Source of the DNA: Haliotis rufescens | Taxonomy: Eukaryota | Assembly (NCBI RefSeq): GCF_023055435.1 | Contig: NW_025963990.1 | Span: 1,364,001 to 1,428,000, forward strand | Direction: 5' to 3' | DNA: 64,000 nt | Shown here: positions 1-64,000 of the stretch, piece after piece | Layout: every line of letters starts with the position of its first letter | How positions within the stretch are numbered: the stretch's first letter is position 1 | Position numbers and translations under genes: made by a program | The notes under the pieces: model-generated | Database searches by the model: none | The model's input: the letters and a program-made list of their open reading frames with translations, nothing else | Told to the model about the DNA's origin: nothing

Positions 1-139
1 TAACAAAGGTGGAAACTTAAGTTAAGTTTAAGATCCCTTGTTAAGTTTCCACCATTATTGTCTTATTACATAAGTTGTTCTTACATGTACATTGGAGCTC
101 GATAGTCATATGTTGTCGTTGTACAAAGGCAATGAAAAC

Positions 140-1270
140 TGTTCATGGTCATGTCACATGAGGCCACAAGGTTGCGCTGAACTCGGGCAGCAATGACGGC
201 TCTACATCTCCTCGGCACTGGCTGGATAGGTGTATGAATTCTGTCCTGCGAAATTCTGCGCCATTCTGCTTGTAACGCGTTGGCCAGTTGTGGGAGTGTC
301 TGCGGCGTGTTCTGACATTGACATACACGTTAATCGAGTTCATCCCAGTGGTGTTTCGATTGGGTTGAGATCTGGAGATCTCGATGGCCAGGACAAGATG
401 TTGATGTTGGTATCATGAAGGTAGTATACCGTGACACGAGCTGTGTGCGATGGAGCGTTGTCCTGTTTAAACAGCTCCTCCTGGTGGTCATTGATTGGGA
501 GAGGGCTAACTTGAAGAATTTGATTCATGTAGCGATTTGCTGTCAAATTTCCCTGAACCACAACAAAGTCAGATCTCATGGTGTAGGATATGGACCCCCA
601 CACCATTAAACTACCGCCACCGAAATTGTCGAATTCACGTACACAAGGTGGGGCAAAACGCTCATTTCGACGACGATAAACACGTTGTCTTCCATCTCGC
701 CGCTGTGGAAGAATCGTGATTCGTCGCTAAACCACACTCGTCTCCAGTTTCTCAAATTCCAAGGCTGTACGGTATGGTAGCGTCGTTGTCGATGGATCGG
801 TTGCAAAACAGGGACGATAAATGGTCTTCTGGGTCGGATTCCGGCCTCGCGAAGATGGTTCCTGACAATCTGGTCCGATATCCTCCTCAAACCAGGGATG
901 CGTCCTGTAGTGTCCGTAGCTGTGGCATTGCGATGACGAAGGTGGAACAGTCGAATATAGCGATCCTGTGCAGGGGTGGTAACTCTCGGTCGGCCGGTTC
1001 TCGAACGGTCTACAGTGGAATTGAACCGTTTGTATCGGTCACAAAGGCGGCAAATGTTCCGATCGGCAGCGCTCAGTCTCGGCATTTTTCAACTTGAAAA
1101 ATGTTGACAATTAAATGACAAATTACTTGCTTATGCTTGCCTTTTTATAGCCACTACCACGAGTTACGAATGCCATAACTTCCACGTGCATTTTGCTTTG
1201 CTGTTTTCCTCCATGACATTTTTGAACAAGTGTGGCAAAATCGACAATGGCTGCGTTTTGATGCATTTAT
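140..1270 (-). mobile_element. Tc1-like transposon, degenerate
   Basis: MPRLS...RTGRPRVTT...VWFSDESRF; MVWGSI...FKQDNAPSH...WPSRSPDLNPIE split over frames; ends approximate. Confidence 0.85.
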
Positions 1271-1544
1271 GTATTTTCCAATTACATATATCCAATTTAT
1301 ATACCGGATTTTCTGTGTAGTCAGGTCCATACATACTACCTGCGCGTTTCTTTTTTGGAAATGTGTATGTTTTGAGCTTCATAGCATTCATTCACCTGAT
1401 AAAGGAGTCAGTATATACTCTGAAACTGTTGTGTTCCTACTACAGAAGTTGATATCCATACATTCTCTTCCTCGTGTTTTAATATTGCTTGTCAATAGCT
1501 AGTAGTAATTTAGTCAGAATTATCTCGTTAGACAGATCTTAGTA

Positions 1545-1977
1545 GTGGTTGTTTACACTATATGTCATGTGTACTCACAGTTTGATGGTGTGGTGAGGGA
1601 GTTGATCATACATTCCAGAGTCCCCATATCATATCAGTAAGTTATAAGAATGGCATGTGTACTCACAGTTGGATGGCGTGATGAGGGAGTTGATCATATG
1701 TTCCCGAGTCCCCACATTATATCAGTAAGCTATAGGAATGTCATGTGTACTCACAGTTTGATGGCGTGGTGAGGGAGTTGATCATATGTTCCCGAGTCCC
1801 CACATTAGATCAGTAAGTTATATGAATGGCATGTGTACTCACAGTTGGATGGCGTGGTGAGGGAGTTGACCATATGTTCCCGAGTCCCCACATTATATCA
1901 GTAAGTTATAAGAATGGCATGTTTTACTCACAGTTGGATGGCGTGGTGAGGGAGTTGATCATATGTTCCCGAGTCCC
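1545..1977. repeat. 88-bp minisatellite (5 copies) made of the exon-30 3' end plus donor site
   Basis: actcacag at 1573, 1661, 1749, 1837, 1926. Confidence 0.9.
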
Positions 1978-2070
1978 CTCTGCCCTCATCCCCCTCTCCG
2001 TCAGCTCCGTCCTCAGTTGGTCGTCCGTCATCTGGTACGGGTTGAAACACGGCTTGTTGTCGATCAACTC
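1932..2070 (-). CDS. Exon 30 with SAP-like motif
   Basis: [28 protein letters not shown] fits the SAP pattern LTxxQLRxELxxRGLxxxGxKxxLIxRL. Confidence 0.65.
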
Positions 2071-5000
2071 CTGCCGCACAGAAAAATGTGTACATGATCA
2101 TAAAATGTGGTCTTAAAGTGTTAGCCCTTGGATAATGTCATGATACAGATTATCGTTAGTGGTTCAAATTACGATTGTTCATATCAATGTTTCACATAAG
2201 CCCAAAATAGAAAAAAACAAACAAACCCAATACCTTTATTGTTCTTATGACCTCGACAACCTGCTCCTGACTCTCGTCAAGACCGAGAATCTCAAGAAGA
2301 TCCATGATAGACCCCATTTTCAGGTTACGGACAGAGAACGTCTTTAGGAAAGTACTAGCCTTCTGGAAAAGGGTTGCCAGAGCTGCAATGGATATTTCGC
2401 AATACTAGAATCTAGGTTCATGAATATAGTTCTCATCCACTTGAAAACTCTTTTTATGTAGTTCACAAGCATTTTGTTATGACTGCATTTACATTTTACG
2501 TGTATTTCGTGTGTGCTTACAATATTTTACGGCATGAATGTCACAAAGAATACAGCATGTATCCCCACGCTTTTACAAAACGTAACAATGCGTATCGATA
2601 GCAAAGGCACCTACGCCCTAACTTGTCAGAGTATCTATTGAAAACACATATACCTTACGGTATACTGTGTGTAGACATTGTAAACCAATACCATCGACAT
2701 CGTTATGAATACTGTGCAGCAATCTTATGAAACTAGGTAAATGTATAAGTGTTCTCGATTATCCTATTCTGCTCACCGCCATCTTTTGTAATCTTTGCCT
2801 TTTCTAGGATCTGTAGCTTTCGAGGCTGCATCTTTTGGAACATAGAATCTGGCTTAACTGAAATTAGAATAAACGTATATAAAACAAAAGCAGGTCAATA
2901 CATAACCCTTTCCATAATCATTATGAATATATACTGGAAGCAGAATCCATTGTACGAGTTTGACTACTTTATATCATAATCATGTGTTTATGAATCACTG
3001 TCAAATAGTCATGAAACCAAGAGTTCGTGTTAAAGTGCAAGGCAAGTTAGGTATTCATCTGAACAAGTTACAAAAAAGCAAATTGCATCTGACATAATTT
3101 TGGACACTGATACGTCAAAGTTTGAAATGTATATATGTCTTCCGCAAACGTTTTGAAAGTTTTTTTCTGAGGCATCGGATGCCGTAACCCTGATCAAAGA
3201 ACGTTGGATAGTTGGAGCTGCTGTAAAACTTTCGACATAAAGGGAAGGTGGACTGTTGGAAAGTTGTTGTCATTTCTCTTCTCATACAGTCCTGTGTTGT
3301 CAATATGTTTGCACAGATAAAAAATGTAACAGGTGAGGTGGTTGCACTGGTCGCTTACATTTCTATCTCAGTTGGTTAAATAGGTGTAAGGGAATAAGTT
3401 ACCTGTCCGTTATTGAACGCTATAAGATCGTCGATGTACCCAAAACTACAGTAATACGTCAAATTTCCGTGTTTGCTTTGCGGATCGAGCAGAAATGCCG
3501 TCTCAAATGCATAAAGAAACATATTATCTAGGAAGGGAGCACAAGCGAAGCCCATAGGGATGCCTTCTTCTTACCTACATGTTCCATCCCTAATTTTCAC
3601 ATGGATGTACATTTCTACAGGTGAACAACTAGTTTATTTTAGTTAATAAATCATTTACAGGTTGTATGGTTGAGATATTGTCAGTCAGTCAGTCAGTTTA
3701 CTTACTCAAACACTGAAGTTGCATGGGTGCAATGATAAACACTAATAGTTTTAAACCGTTTTTCTTATATAGACGTCCCCAAAACAATACAGTGGTAAAT
3801 AGTTACCTCCGTTCAACGGGTAACTTCTGGTAAATAAAAGCAACAAAATCCTTTCCATATTCATAAGAAATCTCTGCCAAAAACCTAGTGGATTGTAAGA
3901 TTCGGTCTATATCATGACATGACAAATAGTGACAGCGGGTGTTCGCGAAAAGGTGAGCGTATCCTGCTACAGCAGTGGCGCACGTCACAAAAACACGCAA
4001 ATACACGGTAACATATGGTACAAGGCAAAATAGACAATTGTATCGAACATAACTTTTGTCACCGTAACGTCAAATTTGGAAATGTCCTCCTCATGTCTAC
4101 CATAAAACTTTTTAAAAGCTGTACTTGGGCCTTGAATGTTTTAACCCTGATCAAGCTCAAACCTTAAACCTCAAAACAGAAGTTCCCTACCATTTTCTGC
4201 GTCGGCGACAGAGAAAGGATCTTTTGGGGAATCAATATCCTCGGGATTTTCAATTTCTTTTCCTTCTCTCTTTGGACTGGTGTTGTTTTTCTTCTTACCA
4301 TCCAGACATGCAATGCAGCTTCCAGCTATAGTCTTGTCCTGAGCAAGAAATTGGAAATCAGCCACATCTATTCTATTGCCTTTTCTCTGTGATCGGCGTC
4401 TTCCTCCCGTATTATCATTTCCCACGCACTTATACATGTATTTGCATCTTTATACCAATTAATAATTGTCTTCTTTGACACAGGATGAGATGAATAGTAA
4501 AATGTAAACTGAGCAAGTATACGTACATGTTTATGAGTATATCTTTGTAATAAAATATAGGGCAAAACTTCATTTACCATAAGCATGACCTTTTGGTCGT
4601 CACACTCTTGCACCCAAACTGGGAGCTTGGGTAATCTGGGCTCAAGGTAGCGTGTTGGGTCGATGTAGCCGTCCTTCCGTTTCAGGGAGAAGTGGATGTG
4701 TTCGTTACCTCTGCACGGAGAGTTGGTCGCAACGCCTATCTTCTGCCCAGCACTCACCTGGAGGAGATGTCCAATTATATTGAAAAATAAAGAACAAACT
4801 ATACATTTATATTTTAGAAAAATAATCACACGAAGTCTCATATCAGGCAATAGACCTCCCCACCCTCATTTCCCCCTCAATTGCTTATACTTATAATGGG
4901 AGAGTCTGGTATGGTTAACGTGGAGGCTCTTCATGATAAAAGTTAATTGTGCACTTTTGCACACATGTATTTTTCTGATGATCCTCCTGTGAAGCATGTC

Positions 5001-8000
5001 AAGACTGAAAGTATTCCACAATTATCGTAAACGAGCCAAGGATGTAGGACATAATCTCAATGTCAATGTATCACTCTTCATCCTGGATTCCCTGAGTAGG
5101 CCCATCTCGGAAGCTTGACTGTCGCCGCTGGGTGAATATATTATGATCACTGTCGTTTGCTATCACCACTGTATTTTTCGTATTTGATTGGAGCCATTGG
5201 ATATTGTACTACCTCTCTGTTGTGTACCGCCATTGTACTGGCTATGCAGTAATTTGTATTTAATTGTAAACCTCGTGAATTTTGTAATACATGTGATGAA
5301 TGTATACAACTTGTTGTTTGTTTGTTGTTAATCTCAATGTCAGTGTTGATTTTGTTGAATGTGCAAGTGAAGTGCAATATCAAGTTTTTCAAGGAGAGGC
5401 TATCTGAACGACCACTGCATCGAATTTATGTGCAGTGTGTTGAGAAGGTCAGCAACCCGACAGAGTCCTTTGCTTCAATGAAATCGGCTGGCCTGAAAGA
5501 GAAACAGAAGGCTTTCTGTTTGTTGCTCAGGACCAGTCACTTCCCACTCGAAACCTTTAATGTGTGCATCAAAATGTAAATATGAAATGTAGATTATGTA
5601 ATAAATTTAATGAGACTGACCAACACATTGTCAGTTGATGCCGAGCTTTGGCACAAACACAGTATCTTAAGCGACATGATGGAGTGGCTCGATCTTTTTA
5701 TTACCGTCTTCGCCATGCAGAGGTCCACCGATGGTACGACCCGGAATATGTAGAGGACGTCATGGAAAATGATAAGTACAAAATTCTTTTGAATAGGGCC
5801 GTATACAGCCTCAAACGTATCCAGGCAAACAAACCTGATCTTATACTATTTGATAAATCCAATGAAATCATTTATATCATTGAATTGTCTGTACCTTTTG
5901 TCACTAATGTGATTGACAAGATTCAGGAAAAACATGGCAGATATGTGGACCTCGCTTTCGAAATGTCCCACTTGCATCCCAAGTTCCAAGTTGTTCGACT
6001 CCCTATTGTTCTCGGTGCCTTAGGTTTGGTACCTCCCAATCTGTCGACAGACATTGGGAGAGTACCCGACTTTGCTATCAGGTATATAGGCCTTCTGACA
6101 ATCTGGGTAATGCAGAAGGCTGCCGTGTTGGGGAGTCTTCACATTCTCCAAACATTTCTGGGTGGGTTCGACTGGGCAGTGCTTCCCATTCGCTGTCTGT
6201 GTTGCGTGTTGAGGGGGCAAGGGTCCTGAGCTGATGATGAGCCTAACCAGCCTGGCTGTTCAAGGATATCCCAAATCGTCTTTGCTACATTTTTTAATTT
6301 TAATCTGTAAATAATAATAACAGCAATAACAATAAGATTTATAAAGTACCTAACATCCATCAAAGTTGCTCAATGGCATTATTACAAAGAACAGAATATA
6401 CATATATACATACATACCTGAAAGAATTTTACTGATACACAGCGCTTAAAGTCTCATGGGTATATACAACGTTGCATATTTGGATAGAGTGTGACATGGT
6501 TAATGCAAATATCGTATTCAAAACATCGAAAGCGGCACTATTAGCACTTTTTTCCTGTCTATCAATTTGGAACATTGAAACGAAAATAGCTTAGGCGGAG
6601 CTTTCCATGTATGGTTTTGTTGGAGGAAATTACCTCCAAAAGTACATGCTCTATCGCACAACAAGCCCGACCCTCCGTTCGCACACTAGCACGGTCATGG
6701 TCAGCTGCACTCGTTCTCGGCAAAGCTGACCACTTCTTCACCCTTTTTATCCCTTTCCACAATTAGCAATGACCATTTGTACACTGTACTTTCCTTCGTA
6801 TAATTGCGATTAAAGGATTAAAAATACTCTTCTTTTAACAACGGAAATGTGACACAAGGACATTTATATTACATATGTAGGTCATTATTCGGTGAGAAGA
6901 CGATGAGCAAAACATGCATATGCTTTGTCTTCGAATGCGTTTATTATTTGCGTAGCGGTACTCATCTCATTTATTTTCCTGTAAGACTTTTCTTTGTATA
7001 CATATTACCTGCTCCGTGTATAAATACAATTATGAAGCATAGTACTGCTTCGTTTCTTTTTCACGATGTCGTGAGCTCAAATCAATGTCCCACATGTTTA
7101 CAGGCTATAAACAGTGAGGAATATTGAAAACCTTACCTCAGGTTGTTTAGGATATGTTTAATTTTATATAAATACTTTGAGAATTCAATAACAGTGAGAT
7201 GCCACGTTATTTCATCAATGTCCTTGTTATCTGCACCAAGAAAGAATGCTAACATATCATGGGCTTCCAACATCTCTATTTTAACATACATTTTAACATC
7301 AAAATTATCAATTAGAGTGGAAAAGAATACATCTCTCTCTGAAAGTAGAAATTCACAGTTTAAGATGACATGGTGATAATAATCATGAGCAAAAGTATTA
7401 CATTTTGTACATTCTTTAGATATTTTGCTTCTGGATCCAATAATATAATGTATTTCTTCTCTAATTTCGGTAAAAAAACATTACAATGCTGTATAACACA
7501 TGAGGAGTAAGTGTTGTGTGAATTTTAGAATATCGAATAGCTCTACATGTTCCTCGTGTGTAGTTATTTCATTTAACACAATCTTTCTCCACTTAGTCTT
7601 CGCGGGGATTTTCCCTGTGCCAACGTAGTGAAATACATAATGAAGAAAGTTATATTTCTTGGCTGTTGAAAGCAACACTCGACATATACTTTGTAAATTA
7701 TCGTTATGAAAGTTAAGAGTGAAGATGATGCGCAGAAAACAGTTTTACAAATTGAGACACATGAGTTGTTGCAGAGATGCCCCAGCAGCTGTAGTCTACA
7801 TTCATCTATATAGCCAACCATGCTCCAAAGTTCTAGATTAGCAAAAGTGGCATCAGTGGGGGAACGTTTGTCAAACCCTTGTACAATCCCGGGAAAGCAA
7901 CGCTGGGTGCTTTCAGCTAATTCAAGATAGTTGCCATGCAGAGGAGGTAGTAATTCATTTTCATAAAAAACTTTGTTGTTAAAATAATTCTTTTCCATAT

Positions 8001-11000
8001 CTTAATACTTGCATACTGATGTAAGTCACTACTATTTAGACAAACAGAGAGTAGGAATTAATAGTATGGCTTGCTTTTGTGCTGCTCTCTTCAATATATA
8101 ATTTGAAAGAACGATTATTTTGTAGAACAACACCCGCATATTTCACATTATCAAACAAAGGTGTCATAATCTCCAAAGTGATAAGCATGCGTACACAATG
8201 ATTGCTTCTTTTTATGAAACACAACAATTTTACTTGTTAATCGGCATTTGGATGCGTAATTAGCAACTGTATCTAAAGCTGTTTGTAGACATTTAGGGCT
8301 GTAACTGAGTAGTATCACAGCAAGTAATACGCATGGTAACCTAACATTATATATAACATATTCCTGTATCTAACTGCCGAAGCTCAGTTATGAGGTCATT
8401 ATGTACACAAGTTAAAGACATGCTGAAATAACTCTACCCTGACCTATACCTTGTCTTACAGCAAATACATCAGATTGCTCGCCCTTACACTGAACACGCG
8501 CATACATGGAAGTATAACAGTGATGTAACAGAGACCACATTTTACCTCTAATACCAAGATGATAGAGTTTTACGAAGAGACCCGAATGCCATATTTGATC
8601 AAAAGCTTTCTCGTTATCTGGAAATGCTGTGTTGATACATGATCCCCTGTTAACATAACTTTGTACATATTCAATGAGGGTAAATAGCGACATGACAGCA
8701 CCGTGCTCCTTCCTAAAGTCAAACTGCAAAATATCAGGAAAATTACAGGCATTTCGGGATGTCCACGTTTCTAATCCTCCTAGGAGAACGGATTGCTTCG
8801 TTTGTTCAGTTTATTTTCCCCAAAACACATTATCCTGTTGCAGCCTTGTAATATGACTACGTAGATTAATCGACATGTCAGAGACTCTGTGAATACATGT
8901 CATTTGGTGACGTGTTACATTATGCAATACACATGGCTAAGTGTTTTATGATACTGGGCCTGACTGCTGGCATACATTAGGTGAGACAAATACCATTCTG
9001 GGTAAATACCACTCATTGGCTACAAAATTAAATCGATATACACCAAAGGTCTTCCCAGGTGTAAAGTAACGATCCGGTATATTCTGTATCCGGCTGGTGG
9101 TAATACCCAATCACCTTAATGCGTATTTTTACAACAACGCTAAGTTTACGTTTTCCCTTTTTTTGTCTCGGCCATCGTATTGCACATCATACTAGCTACA
9201 TAATGTTGTAAGATAAATGTATTTTAATGAACTTGATAAGTTTTAAGGTGAGATTTAAATGTTTCTACTGAAGAAGTCATTCAGATTTCAGGACAGGAAA
9301 GAGGAAAAGCACGTGATTTTAGAAGTGTTGAACAAATTCATTGTGAGAGAAGGGCGTCAGATGATGGGCGGATTCTGCGGCTGGGTTTGTAAAGGTTGGC
9401 GAGTTGGTTTGTTTGTTGTTTAACGCCACACTCAGCAATATTCCAGCTATATGACGGCGGTCTGTAAATAATCGAGTCTGGACCAGAAAATTCAGTGATT
9501 AATATCATGAGCATCGATCCACGCAATTGGGATCGATGACATGCATCAACCAAGTCAGCGAGCCTGACAACCCGATCCCGTTAGTCGCCTTTTACGACAA
9601 GCATAGTCACCTTTTATGGCAAGTATGGGTTGCTGAAGACCTCTTCTACCCCGGCGTCTTCACAGGATTGTTGCTGGTAGGGGAATAGTACAACCACTGT
9701 TCATTTAAATAATGCCATTGTACTTACACTTCTACTTAATTTTGTACTGCCACTCCATTGTGTAAGGCCATTGTAACTGCTGTGCAGTAATTTGTATTGA
9801 TTTGTAAACCTAGTTAATTTGACGGTAAAATTTGTTAATTGTATTATATTCCTTGTTGTTTGTTCATTTCACACTTTTACATACAGACTTCTGGGTTAAC
9901 TTTTTGTTTCAATTTGGAAGTCGAGAACATGGTTCTTAACGTCAACAATGAGATGTAGTTCCAGGTGTTATTCGAGTTTATAACCTTCGTCCAAGAAGGT
10001 TGTTCAGTGGCAGAAAGAGCTTGTAAAGTCTACTAACTAATTGAATTTCACTGTCCACTCATACATTAAAATGTTAGAAAACTTTACGAATCAGTTAGTT
10101 TTCACTTTACGGTGGCCTAACGTCCGGAGCTGGAAACTGTTTAGTTGTAAACAATATAATAATAAACTTTATAATATCAGCTTTCTGTATGAGAGAAATA
10201 CTACTTGACATAAAGCAACAAAACATTGACGAACACAACGAATTTTAAACTTTGGTGGGATTCGAACCTGCAACCTCTTGATTAGTAGTCCGCCACGCTA
10301 CCACCTGTTACGCACAAGTGTCCATTTTTCTAGTCACCATTAACTTGGTTATTTGTACATTTTTATGTAAATATTGTACCAAGTTCGTTGTTAGTCCTGG
10401 TGGTATATGTGTTATGCATGTGTCCGTGAATCTTATTTGCACATCTAATTTCAATATATATGGTTGACAGTATTTGTACAGGATAGGAGGCAGTGTTTAT
10501 ACAGTGGAGAAGCCTGTAATGTTTTACCCTTCTGTGTAACTGCATCTTAGACCTACTCAACTGCCTCCTATCCTGCATATATACTTGTCAACCATATAAC
10601 CGTGTTAGAGCCTACACCGAAACGTCGCTCCTAATTGTAATAAAGAAGTTGTTCATCTATATATCTTATCCTTACTTAGTACTCCAACATCTAAATGCCT
10701 CTCAAAGAAGTTATGTTTAAAGGTTTTTAACTTCTAAACATGCTTGGATTATGGGGATGTTGTTTTTAGATGGTATTCAAGCTGTTAGGCGATAGCTCAT
10801 TTCATGTGTTTATACTCTTTACGTGTTTAGAAAGAACACTTCAAATGTGCACACTGTTTAGGATTGAAACTCACTCCTAAACATGGCTTGTATGTGTTTA
10901 CATTCTTATCACATTTTTTGCAGTGTGTTTTTTGTAGTGAATTATATTAATTTTATAAGTGGTATTTACTAATTTTCAGCATCTTCGTGCAATCAACCAG

Positions 11001-14000
11001 GCCTAATAGTAAATTCGCTGTTTACTAACCTTCTGGTCGCTGCTACTAATTCAGTTAGTAGAATTCACTTGACCTTTTTCTCAGTATTACTATCTACACT
11101 ATAGTTTAAGTTACGACTTACTAGGCTGTCGTCATCCACGTTTGGGTCGATATTGGTTATGATGACCTCAGTTTCCTTCAGAGATCCTGCATTCGGGATG
11201 ATGATGACCTCATATGGGTTGTCAGACCGCCTGATGTTGCCAGAAAACGGAGCCACAATCTGAGGAGATTTAGTTCTGTTGTTATGGACATCACTGTTAC
11301 GGATTATCTGTTCCGAGTGAATTATTTTTTGTATGTTCGGATTCTTGGAGTCTTGGCACAGAATAAATAGGCAAATGGAAATTTTATTTTCCCGACCTAT
11401 GATAATTTGTCAATGAAAGTTAATCATGTCGTAATACATGTACATGCTCTACGTGGACTTTTCAAAAAGGAAAAGATGAAAAACCAAAGCAATTTCTTTA
11501 AAGGATTGTGGAATATGTGACGGATCATCACTCCTCGCTTGACTTTGGCAGAGGTACTAGGTTGACCGCAAGGAACTCTGGGAAGGAGAGTGGAACAACT
11601 TTGGAACGAACGAACCAGTCAACATGAAGCAAACGGTATAATGTTCAGTTGGAATAACTGAAAATATTACTCCTTTCACCGTTTTAAATTTCAAGATAAT
11701 AATTTGAAATTTCACGTTACAGAAGTTGAAATTTCAAGAAGAACATATTTTTATATCTCAGGATGTTAACTTATTAACTTGAAACTTCAACTTATTATCT
11801 TGAAATTTCAACTGATTATCTTGAAATTTCAACTGAATATCTTGAAATATCAACTGAGTGTCTTGAAATTTCAACTTATTATCTTGAAATTTCAAGATAC
11901 TAAGTTGAAATTTCCAGATACTAAAAAAATGGTTCCGTAGATACATGTACCACGCGGCAGACTTTGCGAGCCGACTAGTCTTTGGTATTTTCCCCTCATT
12001 GCCAAGCTCCAGGCAGGGTAACAACAAGTACTACCTTTTAACCTCTTTTAATTTGATAAGACACGGCCGGGGATCGAACCATTGACTTTCTACTCGACCA
12101 TCCGTCTACTGGAGGCCGTCTGTGAGCTTTAGGTATTGTGCCTGACGAGCAAACGCTTTAAGCACAAAACTACTTTGACACCTCTTCCTTCAGAGCTAAA
12201 CGCCCACTTCCTTAATATGAGAAATACTTATTCCTTTAGATAAGAAATAAATCAATTCTGGTATTGATATTATCTTTGGAATCAAATTGTTAGTTTAGAA
12301 AAACAGGTGAAATACATGTACAATGCATCTTTTAAATATTTTTGTTGATAAAAAGTAACACACAAGTTGTTTTCGCTTAATATAAGTAGACGATGTTAAT
12401 CGCCAAACGGTGCTCACGTCTTTGCCAGGAGATACGGTTACATCTATTCCTTTATGCTCGTATTCCTTCCCATTTTTCAATTCGGAGGGGTAGCTGCCAC
12501 TTCCACTGCATCCTGCCCCAGCAATTCGATGGGTGCGGGGGAACTCCTTATGGCACTTGGGGCCGAAGACAAGGTCGATAAGGGAGCGGGCAACACGGTA
12601 TCTGCAAAAGTATGACATCATACGTAGAAAAGTTACATTAGGCCAGCTACAAAATATCCCAAATTCCTATCTCAATAACTTCCCATCATAAATAAAAAAT
12701 AATAAAGAGTCCAGATAAAAAACAATATGAAACACTAGTAGTCAAGACAGCGTTGCCAAAACAAGTATTGCTACTGGTTACACTAACAATAATGTAGGTG
12801 TAATTCAAATGTATACAACGACACCCAACTATGAAATATAATGAATGAATAATGCTAAGCCTTTAGGAAAAACAAAACAAAACAAAACTGAGCCTAATTA
12901 AGGATAGCGATATTACTAATCAATCAACAGCAATCATGTTTATTAAGTGTAGGCCTATCCTTACCCTGCCTTCAGAGCGTTGTAAGCTGTCTTCACGTCG
13001 TTGATTAGAGCTTTCACCGTTTTGAAAGTTTCCAAGAACTTCACTCCCAGTTTCTTCAGAGGTTCAAGAGGAGCCAGGACTTCATCAACAATGTCCTTCA
13101 GCTTGTTCACAACTTCATGTCTCAGCGCAGTCTACAACATTTGAACAGTATGGCACAATTTGCATAAATCATTAGTTCTAGAGTAACTTGCAAAACATTA
13201 AAGTGGTAAAAACAGATGTGAAACACATGTTCAACTTCTGGAAACGAAAACCTAAAAAATAATTTTCATTCGGAAATAGAAAATGTTTTCGACATATTTC
13301 GAACAATCGCACAAATGCTAAGTGATCTAAAAGATTCTTTGGTGTCCATCATACATTCATGCTTATATTTAACATATGTTCCAGGGCAATGGAGGCAAAA
13401 TATATATCCATCTGGTCGGTTGCCTGGTTCACCTGGTGTATAAGCAATGAGTGAATGTTGTTCATTGGCTGTGAATAATTCAGTCTGGATAAGGCGAATC
13501 AGTGACAAATTTATTTGGAACGAGCCATAGCATGATGATACTCAATAAGCCGAGTACAGAGTCTGATAACTGATAGTCTGATACTTTATGCAGCTGTTGC
13601 GTCAAGCATGGGATACTGGGGGCCTTTTTTTCACTAGATTCCTGTGGGACAAGTCCATATTACAACATCCCATTTAGTGATGCCAGTGTCTTTTGGAAAA
13701 GTAAGATCTTGCTCTAGTGCATACAAAACATATACATGCTATCGAGCCACTCACAGCGTTAGTCTTCCCCTTGGAAAACTCCGCTACAGGGTCCCTCGTC
13801 CGGTTCATAACCTCGTTGATCCACTTATTCCCACCTTTCTGCAGTGTCGTCTTTGCCCTTGACCCCGCCTCCACTATCTCTATCACCTGGGAAGCTAGGT
13901 TCATCCAGTCAGGGGGCGTTTCTGTTGTAGCAGGTAAAATACAAGCGTCAACCCTGCTATTAGAAGTATTCTATTTATATGAAATATGTTACCTGTGTGT

Positions 14001-17000
14001 CATTGGAAAGACCAATGTGCTACAGCTTGTAGATGTTTACCAATTTGGTGAATCCCGCGACTGGGTATTCATGACATTGGTATACAATCACTTTAGGAGA
14101 CATGGGAATCTTGTTACATAGATGTTTTTACTTTTTGGTGTAAATATTCACTTGGAAAAAATGTTAAGCGACCTCAGCTATTTTGTCATGAGCTTAGCCC
14201 CAAATCTATGGCATAGAAACCAAAACATGTGCTATTTCCTGAAAGGGTATTTCTTTGTCGATTAATAGGGTCAACAATCATGGCATCTGCAGTTATTTAT
14301 TTATTGAGACAGTTATGGCTGGTACGTTGTAGCAAAAACAATGACCGTTATGCTCCCAACATGACTTCCTGGGACGATATTGTCAATAACGTGTATGACA
14401 GCCACATCCCCGGATGACCGCATCAGCCGTCCTCCTCATGGCCCCAGTCTCATGCTGTACATTTTGCCATCACGGTGTATTGCCTGTAGATTTACTACTG
14501 TAGGTACAGCTTCTGCAACTTGTTCCCCGCGGTGCTCCAGATGTGTTCCAGCGTGTTGAGATCTGGGCCAAGGGATAGTCGTTGTGGCATTCAACTGTGG
14601 AACTGAGGTTTTCCTCATCAGTTTGCCGATTTTTCTCTGCCAATCTTTTCATAACCAAATAGTGGTAACCAAACTGACGACTGACATCTTTGTAGGACAT
14701 TCCTTTTAGCCATACCTATTATTCGCCTCCTTTCGCCGTCAGACCATGTATATAATGAAATAGCATAACAGTAGTGCATGTTAGTCAAGTGTATTTTTAA
14801 AAAACTTACTGGTGGTGGCAAATAATGCATTTTTGGTCTTGAAAATGGCATCTACAAGATTCTTTACTTCCAGGCCAACACTGAAAACCAAGATGCATCC
14901 AAATTATTACATTTCCCAAAATACAAACGATCTAAGACTTGATATTTGAATCCATAGCTTGGTGACTTCATAAAAAAAGATACTCACAGGATGACGTTAC
15001 TAGCGACTGTAGAAATGGCCTGTTTGGGGTCATTGTTGAAGGTCCTAAAGCTATCAGCGATAGCCTTGATAGCCTGAGAAATCATCTTCCCTGCCCTGGG
15101 TATTATAATCGTCACTGTCTCCATCAGTTCCTGAAATGGACAGCATAGCAATGTTCATGTCCTTGTAGAAAAAGGTTCTCCTTCAGTTTTTAAATAAAAA
15201 AACCTAACAGCATTCAATCCCTAATCTTTCTGAAACATGTTGTGATAATTTAACTTTTTTCACTTCAGCAAAACCTAAACCTAGCAAGGAGCCATTTGTG
15301 TGAGGCTCTGATATATGCAAAATTACGTCTTTTAGCCATAGCTGCTAGCGAGTTTGAACTCGATTTTGATTCAGCACCAGACTTGTTCACATGGATTTTA
15401 TGAAAAACCTTTGGGCTTTCTCGCACATTAAGCTCACACATACGCCGTTGTTAAACTGAAGTATTGTCTGAAGCCGCTTCCAACCCACCCATTAACTCAT
15501 AGTACCCTAGGCACACGGACCAACTACCACCCTGCCTAAGTGATATCCAATTATGATAGGGTAACTTTCTGATACCTCAATTACGTTATATAAAGTACTT
15601 CTATATACTCGTGGACATGGCACTATAATAATATTTTACAGAAATTATGCTCAAATAGAATTATTACGGGTGGCGTTTTGACAAGGTATTCCAGAAAACA
15701 CAAGTATTGTGGAATGACATACATTGTAAAAGCTGAGCACCGATGACTTGACTTCCTTGTAAAGATTTGTGATTCTCAATACAAGGTTCCGGGCAGGTTT
15801 AGCAAAGGGAGGCAACTGCTTTTCATCCAGCTGGCCAAAGGCTTCCATAGCGTCGGATGCCTTCTTTCCAACACTGACAACCTGTATCATACCATCCATA
15901 CATTAACATTACCATATCACATTACAAATAAGGAAATAGTAGTAAAGATCCACATGTGGTTTGTTTCCAATGTGTGCAACTGTAATAAATATCCCAGTCG
16001 TTGTTCATTACGAAATATTACACGACTCAGGAAATAAGATTGTAGTCAAACTTGTCATGACATCTCCACATAATTTCACTTTAAACTCATGCCTGAATTT
16101 TCTGTTGAAAATATACTTTGCGAAACTTTGTCTTCGGAGGCGCACGAGAGCAATACCATTACTTAAAAATTCTTAGGACGTAATTTCACTCGCTGAATTA
16201 ACTTCAGAGAACGCATATGAATATAATGCAAGAACGGACCGCCCCCTTAATACATAGGTAAATTAAAGCAAAATTTTATTAATGTTAAAGTTAACAAATA
16301 TGTAGACATTGCATCGATGTATAGAGCGTGACAACATTTGTTCCTGAAAAGTGATCTGGGACCATGGTACCAAATTAATACAATTGTTTTTTTTACTTGC
16401 CCGTGAAGAGATCACCCATTTAATAAACCTACATCTGTATTACGCATTGTTTAATACCAAAACGCATGCTTATGTACTTTCGGAACAAGTTTCACGAACA
16501 AATATTGAAAGCTCTCAGCATCCCTTGGCTTAATCAACGACATTGCGTGTAGAGATGATAGATCACTGAGAGGAGCGGTTATCTCCCATTATTTACAATT
16601 GTCACACAAATGTCGCCAAGCTGGAGTTTTAGCACAAATGTTATTGTGAAACGTAATGATATGACTAAAAGGCAACTAATCTGTATTGAATGTATGGTTA
16701 TTCTGTGTACAACATTATATATGAAACAATACGCTATTCTTTGGTGAATATATCAGATGTATATAATCTGAAATTGTTAAACTATCACTGTCAATAGACA
16801 CTGAATGCGTTTTACAGTGAACATATTTCAGATTTTATGTGATATACAAGGGCTAGCTGAAAAGTTCTAAGCCTAAGTGGGATATCTCAATCGGATTGAA
16901 ACAAACTTTTGCCACCAAGAAGTACAGTCATTCAATGAATCATAGACATTCAAGAACATGTAAGAACTGCGACTGTAGTGTTATTATTGTCTTTGTACCA

Positions 17001-20000
17001 GACCATCTTATGAACCTACACATTGAAATCACCAGAAATGGACAAAACTGGCTATAGGGCAGTCATCAAGTACCTGCACCTGAAAGGGCTAACTCCAACA
17101 CAGATACATGCTGCCCTGGTCTGCACTTTAGGGGATGATGCCTCTTCTTTTTCCACCGTAAAGAAGTGGGCTGCGGAATTCAAGCGTGGCAGAGAGAGCC
17201 TTGACGATGACCCGCCTCCAGGAAGGCCTTCAACAGCAACCATTCCGGAAAACGTTACCCGGATGCATGACATGGTGATGGCTGATCGACGATTGACCAC
17301 TCGACATATTGCCAGTCTTGTGGGCATCTCTCATGAGAGGGTTGAGCACATTATCACCAACAAGTTGGGAATGACAAAAGTTTCTGCAAGATGGGTGCCA
17401 AAGCTTTTGACAGCGGTTCCGAAACGTGTCAGATTCCTGACGTCCCGTGACAATTTATGCCGTTTTGAAGCAGATCCCGATGATTTTTTAGCCCGATTTG
17501 TAACCATGGATGAGACCTGGATTCAACCAGAAACCAAAATTCAGTTAAACAATTGAGGCATCCGGAATCACCAGCCCCCCCCAAAAGCCAAGTTGGTTCC
17601 TTCTGCTTGAAAGGTGATGGCTTCAGTCTTTTGGGATTCCAAGGGTATTCTTCTGATTGACTATCTTGGAAAAGGCCAGACTATCAATGGAAGAGTGAGT
17701 GAGTGAGTGAGTGAGTTAGTGAGTGAGCATGGTTTTACGCCGCTTTTAGCAATATTCCAGCAATATCACGGCGTGGGACACAGGAAATGGGCTTCACACA
17801 TTGTACCCATGTCAGGAATCGAGCCCGGGTCTTCGGCGTGACGAGCGAACGCTTTAACCACTAGGCTACCCGACCGTCAATGGACCGTCAATTATATCAA
17901 TGGAAGATATAATGCTGACCTACTGAGACAGTTTCGTGAAGCTATCAAAGCTAAGCAACGGGGAATGCTCAATAAAGGAGTCCTATTCCACCAAAACAAT
18001 GCTCTTGTTCACAAATCGGGGGTTGCCATGTCAGCGATCCATGATTGTGCCTTTGAACTCATTGACCATCCCCCTTATTCACCCGATTTGGCCACGTCAG
18101 ACTTCCACCTGTTTCCAAAAATGAAAAAGGAACTAGCCGGTCGCCAATTTCCTAGTAATGATGACGTCATTTCAGCTGTGAATGACTTTTTTAGGGTGGC
18201 CGAAGAAAATTTCTTCTTGCCCGGCATCCACGCCTTGCAGCATCGCTGGCAAAAGTGTGTAAACCTGGAAGGGGACTACCTGTAGAAATAAATGAAAACC
18301 ATCGACTTGGTACGGATCTTTCACAGTAAGGCTTAGAGCTTTTCAGCCAGCCCTCGTACATGAGTTTTTATGTTGTGATTAATTATTAAATATGACCTCA
18401 GTGTTACCACAACTCAGCAGTATTACCTTCAAAGAAAACATGTGAATCGAAAACGTCTGATGCCATTGCAAATATGCAACATCAGCTACAGTACATCATT
18501 TCCTACCGAAAGATTATAGTGACGTGAAAATATTAAAAATATGACAAAATTAGGTTTCTTTGTGTTGGCGAAATTTACCCAACTATTTGTTAAGTTAAAA
18601 TGTTTCTTGTTAAATCACTAAAAGTTGCAATTTCAAGTTTTATTTTTGTTTATTCAACAGGACCAAAAGGGGTACACATTTTGATAATGACCCATATGCA
18701 GTACAGGATTACCTGTCTACTTTTCTTGGATCACTCCATTCTAATACTTAGGTAACACGGGGTAGACCAGCCAGTGCCTTCACCCATGACCTATGTTGTT
18801 TTAAGGTGTGTGACAAATGGGACGTGTAACTAATGGGAGGATACCAGAGGAGCTTATACACACTCGATGACCCCAGCAAGCGTGTTGCTAGGCTGACGTC
18901 ACATGGCATTGTTTCGCCGATGGATCTAGCAACAAAATTCCACAAATTACGTCAGCAGGTATTGTGACGTGATTGTAAACTTTGTGGTGCAGGGTCCCGT
19001 TCCACAAGGCGATCGTACTGTAGAGCAAAGACTGTAATAAGTCTATGTAGATGTTACGATAACCTTAGCGCTACGATAACTTTGTGGAACGGACGCGTGA
19101 ATTCTAAAGGTGGGCCGTTGAATATTATTAAATTAATACGTTTCAACTTTGAAGTATTACCCTTTTAAACTCAATTGGATTATGCCGTGGATCGTGTAGG
19201 TGTCAGCCTATTTACACATGACAGTATAATTCTAAAAACGTTATATATGTCAAGCAATAAATAAAATAAATAATAAATAAAATACTAAACTCGCTCCCGT
19301 GTAAAACCAACTTTATTGGAACTCGTGAATAGTTGGGGTATTTGACCCGCTTTAGCTTGTCAGATACCACAACTATTGACTCGTTTCATAAAATTGGTAT
19401 TAAAAACATTTTCATAATCACATGACATTTCTACTAAAAGTTTGTTGTACAGTTCCGACAGTATCATGAGCTTGTAGTTATTAATCACTATCAAATAGTG
19501 ATGATATCAGGTGTTCTAAAAAATATGTGTATCCTTCAAAGGCAAGTCAATTGTTTCGCCTGAGAAAACACGGGAACGTATGGTTCAAATCAAACCCAAG
19601 AGACGAACACTCAACCTTATCTGGCAGCTCCTCCAGTGATTGCCTGAAACCATTTATCATGTTAGCAAACGAGAAGTCTCCTCTGACGATACTAAAAAAC
19701 AGGTCCAGACTTTTGCCTAGAGCGCCAGCAGCACCACCTTTAACAGCATCGTAGATCTCAACCAGTCTCTTGAGGTTGTCCACGCCGTACTCCTGCAACA
19801 GGGAAATGTAGAAGTGCACAATTTAAAGTAAACCCTAAAAAGATATCTTTGCAAATCACATAATTACATGAATAAGACATATTCTCTTTTAAACATGTTG
19901 TCAGATTTAATTTGATCTGATATTATCCTTGTCGGCATTTTGACTATGAATTGTCTTCCCATCACACTGTAGGGCACCAGACCTCTTGACTAATAATGCA

Positions 20001-23000
20001 ACTGAGCATATACATATAATAATGATTCAAACTAGAACAGGACGCTAGACATTGAAAACATTATGGGTAAACTCTTCAAATGGTAAACACAAGAGAGAGA
20101 ATTTCTATATGATGAAGAACACCGCGTTTCGCTGTATATGCTTACTCCTTCATTAGGTGAATGAATACTAGGACTCAACGAGCATATAATATGTACACAT
20201 GAAGATAAAAGTAATAAGATAGTAAAGGTGGAAAGGTTAACGAACGAAGTCAGCAGTTAATTAGCGCCCATTGGTGATTAGAAATGGACAAATGGAAGTC
20301 AGGAGTTCAATTAGAATTGTATAATAAGCTATGGTCAATTAGAGGCAGGGGTTAAGTACACTGATTTGTAATTAGCAATGGACAAATGAAAGCCAGCTGG
20401 ATGAATAAGAGTAGTTGGTAGCCCCGTTCTGGAACCGCTCCAGGCTTCTGATTGGGCGGTTTCTGTGATGACGTCACTTCCGGTTTCGGTTTTGTCACGT
20501 GCCTGCGCATGCGCGAAGGTGGCATTGTGGGTCATGTGCGCGCATCCAAGATGGCGACACTTCCGTTTCAGGTGGCGCGTGCCTCCAAGATGGCGGCATT
20601 TCCGTTTCTGGGAGGCGTGCCCACATCCAAGATGGCGGCACGTCCGTTTCCGAGGGGCCATCTCCCCATCCAAGATGGCGACACGGCGTCTCCAAGATGG
20701 TGGGAGGAGGGAGGGCGGGATGACGGGTAGGCGGGAGGAGGGAGGAGGTTTTTTTGTTTTTTTTTCGGTTTGATGGGTGTGTGGGTGGGTGGGTGGTTGT
20801 GGTGGTGGAGAGGGTAGTCAAGGCAATGGATGAAAGCGTTCTTTTGGGAGAGATGGGTGGCCCTGAAAAGGGACGTTTTGTAGAAGAAGTAGATTACTTC
20901 TTCTCCCACAAAGGGGCTGTTCTACAAAGGCAGGGATGGCCTGCCACCTGTCTCCTGACAGGACACTTACTGGTGTGGCATAGTCGCCGCACGTAGGTGT
21001 CCTTCAGGACAGTGTTCCAATAGATGCACTGAAATGTGCCATCGTGTTCCCTTGTGCCATGCGCATAGACTGGCAGGCACCCTTTGTACTTATTGCATTG
21101 CCATGGAGGAATGTGTTCCAAGTCCCAGCGGCAGTCTTTGCACAGTGTCAAAGGGTGCGCAACTGAAACCAGATCCAAATCCCAATTTTCTTCATTAGTT
21201 TGCATGATGATGACGATCTCATGGAATGCAGTGTGAGTGGCTTCGCTCTTGTTTTACAGAAAAGGGACTGACACCCTGCTTCCTGATTGGTCCAACACGC
21301 AGCGCACCGATTGGTTCCTTCCGGTGCCTGGTCTGAGTCTCAGTTTTCAAAACTGGACCGACCCTTGTGTCTCTTTTTCATAGGAAATGGATTTTACCAT
21401 GGGAGAGAAAGCACAACTCGGCTCGGGTGCTGTCTTTTGATTGGTCGGTGCTGTCTTCTGATTAGTCGAAAACCCAAGCCTCTGATTGGTCAGGTTTCGA
21501 TCCTGTTTTGGGGAAGGTTTGTCTATAAATCAGACGTTCAGTCAATCTTATAGTGCAGACGTTCATCAGGCACTCATCGCCATTATGACGAGCAAGCAGA
21601 ATGATACGTACCATTTGCAGAGGAAAGACACAACTCGACCCAGATGGTTAAGAACCATACGTATCGTTTGACATTCAACCCAGACTACTTGGAAACCGTA
21701 CCCCCGGACCGCGTCCCCATTGAACTGCCGTCTTTATTTGACAGGGTGATCGATGACTGTTATCAACAGATGTCAGGCCAGAAGCGGGATCGTACTTGTC
21801 AAGATATCGACCACCCCGCTGTGAACACTCCCATACGGATTCCCTTTCGGCGCTTTGAAGATCTTCATTGCCTAGATATCTTGCATGCTGTGGAAAAAGT
21901 CCAACAGTCCAACAATGCCACCATGGTTGTGACTTCAGTACACGTAGCAGATCCCGACAGGCTAGGATCAACGACAACGTAGACGACGATCCTGATGGAG
22001 AAGCTCAACTCACTTCCATGCAGCGTGAATGTAGTGCCTATCGCCACAACAATAAGCTGTAACAGTGGTCAAGTGATGTGTCATCTCTGTTTCAGGGAGG
22101 CCATAGACTGTACCTATTTTACTGATGAGGCGTCCCAAACATGTTTGGAACCTATTTGGGTCAATATGATGAAGGACCATATCTTATGGTGACCCCATCT
22201 TCACTCGAAGAGGCTGAACATGAAAGAGGAAAGGTTTCGCGTTGTTGTAGGGACATGCAAAGCACTCCCTCCTCAGTTGTCTTTTCGCATTTCCTATGTA
22301 TCTGGTTGTTCTTGTTGTTCATTATTAAACATTGATTGATTGAACTGACTCTTTGTGTCTTGATTGGTCTCGAATTCAATAGGGTGCTGAACCGAGGGTA
22401 GAGGCTGAGTTGAGTTTGTCAAGTTTGTGCACATGCTTGTTGAAAAAGTAAAGAATTAAAAGATAGATAAAATAGATAAAAGAGAAAGGACATGCTTGAA
22501 AGATCAGCTGCCTGGTGTCAGTCATCCCAGTACTTCACATATGACGTCAAGTGGTGATAATGATAATGATGAAGAGGTCATTTCCTCCCCGTCCCCTGTC
22601 TGTCATGTCTGTGCACATGTTCGTTGTAAAAGTTAAGAAAAAAATATAGAAAAAAATAGATAAAAGAGAAAGGCCATGCTTGAAAGATCAGTTGCCTAGT
22701 GTCAGTCACCTAGAACACAGGATAGAGTCTTATCACATCGTCAGTGACACGCAAGATTTCATGGAGTCCACATCGTGTTCAGACTGTTGTAAGACATTTT
22801 CTAGAAGAGATGTCTTACTTCGTCATAAAAAACACGTCCATGGCTTATCACCAACACTATCACCTATGAGACCAGAGACATCACCGTCGCCTCCGCCGCT
22901 GCCGCGGTGTATGGGGAAAAGACGGTGTATGAATGCCATGCCACCATCAGGGATGTCCCGATACCGAGTGGGTTTCTGAAAAGGCGAGAGAAGAAGGACG

Positions 23001-26000
23001 AGGTGACCGTGTTATCTGTTATTGCTGCGGTGTGACACTCTGCCAATGGAAAGCCACAGACAAACCCTGGAAGGAACATCTGAAGCACGCCAAAGTCCCC
23101 TGCGAATACTTGTGTGTGTTTTGTCCTGATGGAGAAGTGAACGAAAAATACAGACGTTTGTTGTCTGAAGAAGCACAGAAGAGAAGAGTGGAGTGTCTTG
23201 TTCACTCCTAGTGACAAAGTTTCCTGTTCACTACGTTTTTAGGAATGTACAGACGTACAAACCCTAGTGGCTTATCACCTAGTGTTCACAAAAAATCACA
23301 GGTACGCCCCTAATCCTGTGACTTTTGTTTTGTTCTGTTGGTTCACGTGAGCGGGGGATTAAACAGTTGAACAAACATAAGTGTTGTGTTGTCTTTTTTT
23401 TTAGGATGAAGAAAAATAACAAAATAGGATCGAAATGCACACCCAAGAAAAAAAAGGATCGAAGTCTGACCAAACAGTGACCGAGCTCATATCGTGCTGG
23501 GCTCTGATTGGTCGAACTGAGGTTGTGCTTTCTCTCCCATGGTAAAATCCATTTCCTATGGAAAAGAAACACAAGGGTCGGTCCGTTTTGGAAAACCGAG
23601 GTGCAGACCAGGCGCCGGAACGAACCAATCGGTGCGCTGCGTGTTGAACCAATCAGGAAGCAGGGTGTCAGTCCCTTTTCTATAAAACAACAGCGAACCC
23701 ACACACTGTATTCAATGAAATCAACTATGTCGTCTCGACACAGCTGCATGAAGTGTCAGACCGACAGTCACAGTTACCTGTACTGCCCTGAAGTGACATG
23801 TACCGAGTGCCACACTCAAGGTCACCGCCACTATGTCTGTCCGAGGATAAGCAGTCAAGATAAGCAGAAAACTCCCCAGGGGCCATGTCAAAACTGTCAA
23901 GTCGTGGGTCATTTCGCTGCAGATTGTCCAGAATCCAGTCGAAAGAAGACTTCCCAGGGCCCATGTTACAACTGCCAAGTCGTGGGTCATTTCACTGCAG
24001 ATTGCCCAGAGCCCAGTCGAAAGAAAACTTCAGCAGCGCCGTCCATGTCGACACCGGTGACACCAGTGACACAAGTGATACAAGTGCTTCATCTCATAGA
24101 AGTCATGCATATCGATGTCCGTGCCCTAAAAGAATGCATCGCACATCTCCACGCGGGCATCACACCTCGTCTAGGGAAAAGAAAACGGGACAGAAGCCCC
24201 TCAAGAAAGCACCCTTCAAAGCGCCAACGACGTCATCAGTCTGAGGAGGAGGAGGAGATGGAGGATGAAGGAGATAGATAATCTGAGCAAAGTGACTAAC
24301 GAATGGGACCTGCTGCTCCACTGTTTTTCCAGTTTCCAATCGTTTCCAGTTTCCAGTTTTTCCAGTGTTCCTACATTTTCCTGCTGTTTCCAGTTTCCAG
24401 TTTGTTTTCCAACGGCCCTTTTTAGGGCCACCAATCACTCCCGAAAGAACGCTTTCATCCATTGCTTTGACTACCCTCTCCACCACCAACCCCACGCATG
24501 ACCCACAATGCCCCCTTCGCGCATGCGCGGTCACGTGACGAAACCGAAACCGGAAGTGACGTAATCACAGAAACCGACCAATCAGAAGCCAGGAGCGGCT
24601 ACCAACTACTAATGAGCCTTGAGGGATAGATGGTGGCACAGATTAATTAATCGATTCCCAAGTCCCAAGTTCTAGGTTCCCTGGTCACGGTTCATGGCTG
24701 GCAAGTATCACCCGATATCAATGGCGTCTTGTAGTTTCATTTGACGTCAGTTGTTGTTGGTGTTGGATAGGACTTTGGTAGCTTTCCACATGATGGTATG
24801 GTCTTGGTTCTGATGAGGGCCCTGGTAGGGTGTGGTGATTCTGAATAAGTGATTGAGTATGGTGTTACAGTGCTAGAAATAGTCTTCACACATTTTACTC
24901 ATGTGGGGAATCGAACGTCGGCTGCGAGCGAACACTTTAACCACTGGGCTACCCCCACCGTTTGCGTCTTGATTTGGAGTTCTTGGGGGAGAAGGGTAAC
25001 TGTTGAAGGGAGTGAAGGGTTTCTTGAGAGCATCAGGATGGCAAACAGATTTAGCACGTCGGGTGAGGCTGGCGATGATAGCTTGTTTTATCTTGGGATG
25101 GTGGCAAGAGTTGAAGTGGATGTACTGGTCTATGTGTGTGTGTCGTCGTGCGGTACACTGATGTTCTTAGGCCATCATCTGTGGTTTGGAGGTACACGTC
25201 TAGGAAGGGAAGTTGTTGATTACTTTCGGTCTTCATGGTGAACTGGACTCTCTGGTGTTGGGTGTTGAGATGTTTGAGGCGCTCTGTCAGTCGTTTGGTG
25301 GGCTATGGAGGTGAATATGTCATAACATACCAGCAGAGGGGATTTACTTTGTTCTTCTTAATAAAGAAGTTCTATTAATGCTCTCTCTTATGTAGGAAAG
25401 ATAAAAGGTACACGTTACATGTACATGTTCACAGGATGTGGGTAATTCACTACATGTACTCGTTATCCTGGTTTACCATAAACGTACAAATTGTGGTATT
25501 CCTAAATTGCAGTGTGAAGTCAAGAGGAATAGTTTAAAGTGAGAAGACTTAGGATGATTTTAACAGTTTGGGAGCATTTGAGATATGCCATTTGAGATGT
25601 GCCTGTGGCATTTGAGATGTACCATATCTTAAATGCCACAGACAAAAGCTGTTTTTTAACTTTTAACTGATCAGACTAGATCACACAGAAGTGCGATTTA
25701 TCAGGCTGCTTTGTCAAGTCACCTGCAGCATGTTAAGGTTGTAAGCAGCCCCTCCCTTGAAGCAGATCCTCGCCGAAAAGAAATCCTGGTTGATGCCCAT
25801 GAAGCCAAGGTGGATGCGGGCGTATGCTTCATCGTGGATGTTCACTCGCATGTGTCCACTCAGAGGCGCTGTAACATGCAGTGATCATATGCAGTATATG
25901 TGGATGAAAATCATTTGTTCCATGATTTGGAGGAACATGAAATACACGAAATGTTTCAAACTGTCCTTATGTGGAGAGATAGATAATTTGAAAACTCGGA

Positions 26001-29000
26001 GATCCCATAACTTCATTTCCAAGAAACACTTCAAACGAAATGATTTAGTTTGTGTTCAGATTGATTTGGATTGCATTAACACTAATTCCATGTTTGGTTA
26101 TTCGGCCAACGTTTTCAAATGTCAACCTAACATTACAATTAATGATGTCTAATAATCTGCAATGTAGTCTGAATCACGTAAACAATAATAAATACTTATT
26201 AGCGATTTTATTTTAAACAATGTTGACACAAAATAACGGTGAAAACATGAATGTCATTGACACGAGCATACCTATTTTGAAGTCTAAAGCATTGTTCATG
26301 GTCAGTCCAAAGGACACTCCAATGGTTGTTGACCCAAGCATCTTCTTCCAGTCTACGCTGGGTGATGGCAGTTTGAACTCGATCTTCTCATCAAAGAATC
26401 CCCTTTTGTGTCGGTCGTGTACGTCAATGTCCCGCCGGCCAACATAGCGAGGGTCCACGTGAAAGAAAGATCCATTTATGGCTCTGAAATGTATGTATAC
26501 ACATGCTCAAAAGTTAAGCGCGACCATATTCATAGTCTCTTTATTTCACGTGTGGGAATCAGAAATACGAAATATGATGATGTATGACTGAATGAGGCTT
26601 CCATAGTTTCTTGAACCCAAATTTGTCCAGATACCACAAGGAAAGCATGCTTTACGTGTTGCTGCAGTTCCCCTACCCTATAGCGAAATTCAAGTTTCAG
26701 ACACGTGGTTGCATTTTGCTCCTGTGTGAGATTCCCCTTCCAATAGAGGTTGAAAATCAGCCATGGTGAGGAGAAAGTTAACGAACGCTGAAAGATGGCA
26801 AGTGATAGGCATGAAAAATGCTGGCATGTCATGCAGGGCTATTGCAAGACAAATGGGTCGTCATCACAGTGTTATCACTCGTTTGATTGTCAAACATGGT
26901 CAAACCAATGATGTCAATGACAGGCATAGGTCTGGTAGGCCAAGAAAGACCTCTAACAGAGAGGATAGATGTCTTTTCAGGATAGTCAGACGGAATCGTC
27001 TGATATGGTGTCGTGCCCGTAGTCGATGGAACTTGGCGAACTGGAGAAGGATCCATTGCTCTGACGAGTGTCGAATGCTGCTACGAACTGTTGATGGTCG
27101 AATACGTGTTTGGAGGCAATGTTACACTCGTTTTGCACCAAGAAACATCAAGAAGACCTTAGCATGTGGCGGGGGGTCTGTCATGATATGGGGTTGTGTT
27201 TCCTTCGGCTGCAAAATTCCGCTGGTGACAATTCGTGGAAACGTGAATGGCCAACAATACCACGATGCCGTTCTTCGTCCAGTGGTAGTCCCTCATTTTG
27301 ACAACCATCCTCTTTAGACAAGACCTGTTTATATGGACGACAATGCTAGACCACACAGATCTCGGGGAGTTTTCGCTTATTTGCGTCAAGAAGCTATTGC
27401 CACTCTTTCTTGGCCGGCCTGTAGTCCGGATCTTTATCTGATTGAGCATCTCTGGGACATTCTTGGCCGGAAAATCAGACATCGTGATCCCCCAGTTCAA
27501 AATCTCGCTGGACTTGAAGCCGCACTTCATGGAGAATGGATCCGTTTGCCTCAGAGAAGCATTCAACGACTTGTAATGAGTATGAGGCGTAGGCCTGAGG
27601 CTGTGGTCAATGTCCGTGGATCATACACACGTTACTGACGTTTCTGTCTTGCAATAGACTCTGCACTCCTCAGGGTGTCTATGTGACACCCGATATGGTC
27701 TGCTGATATCATTCAATGTTTTCTAATCCTTCAATTTCTGGTCTTCGGTAAAATTCCTTTTTGCTCATATTCTTTTGGAACACAAGATAAACTTGCTTTG
27801 GGACAACTTTTGCATCACATGAGGTTTACATATACGGCTTGTAACAATCGTACATCTCGTTATAATAGTCATCATTAAGTGCCAAAAGTAACAGCTCACA
27901 AATATGGTGGGTGGCGCTAAACTTTTGTGCATGTGTATATATGTCAGGTTTAACATCGTGTTGAACAATTTTTCAGGTGCGTATAATCACATCGTTACAA
28001 ACTACATCATCGCCCCACTGAAGTACTGGTCAACGTGCAATCCATATATGCTGGTACAAGAGGTCAACGGGAATGAGTTGTTTAACACATAAATGTTTTC
28101 AACATGTACCCTTCTTTTCTGTACATGGGAGCGATTATTGCGGCCTTTGGGTGGGCCTGGTATTGTAGCAGAGCTTCATATCGGACCTCCTCGTCGTCAT
28201 CGTACAGGGCTGTCTTCAACATCAGATGTGCTGCCTGCAACAGGGGATATATCAACCATACATACATGCTGTCTTCAACATCAGATGTGCTGCCTGCAAA
28301 AGGTGATATATCATTCATACATGCATAACTGCCTTCAACATCAGACGTGCTACCTACAACAGGGAATACAGCATGCAGACATACAGGCTGTCTCTAACAT
28401 TACATGTGCTGCCTGCAACAGGGAATATATCATGCATACATAGAGGCTGTCTTCAACATCAGATGTGCTGCCTACAACAGGGAATATATCATGCATACAT
28501 ACAGGCTGTCTTCAACATCAGATGGGCTGCCTGCAAAAGGTGATATATCATTCATACATGCATAACTGCCTTCAACATCAGACGTGCTACCTACAACAGG
28601 GAATACAGCATGCAGACATACAGACCGTCTTCAACATTAGCTGTGCTGACTGCAACAGGGGATATATCATTAATACATGCATTACTGTCTTCAACATCAG
28701 CTGTGCTGCCTGCAACATGTGATTTATCATTAAGACATGCATAACTGTCTTCAACATCAGATGTGCTGCCTCAACAGGGGATATATCATTAATACATGCA
28801 TTACTGTCTTCAACATCAGATGTGCTGCCTGCAACAGGGAATACAGCATGCAGACATACAGGCTGTCTCTAACATTACATGTGCTGCCTGCAACAGGGAA
28901 TATATCATGCATACATAGAGGCTGTCTTCAACATCAGATGTGCTGCCTACAACAGGGAGTATATCATGCATACATACAGGCTGTCTTCAACATCAGATGT

Positions 29001-32000
29001 GCTGCCTGCAAAAGGTGATATATCATTCATACATGCATAACTGCCTTCAACATCAGACGTGCTACCTACAACAGGGAATACAGCATGCAGACATACAGAC
29101 CGTCTTCAACATCAGCTGTGCTGACTGCAACAGGGGATATATCATTAATACATGCATTACTGTCTTCAACATCAGCTGTGCTGCCTGCAACATGTGATTT
29201 ATCATTGAGACATGCATAACTGTCTTCAACATCAGATGTGCTGCCTCAACAGGGGATATATCATTAATACATGCATGACGGTCTTCAACATCAGATGTGC
29301 TGCCTGCAACAGGGGGTATATCATTAATACATGCATAACTGTCTTCAAAATCAGATGTGCTGCCTGCAACAGGGGACATATCATTCATACATACATAATC
29401 GTCTTCAGCATCAGATGTGCTGCCTGCAACAGGGGATATATCATTCATACATACAGGCTGTCTTCAACATCAGATGTGCTGCCTGCAACAGGGGATATAT
29501 CATTAATACATGCATAACTGTCTTCAACATCAGATGTGCTGCCTGCAACAGGGGATATATCGTTAATACATGCATAACTGTCTTCAACATCAGCTGTGCT
29601 GCCTGCAACATGTGATTTATCATTCAGACATGCAGACTGTCTTCAACATTAGCTGTACTGCCTGCAACAGGGTATATGTCATTCATACATAGAGGCTGTC
29701 TTCGACGTCAGATGTGCTGCCTCAACAGGGGATATATCATTAATACATGCATAACTGTCTTCAACATCAGCTGTACTGCCTGCAACAGGGGATATATCAT
29801 TCATACATAGAGGCTGTCTTCAACGTCAGATGTGCTGCCTGCAACAGGGGATATATTGTTAATACATGCATAACTGTCTTGAACGTCAGATATGCTGCCT
29901 GCAACAGGGGGTATATCGTTAATACATGCATAACTGTCTTCAACATCAGCTGTGCTGCCTGCAACATGTGATTTATCATTCAGACATGCAGACTGTCTTC
30001 AGCATTAGCTGTACTGCCTGCAACAGGGGATATATCATTCATACATACAGGCTGTCTTCAACATCAGATATGCTGTCTGCAACAGGTGATATATCATTCA
30101 TACACGCATAACCGTCTTTATCATCAGATATGCTGCCTGCTATATCATTAATACATGCACAACTGTCTTCAACATCAGTTGTGCTACCTGCAACAGAGGG
30201 TATATCATTAATATATCTATGTCTTTTACATCTTTAACATCAATGTACTATCAACACCACGAAACATATAATTCATACAAACATGACTGTCCTCAACATC
30301 AAATTTGATAAATACAACAGGGGATATATTCTTTGCATTTATTATGCCTCAATGTGAGATTGACCAATCAGGGAGAAGCACTACAAACCCCATTTGAGCC
30401 CGTATACCGTCAGTAAAAATCCAAGATGGTTGTTATTGACCTAATATGAGACCGTATACCGTCAGAAACAGCCTGTTTGAATTTTCCAACACCAACCTCA
30501 CATATTTCACATATTTCATTTATTCTGGCACGGAAATTCGTTATTTGACACTATTTTGTGTTTTAATATCATTAATTGTGATGTGCAGTAACGTTATTAT
30601 TAAAAAATATAGAGAAAAAAACTTACAATGGAGATCACTGAGTTACAAATAGCAACGTCATAGAACTTATTATACGATGACGTCACAAACAAGAAACGTG
30701 ACGCAAGTTACGTCACATAGAAATAGAATATAGACAGCAGCCGGTCGTTAGGGAAAAGCGGACTGCTATCAAGTTACAATGGCCCGCAGATTTCTGATAA
30801 CATTCGGGCAATGTTTTGAATTCTATCCACTTTAGCTATTATTCTTGTTTGAACGTTCAGATTCAGTGCATTATATATTCCATTGATAACGTTTGTGATT
30901 ACATTAAAACATTAAATCGGAAACATATGTATTGGTCCTGTCGTTTATACCGGATGTCCCTGTCAAGTTTTCAGTTTGACATGACTATTGAGATACCAAA
31001 TAGTGTAAACCTTTCGGCATCATAAATTCGTTATGGTGTCTTTAGTTGCCGTAAACGGTGTCAAATTAGGTTAGCAGAAATATATTGGGCGAGGTCGTCC
31101 TTTACATTGCTGAGACACTTCACATCCTCGTCTTGATTCCACCAGTTTGTTTTCATAATACTTCATGCATTAAAATATTCGCGTCTGTTATTATTGTCTT
31201 ATACAATATTGTGATACACCGAATCCTAAGATCCATCATCAATCAGATTTTAAATGTTGAAGGAGTACAACTGGGAATTGTCATTGTCAAAAAATATGTT
31301 CAAATTTTCCTATTTGAGCTGCTTCTATATGACCACGGAACTTTCTTATCGCCTTGTAGTACGCAAGATACTTACATGTTTAGTTTAAGTAAAAAAGATA
31401 CTCAACATTCTGTAGTAAACAGAACCAAATGTATAAAACATTTAAATCATTTATTGAAATACCCAATCTTTAAAAATTAAAAGTTGTTGACAAATCGTTT
31501 TCAATACCCCTTCGTGTCGGTACTTCCTCATGGCGTGAATCCCCGCTCGCTTCACCCACTGAGAGTTGGTGGTGTTGACATGTGACACAATCATCTCAAA
31601 TGATTGGTCGAGACCGGCATTACCCAGAGATCCAAGCAAGATAACTCTCCAGCGGTCGTCATCAAGGACTTCACGCTCTGTCATGGTTGACCGTTTCTGA
31701 CGGAACAGCCAGGGATCTGGAACAAGTAATTCTCACCTGGATCATGAACATGAACTCTGTGAGTTAGTGATTGTGGTCAGCAAGCGGCAGAAATACTCAA
31801 GCTATGCCACAGTCTACAAAGAATCGAGTTACTCACAGGCAAACCAATGACTAAGATAAACAACGGCCCCCAGCATAGGGAACAATGTACGAACAATCGT
31901 GCGTGACCACTGAATTCTCTCGACATTCAGGTGGTACTGGATACCTATGTTTACCCGGAAACCCTTTGGTGTGCACATTGGGAAGTTCTTTGTCTGCACT

Positions 32001-35000
32001 CCAGCACCCTGCAGTCGACCAGCCTTTTCATATGAAAACAGCTCATCTAAATTCTTAATTTTACTTGTCTGCTGACTCGATATTATCGTGCTGAACAACT
32101 TGCTAATGACTCAGTAAGAGTGGTCCTATTGTGTTATCTATCAGAACATGTCGTGCAGAATTGTACAGTTTTTGACTAGCTGTAGATTCGAATCCAGGAT
32201 TTGATGTGTTATGAACACTGTGTTCACGGGTACCAACATGGTAACTATATATGGTTAACCACACTTTAAGAAACCGCAGATTTGTGAATTCCTCCTTGAA
32301 ATTTCACCGATCAAACCAAGTTAGGTTCCATATCTTCTGGTCAAACTGAGCATTCACGTTAGTTTCTGCACGCACGCACGGACGCACCTACGAACTAGTA
32401 TCAGTGGATGTGCTCTAAATCAAACCGTTATACTCACCGTGCAATCCGAGCCAACCCTCCAGCTTCAGGACAATATCAACCGCTTCTTCTTTCCTCCCAG
32501 CGTCAAATAGTTGCCTAGCAACCACCCCGAGCGCCAGCACCATCCTGTGATATGTTTCATGTTCCTGTAAAGCCACGGGGGCCTTCTCGCGCTCAAAACA
32601 CAGGCTCTTCAGTTTCGTGATGATATTCTGCCGAAAGGATAAAACAGCAAAAATCTAAGATACGTTTTTATTCCTCATCTGTTTGGGCTTCCTCTTTCAT
32701 TATCCCTGTGGATGTTGATTTACTTTTATGAGGCACATTGATATGAATCTGCGTTGTGCGAGTAATGCAGTTACGCAGCACTGGGTCTAACTTGGTCAGC
32801 GCATTGTTGTGCAAACATAAGGTTATCAAAAGTTTATCAACAGTAATAAATATCCATGGTGTGATTTATTGTATTAACATATATATCAAAAGTGTAAATT
32901 CTACAGCATGAGTGAAACTGCCAACTTTGTACCTGATTCATTCACAATTTGTAACACGAGCCTGTAAATGTTATACCACACACAGGGCCTGTTATACAAT
33001 GTACGAAACACATCTCCACTTACGTCTATCGGTGGTCCATTAATCGAGATGATGTGGAACACGAGCTTGTATTTGTTATATCACACATATTTACCATTAC
33101 GTATATCGGTGGTCCATCAAGTGAGATGATATGGAACATCAGCTTGTAACTGTTATATCACACATATTTTCACTTACGTCTATAGTTGGTCCATCAAGTT
33201 AAATGATTTTGAATATGAGCGTGTAACTGTTATACCACACACATGTACACTTACGTCTATTGGTGGTTCAAGACAGTGGTTCAAGTGAGATTATGTACAA
33301 CATGAGCTTGTAACTGATATTACACACATATTTACACTTACTGTCTATCGGTGGTCCATCAAGTGATATTATGTACAACACGAGCGTGTAACTGGTATAT
33401 CACACATATTTACACTTACTGTCTATCGATGGGCCATCCAATGAGATTATGTGGAACATGAGCGTGTAACTGTTATATCACACATAGTTACACTTACGTC
33501 TATCGGTGGTCCATCAAGTGAGATGATGTGGAACATGAGTCTCTTCACAAGGGAGGAGTCGGGTCTGGATCTGTTGAGCACAAGGTCCAGCAGGAGCTGC
33601 TGAGACAGGTCTATGGTCAGACTGGCGATAGCATCTAACATATGGTTCTGGTCCTTGAAGGTCTTGGTCAGTCTGAAAGAGATGGAGGGAGGGATTGAAA
33701 AAGCGTCTCATCACTGTTGTTGTGAATCATAATTTTAAAAAAGGCTTTCTGACAGTCGTTACTTAAAACATGGAGGTTTACGAAATACGCACAAATGTCT
33801 GACATGACGATACAGGGAGCATTTGATAACATTTTGGCGGGGATTTCTAATGAGAAAGGAATTGCTTTTGTTGCTGTTATCTACAATAGTTGATAGGCAT
33901 GCAATCCATTCTGTAAGTTGTGCCTGTTATACGAATTGATACGATTCACAATAATCGTTATGAAAGACCCACGAAACCTGTCTTTCTGGGCTTTCGGCCA
34001 AAGTCCGAAGTCCTGTAGGTAAGAATGTATATTTAGATATCGAAGGTCGCTGTGAAGTTAATTTTGATACTTTGTCACCATAGTGACTTGTCATTCCATA
34101 TAGAACTCGCATCTTAATTGGGATCTTTGTATACCTTAAATGTGAGAGTTTTATTAAGAGGAGAATAAATGTATTTTACGATGATAAATTATAAACTTGA
34201 CTTTCTGCATAATGTACATTACGAATGTTTTTATGCATATGCAGAAAATTGATGTTACCTCTGCTTTCGTAACTGATGCCACATACAATATTGATTTATA
34301 TAATATAATTTAGATTAAACTGTTTTAATCATTGCTAATCAAGTACTTTTAAAGGGGTCTATTCACCTCGGCCTGTCTGTCAGGTACTTTTCAGCAAGGA
34401 GAACCAACGTCTGGTCAGGTAAGTCGCGGAGAACAGATAAAAGTTGCGTGAAACATCTGTCCAACTTCCTGGATCCTGAAAATAGACCACAGACCTTTTA
34501 AATAATCCATATTCTTCCCTATCACAGAACACTTCTGAAAAATAACAGTCGTGGTCACGTAGTTAAGCTTGTATTAACATGTACATGTGCGTATAGCCTT
34601 GAATGCTACAAGGCAGTATTTGGATGGATTTGCACATTGTGAAGACCCCTAGACATATATACACGTAACTGTACCTTTTTCCGGCTCGTTTCGCATGCAC
34701 GTGAGGTTCCCCTTCACATATTGCAGGTGTTCCTCCACATCGATTGCTGGCTTCTTGCGCTTCACCTGGAATACCAACGTACAAACGTTCAGGATGCTGC
34801 GTTCCAGTACGTGCGTTCATTGTTCAATACGTTTTTCTATAAAATATACACAATTCAATATACAATATTTATTGTTTTCTAATTTTTATTGGTTCCTTTG
34901 TCTATCACCATTCTTTTGATTGACATAAGATATTAGCATGAGATATATTATAACCCTTGGTGACCAATTGTCTTAAACATCTGCACATAATGCATTAAGA

Positions 35001-38000
35001 GGATCACGATCTTCTTTTGATATGCTCATTCCTTTAGAATCAAGATAACAAGATCACATAATGAAGCAAATGGGTCAGTCATCTAACTTGAGGGCTTTTG
35101 ATTCAATCAAACGTTTTTATTTAGATGGACGTAAATATGTGCTGTGTGCAAATGGCTTCCTAACATTTTAACACCTTACAAAAATGTTTGTTGTTTTAGA
35201 TTGACGACAAATTGAGATTCAAATATGGCGCAAGTTGCAGATGATACAGATCCCCTTTTTTTCCTATACAGTTGATCAGAATTATAGACCCATTGTTTAC
35301 TTGCATCTGTAAATTGTATTACCAGTAGTTGAGATATCATGACTAAAGGGGTTTCACTGTATATTTAAAATTAAAAAAATATATAAATAACATTTTGTTA
35401 ATGTTAAACCGGTAACCTCTTTGATATGAATGGACGCCCTGGTGATGTCTGTCTTTGGTCTGCTGGGAATACTGACAACCTTGTGTTTGCTGAGGAATAC
35501 CAGCTTTCCTGAGCCCTGTGCTGACATCTCGGGGTATTCTGGAGACAGTAATCAGTTAGATTTTCATATGTTACGGTTTCAATACACCCTTGTTCACAGC
35601 ATGAAAATATGTTTCTTCTCAGATTATGATTAAACAGTTCCAAATGAGTTCCAAATGAAGATTCAACGTTTTAGAAAAGGGGGGTGCACAGCATTTTGAA
35701 AACGAGGCGCTCTGTAAAAGAATAAAATGGAAAATAATTCGTGAAACAATTTGCCACCAATTTATCAAACAATTGTTACATTGGCTTAAATCATGTCCCC
35801 AGGAACTTCAGTTTTATAGTTTTTATTCCTCGGCATTCATGCCTGGATCCAGACATAAATTAATTGAATATGTTGTTTTAATGATGTAGTAACTTCTAGT
35901 TTATTGAATTTAGTCTTAGTTGGGGACTATGTAAGTAACTGTGGTAAAAATGTACTTTTGTATCAAACTAAAACTAAAAAACACAGTTGAAGTTATTGAG
36001 TTGAGTATACAATATCATACAAGTATTCAAATTCGCAGAAGCGTCTAAAAGATGTATACTGCCGTTGATTAATCGTGAGGGTATTTCGTTAGTACATAAT
36101 GCTTACTCATTTCTGTGAAGTTGTTGACCGCCTTTACGGGACGACTGTTTTCAAACGGGTTGTATCTGATGGATGATGAGAAATATTATTTAGAGATTAT
36201 TATGAGCCCGGAGCCGAAGTGCAGGTGGTCAAGAGTTGATATGGGGTACGATATGAAACTGCCATATAATAACCTCTTTGTCATAAACCATAATATCAAA
36301 TTGTAAAATGTATTTATTTGCAAGTGAATGCAATACATTTTCACCTTGTTTGGAAGACAGTGCTACGGGTAAGCGAGCCGAGCCGACGAGCAGACGACAG
36401 GCTAAGGGACGTAACTCGATACCGGACTGATATCGATCGCCCTTTCAAAATGCATTGACAAGTCACACCAGCCATGCAGGGAATGTAATACGGGTCTGGT
36501 AATTACACCCCTGTGATATGACGATCTCTGCGTTGGCTCTATCACCTTCTCCAGTCTATGTTACCACCTTCAGTGTTCTCAGCCCGTATAACATACATGT
36601 ACGTTGTGAGCAGTAGTTCAGTTATAGTGAGTGAGTGAGTATGGTTTTACGCCGCTTTTAGCAATATTCCAGCAATATCACGGCGGGGGACACCAGAAAT
36701 GGGCTTCACACGTTGTACCCATGTCACACGTTACATACATGCATGTATGAGACGTTTACCACTTTAGTAAAACACATGGTCATCTACATGGTGCTGTCAA
36801 ACCAAAAAAACATCATCAGGGCGAACCGAGATTCGAACCCATGATAACTTGGCACAACTTAAGGATGTGATAATATCACCATCAAGGGAAATATTTAACA
36901 TTCTCACCCTTCTGCAGTCTTATGCATGACCTGTAACTTTTCCTCCACTTGAATGGTGTGCATAGTCCCAAGGGCAGAGTCGTAATACAAGGTCTGAAAA
37001 CATGTTATCGATATACAGTCAATGACAACAAAGAGGGTTAAAGTTATTGTATGTTCGCGCTGTGCCGCATCAAGGCTCAAGTCTGTTAAGAAACGTAGGA
37101 TGATAAAGAGACTGATGAGGCGTTGAGTCTTAGTCTGATTCTGTGTGCATATCTGAATATGAATGTGAGCCTTATTCGGACTCTGAGGCTGAGTCTCAAT
37201 GATTCATCCTTGTTATACATGTTACATTATGTATATATCATCATTGTCCATTAGGGGTCACGGGTGGCCTAGTTGTCTTCGTCGCCGCGATTCGCTGTGC
37301 AGAGTTGTGCCCCTTGGACATGCCAGAAACCTATGATTGTGGGTTCGAATCCCGGTTCGCCCTGATTATGTTTCAAGGTTTGTCAGCACAATACCCGTGC
37401 TCGTGGGTTTCACCGAAGTGGTAGACCTGCATCACTTCGGGCTTTCCTACCAGATTAAGCTGACACGCCGTGATATAACTAGAATACTGTTAAAAACGGC
37501 GCTAAACCCAACTCACTTACTCATTGTCCATTATGAAATTTCGTTTATATTTATTATCGAATTACAGTAGATGTTTAGAATATTTGTCACTTTCAAACCA
37601 TCATTCGGCAGCGGCAGAAAATATGTCCTCTACCTTTGTATAATCTGACGTCGCATGCTTGACGGGGTGGTGTCCCGGGTGTCTTGTCTTGGTGAACACG
37701 TGACCTGTGAGAGTCGGCCGCACAGTGTAGGTGGCGTTGTGGGGACCTGGAGCAGGAGTGTTTTTAGATACTTGTAAGGAGCCTCTATGATTTAAAAAAT
37801 ATGATGAAACTGTCAATTATTAACAGAAAGGACAAGTATCAGTCAAAGACCCATACAATATCTCGGTATATGGCACGGTATCACTGTCCAACCTCGTGTG
37901 CATGCCTTTCAATAAAACATATAACCGCCATCAAGATTTTGTTTTAAGCACTTCTCTCATTTTGTTATATGGAATTATGTACATGTCTCCCTATCAGTAT

Positions 38001-41000
38001 GTCATGTACTGATACTAACTTTATTTAAATTCGACTTCTTATCGTGACTTTGACAACGGTTCCACAACCCCTTGGCCTCCAACCTGCACGACTAACGACC
38101 CATCCCAGACAGCCAACCCACCAACGACAAAAACCCATCCACGGCATCCGGTCTCCATCCACAGCCTCCAACTCATCCACAAGCAACGACCCATGCCAGA
38201 TACCCAACCCATCTTTTACCATTTGGCGTCCACGATCACCAACCCATCCACGGCATCCAGTCTCCATCCACGGCCTCCAACTCATCCACAAGCACTACCA
38301 ATGCCAGATACCCAACCCATCCTCTACAATTAACCCGTCCACGATCACCAACACATCCACGGCAACCTACACCAGCCTCCACTCCCACCCAATCCCATCC
38401 CTGATAACCAAACCCTTCTCCCGCCTACGGCCCATCAGCCAAAGTCTGCCCCAGTAACCCATCCATGGTCACCAACTCATCCAGAACCAACAACTCACCT
38501 CCGACACCCAACACATCCCCAACCCCTAACCTTCCCCCGATCCTTACCCTCACTTCCAGTCTCTCTCACGTGATAGCCCCAGCCGTCGTCAGTTGCATGG
38601 ACATGGTTCTGAAAAGACAACCAAGAAACTTAATGTTCGTGTGATTAATACATTGTACCCAGAATATATGGCGTGAGAGAGTGAACGTTGTTTTGCATCA
38701 TGATCAGTTATATATTTAGTACAATCAGTATTGCCTGTAAATAATCGAGTCTGTAGTCACTCTGAAAACCGGTGGATGATATAATAAGCAACCAACGATG
38801 CCGAGGTTTGGTGACACATTATCAGCCATGCCATGCATTACAGCCACCCCAGTTCCTTTTCAGTCGACTCATTCAACAAACAGGGACCTGTGGGGAAAAT
38901 ATATTTCCTGAAACGCAGAGGTTGTTAGGTTAGATGCATGTGATTGGATCCGGAGAAGTGGAAGTTACACACAATTATCTCTCAATATTGGACGTACATT
39001 GACTAGCATGCACTGATAACCACATCCTCGAACTTTATATAACTGAGTGAAAAGTTTTGTTTTAACGCCAATTTGAAGAGCCTTATTGTCATTTCAATAT
39101 GGAAGACAGGTGACGAAGGTTGTAGACGAGTAACGATCAAGGTTTGTCATCGGGGTGAATCTGGGGTTCAAACACATACATTGTATTCAGCAGATCCTGG
39201 AACGGCTTAGGGACGCAACTCTTCAGCTTAGATCACTTTGGTCCCCAAAATATATGTAGGCTTATTTTTTGTCATATCTTACTGACCTTTCTGTTCTCTA
39301 GTATCACTAAAATGTATTGACGTTTTGTAGGTAATATTGCGTCGGGGTTGTTAATATTCTTAATAAAAGGAGGGGGTGCTCGGAAATAACTTAAAATTTC
39401 CATAATTGTAGAGAGTTTCTGGTACTAGTTGTATGAGAATAATGAACGAAGTGGGAACACATAACAACCGGCACGTAGTGAAGAATGACAGTAGATGTTA
39501 TGACCGCCAACAATCGTGATTAGGCATACAGTGTACACGCTTCATGAGCAGAAGTAGAACGCAGGAGGCAATAAAAGACACAATTAAAGTTTCCCGGACA
39601 ACATTAATTATTGCTCTCCACGCGATGGGATTTGGATACACTGCACATGGCGATGACCGACCCGTTTTCAAAGCTCTTATCTATTCCATCATTTTCCAAG
39701 CAAACATAAAGCAGTGCATATCTTAAATTGCTACCCTGTCAACGCATATCTAAAAAAAGTACAATAGCAGCAATATTTTGAGACCACCCCAGCTCAGATG
39801 ACGTTTGCACCTGTAAGAATGCACAGTCATCACCTTGGGATAGGTGTTAGGTAATTACCTCAGGCTAATAACAGTGCCAGTTAGGACAGGCTAGATCGGG
39901 TAGATTCGCGATGTTTTGATATATGCAATCATCATAGCCTAATGACTCTTTTTATTAGATGAATCCCGAAAAGCACATATCTAGCATTTCCGACTGTAAT
40001 TTAACATTTATAGTTCATAATTCCCTACTTTAAAAAAAATGTATATTAGGTATACGATGTTTGCTGATTCAGTTAAAATTCTTCATGTATGAAGAAATAC
40101 ATCTTGCTGCTATTTCCCTGTCCTCTTACGACGATGTATATATTTCGGAAAGAATAATGCCTGTATTGACAAATGTGAGGATTCCTGGTTAGAATAGGTC
40201 TATGCTGATCGTAAGTGGTCAAGGTCGCTGACTGTGTGGTATCGTCCCCGACGCCAGGTATCTTTACACATAATATCAATTGCTAGTTGTGCCTTGTTGG
40301 TAATATTTACAGACCGCCGTCATACAGTTTAACAGGTGCGTCGTTACAGCACGACGTTAACGAAACATAAACAAACAAACATGTAATACTGTATCGTCGA
40401 GCAGCGGAACAGATATAAACATCTAAACTTCATGCTCCCACAGTGTAGTGTGACACAGTTATTTACACAGGTTATATACATACGAGGCCTAAACCGACCG
40501 CAGTGGGAGGTGCTGTTTCCTGGACACTCAACGCCCAAATCTTATACTTACGTAGTTGGATCAAAGGCTTCAACTGTTCATTTTTTTTGGAATAGACCCC
40601 ACGCTGCCACAGTTTGCCTTTGCTAGCTGTATACGAATGGTGGCGGTGTCTAACGGAATCGGATGGTCAGGCCTGCTGACTTGGTTGTTGCATGTCATTG
40701 TATCTGATCCCGATTGTGGATTGATGCTCATGATCTCAATCTCTGGATAGTCTGGAACAGATTCGATTATTTCCACGTGGTCTGTGAATAATCGAGACTG
40801 GAACAGATAAACCAGTGGTTGGCAGCATGGAGAACGTGTGGCACAGTGCTACACATTCAGTCCTGCTACATGTCACCACTGGCTCCTCGTTAGTCCCCTC
40901 CTCTAACACTGGGAGACTGAGAGATGCCTGATTTGAACTTTAGGAGGCAATATGTGGGCGAGTCATTACCTCAGTGGCCTGGTGTAGACGAGACGCGAAC

Positions 41001-43257
41001 ATGGCGGCGGCTCCCTTCTTCATGGCAACAGCTTCATCGTCGTCGTCGGGAGGGTGGTAGACGCGGAGAATCTCGCCATGGGGCGTGATCACAAACGAGA
41101 ACCTGCGAGATACAGTTTCAATGTAGACATGAAGATCTGATATATGTCATGGTCAAGCCTGACACATCTTGAAGACATGAGTTTTCGGGAACTGTAAAAA
41201 TATTATTTGCGATTGTTTGCATTTATCCTGTCTTCTTTAAGACGTTGTCTCACCTTCACGAAAGGTAGGAATTACAACGTCCTTCCCCAGACTGGAGGTG
41301 ACGCTACACCGCGCAGGATTGCTTTACCACGATGATAGCTGTAAACCTTATGATGCAGTATAAACTCACTTTATCACTCCCTCCCTCCCTCATTCACCCA
41401 TTGCCATACTCTTGCTTTCTAGACACGATAAACACCTTGGATATATATTACATTTCCGTCAAAGCCCAATACATTTCTACTTCAGATCACTCCTGCAATG
41501 AATATGGGCGATCATATATTAACACGTTTACACGCTTTTTGTATTGTCTTTTACCATTTTGAGAAGTCCAAACGGTGGTCGATGGTGTCTGAAAAGAAAC
41601 AAGAAAAAAAACTGTTTATACAGTAGATTGCGGATATTCTGTAACACGACAAGAAAGGCAGTATAAACCTTAAGGAGAAGCTAATGCTTCGAGACAACCG
41701 TGTTCGAGATATATGTTTGGTTAGCAGCTGAATCATTCGGCTTCCCCTTTCACAGCAACAAACTGAATCATTCGACTGCCACTAACACAGCAACAAACTG
41801 AATCATTCGACTCCCCCTTACATAGCAACAAAGTGAATCGTTCGGCTTCCCCTTTCACAGCAACAAACAATACAACCTGTATTGTATATTGTCTGTCAAA
41901 TATTGTGTATCAAATAACTAATGTTACGTGCCATGTATATTCGGCAACGCCTATCTGAGGCATTCCGTGTTCTGTCATCCATGTATCCCCAGACTGTAGC
42001 AGCGTCTTGGGGCTTGAGTAACATTCCCTTCACTATACATAGCCAATAATAAAGACACACATGTCTTCCTGGTTGATGTTAAATTACAACAAAGTGAATC
42101 GTTCGGCTTCCCCTTTCACAGCAACAAACTGAATCATTCGACTGCCACTTACACAGCAACAAACTGAACCATTCGGCTCCCCCTTACATAGCAACAAAGT
42201 GAATCGTTCGGATTCCCCTTTCACAGCAACAAACTGAATCATTCAACTGCCACTTACACAGCAACAAACTGAATCATTCGTCTCCCTCTTACATAGCAAC
42301 AAAGTGAATCGTTCGGCTTCCCCTTTCACAGCAACAAACTGAATCGTTCGTCTGCCACTTACGCAGCAACAAATTGGATCGTTCAGTTCACCCTTACAAA
42401 GCAACAAAGTGAATCGTTCGGCTTCCCCTTTAACAGCAACAAAGTAAATCGTTCGTCTGCCTCTTACACAGCAACAAATTGAATCGTTCAGTTCACCCTT
42501 ACAAAGCAACAATGTGAATCGTTCGGCTTCCCCTTTCACAGCAACAAAGTAAATTGTTCGTCTGCCACTTACACAGCAACAAATTGAATCGTTCAGTTCA
42601 CCCTTACAAAGCAACAAATTGAATAGTTCAGTTCACCCTTAAAAGCAACAAAGTGAATTGTTCGGCTTCCCCTTTCACAGCAACAAATTGGATCGTTCAG
42701 TTCACCCTACCAAGCACCAAAGTGAATCGTTTGGCTTCCCCTTTCACAGCAACAAATTGAATCGTTCGTCTGCCACTTACAAAGTAACAAATTGAATCGT
42801 TCGTCTGCCACTTACGCAGCAACACAGTGAATGGTTCGGCTTCCCCTTTCACAGCAACAAAGTGAATCATTCGGCTGCCACTTACAAAGTAACAAATTGA
42901 TGGTTCGGCTGCCCCTTTCCTGGTTTACATTAACTTTGGTGAATAGCCCCAGACTTTCATCAGACTGTACCTATGTCTTGCCTGCGTTTAACCGTATTGG
43001 CGAGTGGGGATAGTATTAGTAGCAGCAGCAGCAGCAGCAAAAGCAGCAGCAGTAGTAGTAGTAGTAGTAGAAGTAGTAGTAGAAGTAGTAGTAGTGGTGG
43101 TGGTGGTATTAGTATAAGTATTAGTATTAGTAGCAGTAGTAGTAGTAGTAGCAGCAACAGAAATACCAATAGTAGTAGTGGTGGTAGTAGTATTGGTATT
43201 AGAAGTAGGTATTAGTAGTAGCAACAGTAGGAGTTGTAGCAGCAGTAGAAGAAGTAA

Positions 43258-43311
<54 letters not shown>

Positions 43312-43985
43312 TTATGGTAGTGTTGGTGGCAGTAGTAGTATCAGTAGCAGTAGCAGCTATAGTAGTAGTGGTAGAAGTAGCATGAGCAGTATATGGAGAT
43401 GCGGGGAAAGGGTAGAGTATAGTAATGTGTGCTAAACTCTACACAACACGTGAGGTTGTTCAATACAACCTGTATTGTATATTGTCTGTTTTGTGCAGTG
43501 TATCAAATAACTAATGTTACGTGCCAGGTATATTCGCCAACACCTAACTCAGGCATTCCGTGTTCTGTCATCCGTATATCCCCAGACTGTAGCAACGTCT
43601 TGGGACTTGAGTAACATTCCCTTCACTATGAATAGCTAATGATAAAGACACGCATGTCTTCCTGGTTCATGTTAAATTACATAGAGCAAACTCAGACTTC
43701 GTAACCCGTGAAGATCCGGGGTAGAATAGGTCTTCAGCAAACCCTGCTTGCGGGATCGGGTGGTCCGACTCGCTGACTCGGTTAATACAAGTCATCGTAT
43801 CCCAATTGCTCACAGACTGCCATCGTATTGTTGGAATATTGCTGAGTGTGGCGTTAAATGACAAACAAACAAATAATAACTGAATTAGTCGTAGTAGTGG
43901 CAGTGGTGATGATAACAGTAATTATTATTTGTTTCAATAAAAGTGGTAGTAGTAGTAGTAGTAGTAGTGGTAGTAGTAATAATAA

Positions 43986-44033
<48 letters not shown>

Positions 44034-47000
44034 AAGGAGCAGCAATAGTAGTAGAAGTAGCTACCTTCTGTGTGTTTGGTCTTCAGCCCTAGAGCATACA
44101 TCTTCACGTAGACCTCTTGTCCGCCCCCTCTATCACCAACGTTGATGTAGCCGACCTGAATGATAGACACAAGATGATGACAGGAGGATGTACAGGAGGA
44201 GTTTTGATTTTTTACTCGTTACTTCGATTATGTTCTCAAAATTTCAACTATTGTCTCGAAATTGTTTTAAGTAAACTTGAAATAACGAGACAATAATCGA
44301 AATTATATCAAGGCAGCCTTTTTTATAATCGAGTATAGTCTAATCAAATTCAGAAACACCTAAATATCTAAGACGGCGAGAAGTATACTTGTAAAACAAG
44401 AACAGTGGTAACGGTCTATGACCTGCGTCACTTCGGACTTTCCTCCACATTTTAGCTGCACGCCGGTATATAACCGTTACTGAAATACTGTTCAAAGCGT
44501 TTCCCCACACTCACTCACTGTTTGTCATAACTCGATTGATAACTCCATGCATTCTTACATTCGTTACAAAATATCACCTTGCCTAACACATAAGAAATTG
44601 GATATCACGTGTACTTGAACAACAGGAGTCTGTTTGCCCTAGGATACACCTGATCAGACACGTTGGGTAGACGCAAGACAACTTCCTGCTAGTTACGTTT
44701 CAACTGGCACCCTGAATGCATTGGGAGGTAAAATACAGAGCTCGTGTTGTATAGCGTAATAATGGGGCTTGTCCCGGTCCACAAAGAACAGAACAGAATA
44801 GAACAGAAGTTTATTGTAGAGTGAAATTCACAAATTTTAACGTCGCAAGGGCAATTTTCCAGCCATAGCTCGACGATCCTATGATATTTAATTATGTAAA
44901 TAATGTTAAACCTTTTTTACAGAACTGAGCCAGTTTTACTAGAATGGGTTTGTATGAACATTTCATTAATTGATTGTATTTTAGAGTTGAGGGATATTTA
45001 GTATAGTATGCCGGAAGGTATTGTTTTCGAAGGTTATTTAGTCTTGGACATACTAATAGAAAGTGAAATTCATCTCCAATTTGGTCGTTACATAAAGTGC
45101 AAGTTCTCTCTGTTCTCTGTATGTTAAACCATCTGCCTTTCTCAATTGGTAGTCTATGATTTTTTCTCAGTTTAAGAATCCAGATTGCTTGTTTAAATGG
45201 GAGAGATAATAGATACTCATCAAACTGTGGTTTGTCTTTTAGCATTGTATAATATTTGCCTTTAGATGAAGAACAAGCCTTGACATTCCAGCTTTGATAG
45301 AAGTTGTCTATTAAGGTTTGTTTAATGTTTGTTTTAAGCCAAGAGAGATTTAGAAAAGAGTTAGTATCGAAGACAAAATTCAAACCAGTTTCATATAAAA
45401 TTCATCGCGATCGTGATGCTGCAGCTGTCCTAAGTCTAAGGCTCTATAGGGTTACTTTGCCCTCTTGGATCAGGAAGAATAACACTCATAATAACATTCT
45501 AATTCTAGAATGGGAATACATTTCCGAAAGTTTTCATGTAAATTTGCACCAGGTGTAGGTTTAGGTGTATATGTAGGTGAAGGTGTAGGTGAATGTGNNN
45601 NNNNNNNNNNNNNNNNNNNNNNNNNNNNNNNNNNNNNNNNNNNNNNNNNNNNNNNNNNNNNNNNNNNNNNNNNNNNNNNNNNNNNNNNNNNNNNNNNNNN
45701 NNNNNNNNNNNNNNNNNNNNNNNNNNNGTGTAGGTGTAGGTGTAGGTGTAGGTGTAGTGTAGGTGTAGGTGTAGGTGTAGGTGTAGATGTAGATATAGAT
45801 GTAGGTGTAGGTGTTGATGTAGGTGTTGGTGTAGGTGAAGGTGTAGGTGTTGATGTAGGTGTTGGTGTAGGTGAAGGTGTAGGTGTAGGTGTTGATGTAG
45901 GTGTTGGTGTAAGTGTAGATGTAGGTGTAGTGTAGGTGTAGATGTAGATGTAGGTGTAGGTGTAGGTGAAGGTGTAGGTGTAGGTGAAAGTGTAGATGTA
46001 GGTGTAGGTGTAGGTGTAGGTGTAGGTGTAGTGTAGGTGTAGGTGTAGGTGTAGGTGTAGGTGTAGATGTAGATATAGATGTAGGTGTAGGTGTAGGTGT
46101 TGATGTAGGTCTTGGTGTAGGTGAAGGTGTAGGTGTAGGTGTAGGTGTAGGTGTTGATGTAGGTGTTGGTGTAAGTGTAGATGTAGGTGTAGTGTAGGTG
46201 TAGATGTAGATGTAGGTTTAGGTTTAGGTGTAGGTGTAGGTGTAGGTGTAGTGTAGGTGTAGATGTAGGTGTAGGTGTAGATGTAGATGTAGATGCAGGT
46301 GTACTTTTAGGTGTATGTGTATACGTAGGTTTAGGTGTAGGTGTGGATGTGGATGTTGGTGTAGATGTAGGTGTAGGTGTGGGTAAAGGTGTATGTGTAC
46401 ATGTAGGTGTGGGTGTGGGTGTGGGTGTGGGTGTGGGTGTGGGTGTGGGTGTGGGTGTGGGTGTGGGTGTGGGTGTGGATGTTGATGTTGATGTTGATGT
46501 TTATGTTTATGTAGGTGTAGGTGTAGGTGTAGATGTAGATGTAGATGTGGNNNNNNNNNNNNNNNNNNNNNNNNNNNNNNNNNNNNNNNNNNNNNNNNNN
46601 NNNNNNNNNNNNNNNNNNNNNNNNNNNNNNNNNNNNNNNNNNNNNNNNNNNNNNNNNNNNNNNNNNNNNNNNNNNNNNNNNNNNNNNNNNNNNNNNNNNN
46701 NNNNNNNNNNNNNNNNNNNNNNNNNNNNNNNNNNNNNNNNNNNNNNNNNNNNNNNNNNNNNNNNNNNNNNNNNNNNNNNNNNNNNTGTAGGTGTAGGTGT
46801 AGATGTAGATGTAGATGCAGATGTAGATGTAGATGTAGATGTAGATGTGGATGTAGGTGATGGTGTAGATGAAGATGTAGATGTAGATGTAGATGTGGAT
46901 GTAGGTGTAGATGTAGATGTAGATGTGGATACAGATGTAGGTGTAGATGTGGATGTAGATGCAGATGTAGATGTAGATGTAGATACAGATGTAGATGTAG

Positions 47001-50000
47001 ATGTAGATGTAGATGTGGATGTAGGTGTAGGTGTAGATGTTAGGTGAAGGTGAAGATTTAGATGTAGGTGTAGATGTAGGTATAGGTGTAGGTGAAGGTG
47101 TAGGTGTAGGTGTTGATGAAGGTGTAGGTGTATGTGTTGGTGTTGATGTAGGTGTAGATGTAGGTGTAGTGTTGTGTCGGTGTAGATGTAGATGTACGTG
47201 TAGGTGTAGGTGTATACGTAGGTGTAGGTGTAGGTGTAGATGTAGATGTAGATGTAGGTGTAGTTTTAGGTGTAGGTGTAGATGTGGATGGGGGTGTGGA
47301 TGTGTGTGGGTGGGGGTGGGGGTGGATGTGGATGTAGATGTGTATGTAGATGTAGATGTAGATGTAGATGTATATGTATATGTAGATGTAGGTGTTGGTG
47401 AAGGTGTTGGTGTAGGTGTAGGTGTAGGTGTTGGCGTAGATGTAGGTGTTGGTGTTGGTGTTGGAAAAGGAAAGGGCCCTATGGAGATGTCTGTGTTTAA
47501 TTGCTATTGTAATATTAGCCAACTAAATGAGAATTCCAATGTGATGTGTGCCTGGCTGATTGTGTATCACTGAACCCCATGGGGTACCTCGATGCTTATG
47601 CTATCAACCTCTGGTTTGATAAGACTGTTCTCGATTAGCAAAAGGCTGCCTTGACTGCTGAATGGACAACAAAAAAGAAATTCAGTGAATGGAATGTTTG
47701 GGAGATCAGTTGATTTATCGACCATTAACTATGATCAAGCGTCGACTTGATTTGAGAAGAAAGGCCGAAGTGACCTATATCAACGACATTTTTGGAAATT
47801 GAAATGAGTTTGGTTAAACGCCGCTTTCAGCCTAACTAAGATATATTATGGCAATCAGTTTTACCTAAGAGAAAATGCAACGTCATGTCACAGACGCTCA
47901 TCACAAACATATTGGATTTACGATTCAGGTATTCAGGTAACTCACGACCAGCAGATCCTTGCACGACTAAGGGACGCAACTGATCATAGCGGACGTTAAC
48001 ACGTTCCCTCCAGAAGTACACTGTTCAGCTGCGCCTACAGTCAACAGCTGGTGATGTGTTCCGACCCTTAAGACTTGCGTCGTGGTAATTTAGACATGGT
48101 AGATTATTAACACTCTCTGTGTATTTAGCATTCACAATCTGTACATATTTATACAGAGCTCATTTCATTCACTAACCAACCTCACTCACATACTGTTAAA
48201 TGTTTTGTCAATGCTGTCTCAGTTGCAGACTCTAATAACTGACAGATGTAGAGGGCCCTTTAAGGTAAACGAATACTGAGAAATGGATGGAGTAACTGTT
48301 TACACAAATATGAATAAATATAAAGTAATGCATAGTCGATAAATGAACTGACGGAAACAATTAGCATTCACACTGGCCTGGGGACGACTATTCTGCTTCA
48401 TCTCAACAAACCGACATCCGGTGTATTTAATGTCATTACTGCAAAGGAATACCCGGTGATGCACGGGTAGATTTGAATCTAACGTCAATCATTTCCTTTA
48501 GGCCTATTCGCTTATGTCTTCCTATTAGTATATTTTGATTATGAAAACGCGGAATTAGAAAAATAAGCAATGTGGAAATAAAATAGGACTCAACAACTCA
48601 CCTTGGCTAACACTTGAAAATCTCCAATGTTTTTCACACTTGCATTGGGATCTTACTTGTACTGGTACTCAAACCCCGGTTCAAAGTTAATGAAACTTGA
48701 AGAAGCACATGTCAATAAAACAACTATTCCACAAATTGCCGGAAAATGATTTCCCGGCATTTTTTTAAGAATAAGTCCTTTTTTCTATTTTTGTGTCGCG
48801 TCTATATGCTTCAGCGATGTCTTACATGACTGCACAAAGTTGCAGCTCAATTCTACACACATGGACATGTGCTGTGTGATTGGGTCAGGGAAACAAGGAA
48901 GTTGATTTATGTGTAGATATAGTTGTCACGGGACCCTGCAGCACGCTGTTTTATTCAACTAATTCTGTTACAAATCTCTAGGGAAGACACGACAAAAACT
49001 TAAATGATATCAGTCTGAACATGTGCTCACCATCAATGATCTTATTCATAGCGGCGGTTGCGCTCGACACATCATCTTAATAATAGTACAATTCCAACTA
49101 TGTAATGAGCATGTGTTTTTATGAATCACTATCAAATAGTGATGATTCTCCAGCAACCCATGCTTGCCGTAAGAGGCGACTAACAAGATCCGGTGGTCGA
49201 CTTGCTTGATAAATGTCATCGTGTCCCAATTGCGTCTAACGATGTCAATTTCAGGATTGTTTTGAGTGCGGCGTTAAACACCAACCAAACAGAGACAAAA
49301 TCTCAGTAGTGTTGTGCTTGAAGTTAATGACACAATTTCTTTTCTACAGGTTAAGGCACGAACATCATGTATGGCTCAGTGTAACGGACAGTCTACCTGA
49401 ATTCTACATGCATCTTATGAGGAAGAGAAACAAACTATGGTTTTCCAATCATTAATGATTGCATCTGCTTGGAATTAAATAATCGTATGTGAGAAAATAT
49501 TAAAAACGTAAGCCAAGACAGAAATGTATCAGGAATATAAATGTGTTTTGACACTCTCTGATTAAATGTTTAGGTAGCACAAACAATGATGCTTTGAAAA
49601 GGAAATGGCCCCATGGAGATGTCGGTGTTGAACTGCTATTGTAATACACTCACGTGCAAAAGAAACGTCCCCAAAGTTAGAAATATATTATAATTGTTGA
49701 ATATAGTCAAAAACATGAAAAACAGTTCGGAACACATTGCCCAAACACACCAATGCAAGGCATCTCAGGGAAATTCACGTGCTGCATGTCAGAAGCGGTT
49801 AAAAATGACTTTATTCAATGAAATTGACTGCACGTGCAGGATATCACCCGTATGAAGATCGGTTATAAAAACCCGTTGGAAACTGTTCTTTGCACTAATC
49901 AACGTCTGAAAAACCTGCAGAACATGCCTAGATTAACTGTGGAAAAGAGACAAAGAGCGATTGGAATGTTGGAGATGGGGGCAACTCACGACCATGTTGC

Positions 50001-53000
50001 AAGAATCATGGGCTGCGCAAAAAGAACGATTGGCAGACTAGTCACACGTTACAGACAAACTGGCAGGACAGCAGACATGCCAAGGAGCGGTCGACCAAAG
50101 TCACTACGCCACAAGAAGACCGTTATCTACGTACGCTTCATTTAAGGAACAGATTCCTCACTGTGACGTCATCATCAGCGCATAGCCTTGGCCATCGTGT
50201 CAGCAGGTGGATAGTCTCGAGACGACTCCGTGAGCGAGGAATCAGAGCCTACAGACCGTTCAAGGGCATGACGTTAACGCTTGAATATCGACGTCGAAGA
50301 TTGGCATGGGCAAGACGTGTTCGTCAGTGGCAGCAACGAAAGTGGCAAAGAGTACTTTTTGGCGACGAGAGTAGGTTCCAGTTGAACAGAGCTGACGGCC
50401 GAAGACGTGTCTACCGCCGGCGTGGGGAACGGACGGCACGTTGTTGCGTTCAGGAAACGGAACCATATGGTGGAGGGAGTGTGATGGTTTGGGGAGGCAT
50501 TTGTGGGAACACCAAGACCGACCTCATTATCATCGATGGCAACCTGACAGCCCGTCGGTATATTGATGAAGTTCTGCAGCCCCATGTCCTGCCTTTCCTC
50601 CAGCAAAATCCAGGAACCTTGTTTCAGCCACACGACACACCGCAGCTGTCACAACGGCCTTTCTCAACGCCAACAACGTGCCCGTCCTGCCTTGGCCACC
50701 AAGACCCCCAGACATGTCTCCGATAGAACACTTGTGGGACCATCTTGGACGTCGGATTCGACAACTGCCACACCCTCCGTTGACGAGAAATGCACTGGCT
50801 CAGGCACTGCAGAGAGAATGGCGTCAGATCCCCAATCACGTGATCAGAAGACTTACACACTCGGCCCGACGACGTGTTCTGGCATGTATCGACGCTAGGG
50901 GTGGACATACGCGGTATTTACAGTCTGCATTCCAATTTCAACCTCTGTGTTTTTGTGATTTGCCGCTTTGGCTTGTGCTCGAATACTGGACCATCGACCC
51001 CCTTGTGATAACATTGACTCTACAGCTGTTCCATTTAACATGTTCTTTTTACTTCTGTCACACGTGCTTTACATACCTTTTTGTTATTCATATAAAACGT
51101 CATTATCTATTCGTGTTTGTGTTTGTGTTGTTTGTTAGTTGAAAAATGTTTGGAGACGTTTCTTTTGCACGTGAGTTTATTAGCCAACTATATGAGAATC
51201 CCAATGTGACGTGTGCCTGGCTGATTGTGTATCACTGAACCCGACGGGGTAGTTCGATGCTTATGCTATCAACCTCTGGTTTTATTAGACTGTTCTTGAT
51301 TAGCAAAAGGCTGCCTTGACTGCTGAATGGACAAAAAAACCCACGAAATTCAGTGAATGGAATGTTTGGGAGATCAGTGGATATATCGATCATTAACTAT
51401 GATCAAGCGTCGACTTGATTTGAGAAGAAAGGCCGAAGTGACCTATATCGACGACATTTTTGGAAATTGAAATGAGTTTGGTTAAACGCCGCTTTCAGCC
51501 TTACTAAGTTATATTATGGCGAATTAGTTTCACCTCAGAGAAAATGCCACGTCATGTCACAGACGCTCATCACAAACATATTGGATTCATGATTCATGTA
51601 TTCAGGTAACTCACGACCAGTAGATCCTTGCACGACTAAGGGACGCGGACCACTGGTCCACACGTTCCCTCCACAAGTACACTAAATGGCCCAGTGTTAA
51701 TATCAGCCGACAAAGCTGCATACACATGTTACCTACATATATTTCAGCCTTCTGTCAACACTTAGACAAGAGCTTAGGGGCACGGGGGGCCCAGTCGTCT
51801 AAGGCGCCGCAATTCGCTATGCGGAGTTGCGTCCCTTAGCCACGCCAGAAACCTATTATTGTGGGTTCGAATTCCGGTTCGCCCCGATAATGTTTCTAGG
51901 ATTGTCAGCACCATACCAATGCTCGTTGGTTTCACCAAAGTGGTACGCGTCTAAGACCTGCATCACTTCGGGCGTTCCTCCCATATTAAGCTGACACGCT
52001 GTGATATAACTGGAATACTGTTAAAAGCAGCGTTAAACCCAACTCACTCACTCACTCACTTAGACAAGCTGATGTGACGTGAAACCCAATATCTGTTTTT
52101 ATTGTGCATTATTGATAAAGATTATCATTACCAGAAAAAAATATGCCCGACGTGAATATGTATGTATGCAGGTAGCTATTTACTGATTAAGTTGTAAGAA
52201 AACACGAACGTATTTGTAAAGAAATCTGACGATTAACATGCATATGCAATATGAATATATTTATTTAACACCACATTGAACTTTCTCGATTCGCTAGGCA
52301 AGGTCTTGTGCCTATTTCTAGTCTAGGTCTTGTGTGAAACGAAGACATTGTCTGTAGAAGCAGGGTATTCCATTTAGAATGAATGATATTCGCCAAACCG
52401 TTTGAGTAAGCATGGAACCCCCAAAAAGTTTAAATAACTGATTTGCTTGATTTCCCTACCCGAGTCCTCTTATTGCGATAACATCGTACAATCGACGCTG
52501 CTCTTGGTCTATTCTTATGAATATGGAAAGGGTTCTGTTGCTTTAGTTTTCATAAACTGTATCAGTAATATATCACAACTCGAATTTTTGATTTTGTTCT
52601 CGTTACTTCGATTATGTTCAAGTTTGACATAAACTTGAAATAATAAGACAATATTCGAAATTATATCAAGGCAGCCTTTTAATAATCGGGTATAGTCTAA
52701 TTAAATTCAGAAACACATAAATATCTAAGACGGCGAGAAGTCTGCTTGTAAAACACGAACAGTGGTAACGGTCTATGACCTGTGTCACTTCGGACTTTCC
52801 TCCACATTTAGCTGCACGTCGGTGTGTAACCGTTATTGAAATACTGTTCAAAGCGTTTCCCCACACTGACTCACTGTTTGTCATAACTCGATGGAGAACT
52901 CGATTGATAACTCGATGCATTCTTACATTCGATACAAAAAAATCACCTTGCACCTCACACATGGGAAAACACAACAAGAGTCGGTTTGTCCCAGGATACG

Positions 53001-56000
53001 GCTGATCAGACATGTGAGGTAGACGCAAGACAACATCCTGCTTGTTACACTTCAACTGGCACCCTGAATGCATTGGGAGGTAAATTTCAGAGCTTGTGTT
53101 GTATAACGTAATAATTGGGCTTTTCACTTTCAACAAAACGATCGTGATGCTGCGGCTGTCCTAATTCTAAGCCTAAAATATAGGGTTACTTTGCCCTCTT
53201 GGATCAGGAAGAATTACACTCACAATAACATTCTAATTCAAGAATGGGAATACGTTTCCGAAAGTTTTCATGTAAATTTGCACCAGGTGCTGGTGTAGGT
53301 GTAGGTGTAGGTGTATATGTAGGTGTAGGTGTTGTTGCAGATGTACATGCAGGTGTGGATATGGATGTGGATGTAGGTGTAGGTGTAGGTGTAGGTGTAG
53401 GTGTAGGTGTAGGTGTAGGTATAGGTGTAGGTGTGTGACAAGGTTCCATATTGATGAACCGCCCCCTCGTATGCCATTTTGTATATTAAATGTCAATTTC
53501 ACTCGGGTGTTTAGTTATAGTTTCAGCGATATCTCACAAACCACTTCGGCCTTGACTGTGTACAAAACATGTTCTCAAGGTACAGACGCTGCACGTTCTC
53601 ATGATGGTCATATTACTTTTGTTAATCTTATCCGATGTATGGAATTTAAGTTTGTTTAGAAACAAACTCAATGTCCTTAGCTAGACTTCTTTAAGCCTAA
53701 AAAGCTTGATATTACATACCCTCTTATATTCCAAAGTATCATTTACCTACTATCCTAAATATCTCTATCTGCAACCCATCTAATCCAGACATTAGCAACT
53801 ATAGTTTTTATTTAGAAAGTCATCAAAACATTCCTAACTTTATTCCATTCCCCTCACCGAACACTGCCAATATTAAGTACCAAAAGCCAACCACCTGTCC
53901 CACCACCCAGGCGACCCCATTCTCCTACCCCATTTCCCTACCGCATAAAACCTCATATTGTCTTCTATGGAGCGACCCCGATCCCTAAAACAGCTGAAAT
54001 TAAACTGACTGAACGACTCTCTTGGAGATACTCCCGAACTGTGCACCAGTTGCTACGGCAGCGTTAGTGGCACAACGAAACTTCAGAGACCCGAGTCGCT
54101 GCTCAGCTGCACCTACAGTCAACTTGCGATGTGTTCCGATGTCTGTTAAACCCCTAAAGACTTGTGTCGTGGTAATTTAGACATGGGTAGATTATTAACA
54201 CTTTCTGTGTATTTAGCATTCATACTCTATCATATTCTTGCACGGATAGATTTGAATCTAACGTCAATCATTTCCTTTAGGCCTATTCGCTTATGTCTTC
54301 CTATTAGTATATTTTGATCATGAATACGCGGAATGGGAAAAATAAGCAATATGGAAATAAAATAGGACTCAACAACTCACCTACGCTAACACTTGAAAAT
54401 CTCAGATGTTTTTCACATTTGCATTGGAATCATACTTAAAATGGTACTCAAACCCCGGTTCAAAGTTAATGAAACTTGAATAAGCACATGCCAGTAAAAC
54501 AACTATTCCACAAATTGCCGGAAAATGATTTCCCGGCATTTTGAAGAACAAATCCTTTTTTTCTAGATGTGTTTCACGTCTATATTCTTCAGCGAGGTCT
54601 TACATGACTGAACAAAGTTGCAGCTCTATTCTACACACATGGACATGTGCTGTACATGTGTGATTTGGTCAGGGAAACAAGGAAGTTGATTTATGTGTAG
54701 ATATAGTTGTCAGGAGGGGCCATGCAGCACGCAGTTTTCTTCAACTAATCCTGTTACAAATCTCTAGGGAAGACACGACAAAAAATTAAATGATATCAGT
54801 CTGAACATGTGCTCACCATCAATGATCTTATTCATAGCGGCGATTGCGCTCGACAGATCATCTTAATAATAGTACGATTCCAACTATGTAATGAGCATGT
54901 TTTTTATGAATCACTATCAAATAGGGATGATTCTATGCAAGTATTTGCGACCCGTGAAGATCCGAGGTAGAATAGGTCTCCAGCAACCCATGCTTGGCGT
55001 AAGAGGCGAATAACAAGATCCGGTGGTCGACTTGCTTGATAAATGTCATCGTGTCCCAATTGCGTCTAACGATGTCAATTTCAGGATTGTTTTGTCCAGG
55101 TTCAATCATTCACAGACTGCCGTCACAAAGCTTGAATATTGCTGAGTGCGGCGTTAAACACCAACTAAACAGAGACAAAATCTCAGTAGTGTTGTGCTTG
55201 AAGTTAATGGCACAATTTCTTTTCTACAGGTTTAGGCACGAACATCATGTATAGCTCAGTGTAACGGACAGTCTACCTGAATTCTAAATGCATCTTATGA
55301 GGAAGAGAAACAAACTATGGTTTTCCAATCATTAATGATTGCATCTGCTTGGAATTAAATAATCGTATGTGAGAAAATATTGAAAACGTAAGCCGACAGA
55401 AATTTATCAGGAATATAAATGTGTTTTGACACTCTCTGATTAAATGTTTAGGTAGCACAAACAATGATGCTTTGAAAAGGAAATGGCCCCATGGAGATGT
55501 CGGTGTTGAATTGCTATTGTAATATTAGCCAACTATATGAGAATCCCAATATGAAGTGTGCCTGGCTGATTGTGTATCACTGAACCCGACGGGGTAGATC
55601 GATGCTTATGCTATCAACCACTGGTTTTATTAGACTGTTCTCGATTAGCAAAAGGCTGCCTTGACTGCTGAATGGACAAAAAAACCCACGAAATTCAGTG
55701 AATGGAATGTTTGGGAAATCAGTGGATATATCGATCATTAACTATGATCAAGCGTCGACTTGATTTGAGAAGAAACGCCGAAGTGACCTATATCGACGAC
55801 ATTTTTGGAAATTGAAATGAGTTTGGTTAAACGCCGCTTTCAGCCTTACTAAGTTATATTATGGCGAATCAGTTTCACCTCAGAGAAAATGCCACGTCAT
55901 GTCACAGACGCTCATCACAAACATATTGGATTCATGATTCAGGTATTCAGGTAACTCACGACCAGTAGATCCTTGCACGACTAAGGGACGCGGACCACTG

Positions 56001-59000
56001 GTCCACACGTTCCCTCCACAAGTACACTAAATGGCCCAGTGTTAATGTCAGCCGACAAAGCTGCATACACATGTTACCTACATATATTTCAGCCTTCTGT
56101 CAACACTTAGACAACACTTAGACACGGGGGGCCCAGTCGTCTAAGGCGCCGCAATTCGCTATGCGGAGTTGCGTCCCTTAGCCACGCCAGAAACCTATTA
56201 TTGTGGGTTCGAATTCCGGTTCGCCCCGATAATGTTTCTAGGATTGTCAGCACCATACCCATGCTCGTTGGTTTCACCAAAGTGGTACGCGTCTTAGACC
56301 TGCATCACTTCGGGCGTTCCTCCCACATTAAGCTGACACGCTGTGATATAACTGGAATACTGTTAAAAGCAGCGTTAAACCCAACTCACTCACTCACTCA
56401 CTTAGACAAGCTGATGTGACGTGAAACCCAATATCTGTTTTTATTATGCATTATTGATAAAGATTATCATTACCAGAAAAAAATATGCCCGACGTGAATA
56501 TGTATGTATGCAGGTAGTTATTTACTGATTAAGTTGTAAGAAAACACGAACGTATTTGTAAAGAAATCTGACGATTAACATGCATATGCAATATGAAAAT
56601 ATTTATTTAACACCACATTGAACTTTCTCGATTCGCTAGGCAAGGTCTTGTGCCTATTTCTAGTCTAGGTCTTGTGTGAAACGAAGACATTGTCTGTAGA
56701 AGCAGGGTATTCCATTTAGAATGAATGATATTCGCCAAACCGTTTGAGTAAGCATGGAACCCCAAAAAAGTTTAAATAACTGATTTGCTTGATTTCCCTA
56801 CCCGAGTCCTCTTATTGCGATAACATCGTACAATCGACGCTGCTCTTGGTCTATTCTTATGAATATGGAAAGGGTTCTGTTGCTTTAGTTTTCATAAGCT
56901 GTATCAGTAATATATCACAACTCGAAATTTTGATTTTGTTCTCATTACTTCGATGCTGTTCAAGTTTGAAATAAACTTGAAATAACGAAACAATATTCGA
57001 AATTATATCAAGGCAGCCTTTTAATAATCGGGTATAGTCTAATTAAATTCAGAAACACATAAATATCTAAGACGGCGAGAAGTATGGTTGTAAAACACGA
57101 ACAGTGGTAACGGTCTATGACCTGCGTCACTTCGGACTCTACTCCTGCACGCCGGTATGTAATCGTTACTGAAATACTGTTCAAAGCGTTTCCCCACACT
57201 CACTCACTGTTCATGGAGAACTCGATTGATAACTCTATGCATTCTTACATTCGATACAAAAAATCATCGCTTCAAACGGACTCAAAACACCTCTAACATA
57301 TGCACAAACAATATATTTGATCATATTACGGAACATAACCGTCATGTGTGTGATTAGACCTCCAAATAAATAGCTTACGTCATCTGAAATGTCACATTCC
57401 CACTCAAAATCGTTTTATAATGTTTTCAGGTCGACTATTGATCCACGTCGATCATGAAATCGATACCACAAAGATAATCACCTTGCCTAACACATAGGGA
57501 ATTGGATATCACAGGACGACTTGAACAACACGAGTCCGTTTGTCCCAGGAAATACCTGGTCAGACATGTGAGGTAGACGCAAGACAACTGCGTGCTTCTT
57601 GCGCTTCAACTGGCACCCTGAATACATTGAAAGGTTAATTATAGAGCTTGTGTCGTGCATCGTCATTATTGGGCTTGTCACGCTCCGCAAAGCGATAGTG
57701 ATGCTGCTTCTGTCGTAAGTCCTAAGAGGGTTACTTTCCCCTTTTGAATCAGGAAGAATTACACTCACAATAACATTCTAATTCTGGAACGGGAATACGT
57801 TTCCGAAAGTTTTCATCTAAATTGGAACCAGAAAAGTGTAGGTGTAGGTGCAGATGTAGGTGTAGGTGTCGATGTAGGTTGTTGGTGTAGGTGTAGGTGT
57901 AGATGTAGATGTTGTTGTAAGTTGTAAGTGTAGATGATGGTGTAGATGGTGTAGGTGTAGGTGTCGATGTAGGTTGTTGGTGTAGATGTAGGTGTAGATG
58001 TAGATGTTGGTGTAGGTGTAGGTGTAGGTGTTGGTGTAGGTGTAGGTGTAGGTGTAGGTGTAGGTGTAGGTGTAGGTTTGTGACAAGGTTCCATATTGAT
58101 GGACCGCCCCATCGTGTGTATATTAAATGTCAACTTCACTCGGGTGTTTAGTTACAGCGATATCTAACAAACCTCTTAGGCCTTGAGTGTGTACAAAACA
58201 TGTTCTTAAAGTACAGACGCTGCACGTTCTCATGATCGTCATATTACTTATGTTAATCTTATCCGTTGTATGGGATTTAAGTTTGTTCAGAAACAAACTC
58301 AATGTCCTTAGCTAGACTGTTTTAAGCCTAAAAGGCGTAATATTACATACCGTCTTATCTTTCAAAGTATCATTTACTTACTATCCTAAATACCTCTATC
58401 TGCAATCCATCCCATCCAGGCATTAGCAACTATAGTTTTGATTAAGAAAGTAATCAAATCGTAACCAAAAGCCAACCACCTGTCCCTCCACCCAGCCCGA
58501 CCCCATTCTCTACCCCATTTCCCTACCGCATAAAACCTTATATTGTCTTCTATGGAGCGACCCCGATCCATAAAGTAGCTGAAAATTAAACTGACTGAAC
58601 GACTCTCTTGGAGATACTCCCGAAATGTGCATTAGCTGCTACGGCAGCGTCAGGGGCACAACGAAACTTAAGAGACCCGAGTCGCTGTTCAGCTGCGCCT
58701 TCAGTCAACTGGCGATGTGTTCCGACCCTAAAGACTTGCGTCGTGGTAATTTAGATATGGGTAGATTATTAACACTCCCTGTGTATTTAGCATTCATACT
58801 TTATGCATATTCATTAAGAGCTCATTTCATTCACTAACCAACCTCACTCACATACTGTTAAATATTTTGTCAATGCTGTCTCAGTTGCAGACTCTAATAA
58901 CTGACAGATGTAGAGGGCCCTTTAAGGTAAACGAATACTGAGAAATGGATGTAGTTACTGTTTACACAAATATGAATAAATATAAAGTAATGCATAGTCG

Positions 59001-59413
59001 ATAAATGAACTGACGGAAACAATTAGCATTCACACTGGCCTGGGGACGACTATTCTGCTTCATCTCAACAAACCGACATCCAGTGTATTTCATGCGTCAT
59101 TACTGCAAAAGAATACCCGGTGATGCACGGGTAGATCTAAATCTAACGTCAATCATTTCCTTTAGGCCTATTCGCTTATGTTTTCCCATTGGTATATTTT
59201 GATTATGAATACGCGGAATTAGAAAAATTAACAATATGGAAATAAACAACTCACCTTGGCTAACACTTGAAAATCTCCAATGTTTTTCACATTTGCATTC
59301 GAATCATACTCGTACTGGTACTCAAACCCCGGTTCAAAGTTAATGAAACTTGAAGAAGCACATGTCAGTAAAACAACTATTCCACAAATTGCCGGAAAAT
59401 GATTTCCCGGCAT
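1932..59413 (-). CDS. Large multi-exon gene (3' end outside window): secreted vitellogenin-N/LLT-domain protein fused to an M23/LECT2-like peptidase domain and a SAP-like motif
   Basis: Hand-spliced exons (minus strand, 5' to 3'): 59255-59413, 44065-44155, 41555-41588, 40970-41102, 38548-38608, 37634-37746, 36908-36993, 36107-36165, 35417-35538, 34675-34765, 34367-34475, 33498-33672, 32438-32627, 31508-31716, 28110-28234, 26272-26483, 25723-25868, 19616-19792, 15723-15881, 14988-15130, 14810-14880, 13755-13921, 12965-13131, 12418-12601, 11122-11259, 4578-4757, 4191-4338, 2777-2857, 2234-2382, 1932-2070. All introns are GT-AG with matching phases and one open frame (about 4018 nt). Domain names come from motif recognition, not a database search. 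Confidence 0.88.
3110..3640 (-). mobile_element. Penelope-like RT fragment
   Basis: Minus strand reads [21 protein letters not shown] and [11 protein letters not shown]. Confidence 0.65.
4578..12601 (-). CDS. Exons 24-26: peptidase M23/LECT2-like domain
   Basis: GCSGSGSY...EHKGIDV (HxxxD), [24 protein letters not shown] (HxH), IDPTRYL: the M23/LECT2 motifs in the correct order. Confidence 0.85.
4850..6330 (+). mobile_element. R4/Dong-like non-LTR retrotransposon 3' fragment (restriction-like endonuclease), interrupted at about 5075-5340
   Basis: RHDGV...KPDLILFDK...IIELSVP...K..Y..L REL motif; ends in (TAA)n; homologous to 59780-61270. Confidence 0.8.
7400..8760 (-). mobile_element. CR1/L2-like LINE relic
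   Basis: QFDFRK...[15 protein letters not shown]...GIRGK...[14 protein letters not shown] motifs; many stops. Confidence 0.75.
9405..9665 (-). mobile_element. SINE (family with ...ggaatattgctgagtgtggcgttaaa(caaa)n tail)
   Basis: Same family at about 43700-43870, 49150-49290, 54950-55170 and 61667-61890 (+ strand). Confidence 0.75.
11685..11920. repeat. About 21-bp tandem repeat (aacttattatcttgaaatttc) with inverted copies, foldback-like
   Basis: KFQDNKL repeats in the ORF track; ttgaaatttcaa palindromic core. Confidence 0.65.
14400..14750 (-). mobile_element. Highly degenerate Tc1-like fragment
   Basis: Remnants ERRRIIGM...[11 protein letters not shown] and WP..SPDLNT(LEH). Confidence 0.45.
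16847..18356 (+). mobile_element. Mariner transposon, defective, interrupted by a SINE
   Basis: TIRs caagggctagctgaaaagttctaagcct / aggcttagagcttttcagccagccctcg with TA flanks; [27 protein letters not shown]. Confidence 0.92.
17695..17894 (-). mobile_element. tRNA-derived SINE with (ACTC)n tail inserted in the mariner
   Basis: A/B-box head on the minus strand; 13-bp TSD tatcaatggaaga at 17682-17694 and 17895-17907; same family at 36627-36725 and 61323-61478. Confidence 0.85.
20410..20878 (+). repeat. Left terminal inverted repeat, with an extra block of CCAAGATGG(CG) repeats
   Basis: 20410-20540 and 20795-20878 are the reverse complement of 24411-24610; the roughly 260 bp between them is absent on the right. 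Confidence 0.85.
20894..21205 (-). CDS. Cys/His-rich orphan protein (103 aa) inside the Polinton-like element
   Basis: Intact [14 protein letters not shown]...; its ATG lies just downstream of the left copy of the mirrored CCAAT/TATA promoter; no family recognised. Confidence 0.5.
   Translation of the reverse strand: MQTNEENWDLDLVSVAHPLTLCKDCRWDLEHIPPWQCNKYKGCLPVYAHGTREHDGTFQCIYWNTVLKDTYVRRLCHTSKCPVRRQVAGHPCLCRTAPLWEKK
21222..21420 (-). promoter_or_regulatory. Inverted copy of the same promoter cassette, left copy
   Basis: Reverse complement of 23515-23718 (ORF-track peptides at 21287+ and 23652- are near identical); TATA position reads tgtaaaa. Confidence 0.6.
21585..21982 (+). pseudogene. 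Homolog of the N-terminal (non-catalytic) region of Polinton protein-primed PolB, frameshifted near the 5' end
   Basis: [11 protein letters not shown]...[37 protein letters not shown]...VTSVHV resembles, from memory, the motif upstream of the exonuclease domain in animal Maverick pPolB; preceded by CCAAT boxes, TATAAAT (21524) and ATG 21585. Confidence 0.65.
22761..23211 (+). pseudogene. C2H2 zinc finger + BIR (IAP-like) domain protein, frameshifted
   Basis: [22 protein letters not shown] (C2H2) in one frame; [37 protein letters not shown] (BIR Cx2C...W...D.PW.EH...C) in the overlapping frame. Confidence 0.75.
23515..23718 (+). promoter_or_regulatory. Pol II promoter cassette (2x CCAAT, TATAAAA), right copy
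   Basis: gaaccaatc twice, then ctataaaac about 35-45 bp before the ATG; inverted copy at 21222-21420. Confidence 0.65.
23727..24281 (+). CDS. Four-CCHC zinc-knuckle protein with basic NLS-like and acidic tail (about 184 aa)
   Basis: [42 protein letters not shown] and [14 protein letters not shown] are all CX2CX4HX4C; [19 protein letters not shown]; ATG at 23715 or 23727 follows TATAAAA (23681). Confidence 0.75.
   Translation: MSSRHSCMKCQTDSHSYLYCPEVTCTECHTQGHRHYVCPRISSQDKQKTPQGPCQNCQVVGHFAADCPESSRKKTSQGPCYNCQVVGHFTADCPEPSRKKTSAAPSMSTPVTPVTQVIQVLHLIEVMHIDVRALKECIAHLHAGITPRLGKRKRDRSPSRKHPSKRQRRHQSEEEEEMEDEGDR
24411..24610 (-). repeat. Right terminal inverted repeat
   Basis: Reverse complement of the left end; ends in ACTACT. 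Confidence 0.85.
26500..27935 (+). mobile_element. Tc1-like transposon, defective
   Basis: TIRs cacatgctcaaaagtt / aacttttgtgcatgtg with TA flanks; ORFs 26763-27317 and 27333-27638 ([25 protein letters not shown]). Confidence 0.9.
28110..44155 (-). CDS. Exons 2-15: LLT beta-barrel and alpha-helical domain
   Basis: [36 protein letters not shown] (LLT 'NIKRG'-like segment), [34 protein letters not shown] (vitellogenin 'ALGNAG'), DEEVRYEAL. Confidence 0.8.
28207..30330. repeat. About 60-bp minisatellite (about 35 copies) made of the exon-15 acceptor plus exon start
   Basis: Unit gtcttcaacatcagatgtgctgcctgcaacaggggatatatcat...; 475-bp higher-order repeat (28465 vs 28940). Confidence 0.9.
32955..33540. 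repeat. About 78-bp minisatellite (about 7 copies) made of the exon-12 3' end plus donor site
   Basis: Unit cacttacgtctatcggtggtccatcaagtgagatgatgtggaacatgag... Confidence 0.88.
37255..37520 (+). mobile_element. tRNA-derived SINE, longer family
   Basis: gtgggttcgaatcccggttc B-box and aaacccaactcact tail; copies at about 51778-52060, 56120-56400 and 62955-63165. Confidence 0.75.
38090..38520. repeat. Degenerate C-rich tandem repeat (about 110 bp)
   Basis: acccatccacggcatcc...atgccagatacccaacccatc recurs at about 38133 and 38242. Confidence 0.6.
41728..42920. repeat. 39-bp minisatellite with a 117-bp (3-mer) higher-order period
   Basis: cagcaacaaa(c/g)tgaatc(a/g)ttcggcttcccctttca variants cycling in threes. 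Confidence 0.88.
43010..44060. repeat. (AGT/AGC)n microsatellite tracts
   Basis: 43010-43390 and 43940-44060. Confidence 0.9.
44783..45407 (-). mobile_element. CR1/L2-like LINE 3' end
   Basis: [10 protein letters not shown]...ERTCTLC...[11 protein letters not shown]; AATAAA plus (TTCTG)n tail; absent at the paralogous site near 57690. Confidence 0.8.
45552..47462. repeat. (GTAGGT/GTAGAT)n hexamer repeat containing two assembly gaps
   Basis: Direct reading; shorter paralogous tracts at 53290-53435 and 57836-58078. Confidence 0.95.
48602..48760 (-). pseudogene. Duplicated exon 1, inactivated
   Basis: 159-bp copy of exon 1 with in-frame TAA (EYQYK*DPN); ATG and donor retained. Confidence 0.85.
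49647..51177 (+). mobile_element. Tc1-like transposon, frameshifted
   Basis: TIRs cactcacgtgcaaaagaaacgtc / gacgtttcttttgcacgtgag; TA duplication confirmed by the empty site (ttgtaatattagcc) in the paralogous segments; FGDESRF, SPIEHLW. Confidence 0.92.
54381..54539 (-). pseudogene. Duplicated exon 1, inactivated
   Basis: 159-bp copy of exon 1 with intact ATG and gtgag donor, but in-frame TGA (NI*D) and a TAG as last codon. Confidence 0.85.
59255..59413 (-). CDS. Intact coding exon 1: signal peptide and start of LLT/vitellogenin-N domain
   Basis: [53 protein letters not shown]|gtgag: hydrophobic leader followed by the FEPGxEYxYxY start typical of vitellogenin/apolipophorin/MTP N-termini. 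Confidence 0.85.
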
Positions 59414-59739
59414 TTTGAAGGATAAATTCTTTTCCAAAGTTGTTGTATAGCTATAATCTTCAGCGACGTCTTACATGACTGAACTAAGTTTCAGCTCAAT
59501 TGTACAAGCGCAGGCAGGTGCAATGCGATTGGGTTGGGGAAACAAGGAAGTTGATATAACCAGGTAGTTGTGACAGGCTCATGCAGCACGGAGTTTTCTT
59601 TGACTGATCCTGTTACAAATCTCTAGTGGAGACTCGACAAAAAATTAAATACTATCAATATGAACATGTCCTTACCATCAATGACCTTATTCATAGCGAC
59701 GTTGAGAAGAAGTTTGAGGTTGCGCTCGACACATCATCT

Positions 59740-59770
<31 letters not shown>

Positions 59771-59779
59771 ACTACTACA

Positions 59780-61270
59780 GGCCTATACGTACTTAGGGAT
59801 TAGGGACAAACTCCAGAATGCCCATATCAAGGAAAAATTCGGGCAGAGTACAAATGTAGACTTTAAGAAAATCTGGAGTTCAGAGCTGAACGCTCGCAAC
59901 AAAGTCAAAACCACAAATACTTATACCCATCCTTTCGTAATCCTTTGGTGTTGTTGATTGGACGAAACAAGAAATTCAGGGTATTGACACCCTCACGCGA
60001 AGAATCAACAGATCCCACCACCCTCGCTCTTCCCTCAATCGCTTATATTTACCAATCATTATGGGAGGACGTGGTTTGATTAACGTTGGGGTTCTTCATG
60101 ATAGAAATATTTTGTTCACTTTTGCACACATTTATTTGTCTGATGATCCTCTTGTGAAGCATGTCAAGATGAAAACAAGGCTTTCCACAGTTTTCTTAAA
60201 CGAGCCAAGGATGTGGGACATACTCTGAATGTCGGTGTTGATTTTGTTGATGTTTCTGTACTGCTGGACGGTACAGAAATGAGTGTCAACCAAGCGAAGT
60301 GCCATATCAAGTCGGCCCAGACTCAGTTTTTAAAAGGGAAGCTCTCTGAACACCACTGCATCGAGTTTATGTGCAGTGTGTTGAGAATATCAGCAGTCCT
60401 GCAGAGTCCTTTGCTTCGATAAAGTCGTCTGGCCTGAAAAGTGAAACAGAAGGCTTTCTGTTTGCTGCTAAAGGACCAGTCACTTCCAACTCGAAATGTG
60501 TGATTTTGCATCAAAATGTAAATATGAAATGTAGATTATGTAATGAATTTAATTAGACTGTCCAACATATTGTGAGTGGATGCCCAGCTTTGGCACAAAC
60601 ACAGTATCTTAAACGACATGATTGTGTATCTCGATCATTTTATTACCGTCTTCGCCATGCTTGTGGTTTTGACACAGAGGTCCATCCATGGTACGAACCG
60701 GAATATGTAGAGGGCGTCATGGAAAATGATCAATACAAAATTCTTTGGAATAGGCCCATTTACTGCCTCAGACGTATCCAGGCCAGCAAACCTGATCTTG
60801 TCCTTTTGGATAAATCCAATGAAATCATTTATATCATTGAATTTTCTGTCCCCTTTGACACAAATGTGATTGACAAGATTGAAGAAAAACATGGTAAATA
60901 TACGGACCTCGCTTTCGAAATGTCACGCTTGAATCCCAAGTACCAAGTTGTCCCCATTGTACTCGGTGCCTTAGGTTTGGTACCTCCCAATCTGTTGACT
61001 GACATTGGGAGAGTACCCGGGTTTCCTACCAGGAATACAGCTCTTCTGACAATCTGGGTAATGCAGAAAGCTGCAGTGTTGGAGGGTCTTCACATTCTCC
61101 CAAAAGTTCTGGGTGGGTTTGACTAGGCAGCGCTTCCTGGGAGAAGTCCCATTCGCTGTCTGGGCTGCATGTAGAGGGGGCAAGGGCCCTGAGCTGATGA
61201 TGAGCCTAACCAGCTTGACTGGACCAGGATCACCCACACCTTTGCTGGATTTTTTATTTTAATCTGTAAA
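59780..61270 (+). mobile_element. 5'-truncated R4/Dong-like non-LTR retrotransposon flanked by (TAA)n
   Basis: YTYLGI, CRLC...HIVSGC zinc knuckle, RHDCV, KPDLVLLD...IIEFSVP REL endonuclease; (TAA)n on both sides. Confidence 0.85.
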
Positions 61271-61284
61271 TAATAATAATAATG

Positions 61285-61322
<38 letters not shown>

Positions 61323-61323
<1 letters not shown>

Positions 61324-61478
61324 GTGAGTGAGTATGGTTTTACGCCGCTTTTAGCAATATTCCAGCAATATCACGGCGGGGGACACCAGAAATGGGCTTC
61401 ACACATTGTACCCATGTCGGGAATCGAACCCGGATCTTCGGCGTTACGAGCGAACGCTTTAACCACTAGGCTACCCGA
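61323..61478 (-). mobile_element. tRNA-derived SINE inside the (TAA)n tail
   Basis: ggtagcctagtggttaaagcg...ggttcgattccc head on the minus strand; (ACTC)n tail. Confidence 0.85.
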
Positions 61479-61488
61479 CTTCCCCTAT

Positions 61489-61529
<41 letters not shown>

Positions 61530-64000
61530 TAATAATAAAAGTACACATCATATTATAGGAAATATCTACCAAAAGCAGACTTGATTGTACGATTCCGACT
61601 ATAAAATGAGCATGTTTTTCTATGAATCACTATCAAATAGTGATGATTCTATGCAAGTGTTAGCGACCCGTGAAGATCCGAGGTAGACTAGGTCTTCAGC
61701 AACCCATGCTTGCCTAAGAGGAGACTAACGGGTTCCGGTGGTCTGTTCGCTGACTAAGTTGATGCATGTCATCGTGTTCCAATTGCGTTGATCGATGTCA
61801 ATAACAGGATTGTCTTGTCCAGGTTCAATTATTTACAGACCGCCGTCACATAGTTGGAATATTGCTGAGTACGGCGTTAAACACACAAACAAACAAAGGC
61901 AAAATCTCAGTAGTGTTGTGCTTGAGGTTAATGATACAATTTCTTTTCTACAGGTTTAGGCAAGAACAACATGTATGGCTCAGTGTAACGGGCAGTATTA
62001 GATCTGTTTCTGCATCTGGAAAATAGGACTTATCATATTAACATTCTCGCGCAATGTCGATCTGCTATTCTATATTGAACGAGTATTTCATGTTTCAGAA
62101 ATAAAAGTGTCTACTTGAAGTCTAAATGCATCTTATGAAGAAGAGAAACAAAATATGGTTTTCCAATCATTAATGATTATATCTGCTTGAAATAAAATAA
62201 TCGTATGTGAGAAAATATTGAAAACGTAAGCCAAGAATACATGAATGTGTCCTGACACTCTCTGATTAAATGCTCAGGAAGCACAAACAATGATGCTTTG
62301 AAAAGGAAATGGTCCCATGGAGATGTCGGTGTTGAACTGCCATTGTAATATTAGCCAACTATATGAGAATCCCAATGTGACGTGTGCCTGGCTGAGTGTG
62401 TATCACTGAACCCGACGGGGTAGTTCGATGCTTATGCTATCAACCACTGGTTTAATTAGACTGTTCTCGATTAGCTAAAGGCTGCCTTGCCTGCTGAATG
62501 GACAAAAAAAAGAAGAAATTTAATAAATCGAATTTTTGGGAGATGAGTAGATATTTCGATCATTAAATATGATCAAGCGTCGACTTAATTTGAGAAGAAA
62601 GGCCGAAGTGACCCATATCGACGACATTTTTGGAAATTCAAATGACTTTGGTTTAACGCTGCTTTCAACTTTCTTTAGTTATGTTACGGCGAATCAGTTT
62701 TACCTCAGAGAAAATGCCACGTCGTGTCACAGACGCTCATCACAAACATATTGGATTAACGATTCAGGTATTCAGGTAACTCACGACCAGCAGATCCTTG
62801 CACGCCTAAGGGACGCAACTCATCGTAGCTGACCACTGGTCTACACGTTCCCTCCATGAGGACACTGAATGGCCCAGTGTTAATGCCAGCCGACAAAGCT
62901 GCATACACATGTGAACTACATATATTTCAGCCTTCTGTCAACACTAAGACAAGCTTAGGGGCACGGGCCCCCCAGTCGCTATGTCCATTGGGCACGCCAG
63001 AAACCTATGATTGTGGGTTCGAAACCCGGTTCGACCTGATTATGTTTCTAGGATTGTCAGCACCATACCCGTGCTCGTGGGTTTCACATCGGGCTTCCTC
63101 AAGCCGACACGCCATGATATAACTGGAGTACTGTTAAAAGCAGCGTTAAACCCAACTCACTCACTTAGAGAAGCTGATGTGACGTGAAACCCAATATCTG
63201 TTTTTATTGTACATTATTGATAACCATTATCATTACCATATAAAGTATGCCCGACATGAATATGTATGTATGCAGGTAGTTATTTACTGATTAAGTTGTA
63301 AGTAAACACGAACGGATTTGTAAAGTAATCTGACGATTAACATGCATATACAATGTAAATAAATACAGGAATGTTTTGATCGACTGACAGCGCGCGATAA
63401 AAGCCCCATTAACAGCTCATTGAACATTCTGCATTCGCTAGGCAGCCAGGCCATTTACGTCAATCATGTAATAGCACACTACCCTGTTGTTCAATAGAAG
63501 CTTTAAGTAGATTTCAGTTAGATTACAGACATGTGGTAGAGAAAAGGGTATGTGTAGGGGAGAGGGTTTGGAATAGGTGGGTGAGGTGATATTTTGGTCA
63601 ATGAATAGACATGGCCAAGGGTCTGATGTAGGAAAACTTCGGTTGTCTGATTGTCAACCATGCATGCTAACACATAGGGTACGACCACCCCATTTGAAAA
63701 CAACACATGTACACAAATGAAACAAAAATATTTCGTACAATTGAAATACCTTTGTACATTCGAGTCGCAATACGTGACTCCTACAGAAGGAAAACGAAGA
63801 TATGATACCCCTCCCCTACCCACACCCACAACTGAAGAAACAAATTTGAAATTCGACATGAGCACACCCAATCCCCTCACCGGAATGTGACACCCCCCAA
63901 AAAAACACCCACAACATACACACTGCAGGTTACAGTTAAATATCTTCCATGCCCCCACCCCTACAAACACCTTTAATGTGACCCCCATGGGCCAATTTGG

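Follow-up and report, generated by a model that had tools for sequence, protein, structure and literature searches.

Introduction

Polintons or Mavericks (adintoviruses, polintoviruses) share with the abalone elements described here AGTAGT-type ends, terminal inverted repeats and a 6-bp target duplication, as well as a protein-primed PolB, an rve integrase with a chromodomain, an A32-like ATPase and capsid- and protease-like genes. The known elements measure 13-25 kb and carry polymerase and integrase on one molecule, whereas here the two genes lie on separate 10-12-kb elements, which we term classes A and B. Mollusc Polintons, one of them from Haliotis, appear in 10.1101/2023.08.22.554363, where the search demanded that all five core genes lie within 20 kb and would miss an A/B pair. 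Segmented relatives are described in PMC4061559 and PMC8363768: in Bidnaviridae (Bombyx mori bidensovirus) and the Drosophila Vesanto virus the PolB derives from Polintons and the segments have matching termini, and an apoptosis inhibitor has been proposed for bidnaviruses. The abalone element resembles them in its apparent segmentation, its Polinton-derived PolB and its matching termini, but they are single-stranded DNA viruses with parvovirus-type capsids and without an integrase, whereas the abalone element is integrated and has the whole Polinton gene set distributed over two molecules. Multipartite viruses may also arise by cheating, when two shorter genomes, each without one shared product, replace the complete one (PMC10159356). 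By contrast, the A and B segments are endogenous and inherited, so that their co-presence is guaranteed, and their separate packaging is presumed. Among the papers listed by our literature searches, most of them judged by their listed entries, none concerned a bipartite or complementing Maverick.

Results

A dead Maverick copy in the window

We analysed a window of 64,000 nucleotides of Haliotis rufescens (contig NW_025963990.1, positions 1,364,001 to 1,428,000). The initial annotation had placed a BIR domain and a zinc finger inside a transposon, and this was borne out: inverted ends, together with a target duplication of 6 bp, delimit a 4.2-kb Maverick/Polinton deletion derivative with AGTAGT ends at 20410-24610. 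The left target-site duplication (20404..20409) agrees in sequence with the right one (24611..24616) at five of six bases. The left terminal inverted repeat (20410..20880, plus strand) starts with AGTAGT and contains short tandem units, and the right one (24411..24610, minus strand) ends with ACTACT; the arms align at 93% between 20435-20536 and 24497-24598, and at 89% between 20790-20877 and 24411-24498. A repeat of about 200 bp, which precedes gene units in both classes and may be promoter-like, occurs at 21215..21417 (minus strand) and again in inverted orientation at 23522..23722 (plus strand).

Between these repeats we found the remains of several genes, all on the plus strand. A 5′ remnant of the protein-primed DNA polymerase B at 21585..21961 comprises about 130 codons and is broken, the remainder being deleted; it matched a family polymerase at 72% (tblastn), and PF03175 was found in sister copies. 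Next comes class A sequence outside the core genes, which surrounds the 3′ portion of the uncharacterised gene orfB (21971..22533, blastn to class A copies), while a small ORF with CCHC zinc knuckles, seen only in class A, lies at 23727..24281 (PF00098, E 5e-10). The window copy has no integrase, and its polymerase persists only as the 5′ remnant. With its ends kept and its interior deleted, it corresponds exactly to the non-autonomous deletion derivatives of DNA transposons and Polintons, which are mobilised in trans.

The zinc finger belongs to the packaging ATPase gene

The zinc finger and the BIR half were then examined against other copies. The frame that starts at the ATG at 22761 contains the motif C-x2-C-x12-H-x4-H (22776-22841) followed by a Pro-rich linker, as the initial annotation had read it. 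In a Pfam profile check the window finger alone was under the cut-off (best E 0.073), and that of a sister copy scored 25.1 bits against a cut-off of 25.2. The claimed C-terminal half of a BIR was confirmed in a separate frame ending at the stop 23209-23211 (PF00653, E 8.8e-9, 36.2 bits, cut-off 22.9), but it is incomplete, covering only profile positions 32-69 of 70. A frameshift had been proposed between finger and BIR. A one-base frameshift was indeed located near 22957, but a deletion at 22996/22997 is present as well, which rules out a simple frameshift as the sole lesion. The single-BIR gene BIR-R (22911..23211, plus strand) is thus broken and lacks about 200-220 nt at this point; all 23 loci measured among 29 others, two of the 23 being one genomic copy, carry an extra 159-224 bases there, including the N-terminal half of the BIR.

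Among 30 finger-bearing loci, the finger was followed by an ATPase match in 19 (three of these calls begin less than 100 nt from the finger) and joined directly to a BIR in 6. In four loci that were read directly, an in-frame ATPase ORF begins with the finger, and at locus L108 a Pox_A32 match above cut-off stands behind the same finger. The finger forms the N-terminal end of the packaging ATPase that the element encodes, and one in-frame deletion fused it to the start of the BIR gene. The window accordingly retains the finger and Pro-rich linker (22761..22910, plus strand) as the 5′ end of an A32-like ATPase gene whose body is deleted, together with the junction from the linker to the ATG of the BIR gene (22903..22911, plus strand), which is common to five of the six direct joins. 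The join itself is ordinary.

That the ZnF-BIR architecture noted in the initial annotation might be a fusion protein with a function under selection in the element is a reading to which we give very little credence. It is true that the junction is in frame, with 150 nt from the finger ATG to the BIR ATG, and that it has been copied to five loci, but an in-frame join is expected by chance one time in three. None of the five junction-sharing copies is intact or keeps both finger and BIR whole in one open frame, whereas the BIR gene without the finger has an uninterrupted frame in 14 of the 15 long class A copies. On this comparison of copies we rejected ZnF-BIR as a native or selected protein; a separation of finger and BIR in other copies is the outcome that the initial annotation had itself named as refuting.

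BIR genes as Maverick cargo

IAP homologues are listed as accessory genes of adintoviruses in PMC8502044, and IAP genes in Mavericks are already known in print. In line with the proposal that the BIR is cargo of a virus-like element, a BIR among the matches listed lay within 6 kb of 27 of the 40 closest polymerase matches. Sister copies have a complete BIR with CCHC zinc ligands (PF00653, E 3e-20 in an unbroken copy), and BIR is the sole Pfam family in both BIR proteins of the element. PF00653 is common to these proteins, single-BIR viral IAPs and host IAP BIRs, and the best solved relatives were the BIR domains of NAIP, XIAP BIR2, DIAP1 and cIAP; in BIR-R the spacing from the last His to the Cys is longer by one residue. 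A C-terminal RING is typical of baculovirus and XIAP-type IAPs, whereas the element's BIR proteins have none. Only one protein came back from the homologue search with BIR-R, too few to bear on the origin of the gene. In the BIR tree, built on 73 columns without herpesvirus or baculovirus BIRs and thus with deep forks and donor beyond its resolution, the sampled multi-BIR host-type genes fell outside the element's BIR clades.

The suggestion that the element disperses IAP genes held in a narrow sense: at least 58 of the best 150 genomic BIR matches were within 16 kb of a listed polymerase. Public annotation names such proteins of the element as host genes, either XIAP-like or BIRC-like. Much of the BIR gene complement of this abalone genome is Maverick cargo listed under the names of host IAPs, and counts of IAP expansion in abalone, perhaps also in other molluscs, may be inflated for this reason.

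Two classes with complementary gene sets

The well-preserved copies of the family fall into two classes. Class A copies of about 11.7 kb (11.4-12.6 kb) carry the polymerase and two single-BIR genes, and have no integrase, capsid or protease. Class B copies of about 10.3 kb, 10 of 13 being 10.0-10.5 kb long, carry the ATPase, integrase, capsids and protease, and have no polymerase. The two sets overlap in the ATPase gene, which occurs in older A copies and in B. The class A PolB matched PF03175 above cut-off with its motifs present; in class B the integrase matched rve (E 6e-12) plus Chromo and the ATPase matched Pox_A32 above cut-off, Capsid_N (E 0.06) and Peptidase_C5 (E 0.035) were weak matches, and the minor capsid candidate had no Pfam match. 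Furthermore, the virion-type genes of class B have the same order as those of a complete Maverick of this genome, at 34-53% identity. Relatives of the class B capsid were found in H. cracherodii (97%) and H. asinina (74%); in an IMG/VR scan with this capsid protein three stretches matched a pattern and none encoded a relative.

The polymerase was found in none of 21 integrase-bearing 20-kb regions, and integrase, capsid or protease matches in none of 18 long polymerase-bearing copies. None of the 40 closest polymerase matches was within 25 kb of the 40 integrase or 40 capsid matches, the nearest being 222 kb away. Across seven queries, 4 of 63 B-gene loci were near any of 95 polymerase loci, and B-gene matches of at least 95% identity were never near one (0/26, 0/26 and 0/29). 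Among the matches scored in this one assembly (the best 40 of 56-72 for B genes and of 143-171 for the polymerase), no complete one-piece genome with polymerase, integrase and virion genes was found. These genes on one 13-25-kb molecule occurred only as deleted remnants: at least seven loci hold pieces of both gene sets, every one of them short or scrambled, and the similarity to the query did not exceed 90% where it was measured. The older remnants record a one-piece ancestor, a form that once lived in this genome. A full-length copy could also be unassembled, on another haplotype, in other animals or exogenous.

Non-autonomous deletion derivatives normally lose genes neutrally and depend on a complete helper. 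In classes A and B, by contrast, complementary gene sets have been retained, with selection on capsid and polymerase. The main rival reading is nevertheless that A and B are two independent non-autonomous deletion lineages mobilised by an unseen full-length parent of the same family, be it unassembled, polymorphic or exogenous; we regard this as possible, if somewhat unlikely. One-piece remnants do exist, the genome holds many smaller deletion forms, as in any non-autonomous swarm, and most vertebrate Maverick copies are defective according to PMC8097293. Since only the best 40 candidates per query were scored, a full-length copy could be among the others; against this, none was present among the closest matches of any of the seven queries, and the sizes of A and B are uniform.

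Shared termini and separate insertion

Among the copies whose ends could be resolved (9 of 18 A and 13 of 21 B, one B end probably being miscalled), perfect 6-bp target duplications flank 7 of the 9 A and 9 of the 13 B copies. Median terminal identity was 84.5% for A-B pairs, 85.2% for A-A and 83.6% for B-B, and the best A-B pairs reached 94-95% over 300 nt. On the terminal-repeat tree A and B interleave (6 changes, at least 4 of them forced), while the ATPase genes separate according to class (2 changes; none of 500 shuffles gave so few), suggesting that A and B are long-lived lineages that exchange ends. Repeated deletion from one hidden parent predicts intermixed ATPases instead. Median terminal-repeat mismatch was 0.039 for B (n=13) and 0.004 for A (n=9) in samples that were chosen differently, and from these values the sampled B copies look older than the sampled A copies.

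It is also conceivable, though improbable in our view, that both classes rely on other complete Mavericks, A for integrase and capsid and B for polymerase, so that the fit between A and B would reflect common descent only. The genome does hold two further Maverick families whose gene sets are complete, one of them has the same terminal hexamer, and the ages of A and B differ in the sample. However, that family, which alone among the other full-length families has resolved ends, has no terminal match to A or B beyond the hexamer, whereas end variants at 94-95% are common to A and B, and the proteins of the nearest family are only about 50% identical.

A possible bipartite element

Two features of bipartite viruses were thus observed, namely matching termini and complementary essential gene sets. 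We put at about an even chance the overall reading that the window holds a dead 4.2-kb copy of a Maverick family that consists mostly of two separate classes acting as the segments of a bipartite element. The class A polymerase would replicate both classes from their shared termini, the class B integrase would insert both and the class B capsid genes would package both, while the BIR proteins, with a predicted anti-apoptotic role, would keep the cell alive during replication. With dozens of each class in every germ cell, co-infection costs nothing, so that two mutually complementing shorter cheats would be expected to displace the full-length parent. The evidence is evenly poised, in our judgement, on the fuller scenario, in which an endogenous double-jelly-roll DNA virus or transposon has become bipartite within an animal germline. 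Its replication-plus-IAP segment and its integration-plus-virion segment would swap termini and rely on one another, and together they would have taken the place of the one-piece parent, while the intermediate stages would survive as dated genomic fossils.

If true, a virus group of which only one-piece elements are known would have a member with a split genome, and nature would have recorded how multipartite viruses arise, with parent remnants, both cheats and gene-less parasites side by side. The cheating hypothesis would become testable because these stages within one genome can be dated. More split pairs may hide in animal genomes, since surveys that require polymerase and integrase together would miss them.

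Selection and transcripts

We compared variants common to several copies with singletons, against a neutral pN/pS yardstick of 0.62-0.75. For the class B capsid, pN/pS was 0.09 for shared variants versus 0.58 for singletons (p 2e-5), and for the class A polymerase 0.26 versus 0.40 (p 0.03), although shared stop columns show that some of the sharing is duplication. The capsid and polymerase variants shared between copies thus show purifying selection; for integrase, ATPase, protease and the two BIR genes the contrast did not reach significance. The strong constraint on shared capsid variants argues against mobilisation by a hidden full-length parent, although signs of selection could also come in by recombination with such a parent. 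Catalytic motifs were present in natural open frames. In the majority of copies the frames are broken, those still open numbering 2 of 16 for the polymerase, 5 of 21 for the integrase and 5 of 19 for the capsid. Both classes are covered by contigs of three probable RNA runs, each from a different study, whereas a small-RNA run gave 9 and 6 reads, too few to be informative. A GT-AG joint was found in class A contigs and was seen as DNA in none of 15 long genomic copies.

A deletion product within a Maverick element

The frame opening at ATG 22761 encodes a C-x2-C-x12-H-x4-H motif and then a Pro-rich linker, and the C-terminal half of a BIR domain follows in a different frame that stops at 23211. 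Pfam profile search bore out the BIR half proposed by the initial annotation (E 8.8e-9, above the cut-off, profile positions 32-69); the C2H2 finger that it placed upstream is visible as motif and linker, but Pfam did not confirm the finger by itself (best E 0.073). The break between the two had been ascribed to a frameshift. We found a one-base frameshift near 22957, but the window also lacks, at 22996/22997, 159-224 bases that were present in all 23 measurable loci among 29 others and that in sister copies include the N-terminal BIR half. The enclosing Maverick/Polinton element spans 20410-24610 (4,201 bp) between inverted repeats with ends AGTAGT/ACTACT, has a 6-bp target duplication in which 5 of 6 bases agree, and contains in addition an ORF with CCHC knuckles and the start (some 130 codons) of a protein-primed PolB. 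Proteins closely related to those of its family are labelled Haliotis in public records. That a BIR gene can be Maverick cargo agrees with the IAP homologues of adintoviruses reported in the accessible part of PMC8502044. Tc1/mariner-type transposase remnants (HTH and DDE_3 matches) flank the element on both sides, at 17014-18285 and 26754-27317, and tandem arrays whose unit lengths are 59-60, 35 and 6-12 bases lie at 28060-30330, 41600-43000 and 45500-47500.

The BIR gene was multi-copy in the genome (at least 72 matches in the best 40 of 187 candidates). At 30 finger-bearing loci, an ATPase match followed the finger in 19, with a BIR behind the ATPase in 8 of these; the finger was joined directly to a BIR in six, and five had neither. 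Finger, linker and Walker A motif shared a single open frame at four loci, one of which matched Pox_A32 above the cut-off. One junction was common to five of these direct joins, the window copy among them; the least altered of them place the BIR ATG 150 nt after the finger ATG, and in none of the five are both domains whole. The plain BIR gene, by comparison, was an open frame in 14 of 15 long copies. Because the finger usually heads the ATPase, the junction is shared, none of the five copies with it has both domains whole and the plain BIR is mostly open, we concluded that the ZnF-BIR fusion is a single in-frame deletion passed on to a few dead copies. Hence it is an ordinary deletion product, not the native architecture that had been proposed. 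The 111-base direct duplication ahead of the finger (22414-22524 and 22598-22708, 87%), which some sister copies share, may be the ATPase gene promoter. The same finger also heads a different ATPase at L118-L120 (L147-L149), where they stand in a tandem array that includes integrase fragments; the finger module appears to have moved between Maverick lineages.

Two classes with complementary genes

The family comprises two classes. Class A copies (11.4-12.6 kb) carry a left BIR gene on the opposite strand, polymerase, two uncharacterised ORFs, a right BIR gene and a CCHC ORF; older copies additionally have the finger-ATPase ahead of the right BIR. No integrase, capsid or protease match was found in 18 long polymerase-bearing copies (16 of class A layout, two variants). 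Class B, 10.0-10.5 kb in 10 of 13 resolved copies, carries ATPase, several small ORFs, integrase with chromodomain, minor and major capsid and protease, the capsid and protease calls being drawn from weak Pfam matches, from motifs, and from gene order and sequence identity compared with a complete Maverick in the genome. Polymerase was absent from all 21 class B regions of 20 kb examined. Ends were resolved in 9 class A and 13 class B copies (not in 9 and 8 others), and perfect 6-bp duplications flanked 7 and 9 of them, respectively; each class inserts on its own. Smaller deletion forms like the window copy were plentiful. Variants L121-L123 and L133-L135 pair the family polymerase with a single other ORF and lack a BIR match; they have target duplications, and their terminal repeats are very long (1.2-2.6 kb).

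Median identity over the first 300 bases was 84.5% between classes and 85.2 and 83.6% within them, and the best cross-class pairs were 94-95% alike. In a tree of 22 ends, class labels changed 6 times (116-132 of 500 shuffles were as low), whereas ATPase genes (8 A-type, 16 B-type) sorted by class with 2 changes, a count as low as that being reached by 0 of 500 shuffles. Since the ends interleave while the ATPase genes split by class, the data fit two lasting lineages exchanging ends, not repeated fresh deletions. The first 8-25 terminal bases differed among nearly all family copies, and the two ends of one copy agreed there (37-40 of 40 bases in most), as might a hypervariable tag homogenised at replication.

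Search for a one-piece copy

No integrase or capsid match (40 of each) fell within 25 kb of any of the 40 closest polymerase matches; in the control comparison, an integrase match lay within 8 kb for 27 of the 40 capsid matches. Widened sets (63 B-gene and 95 polymerase loci) gave four co-located pairs; 4-6 kb separated the matches, and the B genes shared 84-90% identity with the query. Polymerase scraps occurred in 3 of 19 further integrase loci (10 kb upstream read), and one more region held polymerase and integrase, both in pieces. These remnant loci record an ancestor in one piece, in which BIR genes followed both the ATPase and the protease. An unseen full-length helper might serve both classes, which we regard as possible though doubtful: at least seven distinct loci hold traces of both gene sets, and the searches covered the best 40 candidates each in one assembly, but every such locus is deleted or scrambled, B-gene matches of at least 95% identity never lay near polymerase (0 of 26, 26 and 29), and ATPase sorting by class is unlike repeated fresh deletions from one parent. 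Help from the two other complete Maverick families of the genome, which could in principle act on A and B, is improbable; the ends of the one with resolved termini gave no match to A/B ends.

Selection and transcripts

Pooled pairwise pN/pS was 0.29-0.51 across eight genes, against a neutral yardstick of 0.62-0.75 that includes transition and CpG bias (three genes). Variants in at least two copies had lower pN/pS than singletons for capsid (0.09 versus 0.58, p 2e-5) and polymerase (0.26 versus 0.40, p 0.03), with no significant difference in the other six genes; stop columns shared between copies mean that part of this sharing arose by duplication. Frames were open in 2/16 polymerase, 5/21 integrase, 5/19 capsid, 7/18 protease and 8/16 ATPase copies. 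Over a class A stretch divided into 30 bins, contigs of three putative RNA runs from three studies covered every bin; over a class B stretch, likewise of 30 bins, they covered 21-29. All three runs contained a 342-base GT-AG joint in class A (locus L076:4870-5213). The joined form was missing from 15 long class A genomic copies, all with 330-346 bases there, which supports real spliced transcripts.

A candidate bipartite Maverick

The analysis showed that the two classes have complementary genes and shared ends and insert separately, that two core genes are under selection, and that remnants of a one-piece parent persist. We consider the chances evenly balanced that A and B form a bipartite, mutually complementing Maverick. 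By established Polinton biology, A polymerase would prime at the terminal repeats of both classes, B integrase would produce the 6-bp duplications of both, and B capsid genes would package both; the single-BIR proteins would delay apoptosis. Complementation would cost nothing, because each germ cell holds dozens of both classes, the condition predicted to let cheating yield multipartite genomes (PMC10159356, accessible text). Counting against this reading, terminal-repeat divergence was greater in the B sample (median 0.039) than in the A sample (0.004), though A copies had been picked by polymerase score and B copies for their resemblance to a degraded copy.

In the accessible sections of the cited papers, Polintons are 13-25 kb with all core genes together, one survey demanding five core proteins in a 20-kb span (10.1101/2023.08.22.554363), whereas here the core is split between A and B; vertebrate copies are mostly defective (PMC8097293). 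Bidnaviruses (PMC4061559) and Vesanto virus (PMC8363768) are segmented Polinton relatives, as A and B would be, but are ssDNA viruses. Those sections of PMC11161782 held nothing on split Polintons, and the literature searched, with subscription journals and Repbase outside its coverage, held no bipartite Maverick. Against that literature the split Maverick family is new; IAP genes in adintoviruses were already known.

BIR genes and IAP dispersal

At least 58 PF00653 matches lay within 16 kb of a listed polymerase (best 150 of 539 genome candidates). The single-BIR proteins resemble BIR domains of NAIP, XIAP, DIAP1 and cIAP, none of the element's has a RING, and close relatives of both BIRs are named XIAP-like, BIRC-like or DIAP2-like in public records. 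In a 37-row tree the right BIR formed its own clade (100/100), apart from the sampled multi-BIR host-type genes, deep forks being unresolved. The proposed route for IAP dispersal holds in one limited sense: the element multiplies single-BIR genes. Any seeding of host IAP genes by it is conjectural.

Both other complete families (L137-L138 and L139-L140, L250) also have one single-BIR gene each. In the first, whose polymerase bears C2H2 fingers, it follows the ATPase, and in the second it follows the protease. In the public gene model P0133, a C-type lectin domain is joined to a BIR that closely resembles the element's left BIR (94% across half of the query), either a real capture or an annotation join. 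Other short single-BIR ORFs (112-141 aa) at L287-L290 are probably cargo of further Maverick families; the frames of 112 and 117 aa recur at many PF00653 match sites, and two are close to polymerase matches.

Follow-up and report, generated by a model that had tools for sequence, protein, structure and literature searches.

Structure of the element at the locus

The window, a stretch of 64,000 nucleotides from Haliotis rufescens, contains a 4.2-kb element at 20410–24610, which is a deleted Polinton/Maverick copy and belongs to the polymerase-type half of its family (Table 1). The hexamers flanking its two termini are alike in five of six positions. Compared to the longer element L063, about 5.3 kb were deleted after the polymerase remnant.

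Table 1 Features of the element in the window
Feature	Position	Strand	Remarks
Left target-site duplication	20404–20409	+	AATAAG; right copy AATGAG at 24611–24616
Left terminal inverted repeat	20410–20879	+	AGTAGT tip, subterminal repeats; inner edge is the histone-type stem-loop
Histone 3' stem-loop and downstream element after gene A	20833–20879	−	RF00032, 26.4 bits, E 0.00035
Gene A, small Cys/His protein, 103 aa	20894–21205	−	No Pfam family
Left promoter-like module	21222–21420	−	Chimera, TATA not intact
Module upstream half, facing the polymerase gene	21421–21584	+	Reversed CCAAT at 21440 and 21485, TATAAA at 21524
Protein-primed DNA polymerase gene, 5' end remnant	21585–21969	+	82% to L063 9943–9228
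Gene Z tail	21973–22113	+	
IAP gene BIR2 remnant	22911–23211	+	PF00653, E 8.8e-9
Right promoter-like module	23515–23718	+	CCAAT at 23625 and 23649, TATAAA at 23681
Gene B, zinc-knuckle protein, 188 aa	23715–24281	+	zf-CCHC PF00098, E 1.6e-10
Histone 3' stem-loop and downstream element after gene B	24409–24455	+	RF00032, 36.7 bits (gathering score 34)
Right terminal inverted repeat	24411–24610	−	Subterminal repeats absent at the junction near 24498

The initial annotation had described a block of about 200 bp that occurs twice in inverted orientation, and this pair was recovered with arms of 185 nt (21233–21417 and 23522–23706) that are 91% complementary; the alignment extends to about 21222 and 23722. 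Two CCAAT boxes and a TATA position had been assigned to each copy. The CCAAT boxes are present in both (in the left block at 21286 and 21310, minus strand), but the TATA box is intact only in the right one. As had been reported, the left copy leads into the Cys/His ORF and the right copy into the zinc-knuckle ORF. The statement that the similarity stops before the start codons holds only in part, as the right ORF has its first ATG (23715) inside the last aligned bases and only the next in-frame one (23727) outside of them. In a chimera test, the left module was found to be a recombination chimera, in which an upstream part from the slot of the IAP gene BIR1 is joined to the gene of the A slot. 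The hairpin behind gene A scores below the RF00032 gathering score of 34 and one of its stem pairs is broken.

Two reciprocal kinds of element

Among 41 mapped elements, a census that by design excludes any element longer than 20 kb, 28 carry only the polymerase, 12 carry only the integrase and virion genes, one carries neither and none carries both. Polymerase-type elements are about 11.7 kb in length and contain four module copies, arranged as end, A, module, BIR1, module, polymerase, module, Y, Z, BIR2, module, B, end. In virion-type elements, which measure about 10.3 kb, there is a single module, with gene C on one side and the ATPase, integrase, capsid and protease genes on the other.

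The separation extends beyond the mapped elements. An integrase match within 25 kb was found at 0 of 119 family polymerase places versus 4 of 4 places of sister Polintons, and a second polymerase query yielded an integrase or capsid match at 2 of 83 family places versus 6 of 6 sister places. Polymerase and integrase were not found together at any of the 119 and 50 places scored, among the matches listed; the scored candidates were the best 90 of 448, 139 of 316, 140 of 2013 and 150 of 210. The family is derived from Polintons, but with the two genes together in 0 of 41 elements and at 0 of 119 places neither half is a canonical autonomous Polinton.

Both kinds have common termini, which are inverted repeats with AG..CT tips, and are flanked by 6-bp target duplications. 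The two copies of the duplication differ by no more than one mismatch in 25 of 26 and 13 of 13 cases, i.e. in 38 of the 39 elements for which both ends were found; the search for ends gave a pair for 26 of 52 elements and for 13 of 23 on retry, the rest being decayed, outside the fetched stretch or not found. A tree of the termini mixes the two kinds, with 7 label changes for 11 virion-type rows, a value reached as low in 99 of 500 shuffles. In addition, older polymerase-type copies carry an ATPase that falls into the virion-type ATPase clade, apart from the sister Polintons (support 100). Complementary gene sets are accordingly found on elements with common termini, as in segmented viruses.

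Gene content and selection

The polymerase of L063 matches PF03175 (E 2.7e-33); the window retains only the 5' remnant of this gene. No relative of the family polymerase was found among viral contigs. The integrase, found on virion-type elements only, matches PF00665 (E 3.4e-12 in L136), and the ATPase matches Pox_A32 with an E value of 3.8e-6, above its cut-off. The capsid candidate has a weak Capsid_N match (E 0.005) and 417 relatives named F54H12.2-like, one of them with PF21738; we take both names to denote the Maverick capsid. The protease was assigned by motif, position and a weak S273R match (E 0.61).

The family to which gene A belongs has no name; eight Cys/His positions are conserved in it, and the window copy has lost two of them. 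Its distant relatives were found with E values of 2e-13 to 3e-4; a search of Pfam gave no match. A first predicted structure model was poor (pLDDT 52), and a second, fair one (72) gave no significant fold match. For gene C no homologue was found. All 12 genes tested have pooled dN/dS values between 0.28 and 0.71, including gene A (0.28 over 22 open copies) and gene B (0.63 over 27 open copies), with pairs that are not independent of each other.

Instead of belonging together, the two kinds could be separate, mutually independent deletion families, each moved by a complete helper with all genes in one piece, either a free virus or a copy that the assembly lacks; the reading of the promoter and of the histone-type ends would be unchanged. 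In keeping with this, old decayed copies combine genes of both sides: L142/L143, L210 and L232 join the polymerase with capsid or ATPase genes, L238 joins gene Z to the integrase, and a capsid match lies near 3 of the 119 family polymerase places, all in old decayed copies. Complete or recombinant genomes must therefore once have existed. The available part of 10.1101/2025.02.07.637071 describes polymerase-less polintons in insects that are mobile alongside complete relatives, and our data stem from a single assembly and from the best-scored part of the candidate lists. Against a helper stand the reciprocity of the two gene sets, the lack of any place with polymerase and integrase together among the 119 and 50 scored, and the open genes under purifying selection in both kinds, which parasites of a complete helper need not keep. 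The complete sister Polintons, which unlike the family have polymerase and integrase on the same element, are only 43–58% alike in protein and showed no match to the family termini or module, among the matches listed. We therefore judge independent deletion families to be unlikely, though they are the most serious competitor.

The promoter-like module and its genes

A first look at the genome gave 578 candidates for further copies of the block, and the 40 that were scored are all 86–100% identical. Of 207 module copies, 173 are directed at the start of a gene, and TATAAA is retained in 120 of 126 modules from the four slots. Judged from these motifs and its placement, the module is likely the repeated promoter of the element family. 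With its CCAAT boxes and TATA it may serve RNA polymerase II in two directions.

It had been proposed that the blocks delimit exchangeable cargo slots. A module and a histone-type 3' end do enclose four different ORFs (A, B, C and BIR1), and rare swaps occur, but the cargo is not free: of 20 polymerase-type elements in which both end genes were scored, 18 have the A/B layout of the window, one has the two genes swapped and one has B at both ends. Genes A and B, which are unrelated to each other and each conserved across the family, are thus fixed family genes with rare exchange. Relative to the element core, they are exchanged in L037/L038. In L047/L048, which has an exact target duplication, gene B is present at both ends, a case of one arm copied onto the other. 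Recombination between inverted module copies may have produced the A/B swap, and recombination between direct ones may have removed BIR1 from the window element. The ORF O223 in L043 was considered as a fifth cargo and rejected, as it seems to have been inserted between module and gene A.

Histone-type 3' ends

Genes A, B, C and BIR1 all end in a histone 3' stem-loop and a downstream element matching those of host histone genes. A stem-loop within 450 nt behind the gene was found for 114 of 139 copies (A 31/36, B 32/41, BIR1 28/33, C 23/29), whereas none was found within this distance behind the polymerase (0/59), Z (0/44) and protease (0/22) genes and one behind the ATPase gene (1/63). Behind the protease gene, blastn gave a match to the terminal block that contains no hairpin, and given the 0/22 this gene is not counted as histone-type. 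The Rfam model Histone3 (RF00032) attains its gathering score in element copies; in the polymerase + Ala-rich subtype and in sister Polintons no stem-loop reached this score.

The second G-C pair is kept in 124 and the loop U1/U3 in 127 of 129 hairpins, and 111 are fully paired; 12 of the 129 have no mapped gene upstream and five lie in stretches where the pattern could match by chance. The purine-rich downstream element AAAGA follows 122 of 129 hairpins at a host-like spacing. Over 40–50 nt, hairpin, flanks and downstream element are 80–82% like host histone 3' ends, and the downstream element was aligned to the ends of host H2A, H3 and H4. Between element and host, one pair of the stem differs, with both of its bases changed. 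The distance from stop codon to hairpin, 11–132 nt compared to 26–30 nt in host histone genes, counts against the histone-type reading. A search for host U7 snRNA gave one RF00066 match, below the cut-off and unlike U7, and a pattern search found none.

Comparison of the module with host histone promoters revealed no homology by blastn. Local alignments reached p < 0.05 against shuffles in 4 of 32 cases, with short matches only, the best being 18–19 of 21 nt to an H3 leader (p 0.005, uncorrected); none of the alignments of the two window copies reached p < 0.05. The short motifs GATCC and CATTC, common to module and histone promoters, are presumably histone promoter motifs, for which a literature search gave no source.

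A role of the module mainly at the DNA level, as replication enhancer or recombination site, with the hairpin as a passenger of the terminal repeat or a decoy without function in processing, appears improbable. Rearrangements do occur in the module and the hairpin marks the inner border of the terminal repeat, but the orientation of the module towards gene starts and the retention of TATA argue for a promoter, and the hairpin is sense-oriented behind each of four genes, including the internal BIR1, with host-like downstream element and spacing. Least probable is the proposal that the terminal inverted repeat was formerly far longer and that the inverted pair is what remains of it after one gene had been exchanged for another: the doubled gene B with its module in L047/L048 and the similarity of A- and B-slot modules (0.924 within versus 0.909 between elements, own-element partner first in 5 of 15) agree with it, but longer elements have four module copies, of which two are internal and form direct repeats with the neighbouring ones, so that a long repeat was not the origin of the block, and in addition the left window copy comes partly from the internal BIR1 slot and the unrelated genes A and B are each conserved family-wide.

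Interpretation and relation to known systems

Taken together, we consider it fairly probable that the block is a module, likely a promoter, which recurs within the elements and here belongs to a deleted polymerase half, and that the two reciprocal kinds complement each other as a two-part virus; reciprocal gene sets, common ends and the histone hairpin on module-fed genes all point to such cooperation. The DNAs of both kinds would be replicated by the polymerase half, starting from the common ends, and integrated and packaged by the virion half. The messages of A, B, C and BIR1 are predicted to be cut by the host SLBP/U7 pathway rather than polyadenylated, which would likely tie them to S phase. 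A bipartite integrating dsDNA virus of the Polinton lineage, with one segment for replication, the other for packaging and integration, and anti-apoptotic and zinc-finger genes as histone-gene mimics made in S phase by host U7/SLBP, is a more specific version that we put forward tentatively.

With Polintons/Mavericks (adintoviruses, polintoviruses) the family shares the PF03175 polymerase, rve integrase, A32-like ATPase, capsid and protease-like genes, terminal inverted repeats, the 6-bp target duplication and IAP accessory genes; IAP homologues are mentioned in the available part of PMC8502044. In contrast to Polintons, whose size is given as 13–25 kb in the accessible text of 10.1101/2023.08.22.554363, polymerase and integrase/virion genes reside on separate elements of 10–12 kb. 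The survey in the same text kept a block only if the five core genes all lay within 20 kb of sequence, so that split halves would be missed.

The insect polymerase-less polintons resemble virion-type elements in having termini and virion genes without polB, and still spread; some genes lie inside their terminal repeats. According to the same part of 10.1101/2025.02.07.637071, they have complete close relatives, and polB was lost alongside a transposon insertion. In the abalone family, by contrast, polymerase-only elements form an abundant reciprocal kind, and none of the elements mapped is complete.

Bidnaviruses, Drosophila Vesanto virus and Acheta domesticus segmented densovirus (AdSDV) are described as segmented with matching termini. 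Excerpts of PMC8502044 and PMC8363768 report a Polinton-related PolB in bidnaviruses, and excerpts of 10.1101/2022.10.20.513106 and PMC10267136 place the replication and capsid cassettes of AdSDV on two segments. The three are single-stranded with a parvovirus capsid, whereas the abalone family has a Polinton capsid module and integrase and both halves integrate.

Replication-dependent histone genes share with the family genes the RF00032 hairpin, the downstream element, short intron-less ORFs and CCAAT/TATA, but the module-fed ORFs encode no histones. Histone mRNA is called the sole known metazoan mRNA with a stem-loop end in the accessible part of PMC6303110. If the reading given here is true, the complete histone 3' signal on non-histone genes would mean that a virus can use a pathway thought to be histone-only. 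Pipelines requiring all core genes per element would overlook a split Polinton. One-piece sisters and intermediate copies coexist with the split family in the same genome, and the reciprocal Polinton halves would, if true, document a step in the passage of a DNA virus from one piece to segments.

Window element and its inverted modules

The initial annotation described two inverted promoter-like blocks (modules), each with two CCAAT boxes and a TATA position, leading into two outward-facing genes. The blocks were confirmed as inverted copies (185 nt at 91% identity, with the alignment extending through about 21222 and 23722), as were the two open reading frames, gene A for a 103-aa Cys/His protein and gene B for a 188-aa zinc-knuckle protein. 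The CCAAT pair, with its boxes spaced 24 nt apart, is present in each copy, whereas TATAAA was found in the right copy and the left copy lacks an intact TATA box.

Polymerase-type long copies in the same genome are about 11.7 kb in length and have the order end, A, module, BIR1, module, protein-primed polymerase, module, Y, Z, BIR2, module, B, end (BIR1 and BIR2 are IAP genes, Y and Z further genes). The window element corresponds to this plan minus two main deletions. The first took out about 5.3 kb that started in the polymerase gene and reached into gene Z. In the second, the BIR1 unit is gone and the breakpoint lies inside the module: the 130 bases upstream of the core of the left module are of the BIR1-slot type (median identity 0.85, other slots at most 0.67), although the gene behind it is A. 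We infer that BIR1 was lost by recombination between two direct module copies.

Minus-strand open stretches in the window resemble exons of one host gene and gave a weak Peptidase_M23 match (E 0.0035); the element would sit within an intron of that gene. Tc1/mariner transposase remnants and satellite arrays also occur.

Features of the window and of other loci
Feature	Position	Remarks
Window element	20410-24610	AGTAGT tips; flanks AATAAG/AATGAG
Stem-loop, gene A side	20833-20879	RF00032, 26.4 bits (gathering score 34)
Left module	21222-21420 (-)	
Right module	23515-23718 (+)	TATAAA at 23681
Stem-loop, gene B side	24409-24455	RF00032, 36.7 bits (gathering score 34)
Exon-like stretches	4368-4841, 12295-12621, 15651-15899, 19600-19810, 26270-26480	minus strand
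Tc1/mariner remnants	17038-18285, 26763-27638	HTH_48, HTH_38, DDE_3
Tc1/mariner remnants	340-1085, 49852-51142	
Satellite arrays	28060-30330, 41600-43000, 45500-47500	units of ~59, ~35 and 6-12 bases
Host histone unit (L261)	G000:C110:26000-31000	H2A, H2B, H3, H4
Integrase + ~520-aa ATPase family	G000:C1:34856285-34862385, C13:17947369-17953762, C112:67306029-67312166	

Module and end genes

Across the genome, 578 candidate module copies were found, 40 of which were scored (identity 86-100%). Of 207 copies at fetched loci, 173 face a mapped gene within 500 bp (B 41, Y 32, C 30, A 29, BIR1 27, an Ala-rich ORF 10, others 4) and 33 face none; one faces a protease fragment and is counted in neither group. 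TATAAA is present in 120 of the 126 modules of the A, B, C and BIR1 slots. Based on motifs and position, the module is predicted with high confidence to be a promoter. Since its upstream half faces the polymerase or, in virion-type elements, the ATPase, it looks two-way.

The proposal of exchangeable slots between module and terminal repeat holds in part. Several ORFs fill the slot, with rare swaps or duplications, but 18 of the 20 polymerase-type elements in which both end genes were scored keep the window layout. At L037/L038, A and B have traded places with respect to the core, consistent with an inversion between inverted modules, and L047/L048 carries a copy of B at each end, flanked by an exact target duplication. 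In virion-type elements the slot is occupied by a third end gene, C, whose first codons are similar to those of B. Older elements of this type (L109, L111, L229, L240) bear a fragment of the protease gene behind C, which looks like overwriting of one end by the other.

Pooled dN/dS values of 0.28 (A), 0.63 (B), 0.53 (C) and 0.43 (BIR1), obtained from 22, 27, 20 and 20 distinct open copies in non-independent pairs, argue that these are real genes. The family to which gene A belongs is unnamed and conserves eight Cys/His positions, two of which are gone in the window copy; unnamed relatives occur in ENA data, and family and fold searches gave no nameable family or fold. P0126, a distant relative, is translated together with an upstream stretch that resembles a translation of CCAAT repeats, which hints that its gene may likewise lie behind a CCAAT-rich promoter.

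A second polymerase-only subtype carries the Ala-rich ORF (L105, L106, L107/L108, L119, L158/L159, L189/L190, L199/L200); its two closely spaced modules are followed by a repeated region that looks non-coding, and the one copy scanned contained no histone stem-loop.

Histone-type 3′ ends

A histone 3′ stem-loop (RF00032) forms the block at the inner edge of each terminal repeat. One scan detected it at the gathering score four times (three in L063/L064, one at the locus of the window itself), and a second scan ten times among element copies; at this score it was absent from five sister-Polinton loci (complete related Polintons of the same genome) and from the polymerase + Ala-rich subtype. A pattern scan yielded 129 hairpins, located behind A in 31 of 36, B in 32 of 41, BIR1 in 28 of 33 and C in 23 of 29 copies, compared to near-absence behind polymerase (0/59), Y (1/35), Z (0/44), BIR2 (1/51), ATPase (1/63), protease (0/22) and capsid (0/15). 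The unit is thus module - ORF - stem-loop.

Element 3′ ends and those of the host histone repeat are 80-82% alike over 40-50 nt, downstream element included, with one stem pair changed on both sides. The distance from stop codon to hairpin is 11-132 nt in element genes, compared to 26-30 nt in host histone genes. The latter are arranged in tandem, with a unit of about 4.1 kb that is repeated very many times. Comparison of the module with host histone promoters gave p < 0.05 in 4 of 32 alignments, none for the window's copies, and hence no demonstrable capture. U7 snRNA was not found with RF00066 and pattern searches. Although the stop-codon distances, the promoter comparison and the missing U7 weigh against it, use of the histone 3′ pathway by the element genes is predicted and considered likely.

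Two reciprocal kinds of element

A terminus search retrieved elements that share these ends and the module and carry ATPase, integrase, capsid and protease-like genes, but lack the polymerase. Among 41 mapped elements (40 with both ends located; chosen through hits, with elements >20 kb unable to enter), 28 carry the polymerase alone, 12 the integrase and virion genes alone, one neither and none both. A coordinate test, unlike this census, has no element-size limit: among the matches listed, an integrase match lies within 25 kb at none and a capsid match at three of 119 family polymerase places, whereas both are near at four of four sister places. With a C-terminal polymerase query, an integrase or capsid match was near at 2 of 83 family and 6 of 6 sister places among the matches listed. 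Both tests score one place per element and leave out distant integrase and capsid families (under ~44%).

Target duplications of 6 bp with at most one mismatch were observed in 11/11 virion-type, 7/7 Ala-type and 7/8 polymerase-type elements, and exact ones in 13/13 further elements; both kinds integrate in this way. A rough tree of 26 termini, with bootstrap not settled, mixes the kinds, its one supported clade comprising two of each. Older polymerase-type copies still have an ATPase between Z and BIR2, which groups among virion-type ATPases and away from the sisters (53 rows). The two kinds thus draw on one gene pool. A few decayed copies in which the polymerase and virion sides are joined (L142/L143, L210, L232, L238) may descend from a one-piece ancestor or may have arisen by recombination. 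Haliotis species are the named source of close relatives of the capsid protein (52-98%), and the family is thus common to abalones.

Terminal repeat bases ~8-25 vary between copies, yet agree between both ends of each copy (termini of L051-L200, e.g. L135/L136, L118/L141, L158/L159). This fits end-to-end correction in protein-primed replication and a varied source pool that integrated many times independently. At L149/L150, two polymerase-type elements of the same orientation are separated by ~1 kb. Another family has an integrase and a longer ATPase (~520 aa) twice, inverted, ~5.5 kb apart.

Comparison with known systems and proposed mechanism

Polintons are described as defined by polymerase and integrase (PMC8502044; PMC6431247), a definition that neither half satisfies alone. 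Polymerase-less polintons of insects are reported alongside complete relatives (10.1101/2025.02.07.637071), and the segmented relatives mentioned are single-stranded bidnaviruses (PMC8502044; PMC8363768). SLBP was reportedly sought in large DNA viruses and none was found (10.64898/2026.10.14.759114). Literature searches over a collection lacking most subscription papers, with most entries judged from titles and the starts of abstracts, turned up neither a bipartite Polinton nor a histone 3′ end on any viral or transposon gene.

Layout, reciprocal gene sets, common ends, selection on genes and hairpins form the observed part of our account. The polymerase half would copy both DNAs, starting at the common ends, and the virion-type half would provide integrase and virion. 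The main rival, a complete helper element absent from this assembly, is regarded as unlikely; mutual complementation of the two halves is moderately favoured. Accessory genes would be driven by the module and their messages cut by the host SLBP/U7 pathway, and IAP and zinc-finger proteins would thereby be coupled to S phase. For the combination of promoter module, histone 3′ pathway and complementation, confidence is similar to, or slightly lower than, that for complementation alone. Taken together, the sequences point to a Polinton family split into two reciprocal halves, with accessory genes built like histone genes.

What the first reader, a model, noticed from the sequence alone, without database searches (positions are those of the whole stretch)
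20410..24610. Miniature Polinton/Maverick-type element that carries accessory cargo genes but no core machinery
Seen: AGTAGT...ACTACT termini, long TIRs, a 6-bp flank duplication with one mismatch (aataag/aatgag), and at least four compact intronless ORFs in 4.2 kb. Established: Polintons have AG...CT ends with short tandem repeats, 6-bp TSDs and are usually 15-20 kb, with integrase, pPolB, ATPase, protease and capsid genes. Inference: this element has none of those cores but has an organised, symmetric gene layout, so it may be a satellite-like family mobilised in trans by a helper Polinton or virus rather than a random deletion product.
Basis: partly seen in the sequence, partly recalled or inferred. 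Interest (0 to 1): 0.88.

Follow-up and report, generated by a model that had tools for sequence, protein, structure and literature searches.

The report
Deleted abalone Polinton with histone-type stem-loops
This is most likely a decaying, centrally deleted copy of a known virus-like jumping gene (a Polinton) from an abalone, but its two end genes finish in the hairpin signal that animals normally use for histone messenger RNAs, which suggests that the element borrows the host's DNA-replication-timed gene control.

Summary
The 4,201-bp element is real: AGTAGT//ACTACT ends, a 5-of-6 target duplication and inverted arms 81-94% alike. It does not lack core machinery. [quoted passage not shown] All four identifiable genes carry lesions: the BIR gene lacks 74 residues and half its domain, the left gene has lost two family-invariant cysteine motifs, and the zinc-knuckle gene stops six codons early. 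Ends plus accessory regions plus a polymerase stub is what a central deletion of a full-length Polinton leaves, so a decaying relic is the best reading. A trans-mobilised mini-family is not excluded, because copy number could not be tested. A Haliotis rufescens gene model carries the same segment. My searches found no report of this in Polintons. Use of the signal in RNA is not shown.

The parts
20404..20409 (.). Left copy of the 6-bp target-site duplication (AATAAG)
   Evidence: 5 of 6 match with 24611-24616, P = 0.0054
20410..20536 (+). Left terminal inverted repeat, outer part, starting (AGT)2; holds CCAAT, TGACGTCA, CCGGAAG, CACGTG and GCGCATGCGC motifs
   Evidence: 107 of 114 identical to 24497-24610; motif positions; their reading as transcription-factor sites is recalled
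20537..20789 (+). Left-only array of five CCAAGATGG units (spacing 39, 42, 43, 22) and a G/T-rich tract
   Evidence: matched by residues 1-34 of H. cracherodii pPolB gene model P0004 (56%, E 3.7e-4 against the window)
20790..20879 (-). Left arm segment with a histone-type 3' stem-loop (stem starts at 20874; one stem pair does not form) and a purine run 14 nt downstream
   Evidence: Rfam RF00032 26.4 bits, below the gathering score of 34, E 3.5e-4
20894..21205 (-). Left terminal gene, 103 aa, small Cys-rich family of unknown function; two family-invariant cysteine motifs are lost
   Evidence: 5 hits; 4 of the 5 are full family members (P0011, a MATH-repeat protein, was dropped); both motifs present in 4 of 4 homologues and absent here
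21215..21530 (.). Left inner repeat: divergent promoter-like region with CCAAT boxes, facing the left gene and pPolB (TATAAA at 21524)
   Evidence: promoter function is inferred
21585..21982 (+). pPolB 5' fragment, residues 1-138, probably the terminal-protein domain; frameshift near 21650-21660, a 5-residue gap, homology ends at 21976, stop at 21980-21982
   Evidence: domain assignment inferred from PMC11161782 sections 6 and 8 and motif positions
21977..22760 (.). Unassigned 784 bp with ATTAAA at 22324 and a 111-bp direct duplication (22414-22524 / 22598-22708)
   Evidence: no credible match in six-frame Pfam and pairwise tests; duplication
22761..23211 (+). C2H2-like finger ORF (22761-22979) overlapping a BIR/IAP gene remnant (22933-23211); frameshifted, and 74 residues are missing at the 22995/22996 junction, leaving half of the BIR domain
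   Evidence: Pfam BIR E 8.8e-9 on profile positions 32-69 of 70; C2H2 E 0.02, below cut-off; H. rufescens P0015 87% identical with a full BIR
23450..23722 (+). Right inner repeat: promoter-like region (CCAAT at 23625 and 23649, TATAAA at 23681) ahead of the zinc-knuckle gene
23715..24281 (+). Right terminal gene, 188 aa, four CCHC knuckles, an LxCxE motif and a basic/acidic tail; stops six codons before the end seen in homologues P0005 and P0008
   Evidence: Pfam zf-CCHC E 1.6e-10; 5 Haliotis homologues at 63-69%
24409..24498 (+). Right arm segment with a canonical histone 3' stem-loop (24414-24429) and a purine run 14 nt downstream
   Evidence: Rfam RF00032 36.7 bits, above the gathering score of 34; the only such match in the window; folds as a 6-bp stem with a 4-nt loop, z = -4.2
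24497..24610 (-). Right terminal inverted repeat, outer part, ending (ACT)2
24611..24616 (.). Right copy of the target-site duplication (AATGAG)

Best explanation
The element is an internally deleted, decaying copy of an abalone (Haliotis) Polinton. A full-length parent with (AGT)2//(ACT)2 ends gave rise to an insertion with a 6-bp duplication. The core block, from early in pPolB through integrase, ATPase, protease and capsid genes, was lost, leaving both ends, both accessory regions and a 392-bp polymerase stub. The copy then gathered smaller deletions, frameshifts and substitutions. It cannot replicate or integrate by itself. Shown: ends, stub, lesions, dispersed homologues. Inferred: the parent's full structure, the deletion event and its timing. 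The parent's two end genes were expression cassettes of one design: a shared CCAAT/TATA promoter repeat, an intronless ORF, and a histone-type stem-loop with a downstream purine element inside the terminal repeat. These most likely gave non-polyadenylated, S-phase-favoured mRNAs through SLBP and U7 snRNP (signal shown; use inferred, about 0.5).
For: pPolB stub: 4 of 52 candidates hit, all H. cracherodii PF03175 proteins of 759-1277 aa; residues 1-138 map to 21585-21976 and no further polymerase segment is credible in the element. P0004 links the left repeat array to pPolB on the same strand. Lesions in 4 of 4 identifiable genes. Arm identity 81-94% with gaps, and an imperfect target duplication. 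[quoted passage not shown] IAP homologues and LxCxE/CXXC 'Oncoid' genes are known accessory genes (PMC8502044 section 8). Stem-loop evidence: and P0007.
Against: No full-length parent DNA was seen; collinearity rests on gene models of other Haliotis species. Both ends and the duplication survive, as a trans-mobilised element would need. The right cassette is almost intact (4 of 4 knuckles, TATAAA, canonical stem-loop). The polymerase break falls close to a predicted domain boundary with a stop three codons later. 784 bp are unassigned. Polintons lacking polB are reported to stay mobile in butterflies (10.1101/2025.02.07.637071, passages).
Confidence: 0.7

Rival explanations
1. The element is an old member of a non-autonomous mini-Polinton family. 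The deletion happened once, and the short form was then copied and integrated by a helper's pPolB and integrase, like a defective-interfering genome. It may have been kept for its accessory genes or for a stand-alone terminal-protein gene.
For: Both ends and the target duplication are kept. Homology to pPolB ends at residue 136-138, before the vOTU-like Cys169/His278 motifs, where PMC11161782 places the terminal-protein cleavage. A stop follows three codons later. Zinc-knuckle homologues lie on five contigs of different lengths. polB-less polintons appear mobile elsewhere.
Against: One copy in 64 kb. All four genes are damaged and the arms have diverged. The homologues may sit in full-length copies; their context was not seen. 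The boundary coincidence was noticed after the fact, and the fold of the stub was too poor to confirm the domain (pLDDT 43, no Foldseek match at E <= 0.001).
Confidence: 0.22
2. The histone-like stem-loop is not used for RNA 3' processing. It is a fragment captured from a host histone gene, or a DNA-level hairpin of the terminal repeat, that is carried along passively.
For: The left copy has a non-pairing stem position and does not fold as the canonical hairpin (z = -0.18). The right copy is 132 nt from the stop, beyond the 22-67 nt of human histone genes (10.1101/720235). The purine run can fold into a small hairpin of its own. The two copies are not independent. There are no RNA data.
Against: The match covers loop and flanks, not only the stem (36.7 bits). 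Both copies lie in sense directly after an ORF, with a purine run at +14 and no AATAAA or ATTAAA before the element end. The segment is kept downstream of the homologous gene in H. rufescens (P0007). A relaxed pattern hit 2 sites in the window, both here, against 1 hit in 30 shuffled windows.
Confidence: 0.45
3. The element is an ordinary cut-and-paste or foldback transposon that picked up Polinton and host gene fragments.
For: Nested inverted repeats and fragmentary genes are typical of cargo-carrying non-autonomous DNA transposons (general knowledge).
Against: The (AGT)2//(ACT)2 ends with a 6-bp duplication are the commonest Maverick end motif. The pPolB stub keeps its start codon and upstream promoter-like region, and P0004 ties the left end to pPolB.
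Confidence: 0.05

Closest known systems
Polinton/Maverick (adintovirus-type) elements; vertebrate Mavericks of Barreat and Katzourakis (PMC8097293; passages and section 7 read)
   Same: (AGT)2//(ACT)2 ends, 6-bp duplication, terminal repeats in the 46-1,447 bp range, pPolB pointing inward, accessory genes at both ends; defective copies are the majority.
   Different: 4.2 kb against 12.7-24.6 kb; only 11-13% of pPolB is left; no integrase, ATPase, protease or capsid gene found.
Haliotis pPolB-encoding elements (P0001-P0004); mollusc pPolB2 Polintons of Jeong et al. (10.1101/2023.08.22.554363 and PMC10748475; passages and one supplement passage read)
   Same: 69-80% identity over the stub; P0004 shares the left repeat array. 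H. rufescens is listed among mollusc pPolB2 sources.
   Different: The region that would place the parent in pPolB2 is deleted here; that membership was not tested.
Polinton remnants in C. elegans (PMC11414722, passages) and polB-less polintons in Pieris (10.1101/2025.02.07.637071, passages)
   Same: Partial copies that keep terminal repeats and pPolB-end sequence; loss of core genes.
   Different: The C. elegans remnants are from the pPolB end; the Pieris forms come from a set of variants of 12 kb or more and appear mobile. No histone stem-loop was mentioned in the passages seen, and I did not search these two papers for it.
Adintovirus accessory genes: IAP homologues and 'Oncoid' LxCxE/CXXC genes (PMC8502044, section 8 read)
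   Same: BIR gene; LxCxE in the zinc-knuckle gene and in 5 of 5 homologues.
   Different: The LxCxE gene sits at the far end rather than upstream of pPolB; its cysteine doubles as a knuckle ligand; the motif arises in 286 of 10,000 shuffles.
Replication-dependent histone mRNA 3' end (RF00032 stem-loop, HDE, SLBP, U7 snRNP; PMC10730174 and 10.1101/720235, passages)
   Same: 6-bp stem, 4-nt loop, consensus flanks, downstream purine run, intronless ORF, no poly(A) signal.
   Different: It follows non-histone genes and lies inside a mobile element's terminal repeat; no histone coding sequence was found in the element (Pfam).

Membership tests
Polinton/Maverick (autonomous) | (AGT)2//(ACT)2 or similar short-repeat termini | tested here: met
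   motif defined in PMC8097293 section 7
Polinton/Maverick (autonomous) | 6-bp target-site duplication | tested here: met
   5 of 6 identical, P = 0.0054; the empty site was not seen
Polinton/Maverick (autonomous) | Terminal inverted repeats of tens to about 1,500 bp | tested here: met
   107 of 114 and 78 of 90 identical, interrupted on the left
Polinton/Maverick (autonomous) | Intact protein-primed DNA polymerase B | tested here: not met
   only residues 1-138, frameshifted
Polinton/Maverick (autonomous) | Integrase, packaging ATPase, protease, capsid genes | tested here: not met
   no such Pfam match in 12 of the 25 listed ORFs or in all six frames of 21960-23500; only 784 bp of the interior are unassigned
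Polinton/Maverick (autonomous) | Length of about 13-25 kb | tested here: not met
   4,201 bp
Non-autonomous, trans-mobilised mini-family | Many copies sharing the same internal junctions, each with its own duplication | not testable with these tools
   no eukaryotic genome collection was available; 1 copy in the window
Non-autonomous, trans-mobilised mini-family | A helper with the same ends exists | tested here: inconclusive
   gene models P0004 (left end plus pPolB) and P0007 (knuckle gene plus right arm) in congeners; no DNA seen
Non-autonomous, trans-mobilised mini-family | Signs of recent movement (near-identical arms, perfect duplication) | tested here: not met
   arms 81-94% identical with gaps; duplication 5 of 6
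Histone-type 3' end (RF00032) | Canonical stem-loop above the Rfam gathering score | tested here: met
   right arm 36.7 bits against 34; left arm 26.4 bits, below it
Histone-type 3' end (RF00032) | Purine-rich downstream element about 16 nt after the stem-loop that pairs with U7 snRNA | tested here: inconclusive
   purine run of 7 at +14 on both arms; pairing with abalone U7 was not tested
Histone-type 3' end (RF00032) | Lies shortly after the stop codon of an intronless gene with no poly(A) signal | tested here: inconclusive
   19 nt (left) and 132 nt (right) against 22-67 nt in human genes; no AATAAA or ATTAAA downstream on either side
Histone-type 3' end (RF00032) | Transcript cleaved after the stem-loop, SLBP-bound, S-phase enriched | not testable with these tools
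   no RNA data
Adintovirus 'Oncoid' gene | LxCxE with a nearby CK2 site and paired CXXC, typically upstream of PolB | tested here: inconclusive
   LxCxE in 6 of 6 sequences, CK2-like site in 4 of 6, chance rate 286 of 10,000; position does not fit
Mollusc pPolB2 (VSR) Polintons | pPolB2 clade placement and VSR insertion | not tested
   no tree was built; the region is absent from this copy

The most novel reading that the evidence does not exclude
This abalone Polinton lineage has built the replication-dependent histone 3'-end signal into its terminal repeat, so that whichever accessory gene sits at either end is made as a non-polyadenylated, SLBP/U7-processed mRNA favoured in S phase. That would be a virus-like element hijacking the histone mRNA pathway for non-histone genes, here a putative Rb-binding zinc-knuckle protein and an unknown Cys-rich protein. 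A bolder and less likely extension (about 0.1) is that the 4.2-kb form was a helper-dependent satellite that kept a stand-alone terminal-protein gene.
Probability: 0.45. Interest if true: 0.8.

Novelty: new variant of a known kind. Interest (0 to 1): 0.55.

Why it matters
As a deleted Polinton copy the locus is ordinary, since most such copies are defective. The histone-type signal is what matters. Stem-loop and U7 processing is described as unique to replication-dependent histone mRNAs (PMC10730174, abstract and passages). A self-synthesising DNA element that used it would tie its accessory genes to the cell-cycle phase with DNA precursors and a replication-competent nucleus. Little is known of how Polinton genes are expressed, and this gives a direct test: scan Polinton ends for RF00032, and map the 3' ends of their RNAs. 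Poly(A)-selected RNA-seq would miss such transcripts.

Tried and rejected
Other copies in the window: none (blastn; tblastn with four pPolB proteins). Further polymerase, BIR or knuckle pieces in five unassigned stretches: of 20 pairings tested against 60 shuffles each, one had 0 of 60 shuffles reaching it (22402 frame against P0015, a stop-interrupted Cys/Lys-rich match) and one had 1 of 60; I treat both as compositional. Homology between the left and right ORFs: none (E 65; DNA score reached by 24 of 200 shuffles), so they are not diverged copies of one gene. Folds: pPolB stub pLDDT 43 with no Foldseek match at E <= 0.001; left-family homologue P0012 pLDDT 47, not searched further. The left ORF had no match in Pfam, NCBIfam or PDB sequences. 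GTDB scan with the knuckle protein: 0 of 116 pattern matches confirmed. Cluster membership and Atlas look-ups gave no result, so copy counts and a family name for the left gene stay open. Viral and metagenome contig collections were not searched. Kapitonov and Jurka 2006 was not held; my recollection that non-autonomous Polintons were named there or in Repbase is unchecked. The Rfam miRNA matches are far below their gathering scores and were set aside. Flank continuity: no Pfam match in three minus-strand frames of either flank, so the empty site could not be confirmed.
Full report
Observation. The boundaries are as stated. The element runs 20410-24610 (4,201 bp), begins AGTAGT, ends ACTACT and sits between AATAAG and AATGAG; such a flank match has P = 0.0054. 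There is one copy in the window. The terminal repeat is in pieces: 107 of 114 identical at the tips, 78 of 90 further in, and about 250 nt on the left with no partner. An inner inverted repeat (183 of 201, and 26 of 32) lies about 0.8 kb from the left end and 0.9 kb from the right end. All 10 named homologues found in three searches are from Haliotis (4 of 52, 5 of 263 and 1 of 16 candidates), so the host is inferred to be an abalone.

A core gene is present. The ORF at 21644-21982 is 77-80% identical to four H. cracherodii proteins of 759-1277 aa with the DNA_pol_B_2 domain. tblastn places residues 1-138 at 21585-21976, starting at the homologous ATG, with a frameshift near 21650-21660 and a 5-residue gap. 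No further polymerase segment is credible inside the element, apart from a low-complexity basic/acidic stretch shared with the knuckle gene's tail. In polinton pPolBs the N-terminal domain is the terminal protein, followed by a vOTU protease (PMC11161782, sections 6 and 8 read). The vOTU-like cysteine and histidine motifs, which I picked by eye, are at residues 169 and 278 of P0001-P0003. The stub therefore probably covers the terminal protein only. The fold could not confirm this (pLDDT 43).

Links to longer relatives. Gene model P0004 begins with 34 residues that match the left-end repeat array (56%, E 3.7e-4) and continues into pPolB on the same strand. Gene model P0007 (H. rufescens) is a knuckle-gene homologue whose last exon matches the right arm at 24400-24444 (13 of 15 residues). 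Both are annotation artefacts that record the DNA order in other copies. They show the same ends beside the same genes, but I saw no DNA of those loci.

The genes are damaged. The BIR ORF matches only positions 32-69 of the 70-position Pfam model. Against H. rufescens P0015, which has a full BIR, residues 31-104 are missing at 22995/22996, and the N-terminal part of P0015 appears spread over different frames. The left ORF belongs to a small Cys-rich family (5 hits; 4 kept after dropping a MATH-repeat protein), and two cysteine motifs present in 4 of 4 homologues are absent here. The knuckle ORF keeps 4 of 4 knuckles but stops six codons before P0005 and P0008 end. One homologue, P0009, is itself frameshifted relative to the window, so decayed copies occur in other genomes too.

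Why it looks symmetric. Most intact vertebrate Mavericks have two accessory regions flanking core modules that point inward, the commonest ends are (AGT)2//(ACT)2, and 96% of copies are defective (PMC8097293, passages and section 7). Removing the centre leaves ends, accessory genes and a polymerase stub. IAP homologues and LxCxE/CXXC genes are known accessory classes (PMC8502044 section 8). The knuckle protein has LxCxE in 6 of 6 sequences, with a chance rate of 286 in 10,000 shuffles; this is a lead only. I put a decaying deletion relic at 0.7 and an old member of a trans-mobilised mini-family at 0.22. For the second reading: both ends survive, the break is near a domain boundary with a stop three codons later, and polB-less polintons appear mobile in butterflies (10.1101/2025.02.07.637071, passages). 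Copy number, the deciding test, could not be run.

Rfam finds the histone 3' UTR stem-loop at 24409-24455 (+; 36.7 bits, gathering score 34) and at 20833-20879 (-; 26.4 bits). The right one is the only histone match at gathering level in the window and folds as a 6-bp stem with a 4-nt loop (z = -4.2, 0 of 200 shuffles). A relaxed pattern hits these two sites only, against 1 hit in 30 shuffled windows. Each lies in sense after an outward-pointing ORF (19 nt left, 132 nt right), each has a purine run at +14, and neither side has AATAAA or ATTAAA before the element end. The inner genes do have ATTAAA downstream (22324, 23358). The inner repeat supplies both end genes with the same two CCAAT boxes and TATA-like box, while the two ORFs are unrelated. 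The ends are thus two cassettes with shared 5' and 3' signals and different coding sequence. The P0007 exon reads through the same stem-loop segment, so the signal is a family trait, although this is inferred from protein letters.

Against function. The left stem has a non-pairing position and does not fold canonically. The right spacing exceeds the 22-67 nt of human histone genes, where the downstream element has its mode at 16 nt (10.1101/720235, passages). The purine run can form its own small hairpin. The two copies are not independent, U7 pairing was not tested, and there are no RNA data. I put use in RNA processing at about 0.5.

Literature check. 'histone stem-loop' with 'polinton' gave 0 papers. 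None of the 25 listed of 216 papers held 'histone stem-loop', and none of the 40 listed of 279 held 'SLBP'. In PMC8502044 'stem-loop' occurs 0 times and 'histone' once, in another sense; 'histone' is absent from PMC4028283 and PMC11131425 (term searches of the main text only). The library lacks most subscription papers and Repbase Reports, and supplements of these papers and of bioRxiv preprints were not seen (only that of PMC10748475). The claim is 'not found in these searches'. PMC3014272 and PMC6431247 were read as passages; the first notes an apparent absence of non-autonomous Polintons in the anole.

Verdict. The locus is a Polinton derivative, not an autonomous member, and most likely dead. 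The interest lies in the histone-type 3' signal in the terminal repeat. Interest 0.55; new variant of a known kind.

Noticed in passing
window 21585-21982: pPolB homology ends just before the vOTU-like domain and a stop follows three codons later, so the stub spans roughly the terminal-protein domain alone.
   Followed up: partly
window 24156-24270: The basic/acidic tail of the zinc-knuckle protein resembles residues 538-585 of the H. cracherodii pPolB proteins (E 5e-6 without composition correction; 0.02 with it against the window); a shared localisation module or low-complexity chance.
   Followed up: partly
window 20894-21205 (-): Small Cys-rich protein family with four homologues at 40-53% identity and no Pfam, NCBIfam or PDB name. 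One homologue, P0014, also has 15 residues resembling a translation of the inner promoter repeat (E 0.025).
   Followed up: partly
window 20537-20700: Five CCAAGATGG units, a YY1-like motif (recalled), against 2 in the other 59.8 kb; absent from the right arm.
   Followed up: partly
window 21977-22760: Unassigned stretch with short ORFs, ATTAAA at 22324 and a 111-bp duplication.
   Followed up: partly
window 24611-25300 (-) and 20117-20178: The right flank translates to reverse-transcriptase-like motifs of a Penelope-type retroelement (recalled; no Pfam match). The left flank has a short repeat, also at 1372-1436, that looks hammerhead-like by eye but had no Rfam match. The Polinton may have inserted into such an element.
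   Followed up: partly
window 24875-24954, 17784-17871, 61388-61480: Short dispersed repeat, probably a tRNA-derived SINE.
   Followed up: no
window 340-1088, 17014-18285, 26754-27317, 49932-51142: ORFs that read like Tc1/mariner transposase remnants (family recalled, not tested).
   Followed up: no
window 5383-6344 and 60325-61303; 8412-8810; 44892-45401: Non-LTR retrotransposon-like remnants, one pair 84% identical (family recalled).
   Followed up: no
window 28210-30213, 42087-42917, 45728-47449: Long tandem arrays (59-bp, 35-bp and 6-bp units), the last with assembly gaps.
   Followed up: no
window 44214-63364: A patchwork of long direct repeats, up to 1,764 bp at 96% (51178-52941 / 55523-57263).
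   Followed up: no
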